Source: a virus
Strand: one strand, 5' to 3'
Length of the DNA: 64,000 bases
IMG/VR virus record: IMGVR_UViG_3300044846_004119
Location: 64,001-128,000 of that record
Positions 1-64,000 of this stretch are shown here, in pieces (positions within the stretch are counted from its first letter, which is position 1; each line of letters opens with the position of its first letter). Position numbers and translations under genes: made by a program. The notes under the pieces are model-generated. The model searched no databases and had not been told where the DNA came from. It saw only the letters and a program-made list of their open reading frames with translations.

Positions 1-2
1 AG

Positions 3-395
3 ATTATTCCTATTTGGAGAGCTAAAGGTGATATTACTGACCCTGATAACGGTCGTGACATTATTCTTGAATTAACCAAAGCAAAAACACCTAAAGGTGC
101 CACTTACACAGTTATTCAAACTGTTATGTATGATGACCCAACTCCTGTACACGAAAATAAACAAACCGCGGATTCTTGGATTAATGATGAGTTAACATGG
201 GAAGATGTTTATTCTAAAAAACCTGAAGAATACCTTGAAGCTATTGCTCGTGGAGAAACACCACGTTGGGATTCTGACAAAGGCGGTTTTGTATACGAAA
301 ACAATCTTGAGACAACAACATCTTTTGGTGGTAAAACTGAACCAATCGTTGACCCACAAGCAAATGATGATAGTGACACCGAATTACCTTTCTAA
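3..395 (+). CDS. ssDNA-binding protein (gp32-like), 5' end truncated by the window edge
   Basis: Frame is open from position 3 (IIPIWRAKGDITDPDNGRDIILELTKAK...). Acidic C-terminal tail DDSDTELPF. Lies directly upstream of the RecA/UvsX-like gene. Confidence 0.75.
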   Translation: MIPIWRAKGDITDPDNGRDIILELTKAKTPKGATYTVIQTVMYDDPTPVHENKQTADSWINDELTWEDVYSKKPEEYLEAIARGETPRWDSDKGGFVYENNLETTTSFGGKTEPIVDPQANDDSDTELPF

Positions 396-407
396 TTAAA
401 CTTTAAC

Positions 408-441
408 ATAGACACTTGGTATTACTGAGTGTCTATTTTTT
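408..441 (+). terminator. Intrinsic terminator after SSB
   Basis: ATAGACACT(408-416)...AGTGTCTAT(428-436), stem extended by G-U pairs, followed by a T-run. Confidence 0.75.
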
Positions 442-474
442 ATAGTTCAAAACAATAATTTAATTTAACCTAAC

Positions 475-1458
475 ATGGCAATAAGAAAAAGAGAAATATC
501 TTTGGATACAATCAAAGATAAGTTCTCAACAAAAACAAAATACAAAACAGAAAGTTTTTATAATTGTGGTGAGGCTTTTATGAATGCTTGCGGATTACCT
601 GGACCTGTAATGGGGGGTATTAATATGTTCTTGGGACATTCAAACACCTCAAAAACAACTGCAATGATATTAGCGGCGGCAGATGCTCAGAAAAAAGGAC
701 ATTTACCTGTTCTTATTATAACGGAAAAAAAATGGTCTTGGGAACACGCTATTGAATTGGGATTACAAGCCGAAAAAAATGACCTTGGTGAGTATGATGG
801 TATGTTTATCTTTAATGACTCATTTGATGTTATTGAACAAGCAACTAATTTTATTAATGATATTCTTGATGCTCAAGAGAAAGGGGATATCCCTTATAGT
901 ATATTATTTTTATGGGATTCAATAGGTAGTATTCCTTGTCAGATGACTTTTGATGGTAAAGGTGGTGGAATGCACTCCGCTAAAGTGTTGGCGGATAAAA
1001 TTGGATTGGGAATTCATTCTCGCATCTCAAAATCAAAAAAAGAAGATTATCCGTATTATAATACTTTAGTTATTTTAAACCAACCATGGGTGGAATTAGC
1101 GGATAACCCTTTTGGTCAACCTGAAATTCGTGCCAAAGGTGGGACCGCGGTATGGTTAGCAAGTAGTTTAATATTTTTATTTGGTAATCAGAAAAAAGCG
1201 GGTATTAGTCATATTGACGCAACTAAAAATGGTAGAAAAGTGTCGTTTGCAATTAGAACCAAAATTTCTATTTTGAAAAATCACGTAAATGGTCTCGGTT
1301 ATAAAGATGGTAAAATAGTTGCAGTGCCACAAGGTTATATTGCAGATACAAAAGAATCTTTAGATAACTATAAAAAAGAATATTCAGATTATTGGGAAAC
1401 AAAATTAGGGTATTCTGATTATTCTTTGGATGAATCTGAAGATGACTTTGACGAGTAA
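475..1458 (+). CDS. uvsX: RecA/UvsX-like recombinase
   Basis: P-loop GHSNTSKT, Walker B FLWDSIG, ILNQPW and KGG motifs, replication-module context. Confidence 0.85.
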   Translation: MAIRKREISLDTIKDKFSTKTKYKTESFYNCGEAFMNACGLPGPVMGGINMFLGHSNTSKTTAMILAAADAQKKGHLPVLIITEKKWSWEHAIELGLQAEKNDLGEYDGMFIFNDSFDVIEQATNFINDILDAQEKGDIPYSILFLWDSIGSIPCQMTFDGKGGGMHSAKVLADKIGLGIHSRISKSKKEDYPYYNTLVILNQPWVELADNPFGQPEIRAKGGTAVWLASSLIFLFGNQKKAGISHIDATKNGRKVSFAIRTKISILKNHVNGLGYKDGKIVAVPQGYIADTKESLDNYKKEYSDYWETKLGYSDYSLDESEDDFDE

Positions 1459-1489
1459 AAAATATTTTCAAAATACTTAAAAATTTTAA

Positions 1490-2494
1490 ATGGTCAAAAC
1501 ATTAATTGTTGATGGTAACAATTTATTAAAAATAGGATTTCACGGAGTTAAAGATTTTTACCACAACGGAAAACACATAGGAGGGTTATGGCATTTTATC
1601 AACACAATTAGACGGTTTATTGACGAACAAAATTTTGATAAGGTTGTTGTTATATGGGATGGGGATGATAACTCTTCTACCCGCAAACTTATTTACCCTC
1701 AGTATAAAAAAAAACTACTTATAACCGAAGATTTTAAAGACCAATCTTTTGGAGAACAAAAAGAGAGAGTTAAACAATATTTGGAGGAATGTTATATAAG
1801 ACAAATTGAAGTAGATAATAACGAAGGTGACGATTTGATTGCGTACTACTGCCAAATATCTGAAGACGAAATTAAAACTATTTTTTCGGGAGATAAAGAT
1901 TTGACACAACTTATCTCAGATAAGGTTTCGGTCTATTCCCCAAACTCAAAACAAGTGTATAAAAATGGGGATAAAATAAAGATTCAATTCCATGAATTTC
2001 CGCATCAGAATATTAAAACATATAAAATATTATCGGGTGATAAGTCAGATAATATAGATGGAATTTATTATTTGGGCGAAAAAACTTTAGTTAAATTATT
2101 TCCTGAATTGCTTGACCAAACGGTAACTATTACCGATATTTTAATAAAGGCAGAAACTCTTTTAAAAGAAGATAAAGGTAATAAATCTTTACAAAATTTA
2201 TTATCAGGTAAAACTAAAACAGGAGTATACGGTGAAGAATTTTTTATTATTAATGAAAAAATAATAGATTTATCAAAACCATTAATCACCGATGAAGCAA
2301 AAGAATTAGTTGAACTATATTATCGAGAAAGTTTAGACCCTGATGGGAGAGGGTATAGGAATCTTTTAAAGATGATGATGGAAGACGGGTTCTTTAAATT
2401 CCTACCAAAAGTAGATGATGCTTGGGTTGACTTTGTTCGTCCATACATGAAATTAACAAGAAAAGAAAAAAAAAATTACAAACAAATAAAATAA
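1490..2494 (+). CDS. 5'-3' exonuclease / flap endonuclease (PolA N-terminal, T4 RNase H-like)
   Basis: LIVDGNN, EGDDLIA, SGDKDL, GDKSDNIDG helix-3-turn-helix motifs. Confidence 0.92.
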   Translation: MVKTLIVDGNNLLKIGFHGVKDFYHNGKHIGGLWHFINTIRRFIDEQNFDKVVVIWDGDDNSSTRKLIYPQYKKKLLITEDFKDQSFGEQKERVKQYLEECYIRQIEVDNNEGDDLIAYYCQISEDEIKTIFSGDKDLTQLISDKVSVYSPNSKQVYKNGDKIKIQFHEFPHQNIKTYKILSGDKSDNIDGIYYLGEKTLVKLFPELLDQTVTITDILIKAETLLKEDKGNKSLQNLLSGKTKTGVYGEEFFIINEKIIDLSKPLITDEAKELVELYYRESLDPDGRGYRNLLKMMMEDGFFKFLPKVDDAWVDFVRPYMKLTRKEKKNYKQIK

Positions 2495-2496
2495 AT

Positions 2497-2949
2497 ATGA
2501 AAGAACAAGAATCAACAAAATTAGAATTTTTAATGATGGTAAATGATAATATCATTGTACAAAGATATTTTAATGTTAGAAACTTTAACCCTGACGGTAA
2601 AAACTCATTAGAGTTTTATAACCTGTTGGCTAATTTTAGTTATGATATTAAGTATCAACTAAAAATGAAAACCGCATCATACATGATTGACAATCATTAT
2701 GAAATTATTAACAATCCTACAATATTAGATACATCGTATATTGATGGTCCTGAATATTTTAATGTGTATATTAAGATGGGTGATGTGACAATTTGTCAGA
2801 GACAGTTCGACGCAAAAATATACCCACCTAAGATAAGATACACCGTAGACGTACGCCCACACCTAAAAAATTTACTTATGTCTTTGACTGACATTTTTTC
2901 ATCTGAAAATTTAACACTCGAGTACCTTGGACTTCCTTTAAAAGGGTAA
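2497..2949 (+). CDS. Hypothetical protein
   Basis: 150-aa ORF tightly packed between the exonuclease and helicase genes. Confidence 0.75.
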   Translation: MKEQESTKLEFLMMVNDNIIVQRYFNVRNFNPDGKNSLEFYNLLANFSYDIKYQLKMKTASYMIDNHYEIINNPTILDTSYIDGPEYFNVYIKMGDVTICQRQFDAKIYPPKIRYTVDVRPHLKNLLMSLTDIFSSENLTLEYLGLPLKG

Positions 2950-2957
2950 TATTTATC
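2950..2957 (+). promoter_or_regulatory. Putative phage promoter motif TATTTAT(C)
   Basis: Intergenic copy of the recurring TATTTATN motif, 21 nt upstream of the helicase ATG. Confidence 0.4.
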
Positions 2958-2978
2958 AAATACAACAATGAAAAAACT

Positions 2979-4361
2979 ATGGCGTCAAACAAAAATTTCG
3001 AATATCTAGGTAGCAGTTTTCAGCTACAATTATTAAACCAAATTATTATCGACAAAGACTTTGCGAGGTCTATTCTTGATGTAATTGAAACAAATTACTT
3101 TGAAAACAAATACTTCAAAATAATTATTCAGATGGTTAAAGAATATTACACAAAGTATGAACATGCACCAGCATTTGACACTTTAGAACAAATCACCAAA
3201 TCTGAATTACAACAGGAACTAGCGTCAAAAATTGTTATTGATACTATTAATAAAATCAAAGAAGCTCCACTTGAGGGTGGGGAATTTGTTCAGGAAAAAG
3301 CTATGAAATTCTGTAAACAACAAGAATTACAGAAAGTAATGAACAAAGCTCAAAAAATCATCGATGGAGGTGAATTTGAAAACTATGATAAAGTAGAACA
3401 ATTAGTGAGGAACGCTTTACAAGTTGGGGAAAGAGAAGATGGACAATCTGATGTATTTTTCAATTTAAGTGAGGTTTTAAATGAGGATTATCGTCATCCA
3501 ATACCAATGGGTATCCCAGGTATTGATAGACTCTTAAAAGGAGGTTTGGCTAAAGGAGAAATCGGTGTAGTGTTAGCTCCTACTGGGGTTGGTAAATCAA
3601 CACTACTAACAAAAGTTGCAAATCACGCTTTTAATTTAGGGTATAACGTATTACAAATCTTCTTTGAAGATAACCCAAAGATTATTCAAAGAAAACATAT
3701 TACTTTATGGACAAAGGTTCATCCTGATGAATTGTCCTTAAAGAAAGAGGAAGTTATGATTAAAGTACAAGAGGTAAAAGATACAATGACCAATAAATTA
3801 ATCTTAAAAAAACTTCCATCTGATACCGTAACTATGTTACAAATTAAAAATCAAATTAGAAAAATGATTGCCGATGGAGTAAGAGTTGATATGGTATTAT
3901 TAGATTATATTGACTGTGTTGTTCCTGATAGGAATTTAAGTGATGAATGGAAATCTGAAGGTTCGGTTATGAGAGCATTTGAATCAATGTGTCACGAGTT
4001 GGATTTAGTTGGATGGACCGCAACTCAAGGTAACAGAAGTTCAATTTCGTCTGATGTAGTAACTACCGACCAAATGGGTGGTTCTATTAAAAAAGCACAA
4101 GTTGGACACGTAATCATTACCGTGGCAAAATCCCTACAACAAAAAGAAATGAAACTAGCAACAATAGCAATTACTAAATCTCGTATTGGTGATGATGGGG
4201 TTGTGTTTGAAAATTGTAAATTTGATAATGGAATGTTAGAGATTGATACCGAAAGTTCGGTTACATTCTTAGGACTAGAGGGACAACAAGAAGAGAGAAA
4301 CCGTCAACGAGTTAAAGACTTGTTAGACAAAAGAAAAGAAAAACAACAAACACAAAACTAA
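2979..4361 (+). CDS. dnaB: Replicative DnaB-like helicase (gp41-like)
   Basis: Walker A APTGVGKS, Walker [16 protein letters not shown], arginine-finger region KSR. Confidence 0.92.
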
Positions 4362-4369
4362 AAAAAAAC

Positions 4370-5317
4370 ATGGAAAAAATTTTAATAGAGAATCCAAATA
4401 GATTCGTTATTTTCCCAATCGAGCACAATGATATTTGGGAATATTACAAACAACATCAAGCGGCTTTCTGGACTGCGGAAGAGGTTGATTTATCAAATGA
4501 TATTAGAGATTGGGAAAACTTATCAGATAATGAGAGATTTTTCGTAAAAAACGTCTTATCATTCTTTGCGGCATCCGATGGTATTGTTAATGAAAATTTA
4601 GCAGAAAACTTCTTAAAAGAAGTCCAATACCCTGAAGCAAAATTCTTTTACGGATTTCAGTTAATGGCAGAAAATATTCACTCTTTAATGTATTCATTAC
4701 TTATTGATACCTATGTGTCAAACCCACAAGAAAAAGATGAATGCTTTCACGCTATTGATAGATTACCTGCGGTACAAAAAAAGGCAAAATGGGCTTTAAA
4801 TTGGATAGAGAACTCAACATTTGAAGAAAGATTAATTGCTTTTGCGGCGGTTGAAGGTATCTTTTTTTCAGGTTCGTTCTGTGCTATTTTTTGGTTAAAG
4901 TCTCGAGGTATTTTACAAGGACTATGTAATGCAAACACTTTGATTTTCAAAGATGAGAACTTACACTGTGACTTTGCAATTCATTTATTAAATAATCACA
5001 TTGAAAACAAACCAAGTGAGAAAAGAATTAGAGAAATTTTATTATCCGCATTAGAGATTGAGAAAGAATTCATTATTGAGTCATTACCAATATCTTTAAT
5101 TGGGATGAATTCAAATTTAATGAAACAATATCTTGAATTTGTTACTGATGGTTTATTACTTAAACTTGGATGTAAAAAAGAATTTAATGTGGACCAACCA
5201 TTTAAATTTATGGAACAAATTGCGGTAGAAACAAAAGGTAATTTTTTTGAATCAAGGACTATGGAATACCAAAAAGCTAAATTGAACGAAACATTGTCAT
5301 TTACGGATGATTTTTAA
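4370..5317 (+). CDS. nrdB: Ribonucleotide reductase class Ia beta subunit
   Basis: [45 protein letters not shown] metal/tyrosyl-radical motifs. Confidence 0.97.
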
Positions 5318-5327
5318 ATAAAAATAT

Positions 5328-7760
5328 ATGATGTCATTAAAAATTAAAAAAAGAGGGGGCGATGAGGTGTCCTTTAATCCTCAGAAAATTTATCAGAGAG
5401 TTAAGAAAGCCGCTAAAGGGTTAAATGTTAATTCTGATGAAATTTTTATTAAAGTTATTACTTCGGTACCTACCGAGGGTAGTATAACAACAAAAGAGTT
5501 AGATAAGTTAGTGTACGAAATTGCGGCGGCATATACTGGTAGTCATCACGATTATTCAAGATTAGCTTCATCAGTTGCAATATCTTCATATCACAAAGAA
5601 ACTAATCATAGTTTTAGTGAAACAATGACAGAATTGTACAATAATGGTATTGTTAATGAGATATTAATGAAAACTATTGAAAAATATGGTTCAGAAAATA
5701 TTGATAAAATAATTAATCATGAGAATGATTATAATTTTGATTATTTTGCTTGGCGCTCATTACAAGAAATGTATTTGTTAAAGTTATCTAGTGGTAAGGT
5801 TATTGAAAGACCACAACACATGTATATGAGAGTTGCCTTATGGGTGACTAAAACATTTGAAGAGGCAGTTGAATATTACAATTCATTATCAAATCAATTG
5901 ATTTCACCAGCAACACCTATCATGATTAATGCGGGGACAAAGACACCTCAGTTAGCGTCATGTGTATTACATTACAATAATTCCGATTCCCGCAAAGGTT
6001 TATTAGGGACATTGAGTGACATTTCAACGTACTCCTCTGACGCGGCAGGTATCGGACTTTCAATGTCAAATATTAGAAGTAAAGAAAGTAGAATTTCAAG
6101 TTCAGGAGGATTTGCGGGTGGACTTTTAAAATATTTAAAAATAGTTAATGAGTCACTTAGATTCTTTAACCAACAAGGTCGTAGACCAGGTAGTGCTGCT
6201 ATCTATATTGAACCTTGGCATAAAGATATTATTGATTTATTAGAGATTAAGAAAAATACAGGTTCGGAAGAAATGAGAGCTCGTGATTTATTTACCGCAC
6301 TTTGGATTCCTGATAATTTCATGCGAGCGGTTGAAAATAATGATGATTGGTATTTATTCTGCCCTAACGACATTATCTCAAATAATATTAAACCATTACA
6401 AGAGTGTTATGGAAATGAGTACGAAGAAAATTATAAATTAGCTGTCAGTAAAGGTCTTGGTAAAAAAGTTAAGGCTCAAGATATTTGGAATAAAATTATT
6501 GAATCTCAGATTGAAACTGGAGTCCCTTATTTATGTTCTAAAGATAATGCGAATAAGAAAACAAATCACCAAAATATTGGTGTGATTAAACAATCTAATT
6601 TGTGTAACGAGATTTATCAATTTACTGATGAGAATACTACCGCAATTTGTACCTTGTCTTCTATGGTTTTAAAGAACTTTATTATTGACGGTAAATTTGA
6701 CTTTAGATTATTATACAGTGAGGTTAGAAAAGTTGTTAGAGCTTTAAATAAAGTTGTTGATATTAATAGCTACTCTACTGAAAAAGGACGTAAAGGTGGT
6801 CTTGAACAAAGAGCAATTGCGATTGGAACTCAAGGTCTTGCGGATGTCTTTTATCTAATGGATTATATTTTTACTTCTGAAGAAGCAAAGTCATTGAATA
6901 AAGATATTTTTGAAACTATCTATTATGCGGCTATCAGCGAAAGTAATGAATTATGTAGAACTGAAGAATACCAACCATACAAATTCTTTGAGGGGTCACC
7001 AATGTCTAAAGGAGAATTCCAATTTGATATGTGGGGATTAAAAAAAGAAGGTTTATCGGGTTATTGGGATTGGGACACGTTAAAAGAAGACGTTAAAAAA
7101 TATGGGGTATGTAACTCTTTATTTACGGCACAAATGCCTGTTGCGTCTTCAGCTAAAATCACTGGGTCTTTTGAAATGACAGAACCGGCTCACTCAGCTT
7201 TGTTTAATAGACGTGTTGTTGGTGGAGAAATTTTGATTGTAAATAAATATTTAATCAATGATTTTGAAAAAATTGGTATTTGGTCTGAGGATTTAAAAAA
7301 TGAAATAATTATGAATGAAGGTTCAGTTCAAGGGATTAACTTTAACCATTATTTAGACCCTGAAGACAAAAATTACAATAAAAAAGTTAAACGTATTGAA
7401 CATCTACTTCCTAAGTACAAAACTATATGGGAAATTTCCCAAAGAGATTTGATTGATATGGCTGCGGATAGAGGTCCTTTTATTGACCAATCACAATCAA
7501 TGAATATCTACATGTCAGCACCAACATTACCTAAAATTTCGTCGGCACATTTTCATGGATGGAGACAAGGATTAAAAACTCTTTGTTATTATGTTAGAAC
7601 TAAGGCGATTTCTACAGGAGCAAAACATTTAGCTATGGACATCTCTAAAGTTGAAAAACCAAAGATTGAAAAACAAATACCAAAATTGGATGTTATACCT
7701 TTTGACCCAACAATTAAACCAAAGGATTCAGAATTTGAATGTTTTGGATGTGGGTCTTAA
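5328..7760 (+). CDS. nrdA: Ribonucleotide reductase class Ia alpha subunit with ATP cone
   Basis: N-terminal ATP cone (IKKRGG...KI), SPATP, LASC, SNLCNEI, AQMPVASS, DQSQSMN, LKTLCYY, C-terminal CFGC. No intron or intein seen. Confidence 0.97.
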   Translation: MMSLKIKKRGGDEVSFNPQKIYQRVKKAAKGLNVNSDEIFIKVITSVPTEGSITTKELDKLVYEIAAAYTGSHHDYSRLASSVAISSYHKETNHSFSETMTELYNNGIVNEILMKTIEKYGSENIDKIINHENDYNFDYFAWRSLQEMYLLKLSSGKVIERPQHMYMRVALWVTKTFEEAVEYYNSLSNQLISPATPIMINAGTKTPQLASCVLHYNNSDSRKGLLGTLSDISTYSSDAAGIGLSMSNIRSKESRISSSGGFAGGLLKYLKIVNESLRFFNQQGRRPGSAAIYIEPWHKDIIDLLEIKKNTGSEEMRARDLFTALWIPDNFMRAVENNDDWYLFCPNDIISNNIKPLQECYGNEYEENYKLAVSKGLGKKVKAQDIWNKIIESQIETGVPYLCSKDNANKKTNHQNIGVIKQSNLCNEIYQFTDENTTAICTLSSMVLKNFIIDGKFDFRLLYSEVRKVVRALNKVVDINSYSTEKGRKGGLEQRAIAIGTQGLADVFYLMDYIFTSEEAKSLNKDIFETIYYAAISESNELCRTEEYQPYKFFEGSPMSKGEFQFDMWGLKKEGLSGYWDWDTLKEDVKKYGVCNSLFTAQMPVASSAKITGSFEMTEPAHSALFNRRVVGGEILIVNKYLINDFEKIGIWSEDLKNEIIMNEGSVQGINFNHYLDPEDKNYNKKVKRIEHLLPKYKTIWEISQRDLIDMAADRGPFIDQSQSMNIYMSAPTLPKISSAHFHGWRQGLKTLCYYVRTKAISTGAKHLAMDISKVEKPKIEKQIPKLDVIPFDPTIKPKDSEFECFGCGS

Positions 7761-7784
7761 TATAAAATAGAAAATTACAACATT

Positions 7785-7812
7785 AATCACGGCAAACTGT
7801 CGTGATTTTTTA
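7785..7812 (+). terminator. Intrinsic terminator after nrdA
   Basis: AATCACGGCA-AAC-TGTCGTGATT followed by Ts. Confidence 0.7.
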
Positions 7813-7820
7813 TTTTACTC

Positions 7821-7855
7821 TATTTATAAGAAATAATCACGACACTATATTTATT
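7821..7855 (+). promoter_or_regulatory. Two putative late-promoter motifs (TATTTATA 7821-7828, TATTTATT 7848-7855)
   Basis: Located at the start of the structural gene block; same motif recurs before other structural genes. Confidence 0.55.
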
Positions 7856-7858
7856 GAT

Positions 7859-8317
7859 ATGGCAAATGGAACTACATATGGGATTAATTTTCCTTTTAGA
7901 GATTCTTATGATGGTAAGTATTTAGACCTTTCTGAGGTAAATGATGAAGAAATCAGAACTGATTTAATTCATCTTTTATTGACTAGAAAAGGTACTCGAT
8001 ATTATTTACCTGATTTTGGTACAAGACTATATGAGTTTATATTTGAACCTTTAGATGGACCTACGTTTTCAGAAATTGAAGCGGAGATTAGAGCCTCTGT
8101 TGAAGAGTATATTCCAGGAATAACAATTACTAAGATTGACATAAGTGCGGCTTCCGAAGGGGAGGAAAATAAAGGTACTTATATAAACGACAACGACGAA
8201 AGAGTTTACCGAGTTTCTGATATTGGAACTTTAGAACATACTGCAAGAGTTAAAATTGATTACATCATTACTAATGATGCTTTTAACAATTCAGATTTTG
8301 TAATTATAAATATTTAA
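7859..8317 (+). CDS. Baseplate gp25-like (GPW/gp25 family) protein
   Basis: DLIHLLLTRKGTRYYLPDFGTRLYEFIFEP signature. ATG at 7859 preferred over the GTG at 7802, which lies inside the terminator. Confidence 0.9.
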   Translation: MANGTTYGINFPFRDSYDGKYLDLSEVNDEEIRTDLIHLLLTRKGTRYYLPDFGTRLYEFIFEPLDGPTFSEIEAEIRASVEEYIPGITITKIDISAASEGEENKGTYINDNDERVYRVSDIGTLEHTARVKIDYIITNDAFNNSDFVIINI

Positions 8318-8323
8318 TGATAT

Positions 8324-10162
8324 ATGGCTAACAAGAAAATATCATACACAACTAGAGACTTCCAATCAATTAGAACTGAGTTAATAAATTTTACAAGAAC
8401 TTATTATCCTGACACTATTGATAACTTTAACGACGCCTCAGTTTTTTCAGTATTGTTGGACTTAAACGCAGCTGTAACTGACAACTTACAATTTAACATT
8501 GATAGAAGTGTTCAGGAAACTGTATTACAATATGCACAACAAAGGTCATCAATTTTTAATATTGCAAGAACTTACGGATTAAAAGTTCCTGGACTTAGAC
8601 CGTCAGTCTCATTAGTTGACTTTTCAATTACGGTACCCGCATTTGGGGATAAGGAAGATTTAAGATACTGTGGTATCTTAAGAAGAGGTTCCCAAGCTAA
8701 TGGTGCTGGTCAAGTTTTTGAAACAATTTACGATATTGACTTTACATCAGCAATAAACGCCGAAGGTTATCCTAATAGATTAAAAATACCTAATTTTGAT
8801 TCTAATAATAAATTAATTAATTATACCATTGTTAAAAGAGAAACTGTTGTTAATGGTATTACAAAAGTTTTTAAAAGAGTTATAACATCGTCTGATGTTA
8901 AACCATTTTTAGAAATATTTTTACCTGAAAAAAATGTATTAGGGGTTACAAGTGTTTTATTAAAAGATGGTACGCAATACGCTAATATTCCTACTACCCA
9001 AGAATTTTTAGGTTCCAACAATAGATGGTATGAAGTTAAAGCGTTAGTTGAAGATAGAGTATTTATTGAAGACCCAACAAAAGTTTCTGATAATCCGGGA
9101 ATTAAAGTGGGTAAGTACGTCCAAACAAATGATAAATTTATTACTGAGTACACACCTGAAGGATTTTTTAAAATGACATATGGTGGTGGTAGTCAATCTG
9201 CGGATGAACAATTAAGGGAGTTTGCAAAAAATGGGTTCACATTAGATTTAAATAAATATTCAAATAACTTTGCTTTAGGTAGTGTTCTTAAAGCTAATAG
9301 TACATTATTTGTACAATACCGAGTTGGTGGTGGAACAGGAACTAATTTAGGTGTTAATATTATTAATCAAATAGGCACAGTTTCATTCTTTGTTAATGGT
9401 CCATCAGAATCAGTTAATACAAGTGTTGTTAATTCATTACGTTGTACTAACGTTGTTGCCGCAATTGGTGGGGCAAATTACCCAACAACAGAAGAAGTTA
9501 GAAACTTAGTGGCTTTTAACTTTGCGGCTCAAAATAGAGCAGTAACGGTTAATGACTACGATTCTATAATTAGAACAATGCCGTCACAATTTGGGGCACC
9601 TGCTAAAGTTGCGATTACCGAAGAAAATAATAAAATTAAAATTCAGATGTTATCTTATGACGAATCTGGTAATTTAACTGAAATTGTGTCAAACACATTA
9701 AAAAATAACGTTGCTAACTACCTATCAAACTATAGAATGATTAATGATTACATTTCTATTCAAAGTGCTAATGTTGTTGATTTAGGTGTTACTATTGATG
9801 TGGTGTTAGATAATAGTCAAAACCAAGGGGCGGTTATTTCTCAAATAATTACTATTGTATCTGAGTTCTTTAGTCCTGGTAACAGACAGATGGGGGAAAA
9901 TGTGTATGTGTCCGACCTTAGAAGATTAGTCCAAAGTGAAAACGGGGTTATTGCGGTTTCAGATATGTTATTCTTTAACAAGGTTGGTGGTCAATATTCT
10001 TCATCACAAACATCACAATCTTATATAGACACTAATACGAAACAGATTGGTTTAGTTGACGATACTATTTTTGCTGAACCAAGTCAGACCTATCAAATCC
10101 GATATCCCAACAAAGATATCAACATCAGAGTCAAAAATCTAAAAACGGTTAATTTTTCTTGA
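8324..10162 (+). CDS. Baseplate wedge protein (gp6 / baseplate J-like)
   Basis: YTTRDFQSIRTEL, LQYAQQRSSIFNIARTYG, YRVGGG, QNRAVTVNDY motifs; follows gp25. Confidence 0.88.
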   Translation: MANKKISYTTRDFQSIRTELINFTRTYYPDTIDNFNDASVFSVLLDLNAAVTDNLQFNIDRSVQETVLQYAQQRSSIFNIARTYGLKVPGLRPSVSLVDFSITVPAFGDKEDLRYCGILRRGSQANGAGQVFETIYDIDFTSAINAEGYPNRLKIPNFDSNNKLINYTIVKRETVVNGITKVFKRVITSSDVKPFLEIFLPEKNVLGVTSVLLKDGTQYANIPTTQEFLGSNNRWYEVKALVEDRVFIEDPTKVSDNPGIKVGKYVQTNDKFITEYTPEGFFKMTYGGGSQSADEQLREFAKNGFTLDLNKYSNNFALGSVLKANSTLFVQYRVGGGTGTNLGVNIINQIGTVSFFVNGPSESVNTSVVNSLRCTNVVAAIGGANYPTTEEVRNLVAFNFAAQNRAVTVNDYDSIIRTMPSQFGAPAKVAITEENNKIKIQMLSYDESGNLTEIVSNTLKNNVANYLSNYRMINDYISIQSANVVDLGVTIDVVLDNSQNQGAVISQIITIVSEFFSPGNRQMGENVYVSDLRRLVQSENGVIAVSDMLFFNKVGGQYSSSQTSQSYIDTNTKQIGLVDDTIFAEPSQTYQIRYPNKDINIRVKNLKTVNFS

Positions 10163-10212
10163 TAATTTATTTTCAAAATAAATGAATTATCATTTGAAAA
10201 TAGTATATAAAC

Positions 10213-10220
10213 TATTTATC
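10213..10220 (+). promoter_or_regulatory. Putative late-promoter motif TATTTATC
   Basis: Intergenic, 14 nt upstream of the ATG at 10235. Confidence 0.5.
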
Positions 10221-10234
10221 AAAAAAAGACCAAT

Positions 10235-13200
10235 ATGTCCAACTCGTATAGAATAAGAACCAAACCTGGTGTTGATAGCTCAATTAAGATTTTAATTGAC
10301 CAAGAGTTTGAATATTTAGAGATTCTTTCTCTAAAAATATTACAAAGCCAAATTTACACAAGACAGTGTTCCGACTATGGAGTTATTGTTGGTAGAGTTA
10401 GTATTAATAATGGTTTTGGTATTCCTAACGCAAAAGTATCTGTTTTCATACCTTTGGACAGTATGGACGAAAACGACCCTGTTATTTCTGAGTTATATCC
10501 TTACAAAACTTTATCAGATTTAAATGAAGATGGGTATAGATATAATTTATTACCTTATAAACAACAACATCCAGGTCATAATCCTACGGGGACCTTCTTT
10601 ACAAGAGAAGATGTGTTAATCAACCCAACTCTTATTGAAGTTTACGACAAGTACTATAAGTATAATGCGATAACTAATGACAGTGGGGATTATATGATAT
10701 TTGGGGTACCTGTAGGGGCTCAAACGGTTGTTGTTGACCTTGACCTTTCAGATATTGGTGAGTTCTCTTTAGCACCACAAGATTTAATTAGAATGGGGAT
10801 TACTACAGAATCACAAGTTTCTGGGACAAACTTTAAATCATCTACAAATTTACGAGAATTACCTCAAATCATTACTTTCGTTAGAAACCTTGAAGTTGAA
10901 CCATTATGGGGTCAACCTGAAATTTGTAATTTAGGTATTACAAGAACTGATTTTGATTTATCCGCAGAATTTAATATTAACATTACACCTACCGCGATTT
11001 TTATGGGTTCTTTAGTATCATCTATAGAAGAACAGTATGTTAAGAAGAGTTGTAAACCAACCTTAACCTCAGGGGCGCTTTGTTCTTTAGTTGCGGGGCC
11101 TGGTGAGATATTAGCAATTAGACACACAATTGCTCAAGATTCTAACGGACGACCTATATTAGAAACAATTGATTTGGAATCAGGGGGACAAGTTATTGAT
11201 GAAAATGGTACTTGGCTTGTGGATTTGCCGATGAACTTGGATTATGTTATCACTAATGAGTTTGGTGAACAAGTTATTTCAGACAACCCAAAAAATGGTA
11301 TCCCAACAAAAGGTAGGTATCGATTTAAAGTTAAATGGAACCAATCACCATCAGTTTCTGCTGACCCTATTAAAAGGGGGTATTTTTTAGTTCCAAATAT
11401 TAAAGAGTACGGGTGGAAAAAAATTGGAAATATTAACGTAGACCCACTTACTAATAATACCGCAACTGCCTTAAATCGAGACGCGGCACAAAGGTCATAC
11501 GCGTTCAGTTTAGATTGGGCGGATTATGGATTAACGGGGACATCCATGGGTAATCAGATGATTGATGAGGCGATTAGGTGTGAAGATAAATTTTACGAGT
11601 TTCAATACAATAAGGTTTATACTGTATCACAATTAATTACTCAATATAGAAATGGGTATGGTAACTGGAGAATTATTGCGATAAAAGATATTTTAGATAG
11701 TGATGTTAAATGTTCTAGCGACAATAATAAGTTTCCAACAAATGATGCGGTATATAGATTTGATTTAATTTATCTCCTATTTACGATAATGATGTTTGTT
11801 TTTAGACCGATATTATATGTGTTATTACTAATAGTACACATTTTAGCTTTTTTTTTAATGCTTATTGGCCCTATATTAGCAATCATCGCGATAGTTGTCT
11901 ATCTTGTTGTTATTACTATCTGTACATTTATTAATGGGGTGATATGGGTGATTAACGGAATTCCTTTTGTTAGTCTTGATTACTTGGATTGTCCTGATGT
12001 TAAGGATATTAAGGAAACGGTTAACCTCCTGTTAAATTTATATAAAAAATTTACTAATTTAAGACTCCCTAATTTATCATATCCCGACTGTGAATTCTGT
12101 CAATGTACTGATGGAGACGCAATCGTAATTGACAATGCTGATTATCCAGATGCGGTAGCTAATGTTGCACAAACCGCTCAAGAAGCTGGTGCTAATGCGG
12201 TTTTAAGTCCCTTTGAACTTTCAACAAGTTATAACGCGGCCTCACCATATAATACGGATAACCTTGTTTATGAGCAGTTATTTGCGGGGACATCATTAGG
12301 TAATGCTAACCAAGCAAATAATCCATTAACACCTCAAACACGTGCACCAAAACTTATACCAGTGTCGGGTGGCGTGAGTAATCAAGGTAATGATTATGAG
12401 TTTACAACAAGTTTAACTCAAGCGGAAAGATTAAATTTATTTAATACTAAAGCAAAGTTTTTCAGAAACGACATTAATAATAATCCTGGTGGTGGTGTTA
12501 ATATAATTAACGTTTCATTTAATCCTAACGATATTGGTGTTACTCACCAAGATAATGTTATCGTACTTATGGTAGACCCTAGCGCGGCGGAAACTTTTCT
12601 ACCTGGTAATTTAATAACTTTTCAAGACCCTGCAAACTCTACTGACCCTAATATGACAGGGTTTACGTCTATTAATGATTATGGTACTACGAGTAGTACA
12701 GGTACTACGGTTAATAATAAACCAGGTAGTACTTCAAATGTTGGTAATATTACAGTCCAATATGCCGATTATACAAACGGTAATGGTCCTGCATTGACTA
12801 AAACATATACTAGTCAACAAGCTGATAATGATGCGCAGTACGCAAAATTCCCAATGGATGTTGAGTATTTCCAAGTAATTACCGCACAGACTTATTCCGA
12901 CTATTTTACAATATGTAACCAACCAGGAAGTTTTGGTGCTTATCATGGTTTAATAAATAGATTTATTAATAACCATATGAAATTCAATAGAATTTATGGT
13001 AAATCTTTTGGGTCAGGATTTTGGATAAATGAGTTAAATATTAATTATCCCGGCGCATTTCCACTAATAAAACCTAGTCTTTATTTCCCTGAATTTAATG
13101 AACAAATTGTTGTTTTTTTAGTTAGAGGGGTTGACCCGTATTCTACAAGAAGTAATTGTGAATACGACCTCAGTGTTTTGTATGGTGATGTTGTGACAGC

Positions 13201-15721
13201 TTCTTCAATTTCTAATACATGGGGTTTTACTAACAGAGTAAAAGTTACTAGTGGTGTTGGTGGGGCGCCTAAATATCATTTAAATCAACCAATTAAACCT
13301 GGTTTTAAAAATATTAGACATAATTTAACAAATAATTTTGATACCGATACTTATAGTGGTCAAAAATTATATTTTGATTCCTTCCATTATCAACCGAGTC
13401 CGACTGGCCCCGCGGCTTTTAGTGGATTTAATTCTAATTTACAAACTTACTATTCTTCATTAGATAATGGTAGTATGTCGTTCACACCTCAAGTTGGTAC
13501 TCCTAGTTTAGAGACTGGTTTTAATTCTGACACAACTTACGGTGTTAATGTTGATGGTAACATTAATTACTTTGCTAGAGAATTTAATTCACAACCAGGT
13601 TTAATTGACCCAAATACAAATAACTACCTCGCTCCCATAAACCCTTATAATGTTCCAAACACTAATTTTCCCAACACTGTAAGTCGTGGATATTACGATA
13701 ATGAAATTATTGAAGGAGGGTCTGGAATGTATTGTCAAACTTTTGTAAGAGCACTTAGCGTAGCGGCAAGTATAGGTGGAACCTACGACTATAAATCATA
13801 TTATTATGCACCAAAATACCCTATTGCTAACATGTCATATAATTTGGGTGGTAGTCGAAAAATAATAATGAGGTCAGATAGATTACCTACATCTACTACA
13901 TTACAAAACAATTTAAATAATAGTTTTGCATTACATAACAATGTTAATTTCTCAGTATATTCAATTAGTGATGATGGTACTTCAGTGCAAGCTCAAGGTG
14001 TTGGTGGCGGCCAATCGGGAAGTATAACGGGTAATACTGCGGACTCATTAAGTGATGGTGAGACGGAACCTCAAATTATTAGTTCAGTTATTGACTCATT
14101 CAACTGTGGGGCGATGATTAATTTAGACTGTTATAAAGAGGTTAATGGAGAGTTAGTTGTTGATTATACAGGGCCTTGTGGGTATACCTTTTGGAACAAG
14201 AAACTGGTGACAAAGGGATGTTATACTTTTATAACTACAATTTTTTTATCATTAGTCTCAGACTTTAAATTATTAACCGAGTGGGTTAGTCGTTTATTAA
14301 TAACATTTGCCGCATGTCGAAACGTGTGGGGACATCTGTTCACAAATAATTGGATTAATGGTACTTTATACGCATTTAATTTTAATAATGATGTCACATT
14401 TACATCTCCATTATCACCAAATCCAAATCAAGCAAGATATTCTTATTGTGATGATGTGGTTATATTACATAATAATACTAACAATTTTTATTATAGAAGT
14501 AGCCCATGGGACCGAATTGAGTTTATTGGACAAAATAGAGCAACACCAAATACTTTTACTTCGGCATTATTTGGGGGGTATGGTGGAAATATGTATAATT
14601 TATTATACCCAACGACCATTATGGATTTAGGTCCAAGAAATGATTATTTACAAGATATTGTAATGTCAGATAAATATGATGGATATGTTGCTAATAAATT
14701 AAAATCAACTACTTTCTCAGATGTTACTGAATTATTAAATTTGTTCGTAATTACTAGGTTGGCTAATTCAAGTTTCTTACAACTATTAATTGGTGGAGGA
14801 AATGTGTTCTCATATTTTAGTAGAGTTAAAAATATGGTTGATGGGGATTACGCTCAGTCGATTTCAATTAATTCAGAACTTGGAGTTGCACCATTTCAAT
14901 CGGCAAATTACCCCGACAGACCTGGACAAGATTCTATTTATATTAATACGCTTTCAGATGATGACCAAGTATTTGGAATATTCTATCAATCAGATACAAG
15001 ACTAAGAGATTTAATTAGCCCAAAAAGGACAATTATTGACGATACTGTTCCGGCAACTAATGTGTGCGCGTTTAGTAATATTGAAGTTTCTTCCCAAGAC
15101 GTTCCATTTTATCAATGGGAAGTTAGGACAAATAAAGTTGGTTCAAACGATAGTATTTTTGGTAGTCAAGTTAATGGGTGGATGACTGACCCGTTATCTA
15201 CAACTAGTTTCTTTACTAAGAAATATCAAAGTTTAGATAGAATAGAATCAGCGTCAAGATATTTTAGAACTAATTCTACCGCAATGACTAAGTACTTTAA
15301 GGGTTATCTATATAGTGTTGAACCAAAGACCGTTACAGGTGTTTGTAGTATTTTTGGTAATGTTTTAACAATTTATTCTCCCATTCCACAACTTTTACAA
15401 GAAGGGTTTGTATTAAGTGCCGCAGGGATTATTCCAAATACTACGATAATAAGTCAATTAACTGTAGCATTACCAAGTACTGTTGCGGGTGGTTCAGGTA
15501 CTTATCTTATTGATACTCCGCAAAATTTTGTTGGAGGGCCATTTACCGCAGTAGGGTTTATATATAGTGCGGATATTATCACTCAAGACCAAAACACCCC
15601 TAAAGGTAGAGTAATAAACACAGGAGCTCCTTTCTATTTCTATTTTGGTTTGAAGAGAGGTGGTACCGCATTTGATAGATTTGTGATTAAATGGGTCGAT
15701 ACTAATGATATAACTGCGTAA
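10235..15721 (+). CDS. Large virion (baseplate/tail) protein with an N-terminal carboxypeptidase-regulatory-like beta-sandwich and an internal hydrophobic segment
   Basis: 1828 aa. GRVSINNGFGIPNAKVSVF...TNDSGDYMIFGVP motif; ~70-aa hydrophobic stretch; structural-block context. Confidence 0.7.
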   Translation: MSNSYRIRTKPGVDSSIKILIDQEFEYLEILSLKILQSQIYTRQCSDYGVIVGRVSINNGFGIPNAKVSVFIPLDSMDENDPVISELYPYKTLSDLNEDGYRYNLLPYKQQHPGHNPTGTFFTREDVLINPTLIEVYDKYYKYNAITNDSGDYMIFGVPVGAQTVVVDLDLSDIGEFSLAPQDLIRMGITTESQVSGTNFKSSTNLRELPQIITFVRNLEVEPLWGQPEICNLGITRTDFDLSAEFNINITPTAIFMGSLVSSIEEQYVKKSCKPTLTSGALCSLVAGPGEILAIRHTIAQDSNGRPILETIDLESGGQVIDENGTWLVDLPMNLDYVITNEFGEQVISDNPKNGIPTKGRYRFKVKWNQSPSVSADPIKRGYFLVPNIKEYGWKKIGNINVDPLTNNTATALNRDAAQRSYAFSLDWADYGLTGTSMGNQMIDEAIRCEDKFYEFQYNKVYTVSQLITQYRNGYGNWRIIAIKDILDSDVKCSSDNNKFPTNDAVYRFDLIYLLFTIMMFVFRPILYVLLLIVHILAFFLMLIGPILAIIAIVVYLVVITICTFINGVIWVINGIPFVSLDYLDCPDVKDIKETVNLLLNLYKKFTNLRLPNLSYPDCEFCQCTDGDAIVIDNADYPDAVANVAQTAQEAGANAVLSPFELSTSYNAASPYNTDNLVYEQLFAGTSLGNANQANNPLTPQTRAPKLIPVSGGVSNQGNDYEFTTSLTQAERLNLFNTKAKFFRNDINNNPGGGVNIINVSFNPNDIGVTHQDNVIVLMVDPSAAETFLPGNLITFQDPANSTDPNMTGFTSINDYGTTSSTGTTVNNKPGSTSNVGNITVQYADYTNGNGPALTKTYTSQQADNDAQYAKFPMDVEYFQVITAQTYSDYFTICNQPGSFGAYHGLINRFINNHMKFNRIYGKSFGSGFWINELNINYPGAFPLIKPSLYFPEFNEQIVVFLVRGVDPYSTRSNCEYDLSVLYGDVVTASSISNTWGFTNRVKVTSGVGGAPKYHLNQPIKPGFKNIRHNLTNNFDTDTYSGQKLYFDSFHYQPSPTGPAAFSGFNSNLQTYYSSLDNGSMSFTPQVGTPSLETGFNSDTTYGVNVDGNINYFAREFNSQPGLIDPNTNNYLAPINPYNVPNTNFPNTVSRGYYDNEIIEGGSGMYCQTFVRALSVAASIGGTYDYKSYYYAPKYPIANMSYNLGGSRKIIMRSDRLPTSTTLQNNLNNSFALHNNVNFSVYSISDDGTSVQAQGVGGGQSGSITGNTADSLSDGETEPQIISSVIDSFNCGAMINLDCYKEVNGELVVDYTGPCGYTFWNKKLVTKGCYTFITTIFLSLVSDFKLLTEWVSRLLITFAACRNVWGHLFTNNWINGTLYAFNFNNDVTFTSPLSPNPNQARYSYCDDVVILHNNTNNFYYRSSPWDRIEFIGQNRATPNTFTSALFGGYGGNMYNLLYPTTIMDLGPRNDYLQDIVMSDKYDGYVANKLKSTTFSDVTELLNLFVITRLANSSFLQLLIGGGNVFSYFSRVKNMVDGDYAQSISINSELGVAPFQSANYPDRPGQDSIYINTLSDDDQVFGIFYQSDTRLRDLISPKRTIIDDTVPATNVCAFSNIEVSSQDVPFYQWEVRTNKVGSNDSIFGSQVNGWMTDPLSTTSFFTKKYQSLDRIESASRYFRTNSTAMTKYFKGYLYSVEPKTVTGVCSIFGNVLTIYSPIPQLLQEGFVLSAAGIIPNTTIISQLTVALPSTVAGGSGTYLIDTPQNFVGGPFTAVGFIYSADIITQDQNTPKGRVINTGAPFYFYFGLKRGGTAFDRFVIKWVDTNDITA

Positions 15722-15722
15722 T

Positions 15723-17519
15723 ATGGGGAATAGAATAGATACTCGAGTAGTTTTAGGGTCATTAAGGTACAAGTCGGCACCTGACACAAACCTAATGTTT
15801 AATGTACCTTTAGTTCAAACTAATAAGGAGAATATTGAATTTGATAGGAATATTAATATTGACTTACAACAAGTTTTTGATGATGAAAGACAAAAATCCG
15901 ATACATTTAGACCTGCGTGCAAGTTCTCATTATTATTTAACAATTCTTATAGTGGGTCAACTAATTACGTACCATTAGAAAATAATTTATATTATGTTAA
16001 CGCTGTTGCAGCTGCTAAACTACAATGTGGGTATAATCCACAAACTGTTCTTTGGTCAGGGTTTCCACAATATAATGAGTTTGACTTTGTTCGCACAGAT
16101 TATAATGTCCCAGGATATACTCAACCACCCAATAATCATATTACTTTTATACCTAAAAGTGCTTCAAGTTATAATTGGAATTTTTTTGTTAGTTATGCTT
16201 ATGATAATGATTTTACAAAACCATTAGAGGCTATTGACCAAAAAAGTGGACAATTATTACAATGGATTTCTGGTGGAGGAATACCATTTATAATTAATAA
16301 CACAACATTTAATGGACAAAATTTAGTATCATTTAGATGTCCGGTAAAACATGGTTTATCTATTGGTGAGCACGTAAAACTTAACTTCAGTTACATTGGA
16401 ATTGACACATTTCAAGTATATTCATTAGGAGACCAAAAATCGGGGAGTGAAGAATACATATTCAATATATATAACGTTGGGTTTACTGGCGCTGTTTTTG
16501 TTAATAATAAAAAAGGTTTTTTTAAAAGAATTATTGATATTGAAAATCCTAATGATACTACCTCACAATATTATGTTAGAAGACATAAATTATTAACTAA
16601 CTCGCAAGACGCGGTATTAGTTAACGCAGGATTTGACCAAAATATTTTTGGTAATAAAAAGAAATTTGAAAGTAGTGGATTTACGCCAAATCGAGTTGCT
16701 AGGGTTTCAACTAAAGAAGGCTCGCAATCATATACACTATCTTTTAATAAAGACATAAATATTAATCCTATTAGAGATAATCAAAAACGACCTATAAGTG
16801 AGTTATTTTTCACTGTCATTTGGAAAGGTTATTTTGGATTAATGTTTGGTACTAAAAAAAATCCAAATGACTATTTAGGTCTTAAACAAGGTTATGAATT
16901 TAATTTACCGGTTGACCCCGCAAACAATCAACCTAGTTCTTGGTGGGAGAACCTAAACAGTTTATCCGACACAACATTTCCTGTTGGTTTTTATAACACA
17001 CCACTTGGTGCTGGTTTAGGGCCTAATTCAGGGCCAATACCATTTACCTATATTGAATCGTTAAAACAAAATGATATTTTAGATGGGGATTTGTGTGAGT
17101 GGAATGAATCGGAACAAAAAGAAAGAGTTATCTCAAAATTATATCATAAGTACAGATTTAACCCATTTGTATTAAGTGTGACAGAACCACAACAATCACC
17201 CTCAAACATGTTTGGGTATTATTATCAACCTCATTACCCAATAAAGATTAGGGATTATTCTGATTATATTGAAACGGGTAGTAAACAATTAACTGAGGGT
17301 ATCCCTGACTATGCGTTTTATTCGCAAAAAACCGATTCATTTATTTGGAGAGATATATACCAATATGGTTTTATTAATAATGGTATTGGGGTTAATTACC
17401 CATTTATTAATGGTACCCATTACCCTTATAATTATAATATTTTTAGAATAATTCCGGAAGGAAGTAATTATGGTATAGAAGGATTAACAACTGACCCTAT
17501 TATCGATGGATGTGAGTAA
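15723..17519 (+). CDS. Putative virion structural protein
   Basis: 598 aa, N/Y/F/G-rich composition, packed within the baseplate operon. Confidence 0.65.
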   Translation: MGNRIDTRVVLGSLRYKSAPDTNLMFNVPLVQTNKENIEFDRNINIDLQQVFDDERQKSDTFRPACKFSLLFNNSYSGSTNYVPLENNLYYVNAVAAAKLQCGYNPQTVLWSGFPQYNEFDFVRTDYNVPGYTQPPNNHITFIPKSASSYNWNFFVSYAYDNDFTKPLEAIDQKSGQLLQWISGGGIPFIINNTTFNGQNLVSFRCPVKHGLSIGEHVKLNFSYIGIDTFQVYSLGDQKSGSEEYIFNIYNVGFTGAVFVNNKKGFFKRIIDIENPNDTTSQYYVRRHKLLTNSQDAVLVNAGFDQNIFGNKKKFESSGFTPNRVARVSTKEGSQSYTLSFNKDININPIRDNQKRPISELFFTVIWKGYFGLMFGTKKNPNDYLGLKQGYEFNLPVDPANNQPSSWWENLNSLSDTTFPVGFYNTPLGAGLGPNSGPIPFTYIESLKQNDILDGDLCEWNESEQKERVISKLYHKYRFNPFVLSVTEPQQSPSNMFGYYYQPHYPIKIRDYSDYIETGSKQLTEGIPDYAFYSQKTDSFIWRDIYQYGFINNGIGVNYPFINGTHYPYNYNIFRIIPEGSNYGIEGLTTDPIIDGCE

Positions 17520-18321
17520 CAAATATAAATTTATATTACCGACAACGGATAAATATATTAATTTGCCAATAGAACTTAAATGGGATTTTTATGGTAGAGA
17601 CGATAGTATTGAAATTTTCCAAGAAGAAGTTGTTGAAGATATCATAGGAGTTCCTGATGATTTTGAGATTTTAAGATTTGCCCACGATACTTACAGATTT
17701 GGAAACTCTTTTGAAGATACTAAAATAAATTATGAATTTAATTTCTATAACGGTAACCCAAATACTGTTGGAACCTCAACAATTGCGAATTGGGTATGTA
17801 GTTATTTACCTGAAGGGTTTTCAGCGACAGAAGTTTATTATTATGAAAAACCTTTTACCAAATCATTTTTTAAGTTAGATTTTTATGATAGTAATAGTGG
17901 TACAAATCAAACTAATTATTTTACTGTGATTTTACCCGTTCAACAGGGTCTTACTGAAAGTGTTAGTATTTCACCCATAAAACCAAACGTTGATATTAAA
18001 ATACCTTCACAATTTTTAGATTATGTTGGGGACAAAGAAGGATTTTTTTTTTATTGGTTGAGAAAAAAAGAATTTATTGATATTAGTACGTTTTATATGT
18101 CCGCAAAATTTTTTGATGCCAGATTAGGTGTATTTGTTAAAATGATGACAGTACCACAATCCACGTTACCTAATGTCTTTTTATTTAATGGTGAAGATAA
18201 GTTTTATTATAAAGTTGTTTTAAACTCTGTTAATCAAACCTATAGAATTTTTAACATTTCTAACGGACTTAGAGTTGGTGAGGGAACCCCCATAAAATGG
18301 TATGAATATGTAAACCCATAA
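17506..18321 (+). CDS. Putative virion structural protein
   Basis: 271 aa, overlaps the upstream gene, same operon. Confidence 0.6.
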   Translation: MDVSNKYKFILPTTDKYINLPIELKWDFYGRDDSIEIFQEEVVEDIIGVPDDFEILRFAHDTYRFGNSFEDTKINYEFNFYNGNPNTVGTSTIANWVCSYLPEGFSATEVYYYEKPFTKSFFKLDFYDSNSGTNQTNYFTVILPVQQGLTESVSISPIKPNVDIKIPSQFLDYVGDKEGFFFYWLRKKEFIDISTFYMSAKFFDARLGVFVKMMTVPQSTLPNVFLFNGEDKFYYKVVLNSVNQTYRIFNISNGLRVGEGTPIKWYEYVNP

Positions 18322-18322
18322 T

Positions 18323-19501
18323 ATGGATAATAGAATTTATTATATAAAAATATCTCCAGAAGTTATTAAAAACGATATCTTCAAGGTTAATATATACTCA
18401 CCTTATACCGAAGATATTGAGATACCCTTTTGTTGTGATATATATACCCAGCAAGTTACAAAATATGTGACAGGACATACATATGTGTATTCATCCATGA
18501 CTGAAATTTTATCAGGTGGAACCAACGGGGATTCAATCTTAACAGGACTTACGGTTCCAATTATGTTAACTGAGAATACGGTTGATTTGGGGTATTATTC
18601 AGTTTTTGATGGAATGGTGTTACAACAGGAAACTATGACTAATTTTTTGTTTTCTGCGACAACAACATTCCCTAACGTATATTATTTTTATAATACTTCC
18701 GATACCGAGTTTAAAAAATATTTAGAATTTTCAAATTATTATGTTGATTGGGGTGACGGAACGCCAATACAAACAATAACAACAAACGCGCCAAATTATT
18801 ACCAACACACTTACTCAACAATTGGGGAATTTACTATTATTATGTCAGGAATGAGTCCATGGGGTTCAAATATTGTTAAAAAAACAGTTGAAGTTCCATT
18901 TACTAACATTGTAATAACTAATCCTAATGGTACCGCTTATTTTACACCTGCGGGTGGTAGTTGGAGTGGGACTATGTTTAATTATGATTACATTTTTAGT
19001 GGTGATGCTAGTTGTGACGCACAAATAATGGACATTACAAATTTTACCACAGTCCCTTTTATTGTTACAGGGTACACTAAATCTTCTGTTAGCGATTTAG
19101 AAGTGTACGGAAATAAATATATTTTGTTTGGTGGAAAATATAATATAGGTGTTCAAATAACTGGCACATCGGGAAACATTGGAACATATTGGGGACCACA
19201 CCTAACAGAACCATACACTGCATATACAATTAATGGAATGAATTACTATGATTATAGTGATGGTACTACAGTATTTGCGGTTGAGTCTTCGGGATTAACT
19301 CAAGATATGTTAATTTGTTCTGCAATTACAAAAAATGAGGTATTGATAAATGTAATTGATGAGGCTGAAGTTCAAAGTAATGTTTTTGTTGAACGAGGTA
19401 AACTATCTGGTTTGGAACGAATTGAAAGATTGGGGGAAATTGATAATATAGGTGACCTTGAAAAATACGGATATGAATTTTTTAATATAATAAAAATATA
19501 A
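18323..19501 (+). CDS. Putative virion protein with a PKD-like domain
   Basis: YYVDWGDGTPIQT...YQHTYSTIGEFTI matches the PKD WDFGDG...HTY...G.Y pattern. Confidence 0.65.
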   Translation: MDNRIYYIKISPEVIKNDIFKVNIYSPYTEDIEIPFCCDIYTQQVTKYVTGHTYVYSSMTEILSGGTNGDSILTGLTVPIMLTENTVDLGYYSVFDGMVLQQETMTNFLFSATTTFPNVYYFYNTSDTEFKKYLEFSNYYVDWGDGTPIQTITTNAPNYYQHTYSTIGEFTIIMSGMSPWGSNIVKKTVEVPFTNIVITNPNGTAYFTPAGGSWSGTMFNYDYIFSGDASCDAQIMDITNFTTVPFIVTGYTKSSVSDLEVYGNKYILFGGKYNIGVQITGTSGNIGTYWGPHLTEPYTAYTINGMNYYDYSDGTTVFAVESSGLTQDMLICSAITKNEVLINVIDEAEVQSNVFVERGKLSGLERIERLGEIDNIGDLEKYGYEFFNIIKI

Positions 19502-19507
19502 TATGGA

Positions 19508-19515
19508 TATTTATT
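19508..19515 (+). promoter_or_regulatory. Putative late-promoter motif TATTTATT
   Basis: Intergenic, upstream of the ORF at 19587. Confidence 0.45.
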
Positions 19516-19586
19516 GTTATAAAAATTTGTGGTAAATGTGGGATAGAAAAAGAAAAAAATAATAAAATATTAATAAATAATTAAAA

Positions 19587-20495
19587 ATGGCAACAGGAAC
19601 GTACGGTACAATTAGACCAGCGGATGTCTCTCCCGAAGATGTGGAAATCATCTTAAATTACACACCATCAAGGGATGAAACAGATAATTTTATCTTAACT
19701 AAGTTAAATGCGACATCAATCTTAAGACCATACTTTAATAACAATGATACTGGTGGTAACCCTAATATTGAAATATTGGGTGGTTTATATAATTTAAGGT
19801 TACCTTCAGACCAATTTAATAAAATTGGTATCTATACCTTAATGGTTAGACCGGCCCAAATAAGAACAAGAATACTTGATTGTGGTGTTCTATCGGCATT
19901 ACCAAATGTTAAAGGGTTAGTTATTGATTTAAATGACGTGCCAACTCAGTTTAGAAATAAATTTGTTAATCAAGGATTGGTTGGTTTTAGAATTGAATAT
20001 TTAAATTCTGACGGAACTAAAGTACCTAATTTTTTTAGATTAATAACTTCATCATTTTTTTGTGAACCAGTTGTTCAAAACTTAACTAATACTTCTCAAA
20101 AAGCTATTAGATATAGGTATACTGATAATAATACAAATTTAATTTTTTGTACTGTTTCACCATCATCATCACCTACTAATAAGCCAAATGCAACACCGTA
20201 TATTGGGCAACCTGACCAAGATATCATTATTACAAATACTTTCTTTAATCCAATAACATTGGATATTGAAATTGCTGAACACGATTTCTCAACATTGGCA
20301 ATTGCATTGTTTGGTAATCAAACTAAGTCTATGGATGATGGTATCTACACATTATACGATACTCAAAATAACATATACAGACAATACAATTTATATGAAA
20401 TTAGAGACCAATTTAATGAATTACTTTATGAGGTTAGACAAGATAGGGGAAATAATATTGACTTCAGTAAAAACTTTACAAATATAACGCAATAA
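19587..20495 (+). CDS. Putative virion structural protein
   Basis: 302 aa; TAATG stop/start coupling to the next gene. Confidence 0.65.
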   Translation: MATGTYGTIRPADVSPEDVEIILNYTPSRDETDNFILTKLNATSILRPYFNNNDTGGNPNIEILGGLYNLRLPSDQFNKIGIYTLMVRPAQIRTRILDCGVLSALPNVKGLVIDLNDVPTQFRNKFVNQGLVGFRIEYLNSDGTKVPNFFRLITSSFFCEPVVQNLTNTSQKAIRYRYTDNNTNLIFCTVSPSSSPTNKPNATPYIGQPDQDIIITNTFFNPITLDIEIAEHDFSTLAIALFGNQTKSMDDGIYTLYDTQNNIYRQYNLYEIRDQFNELLYEVRQDRGNNIDFSKNFTNITQ

Positions 20496-23400
20496 TGGCC
20501 GTTACAAAATATACTTGCCCACCTCAGTCCGCTTCAGGAGCTGGTACCTTTTCCGATAATTTAGTTGGATTCCAATTAGTTACTGGTGGAGGTTTAACGC
20601 AAGGAAATTTTGAATTTGTTAGTTCTATTAATGAAAAAACAAATAGAACCTTTAATACGGGTAATTTCTCAGACCCTATCAGTTTAGATAGTATGGGTGT
20701 TAGTGGTGTGGTACAATCTAAATCTATTTTTGAAAATAACTTTAAGGTTTATCCTAATTTTGACATGAGTCAAATTACCAACTTCACATTATATGGGTCG
20801 ATGGTTAAACGTATTTCAGTTTCGGTTGAAACCATTATTAGTAAGTTCCCTGCGGCATTAGAGTCGACATTCATGGGGACTAACTATGTGACAGGTGCAA
20901 CCGCAACTAACATTTTATTTAATTCGGTTTACGATGAGACCGTTTTTGATTTGGACGTTTCAAAATTAAGAAATCCATTTGATATTGACTTTTCGGTTAA
21001 CTCAACAAGAAATTTAGAATTAAAAGAAATTAGTGTATCTCCATTAAGAGATATGACAATCCAATATGCTAAGTATTCCTTATACGTCAATGGGGTTGGA
21101 TATGATGTTAAATCTTTAACACCAACAACCAATACTTCTAGTGGAATATTACAAATATCCGTTAGTGGAAACCCTTTTTCAGGGCAAAGTATTGTATATT
21201 ATAGTTTTGTTATTCGGCCTAACGACTATGAGGTTACTAAAATATTTAATGAAGATTTAGATGAAGTTGAAAATTTCTTATTAAATAGAAGTGTAACACC
21301 AATTTATACCGCAACATTCCAAGTACCAAGAGAATCTGAAGATGGTACATATTACACCTCAAATCAACCAATTACATGGCCATTGTATGGTGAGTGGAAT
21401 ATTGATATTATAACCAAATCATTTGAAAATTATTTAATACAATTAAATGAAGTTAGTGAGTATTTTGACATTTATACAACAAATTTAGTCTCAAGATTTT
21501 TAATTACAGGTTCATTTAAAGAATTTGACACCGTAACTCAAAAAATGGAAAAAGTTCTACAGATTTATGGTAGAAGTTTTGATGAAACTAAAAAATTCAT
21601 AGACGCTTTAGCATTTATGACTTCGGTTAATTATAATGTTGGTAATGATATACCGTCACAATTATTAAAAAATTTAGCACAAACATTAGGTTGGGGAATT
21701 AACATTTCACCAATAACCGAGGATGATTTTTTAGGTTCTGTGTTTGGTCAAAAAAATAAAGACAATTCACAATTTACAGGAACGTCACAAAAACAAACTC
21801 CCGATGAATTAAATTATCAGTATTACAGAAATTTAGTATTAAATTCCGCTTACTTATTTAAATCTAAAGGAACAAGAAAATCAATTGAAGTTTTAATGAG
21901 ATTGGTTGGTGCTCCTGAAGCCTTAGTTGAATTTAATGAATATGTTTATGTTGCTGACCAAAAAATTAATTTAGAACAGTTTGATACACAATTCTATAAT
22001 ATTTCTGGAGGGACATACATTCAAGAATTACCGACTTACGAACAAGGTAATACATTTAACATTATGGGAGTTACCTATACAGGTTTTACTACTCAAACAA
22101 CAATTCAGGATGTTAATATTAACCGAGGGGAATACCCTATGGATTTTTATGGATATCCACAAGCACCTATCGACACTGAAAATTACTTTTTTCAGATAGG
22201 TAGCGGTTGGTTTGAACAAACACCAAAACACAGAGCTCCTGAACAAGTTGATTTAAATAATAGTGTATTCACAGGTTCTAACCCTAATTATCAAACAACT
22301 TTAATACCTTATTCATACGGTCAAGAATATCTTAATAGATTTAGGGACTTCCCATTTATGACATTAGGTTATAATTTGAGCGCAGTTCCTGATAATAATA
22401 AAAGTTGGACTGATAATGAAGTTGGAATAAGAAGTAATTTAGATGGAGGGATTAATGCTCGTTATTTTGTCGATGATGAAAGATTAGTATTAAATGTTAA
22501 AAATGTTGATTTATTTTTAAATCCTGCTCAAGGTATCGTATATGACGTATGGTACATGTCTAGACAATATAATTACCCAATCCCAAATCAAGGTTTAAAT
22601 TATGTGGCACCAACTTATTGTAACCCACACCCAAATATCGAGTATCCACAAAGAGGTGGTGTGGATTGGACTGAAATCAACCCACAACCAAAAAGAAAAA
22701 CATTCTTTGAGTTTGCTCAAACATTTTGGCAAAATACTATTAATGTTAGAAACAGACAATATGCTACAGATGGTAAAACAAGTGGTTATCCAACTTTATC
22801 TTCTATTTTTTGGAAGTATTTAGAGTCTCAAAAGACAATAAATATACCTAACGATAATTTCACATATCAAACAATGATTGACTACGTGAATGGTATGGGG
22901 GATTATTGGATTAGACTTGTTGAACAAATGATTCCTGCAACAACTATTTGGAACACTGGTGTTAAGTATGAAAATTCAATATTTCATAGGCAAAAATTTG
23001 TTTGGAGAAGACAAGAGTGTTGTAAATTTATACCAGTACCATGTAAACCATGTTCATTAACCTCAAACATATATCGATATGATTGTAATATACAATCAGT
23101 TGAATGTGGTGTGTATCCTTGGTATGGAAGTTCTACTATTAATAGTTTTAATGCGGTTTTAGGTCAAGCGCTTAATAACTATCTTACTGCTAATGGTTAT
23201 ACCTTAAATGACTGTTTATTAAATACTTTAACAACTAATTGGTTTGTAGAAATAAAAATTAATGACTCAACTGTTATTCAATACCCATTTTTTGATGGAA
23301 TTGGTTATACCAATATAAGTTTAAGCTCGCCACAACCAAATGATTGGGATTCCGCATTATTAATAGCATTAAATGATTTAACAATTTACGGATATGACTA

Positions 23401-23515
23401 TTATTTAACAACTACCGATACTATAGTTATTTATAATTCAATTTGCTCCACTTCAGCCTTTGGTGATAACTTCAAACTAAATGTCGGAATAAACTTTAAT
23501 ATTTTATGTAATTAA
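20495..23515 (+). CDS. Baseplate/tail protein with a P2 gpI / gp7-like wedge segment
   Basis: LLKNLAQTLGW and YLFKSKGTRKSIEVLMRLVG resemble baseplate wedge motifs. Confidence 0.6.
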   Translation: MAVTKYTCPPQSASGAGTFSDNLVGFQLVTGGGLTQGNFEFVSSINEKTNRTFNTGNFSDPISLDSMGVSGVVQSKSIFENNFKVYPNFDMSQITNFTLYGSMVKRISVSVETIISKFPAALESTFMGTNYVTGATATNILFNSVYDETVFDLDVSKLRNPFDIDFSVNSTRNLELKEISVSPLRDMTIQYAKYSLYVNGVGYDVKSLTPTTNTSSGILQISVSGNPFSGQSIVYYSFVIRPNDYEVTKIFNEDLDEVENFLLNRSVTPIYTATFQVPRESEDGTYYTSNQPITWPLYGEWNIDIITKSFENYLIQLNEVSEYFDIYTTNLVSRFLITGSFKEFDTVTQKMEKVLQIYGRSFDETKKFIDALAFMTSVNYNVGNDIPSQLLKNLAQTLGWGINISPITEDDFLGSVFGQKNKDNSQFTGTSQKQTPDELNYQYYRNLVLNSAYLFKSKGTRKSIEVLMRLVGAPEALVEFNEYVYVADQKINLEQFDTQFYNISGGTYIQELPTYEQGNTFNIMGVTYTGFTTQTTIQDVNINRGEYPMDFYGYPQAPIDTENYFFQIGSGWFEQTPKHRAPEQVDLNNSVFTGSNPNYQTTLIPYSYGQEYLNRFRDFPFMTLGYNLSAVPDNNKSWTDNEVGIRSNLDGGINARYFVDDERLVLNVKNVDLFLNPAQGIVYDVWYMSRQYNYPIPNQGLNYVAPTYCNPHPNIEYPQRGGVDWTEINPQPKRKTFFEFAQTFWQNTINVRNRQYATDGKTSGYPTLSSIFWKYLESQKTINIPNDNFTYQTMIDYVNGMGDYWIRLVEQMIPATTIWNTGVKYENSIFHRQKFVWRRQECCKFIPVPCKPCSLTSNIYRYDCNIQSVECGVYPWYGSSTINSFNAVLGQALNNYLTANGYTLNDCLLNTLTTNWFVEIKINDSTVIQYPFFDGIGYTNISLSSPQPNDWDSALLIALNDLTIYGYDYYLTTTDTIVIYNSICSTSAFGDNFKLNVGINFNILCN

Positions 23516-26500
23516 TGTCTTGTACTTTATTATATACCTCAACTATAACTGGTGATTGTTCAAATACTAATGTTGGAGGATTCACTATAGATATTAATGG
23601 TAGTGCTCCTGATTATTCAATTCAGTGGATTAACCCATCTTCTTTAGGAACTATAGCGTTAGGTGCTGGTGTTATACAATATGAGGTTACATCATTATCT
23701 GCGGGGACTTACACATTTAATATTATTGATTCATGTATACCAACATTAACGATTGTCCCCGTAAATGTATATATATCAAGTGGAACGTGTGTAAGTATTG
23801 ATTCTCATACTAATGCTACTTGTGGCCAAAATAACGGTAGTCTTACCGCATCAACCCAAAATCTTTATGGTATAAGTCAATTCTACCTTTACGATACAAT
23901 TAATGGTTATATTACTTCGGCGTCATCAGTGACAAATACTTTTGCATTTGATAATATGTTAAGTCCTGGAATTTATTATGTTATAGGTGATGATGGTGGT
24001 GGATGTTCCGGTAAGTCAGAAACATGTATTGTTCAAAGTGCGGAAACATTTGACTACGGATTTTATGTTGTTAATGATGCGGGGTGTGCGGTAAATTCGG
24101 GTAAAATATTTATTACAGGATTAACAGGCACGCCACCATACACTTATTTATGGTCAAACGGAGGAACAAACTCATCAATTAGCGGTTTAAGTGCCTCGAC
24201 TTACGGTGTTATTGTTACTGATGGTAATGGATGTACTATTTCTAAATCGGTAACGGTATTACAAGTGCCATTAGTTGGTTTAGGAGCGTTTACCTCAATT
24301 AGTCCAACTTGTTTTGCGTCTAACGGAGAAATTACGGTTACGGTAACAGGTGGAACCGCGCCATATTATTTTTCAGGTTCAAATGGGACTGTTTATATTA
24401 CATTTGACCAAACTTACACTTTTACAAATTTAGCTTCAGGTGTTTTTACAGTACAAGTGACGGATGCTGGTTTATGTAATTTTGTTGCAAGTACAACATT
24501 ATTACCTCCAGGAGGATTTAGTATTGTTGGTATTGGTGTTAATAATTCAAACTGTAACAATAACGGGGGGTCTTTAAACCCAATTCAATTATTTGGTGGT
24601 AGTGGTAATTACACCTATGACTTACAATATCCTGATGGACATCATGATATTGTAAGTACAACAAATCAAAATTGGCAATTTACGGGACTTTCAGGAGGTA
24701 CTTATAATTTAACAATTAATGATGGTGTCTGTACCTTTACCAGTGCTTATACTATCAATAATACTGTTCAATTTAATTTAACAACAACAAGTACAGGAAC
24801 AACTTGTGGTTTTACTAATGGAGCTATTAATTTAGAAATTTCAGGTAGTACAGGGCCTTATACTTACTCAATAAATGGGTTAAGTTTGGTTTCGCCTTTA
24901 AGTGCTTATACATTTAGTAATCTGGCCTCAGGAACATATACGGCTAGTGTTACAGACTTTAGTGGGTGTCAACAAACTAATTCTGTATTAGTTGCCCCAT
25001 CCGCAAATCCTAATTTTATATTAAATGCGACAAATACAGTAAATGGTTCTGATGGTACTATCACCGCATACATAACTAATGGTTTACCACCATTTACTTT
25101 AAATTGGAGTAGTAACGTAAATGGACAAACAGGGGATACGATTAATAGTTTATCAGCTGGCACGTATTCACTTACAGTTATAGATTTTAATGGGTGTTCT
25201 ACAATATCAAGTGTTATTATTACGGGTACAAATAGTGTGGCATCCTATCAGACATATACAATATGTGATACTGATTTTATCAATTCACCAAATGCAATTA
25301 AAACGGGGCCTAAACAAATGTTAAATGAAGGTTTTTATGATTTAACATTTAATGATATAAATTGTGTGTTAAATGAAGCAATTTTTGAGGCGATTGTGAG
25401 TGTTAGTGGTGATGTTTTAACTCAACAATTTTATGCTGGTACAACATTAAACGAATATCCTGCAGATAATCAATTTTATGACACAATTACGGGGTTATTA
25501 TTACAATTTGATGGTATTGCAAGTGTGGATATTAATCCTCTAAGAAACACTATTCAAATTTTAACTGATTGTGACTCGTTAGTTTCTTTATCGGATGCTC
25601 AAGTTATTATTAACATGAAAATATATTATGATATCTCGTGCGTTAGTTGTCCTAGTCCAACACCAACACCGACACAAACACCAACGCCAACTAACACTCC
25701 TACACCAACAGTCACACTTGGGTTAAGTCCAACACCAACAAATACCTCAACTCCAGCAAATACGCCAACACCTACACCAACAAAAACACCAACTCCAACA
25801 CCTTTACCGATAATACCAATATGTTCTGTGATAATTAATGGTAGTACTAACGTATCCGCCTATTTTCCATCATCAAATACTAACGTATCTTTAGGTTTTT
25901 CAGTAAGTGCACTTGATATTGCACATACAACAACTAAACTATGGTTGGATACTGGATTGATAATTAAAGAATATAACATAACATTAAACCCTTGGTCAAA
26001 AACGTTCAACAGAAACATCGCATACCCTTCAGGTGTTTCTTTAGGGGCTGGTTTAGGTGCCATTAGCAGCTCTCAGTTAATCTCAACAAACACTTCAGTA
26101 TCTCCTAATCAAATAATTACTTTAGATATTACCACAAGTACCGCAGTTTCAACTGTGATTGGAACACTACTGCCTGGTAGGGAGGTTTCGGGTGATATTT
26201 TATTAACAACAACAAATAAAATATTAGTTACTAATTCAACTACCTCAGGTCCATATCTTACATATCTAACCCAATATAGTTATCCGTCAGGTACTTTTGA
26301 AGTTGAGGTCGATATTACGTCAACCACACCCCAACCGTATGGTATATTTATCGATAGTGGTAATATATATGTTTGTAACAATGGTGGTCAAATATATAAG
26401 GTTAATGTTAACTTTCCATATACACAAACATTATTTAATAACTCAGGGTTATATGTTGAAGGAGCATCTCAAGTACCAAGTTGTTGTAATACTAACCTAA

Positions 26501-26802
26501 ACTTACCTATAACATACTATACTTGGTTTACTAATCTTGATACCTACACATCATCTGATATTACTCCCTGTATAGCCACTGGTTGTGGGGCAAATTTATA
26601 CACAGCAACATCGACAATAGCTCCTGGAATTGTAATATATCAGGATAATGCTTTAACAATACCATTTGTTGGTACTAATTATGGTGTTTCAGGTGGTGGA
26701 TGGGGTAGATTGTTTTTATCAGATGATTGCCCAATAATTGGATTGAGAAATATTGCACAAGTAAATGGTTCAGGACAAGTTCTAAGTAATTATACATGTT
26801 AA
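23515..26802 (+). CDS. Virion surface / tail-fibre-like protein with SprB-like repeats and a Pro-Thr linker
   Basis: Repeated [12 protein letters not shown]...VTDGNGC, GGTAPY and [10 protein letters not shown] units; [15 protein letters not shown] tract at ~25650-25805. Confidence 0.7.
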
Positions 26803-26833
26803 TATATGACAAACTCAATTAGTTTACTGGTAA

Positions 26834-27010
26834 TTAATCAATTGGGTCTTTTTTACCTAAACCACCATAAAGTCTCATAAGTTTTAGGGATTCATGATAG
26901 TTTTTTTCTAATCTGTCTAGTTCTTTTTCAGGGACACCTTTTTCACAGGCAACCTCATACGCATCTTTAGATTCAGAAACCAATTTTGATATTGTTTTTA
27001 GTAGTTTCAT
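26834..27010 (-). CDS. Small 58-aa protein missing from the ORF track, possibly head-packaged
   Basis: Manual translation MKLLKTISKLVSESKDAYEVACEKGVPEKELDRLEKNYHESLKLMRLYGGLGKKDPID. Fills the intergenic gap; TATTTATA motif 4 nt upstream on the minus strand. Confidence 0.7.
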   Translation of the reverse strand: MKLLKTISKLVSESKDAYEVACEKGVPEKELDRLEKNYHESLKLMRLYGGLGKKDPID

Positions 27011-27014
27011 ATAG

Positions 27015-27022
27015 TATAAATA
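27015..27022 (-). promoter_or_regulatory. Putative late-promoter motif TATTTATA (minus strand)
   Basis: Plus strand reads TATAAATA, immediately upstream of the minus-strand ORF starting at 27010. Confidence 0.5.
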
Positions 27023-27061
27023 TCTACCAAAACACCATTTATTAAGATGGATGATTAATTA

Positions 27062-27069
27062 TATTTATT
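27062..27069 (+). promoter_or_regulatory. Putative late-promoter motif TATTTATT
   Basis: 12 nt upstream of the glycosyltransferase-like gene ATG. Confidence 0.5.
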
Positions 27070-27081
27070 TTAAAACATAAA

Positions 27082-28059
27082 ATGGATAAAAATTTAAGAT
27101 TTGTATGTGCCCAACCTGATGTACCATATTTTTATTGGCAAGTTAGGGTGTACGTTGAAAATTTTATAGAAAAAGGTATTTTACCAAACCAAATACATGT
27201 TATTTTTGGTATAGTAACACCAAATACCGAACCAACTTCAGATTCGTTAAAATTAAAAGAATTGGGAATTAATATCCATCATTATTTAGACGACAGAGAA
27301 CAAAAACATTATATTCCAAACATTAAGCCATTTTTAATTCATAAATGGTTAAAGGAATTCCCTCAACACGGAGAATGTTTTTTCTTACATGATGCTGATA
27401 TAATTTTTAGAGAATTACCTGATTTTAAAACATTAATGGAGGATGATGTTTTATATCTTTCAGATACTGTTGGTTATATTGGGTTTAATTACATTATGGA
27501 TTGTTGTAAAAGATATGAATCTCATCACCCACAATCTAAACAAGGGCAATTACTACAAGAAATGGTTGATGTTATTGGTGTTACGACCGAATGTGTTGAA
27601 TGTAATGAAAATAATTCAGGCGGTGGTCAATATTTGATTAAAAAAACAGATTGGATGATTTGGGAAAAAATCTATATGGATTGTGCGCCACTATATGACC
27701 AAATGATGGATTACCAAAAACGTTTCCCAATAAACCAAGGTGAAATACAATTTTGGACTGCAGAAATGTGGTCTTTATTATGGAACTTATGGTATTTTGG
27801 AAAAGAAACTAAAGTAGTTAAAGATTTAGATTTTTCATGGGCAACCGACTCAATTTCTATTTACGAACAAAGACCAATACTTCATATGGCAGGAGTAACT
27901 TCAGATATGAAAACAACTAAATTTTATAAAGGTGATTTTATTAATGTTAATCCATTAATTAAGTTAACGGAAAATTTTGAATATTTTGATTATGTTGAAG
28001 AACATAGTTCTACAAAAAAATATATAGATGTTATGAAATCTATAGTAAAAAAACAATAA
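27082..28059 (+). CDS. Putative GT-A glycosyltransferase resembling peptidyl-serine alpha-galactosyltransferase / Hyp O-arabinosyltransferase (GT96/GT95)
   Basis: Ordered motifs YFYWQ, YIPNIKP..IHKWL, LHDADIIFR (DxD), GGG, WTAEMW, PILH parallel plant SERGT1 motifs as recalled (YFDWQ, YPAINKP...WL, LDADMIIR, WISEMY). Confidence 0.65.
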   Translation: MDKNLRFVCAQPDVPYFYWQVRVYVENFIEKGILPNQIHVIFGIVTPNTEPTSDSLKLKELGINIHHYLDDREQKHYIPNIKPFLIHKWLKEFPQHGECFFLHDADIIFRELPDFKTLMEDDVLYLSDTVGYIGFNYIMDCCKRYESHHPQSKQGQLLQEMVDVIGVTTECVECNENNSGGGQYLIKKTDWMIWEKIYMDCAPLYDQMMDYQKRFPINQGEIQFWTAEMWSLLWNLWYFGKETKVVKDLDFSWATDSISIYEQRPILHMAGVTSDMKTTKFYKGDFINVNPLIKLTENFEYFDYVEEHSSTKKYIDVMKSIVKKQ

Positions 28060-28065
28060 TCTGAT

Positions 28066-28073
28066 TATTTATA
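28066..28073 (+). promoter_or_regulatory. Putative late-promoter motif TATTTATA within a palindrome
   Basis: TTATTTATA-G-TATAAATAA (28065-28083), just upstream of the ATG at 28086. Confidence 0.5.
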
Positions 28074-28085
28074 GTATAAATAACA

Positions 28086-29474
28086 ATGACTAACACGACA
28101 TCTTTACTTCAACAAAAAAACGAATGTGATGTAATTACAATATTTCCAATGACCGTTGAGTGTTTAGTTAACAATCCGTCATCACAAAATGCGACTGATG
28201 GAGGTTTATCTATTTCTATAACAGGAGGAACACCACCATACATAGTTGCTTGGAGTAATGGTAATATATCTCCGGCAATTAATAATTTAGGTGCTGGTAG
28301 TTATACGGCAATAGTTACTGACTATTCTTGGTCAGGGAGTGGTCCTGATTATACGGCAACTACAACATGTGTGTTAACCGCACCTATAACACCTACAACT
28401 ACAACCACAACAACGGTTGCTCCTGTATTACTCTATGATATTTGTTTAACAGTGTATAAACAACCAAGTAATTATCAAATACACTTTAACCCTAATGGTA
28501 TATATAATGGTATCTATAGTAGTGGTTATCAATCATGGATATCAGATGACTCAGTATACCAAATTGTTTGGGGTACACTATACCAGTCATGGACTGTAAT
28601 TCCGCCCCCAACAAATCCTGGTTATTATTTACTATCACCCTCACCATATCCACCTTTAACGGGATGGTATATAAATGGTGCGTTAGGAACTGTTGTATCA
28701 AATCAAGGTCTTTGTGTACCGTTACCAAGTAACCCGTCATTTACATATTCACTTACTCAACCAACTTGTATATGTGATGGTAATATAATTATAACGGCTT
28801 CTAATGGAACACCACCATATCAGTACTCAGTTGATAATGGAGTGACATTCACTAGTAATTCAGGGCTCTTCACAGGAAAATGTCCTGGAACTTATAGTTT
28901 ACAAATTAAGGATTCGTTAAATAATTTAAGTACTGTTTCTACGGCTACCTTAAATAATTTTATTGGAATAACAACATATACTCTTAGTTTGTCACCAGTA
29001 TCTATTACAACGGTAAACAATAACACAACTGTAACAAAACAATATACTTGTACCGTAAATGTTTCACCACCAATCCCTGTTGGAACAACAATTACGTTTG
29101 ATGCACAACACATAAATGTGCTTGGTAGAGGGCCTGCCTCAACTGACGCAACTATTGTGACTAATAGTGTTTTAACTAAAAATTCAACAGTAATACCAAT
29201 AACTTCAAGCCCGTCATCAAGTAATACTACCACACAATTAGGTGCCGGTTGTCAATCGGCGCCAATACATAATACAACCCAAACTGATAACTGGATTTCG
29301 GTATCAATGACAAATGGTGATACCATGGTTATTAATACCACAACAACTATGACTAAAATACAACCAGTACCTCATTGTTTCTTTGCGGATTTCGGTGACA
29401 CATTTTTTGCAGTAAATGGGGTTATTAATGGATGTAGTTGTTGTACGTTAATTATGCCAAATAAAGCGGTATAA
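28086..29474 (+). CDS. Virion surface protein with SprB-like repeats and a poly-Thr linker
   Basis: GGTPPYIVAWSNG and NGTPPYQYSVDNG units; TPTTTTTTT tract; Cys-rich C-terminus (CSCC). Confidence 0.65.
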   Translation: MTNTTSLLQQKNECDVITIFPMTVECLVNNPSSQNATDGGLSISITGGTPPYIVAWSNGNISPAINNLGAGSYTAIVTDYSWSGSGPDYTATTTCVLTAPITPTTTTTTTVAPVLLYDICLTVYKQPSNYQIHFNPNGIYNGIYSSGYQSWISDDSVYQIVWGTLYQSWTVIPPPTNPGYYLLSPSPYPPLTGWYINGALGTVVSNQGLCVPLPSNPSFTYSLTQPTCICDGNIIITASNGTPPYQYSVDNGVTFTSNSGLFTGKCPGTYSLQIKDSLNNLSTVSTATLNNFIGITTYTLSLSPVSITTVNNNTTVTKQYTCTVNVSPPIPVGTTITFDAQHINVLGRGPASTDATIVTNSVLTKNSTVIPITSSPSSSNTTTQLGAGCQSAPIHNTTQTDNWISVSMTNGDTMVINTTTTMTKIQPVPHCFFADFGDTFFAVNGVINGCSCCTLIMPNKAV

Positions 29475-29492
29475 TAAAATAAAAATTAAGGA

Positions 29493-29500
29493 TATTTATA
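29493..29500 (+). promoter_or_regulatory. Putative late-promoter motif TATTTATA
   Basis: 3 nt upstream of the ATG at 29504. Confidence 0.5.
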
Positions 29501-29503
29501 AAC

Positions 29504-31936
29504 ATGACTTATATATTAAAAAATACATCGGGATTAATTAATACTAGATTAACAGACACTGGAAGACAAAAATTATCTCAAGGTAATTTTAACATCGAGT
29601 ATTTTCAAATTGGTGACGGAGAAGTTTCATATAACTCTTTACCAAGTTCATATAATCAAGCTAATACAAACATATTTGAACCTAATTTTAATTCACAAAA
29701 TTCAGCACCAACACAATCAAATAAACAATATGTAAAATATCCTTATTATGTTGATGGTGTAACAGGTAATACTTATGGTATTCCTTATTCAGAACCTGTG
29801 GTTTCTCCTGTATATAACCGAGCGGCAATGAGAGGATTTTTTACGGGAGACCTTAGTGCGACAACAATTAATTGGAGTGCAATTACAAATAGTTCTCATG
29901 TTATTAATTCTAATTATGTTGTTGATATGTCAGTATTAACTGGCGGTACCACGATTATGTTAATTTATTCAGGTTGTAACACCAATATTGTTAGAATGCC
30001 TGCTATAGGTGATTTATTAACAATCTATTATGATGGTAATGGTGACCACAATTGTGCCTGTAGTACTTACCCAACGCCAAGCCCAACACCTTCACCAACC
30101 CCAACTCCAACCCCATCATATGACCCTTGTATCTTACCACCAACCCCAACTCCGTCACCAACATTTTGTCCAATAACACCGACACCAAATTGTGACCCTG
30201 TTGTGGAACCAGAATGTCTTATGGATATGAGTAGTTGTTACCCAATGATGACATATAAAATTGTCGATATTTGTTTAGGTGTTTACACATTAGATAGGCC
30301 AACACCTAATTTTTCAGGAAGTTCAAATGTTTGTTATGCGAGAACTATCGTATATCCGCCAAATATGACATCACTTTATGATACACTAACACCATGTAAA
30401 CATTGGAATGAGGATGTTATTAATTTTGAGTCTGTTTGTTATACAGATGAGTTTGATGTTAAAATTTGGAATATGAATATTCCATGGTCGGAAAATCCTG
30501 CGGGGTTAATTCCGACAATAAATGAAGGATTTGCGGATTTTGGTTCAGCGACATATATCGGGTCAAAAGAATATTTGGGTTATATGTCGAATAGTGGGCA
30601 GACTGACAGCAGTTCAGTATACTACTACAACTCTTTCGATGAAAAAGTTACTGTACAACCAAAAGACCAAAAATCTATTGCCATTATTCACTATACAAAT
30701 CAAAGTATTGATTTCTTTTATGGTGAAAAATTTGCATTAGAACCTTATGACCCTACGGCGCCTGCTAATACTATTGGGCAAGCAAGAAACTTTAGACTAC
30801 ATATTCCATGGCTTATGTGGCATAAAAATCCTGAATGTTGTTTAGGTGAAACTTTTTGGGTTGACCCTCCAGGGTATGACGGATTAAATTTATTTCAAGT
30901 ACAATACTTGAAATCTACTAAGAATGCGGATATGAATAACCCTGGTATGAGATACTACCAATTATGGGATACTAATACAAATGATGACGGGTTCCCAAGT
31001 AGAGTTGGTAAAGTTTTCCCTGACCAAAAAATTATAGTGATTGATGATGAAGAGATTATTGCTGCTATGTCTTATAAATCAAATCGTAATTGGACTCTAC
31101 CTTCACCAAAACTTACTTTAGTTGCACCAAATACATGTGGTACTGATAATACTTCATATATTGGTGTGTTAACAGGTGATACTGAGTATATGTATGTGAC
31201 TTATAGAATTAGTAATACGATTAATTTTACTAATTCATTACATTGTAACTATTATACTAGAATACAAGGTCCAAATTTAACTTGTATACCAAGTGCGTCG
31301 CAAAACGTGTCAATTAGGTTTGGTCCGGAGTTTGGTTGTTTAAATCAACCAGATTATACACCAACAACTACAACAACTACAACTACAACAACATTATGTC
31401 CATCTGTTTGTTATACGCCACAAGGATTTTACGGTGATAAATTTGAAATTATATGTCAAAAAGTTATTGGTGATATTAGACCTGATTCGTCCGAGTGGAA
31501 AATAATCGATGTAACATCACAATTAAGTGCAACAACCGTTGGAGGGTATATTACTCAAAACGGTATAACAGGTAATACATTTACTATTACTCAAGATGAC
31601 TATGATAATGCACCTTATTACGATTTAAATACATATATACCTCTAACCCCTGTTGGAAGCACTACACCATCTTTAAATTTTGGGGACGAATATTATTTCT
31701 ATGGTTCGTTAGAAACGGATATTCAAGCTACAATATATGAGATGAGGTATAAAATTAATTTAGGTGTTGCTGAATTTCAAGCAACTTCAAACCCAACATG
31801 GACTCAAGGGACTGACTCATATATAACTGATATTGGTCTTTACGATTCTGATAAGAATCTTATGATTATATCAAAGATGCAATCACCTGTTTTAAGACAA
31901 GGGATTCAACAGTTCCTGGTTAAATTTGATTTCTAA
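29504..31936 (+). CDS. Tail-collar / baseplate-associated protein with Pro-Thr linkers
   Basis: N-terminal LTDTGRQKLSQGNFNIEYFQIGD and C-terminal ITDIGLYDSDKNLMIISK resemble tail-collar (gpH N-terminal-like) motifs; PTPSPTP and T9 tracts. Confidence 0.6.
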   Translation: MTYILKNTSGLINTRLTDTGRQKLSQGNFNIEYFQIGDGEVSYNSLPSSYNQANTNIFEPNFNSQNSAPTQSNKQYVKYPYYVDGVTGNTYGIPYSEPVVSPVYNRAAMRGFFTGDLSATTINWSAITNSSHVINSNYVVDMSVLTGGTTIMLIYSGCNTNIVRMPAIGDLLTIYYDGNGDHNCACSTYPTPSPTPSPTPTPTPSYDPCILPPTPTPSPTFCPITPTPNCDPVVEPECLMDMSSCYPMMTYKIVDICLGVYTLDRPTPNFSGSSNVCYARTIVYPPNMTSLYDTLTPCKHWNEDVINFESVCYTDEFDVKIWNMNIPWSENPAGLIPTINEGFADFGSATYIGSKEYLGYMSNSGQTDSSSVYYYNSFDEKVTVQPKDQKSIAIIHYTNQSIDFFYGEKFALEPYDPTAPANTIGQARNFRLHIPWLMWHKNPECCLGETFWVDPPGYDGLNLFQVQYLKSTKNADMNNPGMRYYQLWDTNTNDDGFPSRVGKVFPDQKIIVIDDEEIIAAMSYKSNRNWTLPSPKLTLVAPNTCGTDNTSYIGVLTGDTEYMYVTYRISNTINFTNSLHCNYYTRIQGPNLTCIPSASQNVSIRFGPEFGCLNQPDYTPTTTTTTTTTTLCPSVCYTPQGFYGDKFEIICQKVIGDIRPDSSEWKIIDVTSQLSATTVGGYITQNGITGNTFTITQDDYDNAPYYDLNTYIPLTPVGSTTPSLNFGDEYYFYGSLETDIQATIYEMRYKINLGVAEFQATSNPTWTQGTDSYITDIGLYDSDKNLMIISKMQSPVLRQGIQQFLVKFDF

Positions 31937-31982
31937 TTTTAAGGTTGGATATAATCACTAAAACTTTTTTATAGAACAAAAA

Positions 31983-32585
31983 ATGATTAGAAATAAATTA
32001 AAAGAAAGTCCAAAAGTTTTAGGTCTTGATGTGTCAACTCGAACAATCGGTGTTGCATTATTTGATATACAAAGTAGAGAATTATTAGAATTAACTCACG
32101 TATCACCAGTTCCAAAACCAAAAGAAGAGTCTAAAATTAAGGAATTATTACTTAAGAGTGATATTTTTAGAAATAAGTTAATTGAATATAAAGACTTAGG
32201 TATTGTTAAGGTTATTATTGAAGAACCATTATTAAATTCAAATAATGTTTATACTATTAGTATTTTATTAAGATATAATACCTTAATTACTAAAGAAATT
32301 TATGATGTTTTAGGTATTGTACCTGAATTTATATCCACCTATAATTCACGTAAGTTTGCTTACCCTGAATTAGTTAGAGAAAACAACAAAAATAAGTTTG
32401 TTTTATTTGGGGGATTCCCAAAAGACTGTGATAAAAAACAAATCATATGGGAACAAGTTGCTAAAAGAGAACCACAAATACAGTGGTTGTATACTCGAAA
32501 CAATACATTAAAGAAAGAAAACTTTGACCAAACAGACGCCTATACTTGTGTATTAGGTTATATGAGACAAGAAAAACTTTGGTAA
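31983..32585 (+). CDS. RuvC-like Holliday junction resolvase
   Basis: VLGLDVSTRTIGVALFD, IIEEP and DQTDA acidic catalytic pattern. Confidence 0.8.
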   Translation: MIRNKLKESPKVLGLDVSTRTIGVALFDIQSRELLELTHVSPVPKPKEESKIKELLLKSDIFRNKLIEYKDLGIVKVIIEEPLLNSNNVYTISILLRYNTLITKEIYDVLGIVPEFISTYNSRKFAYPELVRENNKNKFVLFGGFPKDCDKKQIIWEQVAKREPQIQWLYTRNNTLKKENFDQTDAYTCVLGYMRQEKLW

Positions 32586-32611
32586 TATCGTATAAATAAC
32601 CGATAATATAG

Positions 32612-32641
32612 AATATCGTCTTTTTAGACGATATTTTTTTT
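32612..32641. terminator. Hairpin terminator between convergent genes
   Basis: AATATCGTCT-TTTT-AGACGATATT perfect 10-bp stem followed by a T-run. Confidence 0.8.
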
Positions 32642-32662
32642 TACCTTAAAGTTTTGATTTAC

Positions 32663-35600
32663 TCAATTTTGAGCAGTAGTTGAGGTTATTATAATTGGAA
32701 CACCACAGTTTGCGGTTGTTACTGTAAAAGAATAGTTTATTTCAAAAACTTGGTCAATAGATAATACAGAGTTGTTGTATGAACCAATACTTAATTGAGC
32801 ATTCGAAATAAATCCGGTACAAAATGATGAAGGTACCATTGCCTGTAAATAAACCGATACCACAGCACCTGTTTGAACTGAAAAAGTATTTGAATAGACA
32901 CCAGCAGCTAAGCTAGATTGAAACGTATATACTATAACACCATTAACTTTTATATTACCCGTTGTCCAAGAACAATAGGTTTTTGTGTGAGTGTAAGACA
33001 TGGTACAAGGTTGTGGTGTTACAGTTGTTGTTGTTGTTGTTGTTGGTGTTGCCGCCGCAGAACAAGCATTACAACTAGGGTATGTTGAGAAACCAGTGAA
33101 GTAATTACCAGACCAAGTAATTACATTTGTGTTTGGGGAAAATTGTCCCGGTGAACATAAGGAAGAGCCAATAAATTTCCAACACACCCCTGTAGTAGGG
33201 TTACGTAAAACATTCCCAACAATAGTTGTTGGTGTTGCCGGTACAGTTTGAACTAAGACCTGCAGGGTACTAGATGAATTGTTATTATTGTTAGTACAAT
33301 CTGTAAACACATAATAAGTTAAACATGGAGTTGGAGTTACGGTTGATGATGGTGTTGGAGGTAATCCTGATGTTACGGTAGGAGTTGGCGTTTGTGTTGG
33401 TGTTTGGGTTGGCGTATTTGTTGGTGTACTTGTTGGCGTAATAACACAGTTTAAACAATCACCTAAATTAGAAAAACCAAAAGGACCTGCAAGTAAATCC
33501 ATTTGGTTAATACCTATGATATCGTTGTTTACCCCAATATAACTCACACATTTTGACACACCATCAACAAGTGATTCAAAAACCATATATATTTCTATAT
33601 CAAGACCTGGAGTTGGGTTCTCAAGGACACTTGTTGTATAATACATACTACCATTAAAACAGTCTTGGAATTGTTTACTTGATGGACATTTAATTAAGTC
33701 ATTAACAGTATTAAATGTTACGTTTCCTAAAAAGTCACACGGTCTGTCAATTGCGGGTGTAGGTGTTGGTGTGGTTGTTACTGTAGGTGTTGGTGTTGGT
33801 GTAATAGAACTAATCGTTGCATCAACACTAACATTTGAACATACATTTATTGGTGTCTGAGTAGGTGTCTGAGTAGGTGTTGGGGTCTGAGTAGGTGTTT
33901 GCGTTGGAGTAGGAGTAAAGTCACAATCAAATAATGCCGTAAAGTCAACATCACACGGTAATGTAGGTGTTGGCGTTGGTGTAGGACAAATACCTGCAAG
34001 TAAATTGTCGTCACATAAATCAGGACAAATACTATAACAAGGTGATTTACCCGATAATAAACAAATACCACCTAAACTGGTCGATAAACACCATTGAGTG
34101 TTTGTCGTGTCATAATAAATAAATAATGAATTTAATGTACCAACCCAATAAAAATTAATACCATAAGCACCAACTCTTACGTAGTTATCGTCCCATAAGA
34201 CATTGCCCGTATCATATAAACAATAGTTTATTACCGTACAAAAACCTACAGGTATTGATGTTTCAGTTGGTGTTGGCGTTGGTGTTTCAGTTGGTGTAGG
34301 AGTATTTGTTGGTGTTTGGGTTGGAGTTTCGGTTGGTGTAGGAGTATTTGTTGGTGTTTGGGTCAGCCCATTTGTTGGCGTATTTGTTGGTGTTTCAGTT
34401 GGTGTTGGTGTTTGGGTTGGTGTATTTGTTGGTGTTTCAGTTGGAGTATTTGTTGGAGTTTCAGTTGGTGTTTGGGTTGGTGTTTCAGTTGGTGTTGGTG
34501 TTGGTGTTTCATTTGGGGTTGGAGTATTTGTTGGTGTAGGTGTATTTGTTGGTGTTTCAGTTGGCGTATTTGTTGGTGTTTCAGTATTTGTTGGTGTATT
34601 TGTTGGTGTTTCAGTATTTGTTGGAGTATTTGTTGGAGTATTTGTTGGTGTTTCAGTTGGAGTATTTGTTGGAGTATTTGTTGGGGTATTTGTTGGTGTT
34701 TCAGTTGGCGTTGGTGTAACTGTTGGTGTTGGAGTATTTGTTGGAGTATTTGTTGGTGTAGGTGTATTTGTTGGTGTTTCAGTTGGCGTATTTGTTGGTG
34801 TTACAGTATTTGTTGGGGTAACTGTTGATGTAGGTGTATTTGTTGGGGTATTTGTTGGGGTATTAGTCGGAGTTTGAGTCGGCGTTTGAGTCGGAGTATT
34901 TGTTGGAGTTACAGTATTTGTTGGAGTATTAGTTACAGTATTTGTTGGAGTATTTGTTGGAGTATTTGTTGGAGTATTTGTTGGTGTTTCAGTTGGAGTA
35001 TTTGTTGGAGTTACAGTGTTTGTTGGAGTATTAGTTGGCGTAGATGTTGGAGTTTCAGTTGGGCTTGGTGTAGGAGTATTTGTTGGAGTTATTGTATTTG
35101 TTGGTGTTACAGTATTAGTTGGAGTATTAGTTGGAGTATTAGTCGGTGTATTAGTTGGTGTATTTGTTGGAGTTACAGTATTAGTTGGCGTTATTGTATT
35201 TGTTGGTGTTGAAGTATTTGTTGGAGTATTAGTTGGAGTTGTTGTTGGTGTTGGTGGAGGATTTGTTGAGGTAAGAGTTGGGGTGGGTGTTGGAGTTTCA
35301 GTTGGACTTGGTGTAGGAGTATTTGTTGGAGTTACAGTATTTGTTGGTGTTGGTGTATTTGATGGTGTTGAAGTATTTGTTGGTGTTATTGTATTTGTTG
35401 GTGTTGATGTATTTGTTGGCGTTATTGTATTTGTTGGTGTTACAGTATTAGTTGGAGTATTAGTCGGCGTATTAGTCGGCGTATTAGTTGGAGTATTAGT
35501 TGGAGTTGGAGTTGGGGTTGGGGTTTGGGTTGGAGTGTTAGTTGGAGTTGGAGTTGGGGTAGGTGTTGGGCTAAGTGGTGGTGTACAATACCAACTTGGA

Positions 35601-36157
35601 GCATTACACATGTTTAGAGTAACAGTTACAGTTGAATAAGTTGCGTTAGTTTTAACGTCATTAATATATAAATATGGAATTGGGTTTAGTATATTAACAC
35701 ACATGTTGAATGTACCAGGCACCTCAAATGGGTATGATAAAGTTTCTCCAAGCTGACAATTATACATGTCAACAAATACTACTCCGTCAACTGCAGGGTC
35801 AGTATTACCTACGGCATCATTTAAGTCCTTAGAATCAATATAAATGTCAACACACGTACAAGTTGGTAATGGTATAATATTGGGACTTTGACATTTTGCC
35901 GTATGGTCGACCATACAAGCGGCACAACCACCTCCAGGTGTATACTCAAAATAGGTGTTAACACTATTATAGTGAGTCTCAACATAACCAGCAAGTTTGG
36001 CCTCCCAACATACATCATTTGTGTCATAATAAATTTTACCTGCAATAAACTCTGAGTTTGTAACTCCATCAATTGTTGGCGTACATGGCCTAATAATTAC
36101 TGCATTGTTAAAACAACATCTTAAAAATACTGTATTACATTCTGGTATTTGCGGCAT
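32663..36157 (-). CDS. Mucin-like Pro/Thr-repeat, Cys-rich virion surface protein
   Basis: 1164 aa with ~440 aa of (T-N/E/Q/P/V-T-P)n and three shorter PT tracts separating Cys-rich globular segments. Confidence 0.8.
34255..35575 (-). repeat. Degenerate 12-nt / 6-nt coding tandem repeat ([14 protein letters not shown])
   Basis: Plus strand shows GTTGG(A/T/C/G)GTATTT units with wobble-position variation. Confidence 0.95.
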
Positions 36158-36193
36158 TTATTTTAGTTTTTTTGTTATATGGTTATCTCAGTC

Positions 36194-36201
36194 TATAAAT
36201 A
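36194..36201 (-). promoter_or_regulatory. Putative late-promoter motif TATTTATA (minus strand)
   Basis: 36 nt upstream of the mucin-like gene start. Confidence 0.5.
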
Positions 36202-36347
36202 CCTTTAAGGTTCTTTTTATTTTTAAAAAAAATTGTAATACAAATAACGTTTTTTACAAATTTCTCACTTAACCCAACGTAAATTTGTTGTATATTAATT
36301 AATTTCATATTCCATTCCTATAATAGTATCAATTTAGGTTTTAATGG

Positions 36348-36563
36348 TTATAAACTTAAATAAGTGATAACTTCACAACTATTATTATCAATAACCTTTA
36401 GATTAAAACTTAACTGACTTCCCATAACTGACGGAATAACAAACGAGTATGGCGCCGAATTGATTGTGTCAATATAAATACATATTGTTATTGGGTCGTC
36501 ACAAAGATAAATATCAAATGGAGATGCTCCTGTAATGTTGTTAATTGTTATATTTGTTGACAT
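36348..36563 (-). CDS. Small putative structural protein
   Basis: 71-aa beta-rich ORF (ITINNITGASPFDIYLCD); TATTTATC motif upstream at 36579-36586 on the minus strand. Confidence 0.6.
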   Translation of the reverse strand: MSTNITINNITGASPFDIYLCDDPITICIYIDTINSAPYSFVIPSVMGSQLSFNLKVIDNNSCEVITYLSL

Positions 36564-36648
36564 TGAGATTTCTTTTTAGATAAATATAATCAGAGCCAAA
36601 AACTTGTGAAGGTTGATTAACTTAATATTTTTAATTATTATGTGTTAT

Positions 36649-37551
36649 ATGTCAGACGATAAAGAAATTTTATTAGAATTACTTAGGGAAATCCTTGGTG
36701 ATGAAAAACAACATTATGAGTCTAAAGGGCAAATCGCGTTCGACTGTGTAATATGTGATGAAGATAGACATAAAGGTAATTTAGAGGTTAACTACTTACA
36801 TCACGTATATAAATGCTGGAGTTGTGGTGACGTTAATAATACTAAAGGACCTCTTGGTAAATTATTTGACCAATTTGGAAATAAAAAACAAAAAAAAGTC
36901 TATAAACTACTACAACCCGAAGAGTTTAAACCCAAAGAAGAAAAATTTCAAAAATTAAGACTACCTGAAAGTTTTACTTTATTTAAGGACTCAAGTACCG
37001 TTTATCCTGTTAGAAGACAAGCCTACAACTACTTAAAGAACCGTGGTATTGGTGATGATATTATTGAAAAATATGGTATTGGATTTTGTGATAATGGTTC
37101 CCATAAAGGTAGAATTATTGTACCATCGTATGATAAGAAAGGTGAACTAACTTATTATATCGCAAGAAGTTGGGACCCAAACACACGAGCTAAATATAAA
37201 AATCCACAAGCGGAAAAAGATAAAATAATCTTCAACGAACACTTAATTGATTGGAAAAAAGATATATTTTTAGTTGAGGGTGTTTTTGACGGGTTTTTCC
37301 TACCAAATAGTATTGCAATGTTGGGTAAACATATGAGTGAATTATTATTTAACTCGTTATACAATAAAGCAAAAAAAAATATAATAATTTCATTGGATGG
37401 CGACGCTTGGGACAATTCAACTAGATTATACGAAGAATTAAACGGTGGTGGTCTATATGGTAAAATAAAACTATTAAAATTACCAAAAGATAAAGACGTT
37501 TGTGATTTAAAAGGTGAAATTAACGACTATTATTATACTATGAAGTTTTAA
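36649..37551 (+). CDS. dnaG: DNA primase (zinc finger + TOPRIM)
   Basis: CVIC...CWSC zinc finger, YLKNRGI, GRIIVP, LVEGVFD, LDGDA. ATG at 36649 preferred over the TTG at 36613. Confidence 0.9.
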   Translation: MSDDKEILLELLREILGDEKQHYESKGQIAFDCVICDEDRHKGNLEVNYLHHVYKCWSCGDVNNTKGPLGKLFDQFGNKKQKKVYKLLQPEEFKPKEEKFQKLRLPESFTLFKDSSTVYPVRRQAYNYLKNRGIGDDIIEKYGIGFCDNGSHKGRIIVPSYDKKGELTYYIARSWDPNTRAKYKNPQAEKDKIIFNEHLIDWKKDIFLVEGVFDGFFLPNSIAMLGKHMSELLFNSLYNKAKKNIIISLDGDAWDNSTRLYEELNGGGLYGKIKLLKLPKDKDVCDLKGEINDYYYTMKF

Positions 37552-37552
37552 T

Positions 37553-37900
37553 ATGGAAATTGGTAAATTAATTAAAGTTAAAGTTGGTGATATCAAAGCT
37601 CCTGAATGTATTGTTTGGACGACGGACAATTTAGATATGGTTGATGAAATTATTAAGAATTACGATGTGAATATTAGTGCTATTAAGATATCAAAAGATT
37701 TTAAACTCATTGATGGTGGTCATCGACTTTGCATACTTTGGGAAGAATATGGGGATAAACATGAGATAATGGTTAGACAAGTTCCAATCAATCAATGGTT
37801 GTTTTATACCATATTATTTACGTTTTTACCAATATTATTTCCCGTGGGAATTGTTTTGAGGGTTTTAAAACAAAAAAAAAATAAAAAAAAATGGAATTAA
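37553..37900 (+). CDS. ParB/Srx-like domain protein with a C-terminal transmembrane helix
   Basis: LIDGGHRL motif; hydrophobic WLFYTILFTFLPILFPVGIVL followed by a basic tail. Confidence 0.45.
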   Translation: MEIGKLIKVKVGDIKAPECIVWTTDNLDMVDEIIKNYDVNISAIKISKDFKLIDGGHRLCILWEEYGDKHEIMVRQVPINQWLFYTILFTFLPILFPVGIVLRVLKQKKNKKKWN

Positions 37901-38751
37901 ATAAGATTGCGGAAGAAATTCGAGAGATTTTACAGAAAAGGAGAGATGAGTTAGATTTAACCTTTGTGGAGGACACTCACACATATTATATGAAGGATTT
38001 AGATGGTAATATCAAAGATGATTACCCTTCGGTGAGTAAGGTTATGAAATATTTTTACGAGGAGTTTGATAGTGAAGGTATCTCTTTAAGAAAGGCTAAG
38101 GGTGACCTTGAAGTCCAACAACAATTACTTGATGAGTGGAAAGCTGCTGGTGATTATTCTACAAACATGGGTAGTAGAGTACACTATTTGTTAGAGAAGA
38201 AACTTATAGAAATGTTTGGTAATTACAAGGAAGTGCGACAACCAATTTTTGATTGTGACTTTACACAGATACTTAAAGGTGATTCAATGGTCTCGGCTGG
38301 AAGTGATTATTTAAATCTTATGATTGAAAGAGGTGCGGTGTTATTAGATACTGAGATTGTGTTAGGTGACCCTGAATTAGGTTATACAGGACAACCTGAT
38401 AAGGTGTGGTTAATCTTTAATAAAGAAATGACCGAGTTTGGTTTGATAATTACCGATTGGAAATCCAATAAACCTAAAAACTTTGAACAGACTCATTTTA
38501 CGACAAAAATGAAATACCCATTTCAAAAACACCCAAACAATGCTTTAGGTCACTATTTCACACAATTACCATTCTATGGTAAATTGTTACTTAAAATGTT
38601 GAAGGGTACTAAATATGAAAATATTAAACTATACGGATGTATTGTTGTTTTAGTAAAAGAGATTGGTGAGTATGAGGAATTTAGAGTACCTAAAGAAGTA
38701 ATTACAACTATTCTTGATATGGATATGAAAAAATATTTGACTAAAAAATAA
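37891..38751 (+). CDS. PD-(D/E)xK exonuclease (Cas4/RecB-like)
   Basis: PSVSKV, GSRVH, TEIV...GQPD...ITDWKS, YFTQLPFY. Confidence 0.8.
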   Translation: MELNKIAEEIREILQKRRDELDLTFVEDTHTYYMKDLDGNIKDDYPSVSKVMKYFYEEFDSEGISLRKAKGDLEVQQQLLDEWKAAGDYSTNMGSRVHYLLEKKLIEMFGNYKEVRQPIFDCDFTQILKGDSMVSAGSDYLNLMIERGAVLLDTEIVLGDPELGYTGQPDKVWLIFNKEMTEFGLIITDWKSNKPKNFEQTHFTTKMKYPFQKHPNNALGHYFTQLPFYGKLLLKMLKGTKYENIKLYGCIVVLVKEIGEYEEFRVPKEVITTILDMDMKKYLTKK

Positions 38752-38864
38752 AAAATAACTATATTTTATTATGAAAAATAATATAACATTGGTATGGGTG
38801 CATACCACAACTTTGGATTATTTTATTCCAAATGGATTAACAATAAATTATATAATTAAATAAA

Positions 38865-39101
38865 ATGGAAGATATTTTAAAACCAAAAATTGACCTTAAA
38901 AAACAACCAACTGTTGAATGTGAAAAATGTTCCTCAAAATATTTTAAAGAAGTTGTTTTGATAAAAAAAGTTTCTAAACTAATGACTGGTAGTTTTGATG
39001 ATACGTTAGTTCCATTCCCAACATACCGATGTGATGATTGTGGGCATGTTAATTCGGATTTTGTGTTATTTGACGAAGGTAATAATACTAATTTAGTTTA
39101 A
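38865..39101 (+). CDS. Zinc-ribbon protein
   Basis: CEKC...CDDCGH. Confidence 0.65.
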   Translation: MEDILKPKIDLKKQPTVECEKCSSKYFKEVVLIKKVSKLMTGSFDDTLVPFPTYRCDDCGHVNSDFVLFDEGNNTNLV

Positions 39102-39102
39102 G

Positions 39103-39324
39103 ATGGACTATAAAGAATTTTACATTTGGTTAGATGGGTTTATGACAAATAGATGTTGGACAACAATTAAACAGATTGACATTCAAAGCATTCAAGATAA
39201 AATGAAAGAAGTTAAAGATGATTTACCTAAATTAGGTGGTAATAAGTTATCTAATGAATTTATACCAAACGCGGCACCAACCAATCCTTTAAGAGATATG
39301 ATTTGGGATATCCAAAAAAAATAG
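39103..39324 (+). CDS. Hypothetical protein
   Basis: 73 aa, in operon. Confidence 0.6.
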   Translation: MDYKEFYIWLDGFMTNRCWTTIKQIDIQSIQDKMKEVKDDLPKLGGNKLSNEFIPNAAPTNPLRDMIWDIQKK

Positions 39325-39328
39325 TAAT

Positions 39329-39667
39329 GTGATTATGATTGAAGATATTAAAGTTATACACCTTAAGAGTAATGCTCAACAACTTGAAACATGGATTGCC
39401 ATGTTAAATGGTGAAATTATAGGCCACATATATATGGAACGAGAAGAAAGTAATAAAATAAAATTCTTAGATGCTTGGGTACATGAGGAACATAGACTAA
39501 AAGGTGTTTTTAGAATGTTGTGGGATACTAGATGGGAATATGTTAAAACTCGTTATAGTGGATATACAGTATATGCTTGGTGTAAACCAGGTTCATTACC
39601 ATTATTAATTGAAAAAGGATTCACTGAAGGTGAGACATCAACTTATGTTGAAAAAATAATAGAATAA
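39329..39667 (+). CDS. GNAT-family acetyltransferase
   Basis: GEIIGHI, AWVHEEHRLKGVFRML (motif A), LIEKGF. Confidence 0.7.
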   Translation: MIMIEDIKVIHLKSNAQQLETWIAMLNGEIIGHIYMEREESNKIKFLDAWVHEEHRLKGVFRMLWDTRWEYVKTRYSGYTVYAWCKPGSLPLLIEKGFTEGETSTYVEKIIE

Positions 39668-39680
39668 ATAAATTAAAACT

Positions 39681-40016
39681 ATGAAAAACTTATTAACCAT
39701 CATTGTTAGTACATCAATTCTTATTGGAATATTTGCCGCCATTATCAATAATAGAGCGAATACCAAATTCAGTGGAGTAATAAAAGATAAAGAAAGAATA
39801 ATTGATAGTCTTAAAAAAAACCCCCATGTAGACACTCTATGGTTATCATTACCTGAAGACTCCATTAAGGTTCAAATAGGAAAACAATTAAAAAAAATTC
39901 AATCTCAAAGGGATAGAAATCGGGCGTTGAAAGAATATATTATTTTTTTAGAAAATGATAACCAATTTTTAGGTAGTGTTCTTGCAGAGAAAGAATTAAA
40001 AGACGGTATCAAATAA
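39681..40016 (+). CDS. Membrane-anchored coiled-coil protein
   Basis: N-terminal hydrophobic helix followed by heptad-like sequence. Confidence 0.55.
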   Translation: MKNLLTIIVSTSILIGIFAAIINNRANTKFSGVIKDKERIIDSLKKNPHVDTLWLSLPEDSIKVQIGKQLKKIQSQRDRNRALKEYIIFLENDNQFLGSVLAEKELKDGIK

Positions 40017-40042
40017 TAAATAAATTACTAAAAACATAAAAA

Positions 40043-40288
40043 ATGAAAAAAAGAACACTTAACGAGTTAAGACAAGAAAAAGAATTTGGTTACAAACCAC
40101 CGGTAGATAAGAAAACAAAACCGGAACAAATTTTTGAGATTAAAATTACCATAACAGATGGAGAAAAAAAAATAAAATCAAAAATTAATGTTTCCGATTA
40201 TAAAACATCAAAAGAATTACATAACGTTAGTTTAGTTGATGAAACAGTGGCCGCTTTATTAGTTGAATTTGAAAATAATATCAAATAA
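40043..40288 (+). CDS. Hypothetical protein
   Basis: 81 aa with an A-rich leader. Confidence 0.55.
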   Translation: MKKRTLNELRQEKEFGYKPPVDKKTKPEQIFEIKITITDGEKKIKSKINVSDYKTSKELHNVSLVDETVAALLVEFENNIK

Positions 40289-40413
40289 TAGAAGTAAAAA
40301 TGATTGATATGTTATATAGATTAAGATATAAATTATTAAAATATGTGTTGTATAATCAACGTAAGATTGATAAAACAACAAAGATTACCCTAAACGATTA
40401 AACTTAATTTAAA

Positions 40414-41295
40414 TTGGAAAATTATTTAGAGGTGGGCCAAACACCACTTATCCCTATTGATATTGATGGAGTCATTATTTGGGGTAAGGCAGAATTTATG
40501 AACCCATCAGGTTCTGTTAAAGACAGACCAATCAAAAACATTTTAACACGAGCGGTAGAGAATGGTTTATTATCCAAAGGAGGTACCGTTGTTGAAGCAA
40601 CTAGTGGAAACGCAGGTATTTCATTTGCCATGTATTGTGCCGAAATGGGGTTTAAATGTGTTATTGTAATGCCATCTAACATGAGTGAAGAACGTAAAAA
40701 AATGTTACGTCTATATGGTGCGGAACTTATTGAAGTTGGACCTGGTGATTTTGATTCTGCAATTAAATTAAGAGATGAGTTGGCAGAAAAAAATGGATGG
40801 TTTAATGGAAATCAATTTGCATCGCCTTGGAATATAGAGGCTCATAAAGAAGGGACAGGTGTTGAACTAATGTATCAGGCAATTAGTAATAAAATTAGAC
40901 CATCAGCATTTGTATTAGGAACTGGTACTGGTGGAACACTAATGGGGGCGGGAGAAACACTTAAAAATTTTTATTATGATATGGAAATTGTTGCGGTTGA
41001 ACCATCAGAGTCACCAGTAATGAGTGGAGGAGAATCAGGATTACATGGGATTCAGGGAATTGGTGATGGTTCTAAGTTTATGGTTGATTTAGATTTTGTT
41101 GACCACATTATTACAATATCAACAGAAGAGGCGACTCAAATGAGTCGTAGATTATCTAAAGATTATGGAATCTTTGTTGGAATTTCTGCGGGAGCAAATG
41201 TTTTGGCCTCACTTAAATACGGACAAAAGTTTGATAAGACAAATATTTTCACTATACTTTGTGATAGAGGAGACAGATACCTTTCAATATTATGA
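40414..41295 (+). CDS. cysK: Cysteine synthase (O-acetylserine sulfhydrylase, PLP-dependent); TTG start
   Basis: GQTPL, KAEFMNPSGSVKDR (PLP lysine), EATSGNAG, GTGTGGT, HGIQGIG, GISAGAN, CDRGDRYLS. Confidence 0.93.
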   Translation: MENYLEVGQTPLIPIDIDGVIIWGKAEFMNPSGSVKDRPIKNILTRAVENGLLSKGGTVVEATSGNAGISFAMYCAEMGFKCVIVMPSNMSEERKKMLRLYGAELIEVGPGDFDSAIKLRDELAEKNGWFNGNQFASPWNIEAHKEGTGVELMYQAISNKIRPSAFVLGTGTGGTLMGAGETLKNFYYDMEIVAVEPSESPVMSGGESGLHGIQGIGDGSKFMVDLDFVDHIITISTEEATQMSRRLSKDYGIFVGISAGANVLASLKYGQKFDKTNIFTILCDRGDRYLSIL

Positions 41296-42071
41296 TTAAA
41301 ACTTTAGTACACTTTTCTGATTTACATATCAGATTATATAAAGACCACAATTTATACCGTTCAATATTAGAACCCGCAATTGAACAATGGAAAGAATTGT
41401 CTCCTGACCGTATTATATTTACGGGAGACTTGGTCCACAGTAAGAATCAATTAACTCCAGAACTTATTGAGTTTGTTGTTTGGATTTTAACAGAATGTTC
41501 TAACATTGCTAAAACAATTATTATACCTGGTAATCACGATTTTTTAACAAATAATACCGAAAGATTAGACGCTCTTACACCTATCATTAATTCTTTGAAT
41601 AATGATAATATTGTATACTACCGAGATAGAGGTGTGTATGAGGATGATAACATTAGTTGGTGTGTTTATTCTCAATACCAAGGAAATATTCCTCCTGATA
41701 TTATTGATGGTAAGGGAAGAAAGATTGGTTTATTTCATGGTCCTATTTCAGGTTTAAAAACAGACCTTGGATTTGAGTTTGGTGAGGAAGCGTATGAGAT
41801 TGAAAAGTTTGATGGTTTGGAAACCGTATTATGTGGTGATATTCACAAACGAGCTGAGTTCCAAATTAAAGGGGGTAAAGGTTATATGATTGGTTCAACA
41901 ATTCAAAATAATTTAGGTGAAAGTATTAGTAAACACGGATATGGTATTTATGATGTTGAAAACAAAGAATATAAATATAAAGATTTATTTAATCCAAAAC
42001 CTTATCTTTCATTTAAAATAACATCATTTGAGGATATTATAAATGGAAAAGAAAAACTCACAAATGTATAA
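41292..42071 (+). CDS. SbcD/Mre11/gp47-like nuclease (calcineurin-like phosphoesterase domain only)
   Basis: FSDLHI, FTGDLVH, PGNHD, FHG, CGDIHK. Confidence 0.85.
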   Translation: MIKTLVHFSDLHIRLYKDHNLYRSILEPAIEQWKELSPDRIIFTGDLVHSKNQLTPELIEFVVWILTECSNIAKTIIIPGNHDFLTNNTERLDALTPIINSLNNDNIVYYRDRGVYEDDNISWCVYSQYQGNIPPDIIDGKGRKIGLFHGPISGLKTDLGFEFGEEAYEIEKFDGLETVLCGDIHKRAEFQIKGGKGYMIGSTIQNNLGESISKHGYGIYDVENKEYKYKDLFNPKPYLSFKITSFEDIINGKEKLTNV

Positions 42072-42672
42072 TATTGATATTAATAACACTAAAGAAATCT
42101 ATGATTTTTGTTTATTAAATAAAATTTTGGATATTGATGGGTTTATTAATAAATGTTTTAAGAATGGATTTCATATTGAAAAGTATGGTTTTATTGGGGA
42201 AGACTCAGGTAAAACACTTAATGATGGTGAAAAAGACTTAAAAACGGGTGGGATTCAGGAAAAACGTGTAGAAATCGAGGTAATCCGAGAAATACGGGTG
42301 GAAGTACCTGTTGAAGTGATTAAAGAAGTTGAAAAAATTGTGGAGGTTATTAAAGAAGTTCCTGTTGAAAAAATAATTGAAAAAATCATCCAAGTTTCTG
42401 ATGATACTCAAATAAATGAACTGTTGTTAAAAATACAACAGTTGGAAAACAGGCCACCTGAAATTGTTGAAGTTATTAAAGAGGTCATTACCCAATCAAA
42501 TAACGATAAGTCATTAATGTTACAAGACACATTGAATAAATTAAGAAAAGAACTTACAGAAAAAAATAGTAAGATAACAGAACTTGAGGGGACTATCAAA
42601 AAATTAGAACAAATAAACATAAATCAAGGGGCGGCTTATATGAAAGGGTCGAACCTAACAAAAAACATATAA
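42064..42672 (+). CDS. Coiled-coil protein with EV(P/I) repeats
   Basis: EVIREIRVEVPVEVIKEVEKIVEVIKEVPVEK. ATG at 42064 preferred over 42043. Confidence 0.65.
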   Translation: MYNIDINNTKEIYDFCLLNKILDIDGFINKCFKNGFHIEKYGFIGEDSGKTLNDGEKDLKTGGIQEKRVEIEVIREIRVEVPVEVIKEVEKIVEVIKEVPVEKIIEKIIQVSDDTQINELLLKIQQLENRPPEIVEVIKEVITQSNNDKSLMLQDTLNKLRKELTEKNSKITELEGTIKKLEQININQGAAYMKGSNLTKNI

Positions 42673-42673
42673 T

Positions 42674-43012
42674 ATGGCAATTTTAATTTGGTTAATCGCC
42701 GCTTATGGAATGAGTAACATACTTGTGTACAGTTCCATATTCGCAGGAATGAGAGAGTTCTTCAAAAAATGGGGAAGTAATAAATTAGTACCTTTACACG
42801 GGATTGGACAATTCATATCGGATTTACTATCTTGTATGATGTGTACTAGTACATGGGTTGGATTTTTCTTCTCATTATGTTATTACTCACCATCACATGA
42901 ATTGATTGGTACAAATATTACATCATTCTTTTTTGATGGTATGATAGCCTCAGGATTTGTATGGGGGATAAATGCAATAATAGAATGGTTCGAAGAGAAT
43001 CGACCTAAATAA
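42674..43012 (+). CDS. DUF1360-like membrane protein
   Basis: LLSCMMCTSTWVG motif with hydrophobic helices. Confidence 0.6.
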   Translation: MAILIWLIAAYGMSNILVYSSIFAGMREFFKKWGSNKLVPLHGIGQFISDLLSCMMCTSTWVGFFFSLCYYSPSHELIGTNITSFFFDGMIASGFVWGINAIIEWFEENRPK

Positions 43013-43034
43013 TTTATAAATAAAAAACAAAAAA

Positions 43035-43304
43035 ATGGGAAAAAAAGCAAAAGAACACAGAAAAAAAACTCAAGCGAGAAACGTAAAAATTAAGGGAGAA
43101 CAAAAAAAAATGCAAAAACTTTACCAAGACATGTTCAGTAAACAATTAACTGACTTAGAATCTAAATTTTCCGGCGAAACAGAAAATTTAACTGTTAAAG
43201 TTGGAGATGTTGAGGTACCTTTTGAGGTGGTGAATAACCCAATTGAAAATATCCTTGAACAAAAACAAGTTGAAAAAATAGAAATTTCTGATTTAGAAAA
43301 ATAA
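43035..43304 (+). CDS. Hypothetical protein (basic N-terminus)
   Basis: MGKKAKEHRKK...; in operon. Confidence 0.6.
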   Translation: MGKKAKEHRKKTQARNVKIKGEQKKMQKLYQDMFSKQLTDLESKFSGETENLTVKVGDVEVPFEVVNNPIENILEQKQVEKIEISDLEK

Positions 43305-43308
43305 TAGA

Positions 43309-45681
43309 ATGGATTTATTTAATCCACCAATAGAATTTAATTATAAAATAATGAATAGTGAATTAGAGTTTGAAACTTTTGATAATCCATATGTACAAGT
43401 TGTATGGGATGATTATGCTGAAAATTTTACTCAAGAAAAGATTAAAAGTGTTAGACATTATTTCCAAAAAAAATACAATACGACTAATGTAAATGTTATT
43501 ACTAAGACTAAGGCTAGTGATGATGTCACTCATACTGTTGACATATCTTTTAATATCTTGGACAAGAATTATCAGTCTGAATTAGTTAAAACATATCTAA
43601 CATCTAAATCTTTAGAGAAGTATTTTGATGAGGTAATTCATCTTGATGGGATTGTTGATAATAAATTATTGGTTAATAACAGTGAAGTTACCCCATTTAA
43701 ACGATGGTTCATTAAGAACATTGAGTTCTCAAATTTCCTTTCATATGGTGAGAATCAGAAATTGGATTTTGAAAAATGTGATGGGATTACCGTAGTTGAG
43801 TCTAACCCACCAAATTTTGGAGGTAAAACAGTTTTAACTGTGGATTTATTATTGTTCTTATTCTTTAATGAGACTACTAAAACATCCAAAGCCGAAGAGG
43901 TCTTCAATCGATTCACCGATAAGAATAAAGTATCCGTTAAAGGAGAAATCATTATCGATGGTGATGAATATATAATTGTTAGACATATTGAAAGAAAAAA
44001 ATCTAAGGCGGGAGAGTGGAATGTTAAAACTGAATTGGACTTTTTTAAAAAGTTGTCTGACGGTAGTTTACAAAACTTTACAGGAGAACAAAGACGAGAA
44101 ACAGAGGCGTTCATTAAAACTTCCATTGGGTCTAAAGAAGATTTCTTAATGACAATCTTAACTACTGCAACTAACTTAGAGGATTTAATTGATTCTAAAC
44201 CAACTGCTAGAGGGCAAGTTTTGTCAAGATTCATGGGGTTAGATTTTCTTAAAAAGAAAGAAGAGGAGGGAAAGGAAATCTACAGTGATTTCTCAAAATC
44301 AATGATGTCTAACATTTATAGTAGTGAAAAGTTAAAAACCGATAATGAAGATTATAATTCTAAAATAGTTGGGTTTAATGAAGAGAACCAACAACTCCAA
44401 AAAGATTTAATTAATGTTCAGGAGAGAATCATTAAAGGTCAGGAATACAAAGATAATTTGTTAAAGAGTAAACATAATGACATTGATAAAGAAATCAGTT
44501 TACTTTCCCCTGATAAAGTAATTTTGGATATAACAACTCTTAAAAGTCAAAGACAAGGTGTTGAAAAACAATTTTCCGAAATAAAAGTTGTTGAACCATC
44601 ATCTTTTTATCATGAGGATGAACATGATAAAGTTAAAGAAGACTACAATGAGGAGTATAAGAAAAAAGTTGAGGTTGACCATAAAATAAAAACTATTGAG
44701 GATTTGAAGAGTTCTGTTGATGGCGGAATTAAATGTGAACATTGTGGAATTAATTTAATGATGGCATCAATTACCCAATCTAAAATTGCCGAACTTGATG
44801 GTTATATTAAGCATAAAGACCAAATTTCGGAGTTAATGCAGGTTTTATTAGGCAAAGAACAAAGTTTCGTACAACTTAAAAAAGAGTTTGATGAGTATGA
44901 AAAAAACAAACTAATAAAAGAAAAATACGAACTTAGTATTGAATCGTTTGATTTAAAAATTAAAAGACTCCAAGAGAAGTTAACAAAATATAATGAGTTA
45001 CAGGATAAGATAACATCCAACGAAAAAATTGAAACCCAATTAATTAAAGCGGGTTTACGTTTAGATGACCTTGATGTTGAAAAAAGTAACACAACAAAAA
45101 AAATAAACAGTAACGATTATCAAATCCAAACGTATAAAGATAAGATTGAACAAAATTTAAAAACAATTGTTAAGATTGGTGAAGAGGCGGAACGAGAAAA
45201 AATCTACAAAATTTATTTGGAAATATATGGTAAAAACGGAGTATCAAAAATGATTATGAAAACGATGATGCCGTTAATCAATTCTGAATTACAAAGGTTG
45301 TTGGAGAATAGTTCTCATTTCAGATTGGAAGTTAATATTAATGATAAGAACGAAGTTGAGTTCCTGATGATTGATAACAATACTCAGGTAGAAAAACTTA
45401 TGGCCTCAGGTTCAGGTTACGAAAGAACAATCGCCTCTTTAGCGTTAAGAGCTGTATTAAGTAAAATTTGTTCATTACCTAAACCAAATATTGTGGTATT
45501 TGATGAAGTCTTTGGTAAAATATCTAACGATAACTTGGATATGGTTTCCGAGTTCTTTACAAAGATTAAAGAATATTTTGAAAAAATATTTGTTATAACA
45601 CATAACCCATTGGTGACCAACTGGTCTGATAATGTGGTTAAGATTAGGAAGGAAGAAAATATTAGTTTTGTGTCACAATAA
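43309..45681 (+). CDS. SbcC/Rad50/gp46-like ATPase with an N-terminal extension
   Basis: IEFSNFLSYG, NFGGKT (Walker A variant), zinc hook CEHCG, signature SGSGYE, Walker B VVFDEVFG, ITHN; long coiled coils. Confidence 0.9.
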   Translation: MDLFNPPIEFNYKIMNSELEFETFDNPYVQVVWDDYAENFTQEKIKSVRHYFQKKYNTTNVNVITKTKASDDVTHTVDISFNILDKNYQSELVKTYLTSKSLEKYFDEVIHLDGIVDNKLLVNNSEVTPFKRWFIKNIEFSNFLSYGENQKLDFEKCDGITVVESNPPNFGGKTVLTVDLLLFLFFNETTKTSKAEEVFNRFTDKNKVSVKGEIIIDGDEYIIVRHIERKKSKAGEWNVKTELDFFKKLSDGSLQNFTGEQRRETEAFIKTSIGSKEDFLMTILTTATNLEDLIDSKPTARGQVLSRFMGLDFLKKKEEEGKEIYSDFSKSMMSNIYSSEKLKTDNEDYNSKIVGFNEENQQLQKDLINVQERIIKGQEYKDNLLKSKHNDIDKEISLLSPDKVILDITTLKSQRQGVEKQFSEIKVVEPSSFYHEDEHDKVKEDYNEEYKKKVEVDHKIKTIEDLKSSVDGGIKCEHCGINLMMASITQSKIAELDGYIKHKDQISELMQVLLGKEQSFVQLKKEFDEYEKNKLIKEKYELSIESFDLKIKRLQEKLTKYNELQDKITSNEKIETQLIKAGLRLDDLDVEKSNTTKKINSNDYQIQTYKDKIEQNLKTIVKIGEEAEREKIYKIYLEIYGKNGVSKMIMKTMMPLINSELQRLLENSSHFRLEVNINDKNEVEFLMIDNNTQVEKLMASGSGYERTIASLALRAVLSKICSLPKPNIVVFDEVFGKISNDNLDMVSEFFTKIKEYFEKIFVITHNPLVTNWSDNVVKIRKEENISFVSQ

Positions 45682-45712
45682 TTTGATATTAACTAAATAA
45701 TTTGTAATTTTG
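45682..45712 (+). promoter_or_regulatory. Bacteroidota sigma70-type promoter
   Basis: TTTG (45682-45685), 19-nt spacer, TAATTTTG (45705-45712); matches the TTTG / TAnnTTTG consensus. Confidence 0.65.
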
Positions 45713-45724
45713 TAAAAAAAACAT

Positions 45725-46279
45725 ATGAATGATAGATTAACTAGTTATATTTTATTTGTCTTTGCTAAACACGATGAACAGGAAGAGTTTATAACATCGT
45801 TAGCTGAGGAACTATCGGTCATATCCGATTCATTAAATATAAAATTTTATTATGGGCCCGAATCTGGTATATTTACTTTTGATACCAAAGATGATTTCTC
45901 GGTTATTAAAGAATATATGGATATAATGTTTTGTGAAAGTAAAATTGTTTATATGTTGTTACCATATGACCATGACAAAATATCAGTTGGTTTTTCGGAT
46001 GATATTTATAACCACTTATTTACACAAAATGTTGGTAAAAATATATCAAGTTTTGAATCTGAGTCGCAAAAAACGTTAAGTGAAGAATTAAAAAGTAGAG
46101 TTGATTTATTTTTTGATAAGATAATTGACGATGAGGACGATGATGAGGATGAGATTAAAAAAATTAAATCTAAACTTTCAGTTCCTTCTTTAGATGACTT
46201 ACTTGATAAAATAAATGATAAAGGCCTTGTATCATTAACAAAAAAAGAACTATCTTTGCTAAAACAATACTCTAAATAA
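45725..46279 (+). CDS. Hypothetical protein with a C-terminal DUF6576-like helical module
   Basis: SLDDLLDKINDKGLVSLTKKELSLL resembles the ILDKI...G..SLT..E motif. Confidence 0.55.
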   Translation: MNDRLTSYILFVFAKHDEQEEFITSLAEELSVISDSLNIKFYYGPESGIFTFDTKDDFSVIKEYMDIMFCESKIVYMLLPYDHDKISVGFSDDIYNHLFTQNVGKNISSFESESQKTLSEELKSRVDLFFDKIIDDEDDDEDEIKKIKSKLSVPSLDDLLDKINDKGLVSLTKKELSLLKQYSK

Positions 46280-46284
46280 AAAAT

Positions 46285-47085
46285 ATGAAAGAAAAAAGCT
46301 CATCAATTTCAATTAACCAAGAAGAGATACAAATATATCTTAAGGACATTCGTAAAATAAAAGTTATGACTCCTGAAAGGGAGAGAGAACTTGCAAAGAT
46401 GATAGCTACTGAGGGTATTACCCAAAGAGAAAAAGATGCAATTCACAAAGAACTTTTAGAAGGTAATTTACGTTTTGTAATTACAGTGGCAAAACAATAT
46501 CAAAATCAAGGATTAGATTTTCCTGATTTAATAGCCGAAGGTAATTTAGGGCTAATGAAAGCCATTAATAATTTTGATTGGTCTAAAAACCTTAGATTTA
46601 TTTCTTATGCGGTTTGGTGGGTTAAACAATCAATCTTACAGTCTTTAAATGACAACTCAAGAACAATTAGATTACCTGTTAATGTTGTTCAAGATTTACA
46701 TCGAGCAAAAAAAGAGGTTGAATCTAATGGTGCTCAACTAGATGATAAATTCCAAAGGTTACCATCGATGATTGATTTGGATATGAATATTAACGAAGAT
46801 GGTGATACTTTAATTGATATTATTAAGAATGACCAAGCGGAGATGCCTGATGAGATATTTAATAGTAAGGATATGTTAAAGTCAAAACTATTAAATCTTC
46901 TTGATTTTTTAGATGAAAGAGAAAAAGTGATTATTGAAGATTATTTTGGATTAACAGGGACACCAAGAACTTTAGAGGATATAGGTGGTGATTTTAACTT
47001 AACAAAGGAGAGAGTTCGTCAGATAAAACAAAAGGCTTTAAGGAAAATAAGAAATGAAAGTGATTGTTTATACGATTATATGTAA
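46285..47085 (+). CDS. RNA polymerase sigma70-family factor (RpoD-like, Bacteroidota-type, no region 1.1)
   Basis: YLKDI, NLRFVITVAKQYQNQGL, EGNLGLMKA, FISYAVWWVKQSI, RTIRLPVN, region 4 TLEDIG..FNLTKERVRQI. Confidence 0.95.
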   Translation: MKEKSSSISINQEEIQIYLKDIRKIKVMTPERERELAKMIATEGITQREKDAIHKELLEGNLRFVITVAKQYQNQGLDFPDLIAEGNLGLMKAINNFDWSKNLRFISYAVWWVKQSILQSLNDNSRTIRLPVNVVQDLHRAKKEVESNGAQLDDKFQRLPSMIDLDMNINEDGDTLIDIIKNDQAEMPDEIFNSKDMLKSKLLNLLDFLDEREKVIIEDYFGLTGTPRTLEDIGGDFNLTKERVRQIKQKALRKIRNESDCLYDYM

Positions 47086-47092
47086 AAAAAAG

Positions 47093-47128
47093 AAAACCTT
47101 CTATTTATTAAGATAGAAGGTTTTTTAC
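47093..47128 (+). terminator. Hairpin terminator overlapping a TATTTATT motif
   Basis: AAAACCTTCTAT-TTATTAAG-ATAGAAGGTTTT 12-bp stem followed by Ts. Confidence 0.75.
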
Positions 47129-47151
47129 TTTTATAAAAAAAACAAAATATT

Positions 47152-47442
47152 ATGAAAGCAATTTTAAATTTTATTGACACTTGGGGAGTTAGAATCATTA
47201 CATTATTAATATTAATTATCTTTTTTAAAACTTGTTCGACTAATGGAAAAGTTGAAAAAGTTCAAAAAAGTGTAGTGGAGACTAACATTAAAGTAGATTC
47301 ATTATCACTTGAATTACAAAAACAAATTAAGATTGAAGGTCTTAAATCTGAAAAAAGAATGATTCAATCTACTGATAGAAAAATTATGGATGTTAACAGA
47401 CAGACAGAAATTGATAAAGAAATATCTCAACTTGATAAATGA
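47152..47442 (+). CDS. Membrane-anchored coiled-coil protein (lysis-cassette candidate)
   Basis: N-terminal TM helix ending in KTC, then coiled coil. Confidence 0.5.
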   Translation: MKAILNFIDTWGVRIITLLILIIFFKTCSTNGKVEKVQKSVVETNIKVDSLSLELQKQIKIEGLKSEKRMIQSTDRKIMDVNRQTEIDKEISQLDK

Positions 47443-48311
47443 AAATAATTTTTTCATGGATTAAATCCAACCCAATTAGGGCTATGTTTTTATTCCCGAT
47501 TATATTAGTTGGGATTATTTCTATTTCCCACGTAGTCTCTTGGTATGATTTAGCGAATCCACTTAGTTGGGCAATCTACCTATCAATAGCTATAGAGATT
47601 GGCGCTATGACGGCATTGATTGCGGCAACAAATCGAATTAAAGGTGGGGTGTGGTTTATGTTTGGGTTAGTTACTTTTGTACAAATGATTGGTAATATAT
47701 TTTTTTCTTATAAAGAAATTGACTCCAACGGGGAATTATTCAAATCTTGGGTAGAACTTACTGGCCCAATATGGGAAGGTTTAGGTTCTGACATTACAGA
47801 TGTTGTATCATTGAAAAGATGGTTAGCATTTTTAGAAGGTGGTTTATTACCAATAATATCTTTAACCTCATTACATTTTTTCATTAAATACGATGAAGGT
47901 AATAGGACTGTTGTTGAACCTGAAGTGTTTGAAAAAATTGTTGAAGTAATTAAAGAAGATTCAGAGAGGGACACCAATGTCCCTCACAAAGAAGATACCA
48001 TACATGATACTATACATGATGAGATTGAGATTCCTGAAAGTTATTTAACACATCATACCACACATTATACCCCTCAAGTCGAAACAATTGTAGTTGAAAA
48101 AATTGTTGAGGTACCTGTTGAGGTTATTAAAGAAGTGGAGAAAATTGTTGAGGTACTTGTTGAGGTTATTAAAGAAGTACCTGTTGAAGTAATTAGAGAA
48201 GTTGAGGTTATTAAAGAAGTATTTGTTGAGGTTATTAAAGAAGTTGAGGTCACAACAACCACAACAACTGAAGATAATATTAAAAGATTAAGTTATATAA
48301 AACCTGATTAA
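47439..48311 (+). CDS. Multi-pass membrane protein (holin-like candidate) with a C-terminal EV(P/I) repeat
   Basis: About 4 hydrophobic helices; VEKIVEVPVEVIKEV repeats; directly upstream of the amidase. Confidence 0.5.
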   Translation: MKIIFSWIKSNPIRAMFLFPIILVGIISISHVVSWYDLANPLSWAIYLSIAIEIGAMTALIAATNRIKGGVWFMFGLVTFVQMIGNIFFSYKEIDSNGELFKSWVELTGPIWEGLGSDITDVVSLKRWLAFLEGGLLPIISLTSLHFFIKYDEGNRTVVEPEVFEKIVEVIKEDSERDTNVPHKEDTIHDTIHDEIEIPESYLTHHTTHYTPQVETIVVEKIVEVPVEVIKEVEKIVEVLVEVIKEVPVEVIREVEVIKEVFVEVIKEVEVTTTTTTEDNIKRLSYIKPD

Positions 48312-48342
48312 GATAACTAAATAAAATTTTAAGTTATATGTT

Positions 48343-48948
48343 ATGTTTGATATAATTAACTACAAAAAATTTAAACCTAAGGGTAAACAAAAGAAAAAAT
48401 ATCAAATAATACTAACCCACACCTCAAGGAACGTTACAGATTATTTAAACTCTATTAAGTATAGATACTCGGGAAATTATCCTAAAATCCCAAACTATAT
48501 TATAACTATGGATGGAAAAGTATTACAACTATTAGACAATACGGAACACACCCAATACTTTGAAGAACCTAATATTAATAGGAATTCAATTATCATTTCA
48601 TTAGAAAATTTAGGATGGTTACAAAAAGAACCGTTAAAAGACTATTACGTTAACTGGATTGGTGATATTTATAAAGGTAATGTGTTTGAGAAAAAATGGA
48701 GAGACTATTTTTTTTGGCAACCTTATACCGATATCCAAGTACAGAATACAAGTATATTGTGTAATATATTGTTTAAAGAAATGTCTATAAAACCAATGAT
48801 TGTTGGGCACAACACAAAAATAAATGGTATTGAAAAATATGAAGGTGTGGTCACTAAAAGTAATTTTGATTTGAATTTTACTGATGTTAGTCCATCTTTT
48901 AATTTTGAAAAATTTTTAAAAAAAATTAATAATGAAAAAAATTGTTAA
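48343..48948 (+). CDS. N-acetylmuramoyl-L-alanine amidase (Amidase_2-like), putative endolysin
   Basis: ILTHT, YIITMDGKVLQ, NRNSIIISLE, YTDIQ, IVGHN, TDVSP; some consensus residues diverged. Confidence 0.7.
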   Translation: MFDIINYKKFKPKGKQKKKYQIILTHTSRNVTDYLNSIKYRYSGNYPKIPNYIITMDGKVLQLLDNTEHTQYFEEPNINRNSIIISLENLGWLQKEPLKDYYVNWIGDIYKGNVFEKKWRDYFFWQPYTDIQVQNTSILCNILFKEMSIKPMIVGHNTKINGIEKYEGVVTKSNFDLNFTDVSPSFNFEKFLKKINNEKNC

Positions 48949-49240
48949 ATTAAATGAATCTGAATTAATAAATTTTATTAAAAAATTTATTGCTGAAGAA
49001 GAATCTGAAGATGATTTTAATGATAATAATTTTACGGTTGAACCTAATGTTAATATGATACCAAGAGAAAAACAACTACAAGGTATGTTTGGTAAATATG
49101 AAGACCAAGTCCCAAATGATGTTTTAAGGTATTTAAGAAAAAATCCACAACTAATTATGAACCGATTAGTTAAAATTTATGGGGATAAATTTTTAGAGTT
49201 TGCCGAAAAAGCTTACATTAAGAACTATAAAATAAAATAA
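48932..49240 (+). CDS. Acidic putative head-associated protein
   Basis: N-terminal MKKIVKLNESELINFIKKFIAEE leader. Confidence 0.55.
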   Translation: MKKIVKLNESELINFIKKFIAEEESEDDFNDNNFTVEPNVNMIPREKQLQGMFGKYEDQVPNDVLRYLRKNPQLIMNRLVKIYGDKFLEFAEKAYIKNYKIK

Positions 49241-49262
49241 TATTTAAATTAATTAAAATACA

Positions 49263-49859
49263 ATGAATAATTCGCACGATGAAATTAAAAATTTATTAAA
49301 AGCCTCTAGAAAATTATTAAATAATGAGACTATTAATGAAGATATCCGTAGACAATATGGGGTATTAACCGAACAAGGTGTTGACATGACTGACGATAAT
49401 GTTACTAAAAAACTTAATATTACACAATCTGTTGAAGACGAAATAGATGATAATACAGAATCCTCAAAAGATAAAACACAAGGGTATAGAATATCTGGTG
49501 GTGTATTGGTTTTACATGGTAAAACCCAAACTGAATTAGAATTAACAACTGATGAAAAAACTGCATTCCAAGAAACTATGGATGAGTTTGTTACTGGGGT
49601 TTCTGATTTAGTTGATTTTAATAAGTTAAATGTATTCCCAAACAATGTTGAATGGTCGGGTAAAATAATTGATTTTGATATTGAGTTTTTTTTCACAATT
49701 GGCGAAGAAAATGGAGTTTATATTAATGGACAAATGATTAAGGTAGATGATAAATTTTTAGATATGGTTAATAAATTAAAAACTTTTTATGAAAAGTTTA
49801 AATCAAAATGGGCTAAAATTATGGCATCAAGAAAAAAAACAAAAAAAACCGAAGAATAA
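49263..49859 (+). CDS. Acidic putative head-associated protein
   Basis: DEIKNLLKASRKLLNNETINE, VLTE and other I/L-x-E sites. Confidence 0.55.
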   Translation: MNNSHDEIKNLLKASRKLLNNETINEDIRRQYGVLTEQGVDMTDDNVTKKLNITQSVEDEIDDNTESSKDKTQGYRISGGVLVLHGKTQTELELTTDEKTAFQETMDEFVTGVSDLVDFNKLNVFPNNVEWSGKIIDFDIEFFFTIGEENGVYINGQMIKVDDKFLDMVNKLKTFYEKFKSKWAKIMASRKKTKKTEE

Positions 49860-50200
49860 TGAAAAAATTTTTTAATGAACAAACAATTTTATTATTAATT
49901 ATTGCCGTATTGGCAATTTGGAATATATTCAACACTAACAGTATTAAAACGGATGTTGATTCATATAAAGATAAGATAAAGACAATTCAAGTACAAGTAG
50001 ACTCTGTCCAAACGGTAAATAAAGAAATTGATGGAAAAATTGGTAAAGTTGACAAAAAAATTGTTAATGTTACTAAAGAGATTCATCATATTGATAATAC
50101 AATAACAATAGTAAAAAATAACACAAATGAAAAAATTAATACTGCTGACAATTTTGGCGTTAACGAGCTTGAATTGTTTTTCGCAAACAGGTACCAATAA
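49859..50200 (+). CDS. TM + coiled-coil protein (i-spanin-like candidate)
   Basis: N-terminal TM helix, coiled coil, overlaps the next gene by 74 nt in another frame. Confidence 0.5.
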   Translation: MKKFFNEQTILLLIIAVLAIWNIFNTNSIKTDVDSYKDKIKTIQVQVDSVQTVNKEIDGKIGKVDKKIVNVTKEIHHIDNTITIVKNNTNEKINTADNFGVNELELFFANRYQ

Positions 50201-50549
50201 AGAATCAGACACCACTAAAGTTGTTTTAACTAAAGAGGTTGCTAAACAAATTGTGAAAGACTTGATTAGGCTAGATGGATGTCAAGAAGAGTTAAAATTA
50301 ACTCAAAATAAAATTATTAAACTTGAAGAAAGAGAAATTCAAAAAGATACAATCATTTCTTTATTGAGAGATAAAGATAAGAATAACCAATTTGTTATTA
50401 CTCAAAAAGATAAACAATTACAAATATCTGACGAGTTATCTAAAAGTTTAGGTAAAGAATTAAAAAGTTCTAAACGTACCACTTCCTTATATAAATTAGG
50501 AACTTTAGTTGGGATTATATCAACATCACTTTTATTAATTATTAAATAA
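50127..50549 (+). CDS. Signal peptide + coiled coil + C-terminal TM protein (spanin-like candidate)
   Basis: MKKLILLTILALTSLNC leader; C-terminal LGTLVGIISTSLLLII. Confidence 0.5.
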   Translation: MKKLILLTILALTSLNCFSQTGTNKESDTTKVVLTKEVAKQIVKDLIRLDGCQEELKLTQNKIIKLEEREIQKDTIISLLRDKDKNNQFVITQKDKQLQISDELSKSLGKELKSSKRTTSLYKLGTLVGIISTSLLLIIK

Positions 50550-50550
50550 C

Positions 50551-51282
50551 ATGAAAATTAAAGAAACATATTCTGGTGACCTAAAAACTAAAATGGCGGA
50601 TGAAATGAGTAAAACAGGTGTTTTCTCACAAGGTTCAGACGCGGTCCAAACTGCAAACTCTTTTATTAGAAGTATACCTGAAAGTAAAAACAAAAAAGAA
50701 GAGATTATTCGTAAACCATTAAAGAAAGGTTTTACCAATAAGTTAGTTAGTACTAAAAAAATAACAAAACCTATAGGCAAATTAACTATGGGAATGCCAA
50801 TAATGGGTGAAAAAAAAACAGAATCAACAGAATCAACAGGTTCAGGTTCTGCGGGAGGATTCTCAGAGCCATTATTCTCAACAACTAAAAAAGAAATGGA
50901 AGAAAATACGTTCAAAGCCCCAAAACTAACTATGTTTTCGGATGAAAAACCAAAACTTAAAAAAGTTGAGGCGACAGAAGCTACAGGTTCATCATCTTCA
51001 GGTGCTTATGAAACCAATGCGGCTTGGGCAAAATCCACAAGTAAAAAAGATTGGAGAGGTAAATCTAAACCTCAAATACCTGGAGGTAAGTTCGTCCAAG
51101 TTAAAGAGAAGTGTAAAAAATTCCCATACTGTAATCAAGGAGATATTAAAGCTTTAAAAATATTTGAAAACAATACTGTTAAAAAAGTGATTACAAATAT
51201 TAGTAAAAAACATAACATAAGTGAAAACGTGATTAAAACGATACTATCTTATGAGTATGAAAATAGTAAATCTAACAAATAA
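50551..51282 (+). CDS. Putative head-associated / internal protein
   Basis: Two E(S/A)T(G/E)SxSxG units; CKKFPYCNQG. Confidence 0.55.
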   Translation: MKIKETYSGDLKTKMADEMSKTGVFSQGSDAVQTANSFIRSIPESKNKKEEIIRKPLKKGFTNKLVSTKKITKPIGKLTMGMPIMGEKKTESTESTGSGSAGGFSEPLFSTTKKEMEENTFKAPKLTMFSDEKPKLKKVEATEATGSSSSGAYETNAAWAKSTSKKDWRGKSKPQIPGGKFVQVKEKCKKFPYCNQGDIKALKIFENNTVKKVITNISKKHNISENVIKTILSYEYENSKSNK

Positions 51283-51297
51283 ACTGAAATATTTAGA

Positions 51298-51305
51298 TAT
51301 TTATA
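51298..51305 (+). promoter_or_regulatory. Putative late-promoter motif TATTTATA
   Basis: TATTTATATTAAAAACA, identical 17-mer at 57388; 14 nt upstream of the ATG at 51320. Confidence 0.55.
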
Positions 51306-51319
51306 TTAAAAACAAGAAA

Positions 51320-52867
51320 ATGAAAAACACAAATAACAAATACCTTGATAATTTGGTCGCTAGATTGGTTAAAGAAACCTTAGAGGAAAGAACCGATGAG
51401 TTAACTACCAAGATAAATGAATTAGGTGGTATGGATGATGGTCATCCTAAATTTGGTAAGTTAAATTTAAATAAAATGTCAGATGAAGACTTAAATGACT
51501 TAATGAGTTCTAATGTTGAAGGTGATGACGACGACTATAAAGACCGAAGTGCGTATAAACCATATTATGGTGAAGAAGATGGTGACGATGATTTCCAAGA
51601 CGATGATTTCCAATACAATGGTGACATTGACAATGACTTTGATAATGATGAGGAATTAGACGAATCATCAGAAGTATGTGAATGTGGTGGTGGTATGTAT
51701 GAAGGTATTTGTGAAGAATGTGGTTATAGTAAAGTAGACGAAGGAATTGATGATGAAGAAGACCTTAATGGTAAATTTGATTATGTTGAGGAAGAAGTTG
51801 ATTTTGAAGATGAGGAAGAAATTGAAGACGAGACTCAATCAGAAGATAAAGAGGCTTGCAAGTACCATATGGATAATTTTGGTCCTGAGGACAAAAGAAC
51901 ACAACAGTTCTGTGGTTCAAATAAAATGGGTTTAAACAAATTTAAATTCTCAATGAATGAAAGATTAAAAGGTCGACAAAGAAATATTGACAAAAACAAA
52001 AATGGTAAAATTGATTCTGAAGATTTTGAAATGTTAAGAAAAGGTGAGACTAAAGAAGGTAAAATGAATGAGAAATTAAAAGGTCGACAAAGAAATATTG
52101 ACAAAAACAAAAATGGTAAAATTGATTCTGAAGATTTTGAAATGTTAAGAAAAGGTGAGACTAAAGAAGGTAAAAAATCTGTTAAACTTTCTGAGAACGA
52201 AATGATTGATTTAATAGAAAAACTTGTTAGAGAAGAAAATGCTGGCAAAAAACAAACTAATAATATTAAAAGTGCCGGAAAACCTAAAGGACTTACAAAA
52301 TACGAACAAATTCACACTAAAGATGGTAAAGAAAATGATAACTATCTTAAGGATGTTTCTAAAAAAATGAAAGATTATTTAAAAGACGGTTCTAAAGGTG
52401 ATTTTGATATGAACCCTAAAATGTTTCCTAAAGGAAATGGTGAATTAGCAACAATGAAAAAGAAAGCATATATCCCATCAACTGCGGTTGAGGACTACGT
52501 TGACAACTTTACGGCTGCTGCGTTAGAAAATTTAGATTACGATGGTATCCATGCAAATGAAGAATGGGTAACAGATAACATCGAAGGTTCTTCAAGAACA
52601 GGTAATAACCCTGAATGGGCTAACACGGGGGAATCTGATGTGAACAAAAAACGTAACAAAATCAGAAAAGATAATATGTTGGCTAAACTTAAGAGAAAGG
52701 CCTACAACAAATCACCACAACCAGTTGTTAACGATACTGCGGGTGAAGATAAAGGTAGTGTGATTATGGCTAAATTAGAGTCAACTGAACCAAAACAAGC
52801 GAAACAAATTAATGAAGAGTTTGATAGAATGAAATCTTTAATAGGTTACAATCAAAAAACTCAATAA
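51320..52867 (+). CDS. Large acidic putative head/scaffold-like protein with duplicated EF-hand-like loops
   Basis: Asp/Glu-rich; CECGG..CEECG; two copies of DKNKNGKIDSEDF; C-terminal INEEFDRMKSLIGY. ATG at 51320 preferred over 51251. Confidence 0.65.
   Translation: MKNTNNKYLDNLVARLVKETLEERTDELTTKINELGGMDDGHPKFGKLNLNKMSDEDLNDLMSSNVEGDDDDYKDRSAYKPYYGEEDGDDDFQDDDFQYNGDIDNDFDNDEELDESSEVCECGGGMYEGICEECGYSKVDEGIDDEEDLNGKFDYVEEEVDFEDEEEIEDETQSEDKEACKYHMDNFGPEDKRTQQFCGSNKMGLNKFKFSMNERLKGRQRNIDKNKNGKIDSEDFEMLRKGETKEGKMNEKLKGRQRNIDKNKNGKIDSEDFEMLRKGETKEGKKSVKLSENEMIDLIEKLVREENAGKKQTNNIKSAGKPKGLTKYEQIHTKDGKENDNYLKDVSKKMKDYLKDGSKGDFDMNPKMFPKGNGELATMKKKAYIPSTAVEDYVDNFTAAALENLDYDGIHANEEWVTDNIEGSSRTGNNPEWANTGESDVNKKRNKIRKDNMLAKLKRKAYNKSPQPVVNDTAGEDKGSVIMAKLESTEPKQAKQINEEFDRMKSLIGYNQKTQ
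51953..52174 (+). repeat. Tandem 111-nt (37-aa) duplication
   Basis: Units 51953-52063 and 52064-52174 differ at only 2 nt by manual alignment. Confidence 0.95.
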
Positions 52868-52914
52868 TTTACAAACACATAATATAACTTATAATTTCTC
52901 CATAGACTAACTCT

Positions 52915-53382
52915 ATGGAGAATTTTTTTAATTACATATCAAATCCGTTAACTCCTGAGGATGTTGACATCTGGTTTAGGGTAAATAATATCATACCTGA
53001 AAAAATAGAGTTATTTTCCGACTTCTCACATTCCCTGAACATATTAATTGTTGAAACTTATTTAGGTGAGAATAACACCGCAAATGAAACCAAAATTGTT
53101 ATGTCGTTAGACGATAATCACAAACATTTTGAATGGTGTTGGAATAAAATAATTGATAACTTTACTAAAGAGAATATTAGATTCCAACCAATTGGTGACC
53201 ACTACGAATACTTCCAATCATTTTTTGTTGATATCTTTTATAATCAAAGTGACGTTAAAATTAGACATTCTATTGATAGTTACCTCAACGACCTTTTTGA
53301 CACCAAAAAATCTTTCACTAAATCTGATTTAGATATGATATTAACCATATATAAAGTGTTAGATAAAAATCTTAAAATTTAA
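52915..53382 (+). CDS. Hypothetical protein
   Basis: 155 aa; start codon lies inside an 11-bp hairpin. Confidence 0.7.
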   Translation: MENFFNYISNPLTPEDVDIWFRVNNIIPEKIELFSDFSHSLNILIVETYLGENNTANETKIVMSLDDNHKHFEWCWNKIIDNFTKENIRFQPIGDHYEYFQSFFVDIFYNQSDVKIRHSIDSYLNDLFDTKKSFTKSDLDMILTIYKVLDKNLKI

Positions 53383-53464
53383 AAAATACCTTTATAGTGT
53401 TTACTATAGACCAAAAAAAATTATTTTATAATAAAACAATAAATAAACTAATTGAATTTTAAAA

Positions 53465-53641
53465 ATGGAAACATTAGAACAAATTAAAACACTAACTGAA
53501 GAATTGTCACAAGAAGTGGCCAAATTCTTTAAAGGTAATAAAAGTGCGGGTACTAGAGCTAGAAAAAACGCTCATGACTTGAAAAATTTATTACAAACAC
53601 TAAGAACTGAAATACTTGAAGAAAGAAAAAAACCTCAATAA
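53465..53641 (+). CDS. Histone H1-like (Hc1 N-terminal family) small protein, missing from the ORF track
   Basis: 58 aa METLEQIKTLTEELSQEVAKFFKGNKSAGTRARKNAHDLKNLLQTLRTEILEERKKPQ; GNKSAGTRARK signature; TAATG coupling to the next ORF. Confidence 0.8.
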   Translation: METLEQIKTLTEELSQEVAKFFKGNKSAGTRARKNAHDLKNLLQTLRTEILEERKKPQ

Positions 53642-53829
53642 TGCATAATTTAAATGCAATATATTTGTTTTTATTTATCTTTTCGGTTCTGACCGTAATT
53701 AGAACGGTCGCTAGGTTTATAAGTACCCTATTACAGAACCCACCAAGTCAACTAAAATTGACTAGGTGGGAACTTATACACTTAGGATTATCACTATCCT
53801 ATGTCATAACCTATTTTATTAAAAATTAA
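53641..53829 (+). CDS. Small membrane protein
   Basis: Two hydrophobic helices. Confidence 0.55.
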   Translation: MHNLNAIYLFLFIFSVLTVIRTVARFISTLLQNPPSQLKLTRWELIHLGLSLSYVITYFIKN

Positions 53830-53831
53830 TT

Positions 53832-54281
53832 ATGAGTTTATATAAAGAGTTTTCAACATTACTTCCATACATACAGTCTGTAAGGAAACTTAAAAACTAT
53901 TTAAGTTTTGACGTTAGTTTTCCTAAAACATGGAAATTACCTAAAAAATATATTGAAGAAGATAAAATTTTAGAACAAGAAAGTACTATTATTGATAATA
54001 GATTTTTTTCTTTTGTATCTGAGATAACTGAAGAAGGTGTTGAAAACACATCTAAAAATATTCAAAATATTATTAAATATAATTTAGAAAGAGAAGAGAA
54101 AGAAAAATTATTCCAAAATAAAGTAGATGAATTAAAGCATATTTTTGAAAAACAAAATCTTAAAAACTTAAAAAGTTTACAATTTGAAATAAAAAATAAT
54201 AAATTAGAACTTGAATACGATGAAGAAGAGCTCGAAGGTGCTAGAGTGGTTCCAGAACGAATTAACAAAGGACAAGATTGA
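53832..54281 (+). CDS. Hypothetical protein
   Basis: 149 aa, in operon. Confidence 0.65.
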   Translation: MSLYKEFSTLLPYIQSVRKLKNYLSFDVSFPKTWKLPKKYIEEDKILEQESTIIDNRFFSFVSEITEEGVENTSKNIQNIIKYNLEREEKEKLFQNKVDELKHIFEKQNLKNLKSLQFEIKNNKLELEYDEEELEGARVVPERINKGQD

Positions 54282-54414
54282 TTTAGATAAAGGAAAGTCT
54301 GATTTAATCAACCAAATTAAAAAATTAAAAAAGGAAGAAATACTTCCTAAAATACCTCAAACCCCTGAAAAAATATCACTATGGAAGAGAATCAAAAAAG
54401 TATTGATGGGATAA
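54220..54414 (+). CDS. Hypothetical protein
   Basis: MKKSSKVLEWFQNEL...; ATG at 54220 preferred. Confidence 0.55.
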   Translation: MKKSSKVLEWFQNELTKDKIDLDKGKSDLINQIKKLKKEEILPKIPQTPEKISLWKRIKKVLMG

Positions 54415-54695
54415 TTGAAAAATTAGCGTTAGTTGCTGATGCGATTGACAGTTTATTTCCTGATGGAAAATCCGCAATCGCCTTTGAACTTAAATCAGAA
54501 GATTTTAAAAGAGTTCAAAATAACTTTCGACAAGTTGACCATACACATAAACAATTCAAAATAGTTATTTCAAATACCGAATTTATGTTTTTGTTGGATG
54601 GGTTGTTGATTGACGAAACAGATAGGTTTTCGGAAACCCTTTCTCAGATAAAATTAAATAAAGATACTTCCTCTGAGCAGTTGAATAATCTTTAA
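54381..54695 (+). CDS. Hypothetical protein
   Basis: 104 aa; 3' end overlaps a convergent gene. Confidence 0.55.
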   Translation: MEENQKSIDGIIEKLALVADAIDSLFPDGKSAIAFELKSEDFKRVQNNFRQVDHTHKQFKIVISNTEFMFLLDGLLIDETDRFSETLSQIKLNKDTSSEQLNNL

Positions 54696-55230
54696 CAAAC
54701 ATACAATCACTTCTTTTTTGAGATATGAAATTTTCAGAAAGATTATCTAATAGTCTTGATGAATCATCATCATTTTTTAATGTGAATAAATTATAATTGT
54801 CATCGTTTTGTACAATTACTTTATTATTTAATTTAGATATCATTTTTAAACCAGGTGGGTCTAAATATTTTTTAATAAAATCATTGATTGTTATTCTAGT
54901 ATTGGTGGAATAGTCAACAATAAGTTCCTCTAAATTATATTTTGATATTTTGATAATTGAGAAATCATTATCGTCTAAGTCAACTTTAACCTGTCTACCA
55001 AAAACATCTTTCATATACATTGGTGACAAAGTTCCTGATGTTTTTTCTAACAATGCTAATTCATACAATGATTCGTAACCATTTTCATATTTTTTATCAA
55101 AAAAAATGGAATTACTTTTCTCAACCAATAAATTATATAACTCATTTGCTTTTTTATGTGTTTTAAATTTATTGATTATTTTCTTTTTTACTTTATTCTT
55201 AAACAGTACTACTTGATAGTTGTATGACAT
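54583..55230 (-). CDS. Hypothetical protein
   Basis: 215 aa; fills an otherwise ORF-free gap. Confidence 0.7.
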   Translation of the reverse strand: MSYNYQVVLFKNKVKKKIINKFKTHKKANELYNLLVEKSNSIFFDKKYENGYESLYELALLEKTSGTLSPMYMKDVFGRQVKVDLDDNDFSIIKISKYNLEELIVDYSTNTRITINDFIKKYLDPPGLKMISKLNNKVIVQNDDNYNLFTLKNDDDSSRLLDNLSENFISQKRSDCMFVKDYSTAQRKYLYLILSEKGFPKTYLFRQSTTHPTKT

Positions 55231-55279
55231 TGAAAAATGATAATATTAACTAAATTAGTTTCAAAACAAATATAAGTAA

Positions 55280-56203
55280 ATGAGTATGGATAATTTTTAC
55301 AATACAATAGGGGTTAATGAAACCGCAACACAAGATGAGATTAAAAAAGCTTACCGTAAATTAGCAATTGAACATCATCCAGATAAAGGTGGTGATGAAA
55401 ATAAATTTAAAAAAATTTCGGAAGCCTACGATACTTTAGGTGACGAGATTAAAAGAAGTCAATATGACAATCAAAGGCAAAATCCTTTTAATAACATGGG
55501 AGGTGGAGGATTCAACCCATTTGAAGATTTGTTTAAAGGAGCATTTCATACTCAAAGAAGACGAACTGTTCCTGATAAAGTAATTGAAGTTCAGATTAGT
55601 GCTCTTGAATCGTTTATTGCGGGGGATAAGGTAATTAGTTATTCAAGACAACATATGTGTAATGATTGTGTTGGACAAGGTGGAGATAGAGACACTTGTA
55701 ATGTATGTAATGGAGATGGATTTATTGTTCAAAAAATTGGTGGAAGTATGTTTTCTCAGGTGGTTAGACAAACGTGTAACAAATGTAAAGGGAATGGATT
55801 CGCCTATAAAAAAACTTGTGGTACTTGCCACGGACAAACAACTAGGTCTGAAACGGAATCAATTAAGATTAAATTACCACATGGGATTGATGATGGACAA
55901 TTTTTAAGGTTACAAGGTAAAGGTGATTATAAAGATGGTATGTATGGTAATTTGGTTATTAGAGTTAAAGTGATGTCTGAAAATAATTTTGAAAAACTTG
56001 GGGATGATTTAATCTATAACGCTTATTTTGATTTAAATGGGTTACACAGTGATAATTTAGAGATTCCGCATCCACAAGGGAATATATCAATTAAATTACC
56101 AACTCAATTTGATACATCAAAACCCCTTAGAGTTAAATCTAAAGGGTATAATAATGTTGGTGATATGTTTGTTAAACTTTTTGTTAGGTTTAACCGTAAT
56201 TAA
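55280..56203 (+). CDS. dnaJ: DnaJ (Hsp40) co-chaperone
   Basis: J domain with HPD, four CxxCxGxG-type repeats, C-terminal LPHGIDDGQFLRLQGKG. Confidence 0.95.
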   Translation: MSMDNFYNTIGVNETATQDEIKKAYRKLAIEHHPDKGGDENKFKKISEAYDTLGDEIKRSQYDNQRQNPFNNMGGGGFNPFEDLFKGAFHTQRRRTVPDKVIEVQISALESFIAGDKVISYSRQHMCNDCVGQGGDRDTCNVCNGDGFIVQKIGGSMFSQVVRQTCNKCKGNGFAYKKTCGTCHGQTTRSETESIKIKLPHGIDDGQFLRLQGKGDYKDGMYGNLVIRVKVMSENNFEKLGDDLIYNAYFDLNGLHSDNLEIPHPQGNISIKLPTQFDTSKPLRVKSKGYNNVGDMFVKLFVRFNRN

Positions 56204-56403
56204 TTTGTGAAGTAATTTTGAGCTTCGTGTATTAATTTTATAGTCCCGTATATTGCGGCAAATAAAATATAGAATGATATTGCAATTAAAAACCACTGTT
56301 GTTTTCGGAATTTACCACAAGAACTACATTTTTTTGTTGATTTAGAGGATTTACCTGTATTAATTTCGGTTTCATCAATTACTGTTCCTTCGACTGTATC
56401 CAT
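56200..56403 (-). CDS. Small membrane protein with a CxxC motif
   Basis: CSSCGK followed by a TM helix. Confidence 0.5.
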   Translation of the reverse strand: MDTVEGTVIDETEINTGKSSKSTKKCSSCGKFRKQQWFLIAISFYILFAAIYGTIKLIHEAQNYFTN

Positions 56404-56521
56404 TGTTTTTTAAATTTAAATAGTTTATGACCCAAAAGTAATCTAAAAATACATTAAAGTAAAATACCTAAAACATTTGCCTTTTTGGTTTTTTTCACTT
56501 ATACTTTTAAAAAAAATAACT

Positions 56522-57361
56522 ATGCTATCATACATCGGAGGTAAAAGTAAAATTGGAAAGTGGATTGTCCCTTTCTACCCTGAGGATATGGAGACGTACG
56601 TAGAAACATTCGGAGGGATGTTTTGGTGTTTCTTCAACATGGATTTATCCAAATATCCAAATCTTAAAGAAGTCGTATATAACGACTTCAATCCATTAAA
56701 TTATAACTTGTTTCAATGTGTTAAAAATCCTAAACTATTATTGGATGCGATTAATGCAATACCATGTCAACAATTTGGTGAAGAAATTACACCGTCAATT
56801 TACAAAGAACAATTTATCAGCTTCCAAGCTGAAATATTTGCCGATAATTACAGCGTACAACCTGGCGATTATGTTGTTGCCGCGAAATATGCTTACGTAT
56901 TAACACAAGTATTTAGTGGTAGTAAACCTGAAACGAGTGGTTTTATTGACTTAAAAGGTAAGTATAAATCAAAATACCTTACATTTAGAGATAAGTTATC
57001 TAAACCTGAATGGGTTGAACATTTTTTAAAGATAACCAAGGTTGAGAATATGGATTTTGAGGATGTTATTAAAAAATATGACTCACCAACAACATATATC
57101 TATTTGGACCCACCTTATTGGAAAACGGAAAATTATTACAATAATCATGACTTTGATAGAGATGACCATGAGAGATTGGCTAATGTATTAAAAGATATTA
57201 AAGGTAAATTTAGTTTATCTTATTATGACTTTGAATTATTACATACTTGGTTTCCTGAACCAAAATATCGATGGGAGAAAAAAGAATTCGCCAAAGCTGC
57301 GGCGGCTAAAAAAGGTAAGACTCAAAACATGGGGGAAGAACTTTTAATTATGAATTACTAA
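56522..57361 (+). CDS. N6-adenine DNA methyltransferase (Dam/D12 family)
   Basis: YIGGKS, YVETFGG, VYNDFN, ENMDF, YLDPPY, LSYY, ELLIMNY. ATG at 56522 preferred over the TTG at 56477. Confidence 0.9.
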   Translation: MLSYIGGKSKIGKWIVPFYPEDMETYVETFGGMFWCFFNMDLSKYPNLKEVVYNDFNPLNYNLFQCVKNPKLLLDAINAIPCQQFGEEITPSIYKEQFISFQAEIFADNYSVQPGDYVVAAKYAYVLTQVFSGSKPETSGFIDLKGKYKSKYLTFRDKLSKPEWVEHFLKITKVENMDFEDVIKKYDSPTTYIYLDPPYWKTENYYNNHDFDRDDHERLANVLKDIKGKFSLSYYDFELLHTWFPEPKYRWEKKEFAKAAAAKKGKTQNMGEELLIMNY

Positions 57362-57387
57362 ATAATGGATTATTTCTTAATTCTGAA

Positions 57388-57395
57388 TATTTATA
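57388..57395 (+). promoter_or_regulatory. Putative late-promoter motif TATTTATA
   Basis: 15 nt upstream of the ATG at 57411; same 17-mer as at 51298. Confidence 0.55.
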
Positions 57396-57410
57396 TTAAA
57401 AACATTTAAA

Positions 57411-58787
57411 ATGAGAATAACAACATTACTTTCGAATTTAATAGTAGAACAATCTAGATTTCAGGTTTTATTTGATAAATTAGTTAAACCTGCCACTAAA
57501 TCTAAAAATATTGAGACAGGAAAAAAACCAAAAGGTATTATGGATTTTGAAACCCTAAAGGCGATTATCCTTGCTGACCCAACAACTAGAGTACCTGAAG
57601 GTAAAGATATAGACACTTTATCCATGGAAGATATGGAAAGAGTTAAAGTTGGTAAATACTCACAATGGTTACTTAAAAACTATGTTAGTCCTCAGATTGA
57701 AACTGATGATGAAGTTGATTTTAAAAGTCCTGCATATCAAAAGTCTTTAGTTGAAGGCCGAAGATTATTCATGGAGGATTTATATAAAACTACCGCTGAT
57801 TTAGTTAAGTTTGAAAAGGCTAAACCCTATTTACCCCAAGAACAAAGAGACATCAATAAATTTACGGTAACATCATTATTTGATACTTTAAAAGATTTTC
57901 AAATTCCTGAAAAGAAAAGGGGTGAACTTGAAAAGAAAGAAGCTAAAAAATCAAGAGAAGGTTTTAACCACGCTGGTGGTAAAATCGTTTATGAAGGTCC
58001 AAATTGGACAATGATTAAAATTGAAGACCAAGGTAGTGTTGGTAAAGACGCGGCGGTTTACTATGGTGGATTCCATGAGTACGACCAAGGAGAATCAAGA
58101 TGGTGTACGTCATCACCTGGATTAACTTATTTTAATGGATACATTAAAGATGGCCCATTATATGTCGTATTTCCAAATGATGACAAAGGTTTAGTTGGTA
58201 AAAAAACAGGTTTACCACAAGAAAGATTCCAATTCCATTTCCCTTCAAATCAGTTTATGGATAGACATGACAGACAAATTAATTTAGTTGAATATTTGAA
58301 CGGACCTATGTCTGAACTCAAGGACTTCTTCAAACCTGAATTTGCGAAAGGATTAGTAACTAAAGGTGGTAATAAGGTTGAAATTAACTATCCTGATAGT
58401 TCTGCGGGTAAATTTGTTGCTTTATATGGATTTGATGAATTATTTGATAGTTTACCTGAAAATATAGAACACTTATTAATTAATAACAAATCAAAAGAAG
58501 AGATTGCGTTAACAGTTCCTGAGTCTTTAGGTAGATTCAAAGACTTACAAGCATTGTTATTACAAAATATCGCTAAAACATTACCTGAGTCAATCGGTCA
58601 ATTACAGAATTTAAATTTCTTGGCGTTACCGTCAAATAAATCGTTACAAAGTTTACCTGAATCAATTGCTGATATACCAGGTTTAGCGTTTATTAACTTA
58701 AAAGATAGTAACCCTGGTGTTAAAATACCTGAAAGATTAAAAGAAAAACTATCTGATGAAGGTAGTGGGTTTTATTATGTAAACTAA
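57411..58787 (+). CDS. Protein with a PcfJ-like (WCT) central domain and C-terminal leucine-rich repeats
   Basis: SRWCTS..., RFQFHF..QFMD; LRR units VPESLGRFKDLQAL, LPESIGQLQNLNFL, LPESIADIPGLAFI. Confidence 0.65.
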   Translation: MRITTLLSNLIVEQSRFQVLFDKLVKPATKSKNIETGKKPKGIMDFETLKAIILADPTTRVPEGKDIDTLSMEDMERVKVGKYSQWLLKNYVSPQIETDDEVDFKSPAYQKSLVEGRRLFMEDLYKTTADLVKFEKAKPYLPQEQRDINKFTVTSLFDTLKDFQIPEKKRGELEKKEAKKSREGFNHAGGKIVYEGPNWTMIKIEDQGSVGKDAAVYYGGFHEYDQGESRWCTSSPGLTYFNGYIKDGPLYVVFPNDDKGLVGKKTGLPQERFQFHFPSNQFMDRHDRQINLVEYLNGPMSELKDFFKPEFAKGLVTKGGNKVEINYPDSSAGKFVALYGFDELFDSLPENIEHLLINNKSKEEIALTVPESLGRFKDLQALLLQNIAKTLPESIGQLQNLNFLALPSNKSLQSLPESIADIPGLAFINLKDSNPGVKIPERLKEKLSDEGSGFYYVN

Positions 58788-58816
58788 TTTACTTATTTTT
58801 TTACAAAAATAATGTT

Positions 58817-59107
58817 ATGGGAAATGTTGACGTAGACATATATGTTAATCAGTTTATATCATTTTTTGATAAAAACCCTGAAGAGTTAAAAATTTTAATC
58901 GGTGATGTGGATAAAAATGAATTTTATCTTAAAGTTACTGAACAATGTTATGTTAATGTTGAAAATGGGGAAGAAATTTCTTTAACAAGGCCTCAGATAC
59001 TTAAAATAATTGTTAAACTTAGAAAGAGTGAAATTACTATCTTTGAAAAAACTAAGATTTACGAAATTCACCAAAAAACAAAATTCGGAAACATTTGTTT
59101 AAATTAA
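58817..59107 (+). CDS. Hypothetical protein
   Basis: 96 aa. Confidence 0.65.
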   Translation: MGNVDVDIYVNQFISFFDKNPEELKILIGDVDKNEFYLKVTEQCYVNVENGEEISLTRPQILKIIVKLRKSEITIFEKTKIYEIHQKTKFGNICLN

Positions 59108-59108
59108 A

Positions 59109-59140
59109 TTTGGTAATATGAATGGTATTCATTACTTTTG
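59109..59140 (+). promoter_or_regulatory. Bacteroidota sigma70-type promoter
   Basis: TTTG (59109-59112), 20-nt spacer, TACTTTTG (59133-59140). Confidence 0.65.
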
Positions 59141-59166
59141 TATTATAAATTTAAAAACAACAAAAT

Positions 59167-59922
59167 ATGTCATACACTTCCGAGTCAATTAAATCAACCG
59201 CACCAGCAGTATTTGCAACGTTCCCATCTCAAAAGATGTCGGATAAGTATGTTTTCGTACCAACATTTGAAATTCTTGAGAATTTTGAACGTGAGGGATG
59301 GCAATTATCATCTGTTAAACAAACAGGTCGTGGTGAACATGGTGTTCACGAATTAAGATTTCGTAATGGGGAATTACCTAAAGTTGGTGATTCAATCGTA
59401 GAGGCAATTATTCGTAACTCGCATAACGGATTGGCAACATTCTCAGTTAGTGCTGGCCTTCATCGATTAGTATGTAGTAACGGTTTAACGGTACCTACGT
59501 CACTTTCTGAGTCATTCAACCTTAGACATCAAAGATTTGATTTAAATGAGGTAAAACAACTTACAGAGAGTTTTGCGGGACGGTTACCTGTAATCCAAAG
59601 GTCAGTAGACCGAATGATGAATAAAGAACTGACTTTACCTGAGAAAATTCAATTCATTAAGAAAGCTATCAACACTCGTTGGAAGACTGGTACTGTACCG
59701 CCAACTCTTGATGTTATGGAGATTATGTACCCTAAACGTGAGGAAGATAACAAGAATGACTTATGGACGGTATTCAATGTGGTACAAGAGAAGTTTATTA
59801 AAGGTGGTCTTGAGTATCAAACACAAAGAGGTAGAAAAACATCCTTAAGAGGTTTAAGTAGTATTATGGCGGTTAACCAAGTTAATACCAAACTTTGGGA
59901 ACTTGCAGAAGAGATGTGTTAA
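59167..59922 (+). CDS. DUF932 (DUF945-like) family protein
   Basis: YVFVPT.EIL...GW, HELRFR, IRNSHNG..TF...AGLHRLVCSNGL, DLWTVFNVVQE. Confidence 0.85.
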   Translation: MSYTSESIKSTAPAVFATFPSQKMSDKYVFVPTFEILENFEREGWQLSSVKQTGRGEHGVHELRFRNGELPKVGDSIVEAIIRNSHNGLATFSVSAGLHRLVCSNGLTVPTSLSESFNLRHQRFDLNEVKQLTESFAGRLPVIQRSVDRMMNKELTLPEKIQFIKKAINTRWKTGTVPPTLDVMEIMYPKREEDNKNDLWTVFNVVQEKFIKGGLEYQTQRGRKTSLRGLSSIMAVNQVNTKLWELAEEMC

Positions 59923-59926
59923 TTTA

Positions 59927-59949
59927 AATGGGGGTAATAATCCCCCATT
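59927..59949 (+). terminator. GC-rich hairpin after DUF932 (terminator or RNA stabiliser)
   Basis: AATGGGGG-TAATAAT-CCCCCATT; weak T-tract. Confidence 0.55.
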
Positions 59950-59964
59950 CATTTAATTTAAATT

Positions 59965-61731
59965 ATGAAAGAAATTTATTCATATACTTTGACGGATTAC
60001 ACCACGATAAAATTCGAGGGTACTAATGATTTATGTTTTGATAAACATGAGACTGTGAATCCATTGGGGGATGACGAACCATTAAAGAAAAAAGTTACAC
60101 TATCAACCGATGATTGGGATGGAGGGTATTATGGTAAATTTAAACAAGAATCTGTTAGTGAAGACAAAGAGGATTTTATTAAAAACTATGGTAATCCTTT
60201 ATGTACTGTAAGGTTGTACAGAAGAACCATTGTTGTTACTGAGAAGGATAATAAGATTGCTTTAAAAATATTTGAATATAACCGAGTTAGGATTAAGGCG
60301 ACCAAATATTTTAGGTTATCAACAAGAGTTGAATTTCTAACATTTAATCATACAACAAATTCATTATATACGGGTTATATTCTAGACTATCATAAAAAAA
60401 GAAAGTGTCGTAAAAAAATTAGAAGGTGTATTTTTGCTGAAGACCCAATTAATCGTTTTCGTTCTTTAATAAATTCTTTATTTGGTGACTACAATAAAAA
60501 AGTTATTGAACCTAAAATTTGGGGGAGGTCTGATTTAATTAATCATATTATTAATTTGTTTGTTAACTCAATCCCTGGCACTGAAAAATACCCTGAATTA
60601 TCACCTGAGTTAAAATTATATAAACGATACTTAGATTATTCGGGTATTAAATTCTCAAACAATTGGAGTTCGTTTATATTATATAATCCACAACCTAAAA
60701 AGGTTGAGTTGGTTAAGAATGGTATGAAATATATTGATACTATTATTAGTAACGCAGGTCTTAATGGAGATAAACTTAAACGTGTATTACATAAAGTAAA
60801 ACAATGTGATTTTACAACATTATCTTATACTTATGAGGTTTTTGGTAAGAATTTTATAATGTCACAAAATGACGATATCATTAAAAAAATGATTGAAAAC
60901 TCCGTGGTTAACGGTAGTGGCGTACAGGTTAATTTTACTAACAAGGAAAACCAAAACTCGTTCGATATCTTCAAGTTAGTATTAGATGGACAAATAAATT
61001 ATAATACCTTCCATGACCATTTAAACTTTCATAATTTCTTAAATAATTTAGAAACAATTAAGTGGAAGTCTTCTAATTACGAAGACTTTATGGATGAACA
61101 CTTTGAGTGGTCAGAAAAACAAGCGTTCTATACGTCAGGTGACTTTAAAAGATATTATGGTGAGAAGTTTAAGTCAGAAGTTGAAAGACCGTTATTGGGT
61201 GTAAATGTTCATTTTCCTGTTTTATTGACCACTAGTAAAGAATATAATAAAGAATCTTTCATACAGTCTAATTGTGTTAAAACTTATATTAAAAAACCAC
61301 ACTCAGTTATTGTATCTTTAAGAAGAGATAATGTTGATTCTGAATATAGAGTGACTATTGAATACTTTATTAAGTATAGTGGTGGTAAAGTAGTTGAATT
61401 GAAAAGAGTACAATCATTAGGTAAATTTAATTATAACTTTGGGGAAGATTGGTCAATTATTTTAGAAAACCTTGATAGACGAATAGATAACTTGGTTAAA
61501 AAAGAATTGTTTGTTTTACCTGAGATAGAATCTATATTTGGTCACAAAACAATCAAAAGTAAATTAGTTGAAATAGGCCCAAACCAATTTTATGATGTTC
61601 ATAACAGAGGTAGTGAAACTAAATTAGATTGGGATAATGATATGATATATAATGTTGCTTTAAAACAAAGTATATTTGATGATTTTGAACCTAATAATTT
61701 ACTAAATATGATTAATGAATTAGATTTTTAA
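59965..61731 (+). CDS. PcfJ-like domain protein
   Basis: C-terminal EYNKESFIQSNCVKTY...IVSLR...RVTIE...Q..GKFN. Confidence 0.65.
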   Translation: MKEIYSYTLTDYTTIKFEGTNDLCFDKHETVNPLGDDEPLKKKVTLSTDDWDGGYYGKFKQESVSEDKEDFIKNYGNPLCTVRLYRRTIVVTEKDNKIALKIFEYNRVRIKATKYFRLSTRVEFLTFNHTTNSLYTGYILDYHKKRKCRKKIRRCIFAEDPINRFRSLINSLFGDYNKKVIEPKIWGRSDLINHIINLFVNSIPGTEKYPELSPELKLYKRYLDYSGIKFSNNWSSFILYNPQPKKVELVKNGMKYIDTIISNAGLNGDKLKRVLHKVKQCDFTTLSYTYEVFGKNFIMSQNDDIIKKMIENSVVNGSGVQVNFTNKENQNSFDIFKLVLDGQINYNTFHDHLNFHNFLNNLETIKWKSSNYEDFMDEHFEWSEKQAFYTSGDFKRYYGEKFKSEVERPLLGVNVHFPVLLTTSKEYNKESFIQSNCVKTYIKKPHSVIVSLRRDNVDSEYRVTIEYFIKYSGGKVVELKRVQSLGKFNYNFGEDWSIILENLDRRIDNLVKKELFVLPEIESIFGHKTIKSKLVEIGPNQFYDVHNRGSETKLDWDNDMIYNVALKQSIFDDFEPNNLLNMINELDF

Positions 61732-61732
61732 G

Positions 61733-62044
61733 ATGAAAGAAATTCCTTTATTTTGTGTTGAAATGTTTACCAAAAAGTATGGTGTTCATCCTAGTTTTGT
61801 TGAGGTGATGTTACCATATTCAGAATCCGCAATTAAAACGGTAATTAAGAAATCGTATTTACTATGGTACAATGACTTTGTTAATGAGAAAGGTGAAGTG
61901 TTAACTAAAGACACGTTATATGAATACGATTCAACAGGAGTTCTTTTGTATTTTAAAAACGGTACTCATATATTTATATTAACAAAACCCGACAAGAAAA
62001 GTATTGTTGAGTTTTTTATACATAACTTAAAAAAAATAAAATAA
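61733..62044 (+). CDS. Hypothetical protein
   Basis: 103 aa, in operon. Confidence 0.6.
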   Translation: MKEIPLFCVEMFTKKYGVHPSFVEVMLPYSESAIKTVIKKSYLLWYNDFVNEKGEVLTKDTLYEYDSTGVLLYFKNGTHIFILTKPDKKSIVEFFIHNLKKIK

Positions 62045-62047
62045 ACT

Positions 62048-62371
62048 ATGGAAATTACACAAGAATTATTACAGGAAAAAATTAACAACGGAGAAAAATT
62101 AGTTGTGGATTTTTGGGCACCTTGGTGTGGCCCTTGTAAAATGATGAAACCTGTTTTTGAAACCGTTGCGGAAAAATATCAAAAAGAAAATTCTGAAGTA
62201 CAATTATATACATTGAATGTTGAAGAGAATAAAGAATTTTCGTCCAAGTTAGGAATTAGAGCAATCCCTACAATAAAATCTTTTGCCAATGGTAAAGAAC
62301 AATTTTCAAGACCAGGATTACAAATGGAGTCTCAAATAAATGATATTGCAAAAAATTTATTAAATGGATAA
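62048..62371 (+). CDS. trxA: Thioredoxin
   Basis: VDFWAPWCGPCK, IRAIPT. Confidence 0.95.
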   Translation: MEITQELLQEKINNGEKLVVDFWAPWCGPCKMMKPVFETVAEKYQKENSEVQLYTLNVEENKEFSSKLGIRAIPTIKSFANGKEQFSRPGLQMESQINDIAKNLLNG

Positions 62372-62648
62372 AGTATTAATTCTTTTCACAATGGAGGGTT
62401 GTCCTTTTTGTGATATAATGAAAGAACAATTAAATGAGATTGATATCGATTATGTGGTTAGGGATATTAACGAATATGAGGAAGAATATGACATGTTTGT
62501 TGAGATTACCGAAAATGACTTTGTACCGGCATTTATGATTATTGAATCACCTGATGAAAATCCTAAGACCATGTTATTTGCTCCTGATAGAGATTTCAAT
62601 GAAATTGAAGACGGGGTTAAAATAATTAAAGAACATTTTAATTTATAA
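62364..62648 (+). CDS. Glutaredoxin-like protein
   Basis: FTMEGCPFC, FVPAF (cis-Pro motif). Confidence 0.8.
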   Translation: MDKVLILFTMEGCPFCDIMKEQLNEIDIDYVVRDINEYEEEYDMFVEITENDFVPAFMIIESPDENPKTMLFAPDRDFNEIEDGVKIIKEHFNL

Positions 62649-62670
62649 AAATCCTTCACTGGATTTTTTT
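62647..62670 (+). terminator. Intrinsic terminator
   Basis: AAAAATCC-TTCACT-GGATTTTT followed by Ts. Confidence 0.6.
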
Positions 62671-62683
62671 ATGTATTTACGAT

Positions 62684-63208
62684 ATGAATTTGACTTTTAA
62701 AAAAAATGGTGTCACTCATCATCCTGCAAGAACTTGGGAATTAACTGACGGTAATTACATTAATATTTATCAGGGTAGTCGTGGACACAATCCAGAGTTA
62801 GATTTTATTGTTAAATATAAAACTGAAAAATCTAGATTAAGAGCACCATCACATACTCATTGGATTGTTGATTTACTTTTAAAATGTGAACATAATCCAA
62901 ATGGAGTTAATTCTTATGTAACTGAATGGTTAGAGATATACGATGTTGCCTCAGCATTCAACTCTATTGAGGAACGTAATAATTATTGTTTAATGTATAA
63001 CGATTATTTTACCGAAAAATATGATTTATTACAAAATTTAGGTGTTTTTTCAGTTGAATTTTTATCCGCAATGATTGAATTGTTTATTAAGTGTGAAAAA
63101 CAAACGCCCAATGCCTTCATGTTTAAAACCCTTTTAGTTTTAATTAAAGATTATTGTGAGGGTAAAAAAGACTTCTACCAAGTAGTGTCCTATTCTAAAC
63201 GAGTTTAA
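62684..63208 (+). CDS. Hypothetical protein (solitary transcription unit)
   Basis: 174 aa, with a terminator upstream and a convergent gene downstream. Confidence 0.7.
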   Translation: MNLTFKKNGVTHHPARTWELTDGNYINIYQGSRGHNPELDFIVKYKTEKSRLRAPSHTHWIVDLLLKCEHNPNGVNSYVTEWLEIYDVASAFNSIEERNNYCLMYNDYFTEKYDLLQNLGVFSVEFLSAMIELFIKCEKQTPNAFMFKTLLVLIKDYCEGKKDFYQVVSYSKRV

Positions 63209-63999
63209 AAAATAATTAAATCTTTTGTTCTATCATGGATTAACCATGGTTTATCACTAATAGGATTATTTAAATCCTCAGAAACATCGTAGTTTAATAT
63301 GGTAGTTTGAAATTTATTTAAATTAAAATCAAATACATCCAATACCATAGATTTAATTGTTTCTTCCTGATAAATCGAATCTGAAATTATTCTTATATTA
63401 AAATCGTAATCTTGGTTTTTAAGCGTTGATATTTTGAATAATATCTTATTTGAATTAATTACTTTGAATAACTGATTACAAATATATTCTGAATAATAAA
63501 AATATAATCTACCCATACTTAAACTATGTCCGTATGGGAATTCTGATGAAATATTAAGAGGTGAATAAGAGAAGTAACTTAATTTTGTTGTATCTTCATG
63601 ACCAAAATCTAACTCAACCATGAACCCTTTATGGTCCGATACTGAATTATATTTAACAGTATTATCTGATTGAACAAAGTCAATCATTTTTTGGTTAAAT
63701 GACGGTCTTTCAGTATTATAGAAGGTGAACCAATATTCTTCCTTCTTAACTAATTCATTATTGTATAAGATTAGGTCGACAACATTTATATTATCATAAC
63801 CGTACTTGTTCAACAAGGATTCGTTTTCTTTATAAAACCTTTCTTTAACGTCAGACATGTCTAATATCTTAGAAGAGTTTGTCATACCGTTTATTACAAA
63901 GAATTTACCACAATCAGTTATCTCAACTACCGTATCGTATTTTGTATCTTTGTTTATCTCTTTTAAAACAAAATCGGCAAAACTGTTTACGATTCCTTT
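63205..63999 (-). CDS. Divergent S-adenosylmethionine synthetase (MetK)-fold protein; 5' end beyond the window
   Basis: Frame stays open to the window edge: KGIVNSFADFVLKEINKDTKYDTVVEITDCGKFFVINGMTNSSKILDM...KYGYD, which aligns by eye to the MetK N-terminal domain. Confidence 0.45.
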   Translation of the reverse strand, partial: KGIVNSFADFVLKEINKDTKYDTVVEITDCGKFFVINGMTNSSKILDMSDVKERFYKENESLLNKYGYDNINVVDLILYNNELVKKEEYWFTFYNTERPSFNQKMIDFVQSDNTVKYNSVSDHKGFMVELDFGHEDTTKLSYFSYSPLNISSEFPYGHSLSMGRLYFYYSEYICNQLFKVINSNKILFKISTLKNQDYDFNIRIISDSIYQEETIKSMVLDVFDFNLNKFQTTILNYDVSEDLNNPISDKPWLIHDRTKDLIIF

Positions 64000-64000
64000 A

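Follow-up and report, generated by a model that had tools for sequence, protein, structure and literature searches.

What does a glycosyltransferase gene do in the middle of phage genes whose proteins are rich in threonine? The question is raised by an open reading frame at positions 27082-28059 (+) of the window, the 64,000-nucleotide stretch of viral DNA analysed here. The frame encodes a soluble 325-aa glycosyltransferase (GT) of the GT-A type, which is assigned to PHROG 4417, a family annotated without a function (E 6e-67), and is distantly HPAT-like. A first-pass annotation, made from the sequence alone, proposed that the phage O-glycosylates threonine in its own surface proteins. The comparative linkage between the GT gene and threonine tracts supports this reading, and the GT is probably a phage-encoded O-glycosyltransferase for the Thr tracts of virion proteins.

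The locus and its threonine-rich neighbours

The record that holds the window is 125,891 bp long, with a CheckV completeness of 42%. Complete relatives measure 257-318 kb, so the source is a jumbo phage. Thr-rich tracts are found in just 5 of the 129 ORFs of the record. Four of these ORFs flank the GT gene and are the neighbours in which Pro/Thr or poly-Thr tracts had already been noted; the fifth encodes the tail sheath.

Upstream of the GT gene lies protein B (23515-26802, +; 1095 aa), a fibre-like SprB-repeat protein (Pfam SprB, E 1.7e-19) in which (PT)n linkers span nt 25648-25719 and 25744-25812. Directly downstream is protein C (28086-29474, +; 462 aa), with a T7 poly-Thr linker at nt 28374-28427 and a weak SprB match (26 bits, under the curated cut-off of 28). 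It is followed by protein D (29504-31936, +; 810 aa), a conserved protein whose tracts are (PT/PS)n at nt 30065-30121 and T10 at nt 31346-31405. Protein F (32663-36157, -; 1164 aa; PHROG 15511) is mucin-like: 43% of it is Thr or Pro, and (TNTP)n-type tracts, including a T7 run, extend over nt 33002-35587. All four proteins are candidate substrates, and D is the best supported of them.

Between D and F lies gene E (31983-32585, +), which encodes a RuvC-like resolvase (PHROG 159, E 2e-4). It forms the end of a conserved GT-C-D-E block and is probably not part of the glycosylation system. A bidirectional terminator-like hairpin, with a 12-pair stem followed by a T run, lies between the convergent genes E and F (32610-32637, both strands).

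The neighbours had also been called structural. For B and C this is suggested by the SprB repeats, whereas no function is assigned to D or F. Only the tail sheath (PHROG 23, E 1.4e-53) is a proven virion-type protein in the record, and it carries a Thr-rich insert at residues 282-320 (TTTTT, TTTTTTT, TTTTTT). The sheath is 1111 aa long (13927-17262 of the record, outside the window), and the PHROG 23 profile, with 496 positions, spans less than half of that length. Some of the difference is due to the Thr-rich stretch.

The genes GT, C, D and E are separated by only 26-46 nt. The gap between B and GT is 279 nt, and most of it is occupied by a 58-aa ORF on the opposite strand (MKLLKTISKLVSESKDAYEV..., 26834-27010, -). 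This sets the GT gene apart from B, and a promoter of its own is probable. In relatives, the interval between B and GT is hypervariable, with 0-3 ORFs of 75-1724 aa that have no family assignment, a pattern typical of a host-range or fibre cassette. One of these ORFs has a HAD_SAK_2 domain. A second glycosyltransferase was not found among the variable ORFs of this interval, where the HAD-like domain was the only one recognised.

The motif TATTTAT, which had been described as belonging to the GT gene, is present at 27062-27068 (+), 14 nt upstream of the GT start codon, and is shared with genes C and D. As a motif enriched across the window it was rejected, with 51 copies found against 57 expected. 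Within 35 nt upstream of + strand starts it was found 6 times against 0.72 expected, where one of the six genes encodes a DnaB-like helicase and the leaders are 82% A+T. The motif is a weak sign that GT, C and D are co-regulated. The window also encodes an RNA polymerase sigma factor (46285-47085, +; PHROG 351, E 1.4e-52), which may be related to the ATATTTAT-like motif upstream of several genes.

Fold, motifs and distant kinship of the enzyme

The motifs on which the first-pass annotation relied are all found in the GT: PYFYWQ (residues 15-20), HYIPNIKPFLIHKWL, LHDADIIFR, NSGGGQY, FWTAEMW and RPILHMAG. In an alignment of 60 family sequences, with 28-92% identity, they correspond to invariant or near-invariant columns. 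The conserved columns include W19, Q20, Y77, D104, D106, G180, G181, Q183, W225, M229, W230, H268, G271 and K283.

Two of these motifs would have catalytic roles. D104-A-D106 (codons at 27391-27399, +) is the presumed metal and nucleotide-sugar site. Among the 60 homologues D106 is invariant and D104 is present in at least 90%; in the structural model the motif comes after the strand of residues 99-102, which agrees with the DxD behind the fourth strand of GT-A enzymes. H268-M-A-G271 (codons at 27883-27894, +) is a candidate third metal ligand, similar to the HxxG of GT8 enzymes. H268 and G271 are invariant, as is K283, with a spacing unlike that of the GT8 motif HxxGxxKPW. In HPAT-family proteins the two motifs are aligned with DCD/DPD and IIHYCQ, respectively. 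The enzyme had been described as cytoplasmic-looking, and no segment of it looks transmembrane (highest 19-residue Kyte-Doolittle mean 1.03).

A model of the GT was built by AlphaFold2 with the 60-sequence alignment (pLDDT 97.5, pTM 0.94). It consists of a single Rossmann-like alpha/beta/alpha domain that superposes on solved GT-A enzymes. The top Foldseek matches in the PDB are GT-A enzymes only, at E about 1e-6: UGGT, WbbM, XXYLT1, glycogenin, GTA/GTB, LARGE1 and LgtC. In structural comparison the highest score is that of glycogenin, which acts on protein (15.1), followed by Skp1 alpha-galactosyltransferase (14.1), LgtC and WbbM (13.9 each), UGGT (13.8), LARGE1 (13.2), GlyE (12.8) and PBCV-1 A64R (11.3). 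The best match is a GT-A enzyme, and no DNA glycosyltransferase appears among the matches of either search. Most of the matched enzymes are retaining and have a DxD together with a distal His, a pattern with which D104-x-D106 and H268-x-x-G271 are consistent.

The acceptor cannot be told from the fold. Within about one Z unit of glycogenin lie the protein-directed enzymes Skp1 alpha-galactosyltransferase and UGGT, but also LgtC and WbbM, whose targets are LOS and O-antigen.

Sequence searches against described families yield little. The protein-acting retaining GT-A enzymes of GT8 type (glycogenin, Skp1 alpha-galactosyltransferase and GlyE, from the pathway of the pneumococcal serine-rich-repeat adhesin) have only 8-14% identity to it in the structural alignments. 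The Pfam model of CAZy GT8 (PF01501) matches neither the GT at E<=1 nor any of the 60 homologues at E<=0.1. An NCBIfam search with the GT gave zero matches. The sole direct Pfam return was SwrA, at 19 bits, which is spurious; sequence searches of the PDB gave nothing, or a match to TAL-effector repeats that was also judged spurious. The Pfam model DUF7164, to which another search had pointed, has no match in the phage's own genome or in five other genomes, and a 20-kb part of the window, compared with phage records by megablast, gave zero matches. The family itself is large, with 828 clusters at 50% identity and E<=1e-3.

HPAT enzymes are hydroxyproline O-arabinosyltransferases of plants and algae, and those of plants act on Pro/Ser/Thr-rich peptides. 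The GT had been called plant-type, and part of this description holds. The HPAT model (PF23452; CAZy GT95) scores below the Pfam gathering threshold for the GT, for the phage's own genome and for all 60 homologues. The bridge between the two families is an Acidimicrobiales protein with a PF23452 score of 26.5 bits, against a cut-off of 23.9, which also aligns with the GT family profile. When the GT family was aligned by hhalign with 24 relatives of this protein, nearly all of them annotated with PF23452, the probability was 92.4% (E 5e-7, 253 columns); with a set of 3 sequences it was 81.5%. PYxxWQ, Y..N.., DxDxxFR, WxS/AxM, IxH and xYK are colinear in the GT/HPAT alignment, which puts the motifs that the first-pass annotation had ascribed to SERGT1 (GT96) in register with those of HPAT-family proteins. 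On the strength of the 92.4% profile alignment, "plant-type" denotes a distant superfamily kinship with HPAT (GT95) and not membership of it. The two kinds of enzyme also differ. HPAT enzymes are type II membrane proteins of the Golgi, whereas the GT is soluble and has no type II anchor; the acceptor of HPAT is Hyp and its donor UDP-L-Araf, whereas the candidate acceptor of the GT is Thr.

Cellular relatives of the enzyme are varied. Bacterial PF23452 proteins are about 380 aa long, and many are fused to PqqD (PF05402), the peptide-recognition element of RiPP pathways, which suggests a class of peptide glycosyltransferases that is still unstudied. On the chromosome of Chitinophaga niastensis (6556-14101), a 582-aa fused family member, with a GT domain and a Glyco_transf_7C-like domain, sits between radical-SAM and LanC-like genes and near an S41 peptidase gene. 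The cluster looks like RiPP-type peptide modification, and its product may be a glycosylated peptide. The PqqD fusions and the Chitinophaga cluster point to peptide acceptors in the HPAT/GT superfamily.

Domains found on other fused members of the GT family are a GT60-type GlcNAc-transferase, protein O-fucosyltransferase, GT2 and F5/8-type-C. MAG contigs of Acidimicrobiales, Saprospiraceae and Bacteroidota encode giant proteins (1000-1377 aa; at 9929-13021, 147-4010 and 2-4135) in which protein O-fucosyltransferase, GT60-type GlcNAc-transferase, F5/8-type-C and GT domains are combined. On the tree these multi-domain proteins are the sister group of the window's GT, with 97% local support.

Linkage of the enzyme to poly-threonine tracts

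The clade of the window was represented by 80 IMG/VR loci, whose GT homologues are 56-100% identical. The GT-C-D-E block is kept in these 80 loci, also where the region is inverted, and C directly follows GT in nearly all of them. Thr-rich orthologues are concentrated in the candidate substrates: D (63/65), F (58/60), C (47/83) and B (41/76). The figures are 3/67 for A, 0/64 for E and 0/48 for H, and among all other ORFs of at least 150 aa in the related loci only 8 of 210 are Thr-rich.

Relatives that lack the GT gene were brought in by a search with the conserved protein D; four further loci could not be assigned to either group. The poly-Thr insert of protein D is present in 46 of 50 relatives with the GT gene, being absent in the other four, and in 0 of 26 relatives without it (Fisher 1.8e-16, relatedness ignored). 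It consists of 1-4 blocks of T5-T10 at one fixed site, between FGxEFGCL and GFYxxKFE. In genomes without the GT gene the insert is simply missing at this site. A family profile search found no GT anywhere in five GT-negative records, one of which is a 100%-complete genome of 257 kb, and exactly one copy in each of four GT-positive records. The (PT)n linkers, by contrast, persist in relatives without the GT gene, so the Pro/Thr linkers do not depend on it.

The GT gene and the poly-Thr tracts have thus been gained and lost together. On a tree of protein D, built with the Thr-rich material removed, the presence of the GT gene has changed at least five to seven times. Independent contrasts on this tree gave 3.6 changes in the same direction and 0 in the opposite direction; with 5-7 pairs, this is too few (sign test, p 0.125). 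Tests of independent pairs on the GT tree and the D tree yielded 3-7 pairs and are underpowered.

The first-pass annotation had made its reading depend on a linkage of homologues to Thr/Pro-rich genes. The linkage proves to be strong both in the window's clade and in unrelated phages. GT homologues of about 30-38% identity occur in 77 phage records, nearly all from phages of Bacillota, with one Chryseobacterium and one Arcanobacterium phage. Six phages were inspected. In 6/6 the GT homologue lies among structural genes and adjoins proteins with poly-Thr tails or tracts.

The tagged proteins differ from phage to phage. In the Enterococcus phage phiFL1A, poly-Thr C-termini are found on a capsid-type protein and on the major tail protein. 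In the Lactobacillus phage iLp84 the set comprises the major proteins of capsid and tail and a small one of 41% Ser+Thr. VPE25, another Enterococcus phage, has a head protein with an internal T6 near its C-terminus and a major tail protein that ends in T10, while the Clostridium phage phiCTP1 has Thr tracts in the portal protein, a small head protein and a tail-tube-sized protein. In the Chryseobacterium phage MA9V-3, two proteins upstream of the GT homologue contain internal poly-Thr tracts. In Staphylococcus phage VB-SauS-SA2, finally, Thr tracts occur in the annotated assembly protease, in the major tail protein and in a 90-aa ORF (19658-19930) overlapping the gene of the latter at its 3' end. 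This ORF has a Thr/Ser-rich run of 47 residues. It could be a frameshift extension, by which the tail-tube protein would also be made in a longer version with a heavy tag.

In bacterial genomes, 80 loci with GT homologues were collected. Their proteins have a Thr content of 6.1%, and runs of at least 6 residues number 99 for Thr against 6 for all other residues together. The poly-Thr run typically stops 1-4 residues short of the C-terminus. Stand-alone enzymes (<=400 aa) have a poly-Thr ORF within 5 kb in 32/44 loci, the remainder including several on contigs of 1.4-3.5 kb; for fused forms of the family the figure is 1/36 loci. Since fused cellular members occur without poly-Thr nearby, the choice of acceptor varies within the GT family.

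One Enterococcus prophage lineage, the clearest case outside the window's clade, repeats the pattern of protein D with a different partner. In 69 loci with the GT gene the capsid protein has a C-terminal poly-Thr tag. In 7 loci without it, covered by up to 5.9 kb of downstream sequence, the capsid protein is 84-87% identical, ends in ...KLAPTPSK and has zero poly-Thr. Four apparent exceptions come from contigs that break off within 155 nt of the capsid gene's end. Five distant phages with a homologous capsid protein but no GT gene (PSA, ANDSL2_ph1, BhaS-171, 2638A and Javan139) have no poly-Thr either.

An unbiased scan of IMG/VR for (ACN)8 returned 59 loci with an in-frame T8 run. The GT is found in four of them, in each case directly adjoining the poly-Thr ORF, and these belong to lineages 34-38% identical to the window's enzyme. 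The other 55 poly-Thr loci have no such GT within the short stretch covered.

Proposed function, alternatives and significance

The observations can be brought together in a model in which the GT acts in the cytoplasm as a metal-dependent GT-A enzyme, probably a retaining one. Late in infection it would move a sugar from a host nucleotide-sugar to Thr hydroxyls. The acceptor sites would be disordered stretches of poly-Thr or Pro/Thr in structural proteins that the phage itself encodes. The candidates here are the tail sheath and four fibre-like proteins, B, C, D and F; in small phages of Gram-positive hosts the sites would be the C-terminal poly-Thr tags of major capsid and tail-tube proteins. 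Decoration would take place before or during virion assembly and would leave the virion with a surface brush of glycans. No other glycosyltransferase is recognised in these loci, so the GT probably adds one sugar per site, taken from a host nucleotide-sugar. Such a coat might aid adhesion, stiffen the fibres, protect against proteases or serve in mimicry.

The analysis also leans towards a broader proposal. Poly-Thr may be a portable "glycosylate me" tag that is read by one dedicated enzyme family, as part of a widespread, undescribed mucin-type O-glycosylation tied evolutionarily to plant cell-wall protein glycosyltransferases. Under such a tag system the coat would extend to capsids, tail tubes, sheaths and fibres, both in phages of Enterococcus, Staphylococcus, lactobacilli, clostridia and Bacteroidota and in aquatic jumbo phages.

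Other targets of the enzyme can be imagined. It might modify a glycan of the host envelope, such as LPS/O-antigen, teichoic acid or capsule, for example to block superinfection or to keep progeny from re-adsorbing; in that case the poly-Thr tracts would be flexible linkers with no bearing on the enzyme. Although the fold is compatible with such a target, given the equal scores of LgtC and WbbM, the gene sits inside late structural operons (between capsid/connector genes, or directly after the tail-tube gene) and not in lysogeny or moron positions. The enzyme is also soluble, no membrane partner of the GtrA/GtrB kind accompanies it, and an envelope target leaves unexplained why poly-Thr tags are lost where the GT gene is absent. 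This makes it quite improbable. A role as a DNA base glycosyltransferase, acting on hydroxymethylated pyrimidines to evade restriction, is very improbable. Phage glycosyltransferases that hypermodify DNA are well known (10.1101/2023.12.21.572611), and the complete relatives do have a gene of the thymidylate synthase family. That PF00303 gene, however, scores above the thymidylate synthase equivalog cut-off (NF002496: 331 bits against 325) and lies 67-100 kb from the GT gene, unlinked to it. The 42%-complete record has no hydroxymethylase, TET/JBP or ThyX match (PF00303, PF12851, PF02511), the PF12851 search having run without a positive control. The GT family is moreover common in integrated prophages and small phage genomes (about 36-40 kb), always within structural genes, and neither fold search matched a DNA glycosyltransferase.

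Alternatively, the substrate of the GT could be a different protein, of phage or host, or a small molecule. The linkage of the GT to poly-Thr would then reflect the shared ancestry of a gene module or a role other than that of substrate, with poly-Thr as a docking site or the GT as a chaperone. Acceptor specificity cannot be read from sequence, fused family members without poly-Thr exist, and the independent-contrast test had little power. Against this, the linkage recurs with non-homologous partners (capsid, tail tube, portal, sheath and fibres), at differing gene positions and in phages of Bacillota, Bacteroidota and Pseudomonadota, which makes shared module ancestry unlikely; Thr, besides, is the sole residue that forms runs (99 against 6). 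An acceptor other than the Thr tracts is accordingly judged unlikely.

Glycosylation of the phage's own virion proteins, the favoured reading, has a precedent. To our knowledge, virion glycosylation by phage-encoded enzymes is documented for some mycobacteriophages only; it was reportedly treated by Freeman et al. in Cell Host Microbe in 2023. According to PMC11256854, mycobacteriophage Che8 and its relatives encode glycosyltransferases that decorate their own capsid proteins with a glycan shield, the glycosylation changes antibody recognition, and the responsible genes are located towards the genome's 3' end. The likeness to the present system is that a phage-encoded glycosyltransferase would serve the phage's own virion. 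The arrangement differs: in the window one glycosyltransferase gene is set among those for structural proteins. Chlorovirus PBCV-1 also glycosylates its capsid (A64R; PDB 2p6w), but it is a eukaryotic virus with atypical N-linked glycans and many glycosyltransferases and, unlike the GT-linked phages, has no poly-Thr tag. A search of the searchable literature, with most subscription journals outside it, found no description of the GT family or of phage poly-Thr tags. Phage virion glycosylation itself is known; what appears new against that literature is the poly-Thr tag signature and its spread over phages of Bacillota and Bacteroidota and jumbo phages.

If the proposal is true, glycosylated virions are common among phages of Enterococcus, Staphylococcus, lactobacilli, lactococci and clostridia, Gram-positive bacteria that matter in the clinic and in industry, and among abundant freshwater jumbo phages. 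The consequences would concern immunogenicity and pharmacokinetics in phage therapy, the stability of phages and the way they adhere to mucus or polysaccharide. PHROG 4417 and the puzzling poly-Thr tails would both acquire a function, and the pair of one enzyme and one tag would be a simple tool for site-directed O-glycosylation in the bacterial cytoplasm. The hypothesis can be tested directly with phages that are already in culture.

One further gene may concern the sugar donor. An RmlB-like dTDP-glucose 4,6-dehydratase, not found in the third complete relative, is encoded in two complete relatives with the GT gene (148491-149198 and 121854-122561), about 40 kb from the GT gene. It may be the source of a 6-deoxy sugar donor.
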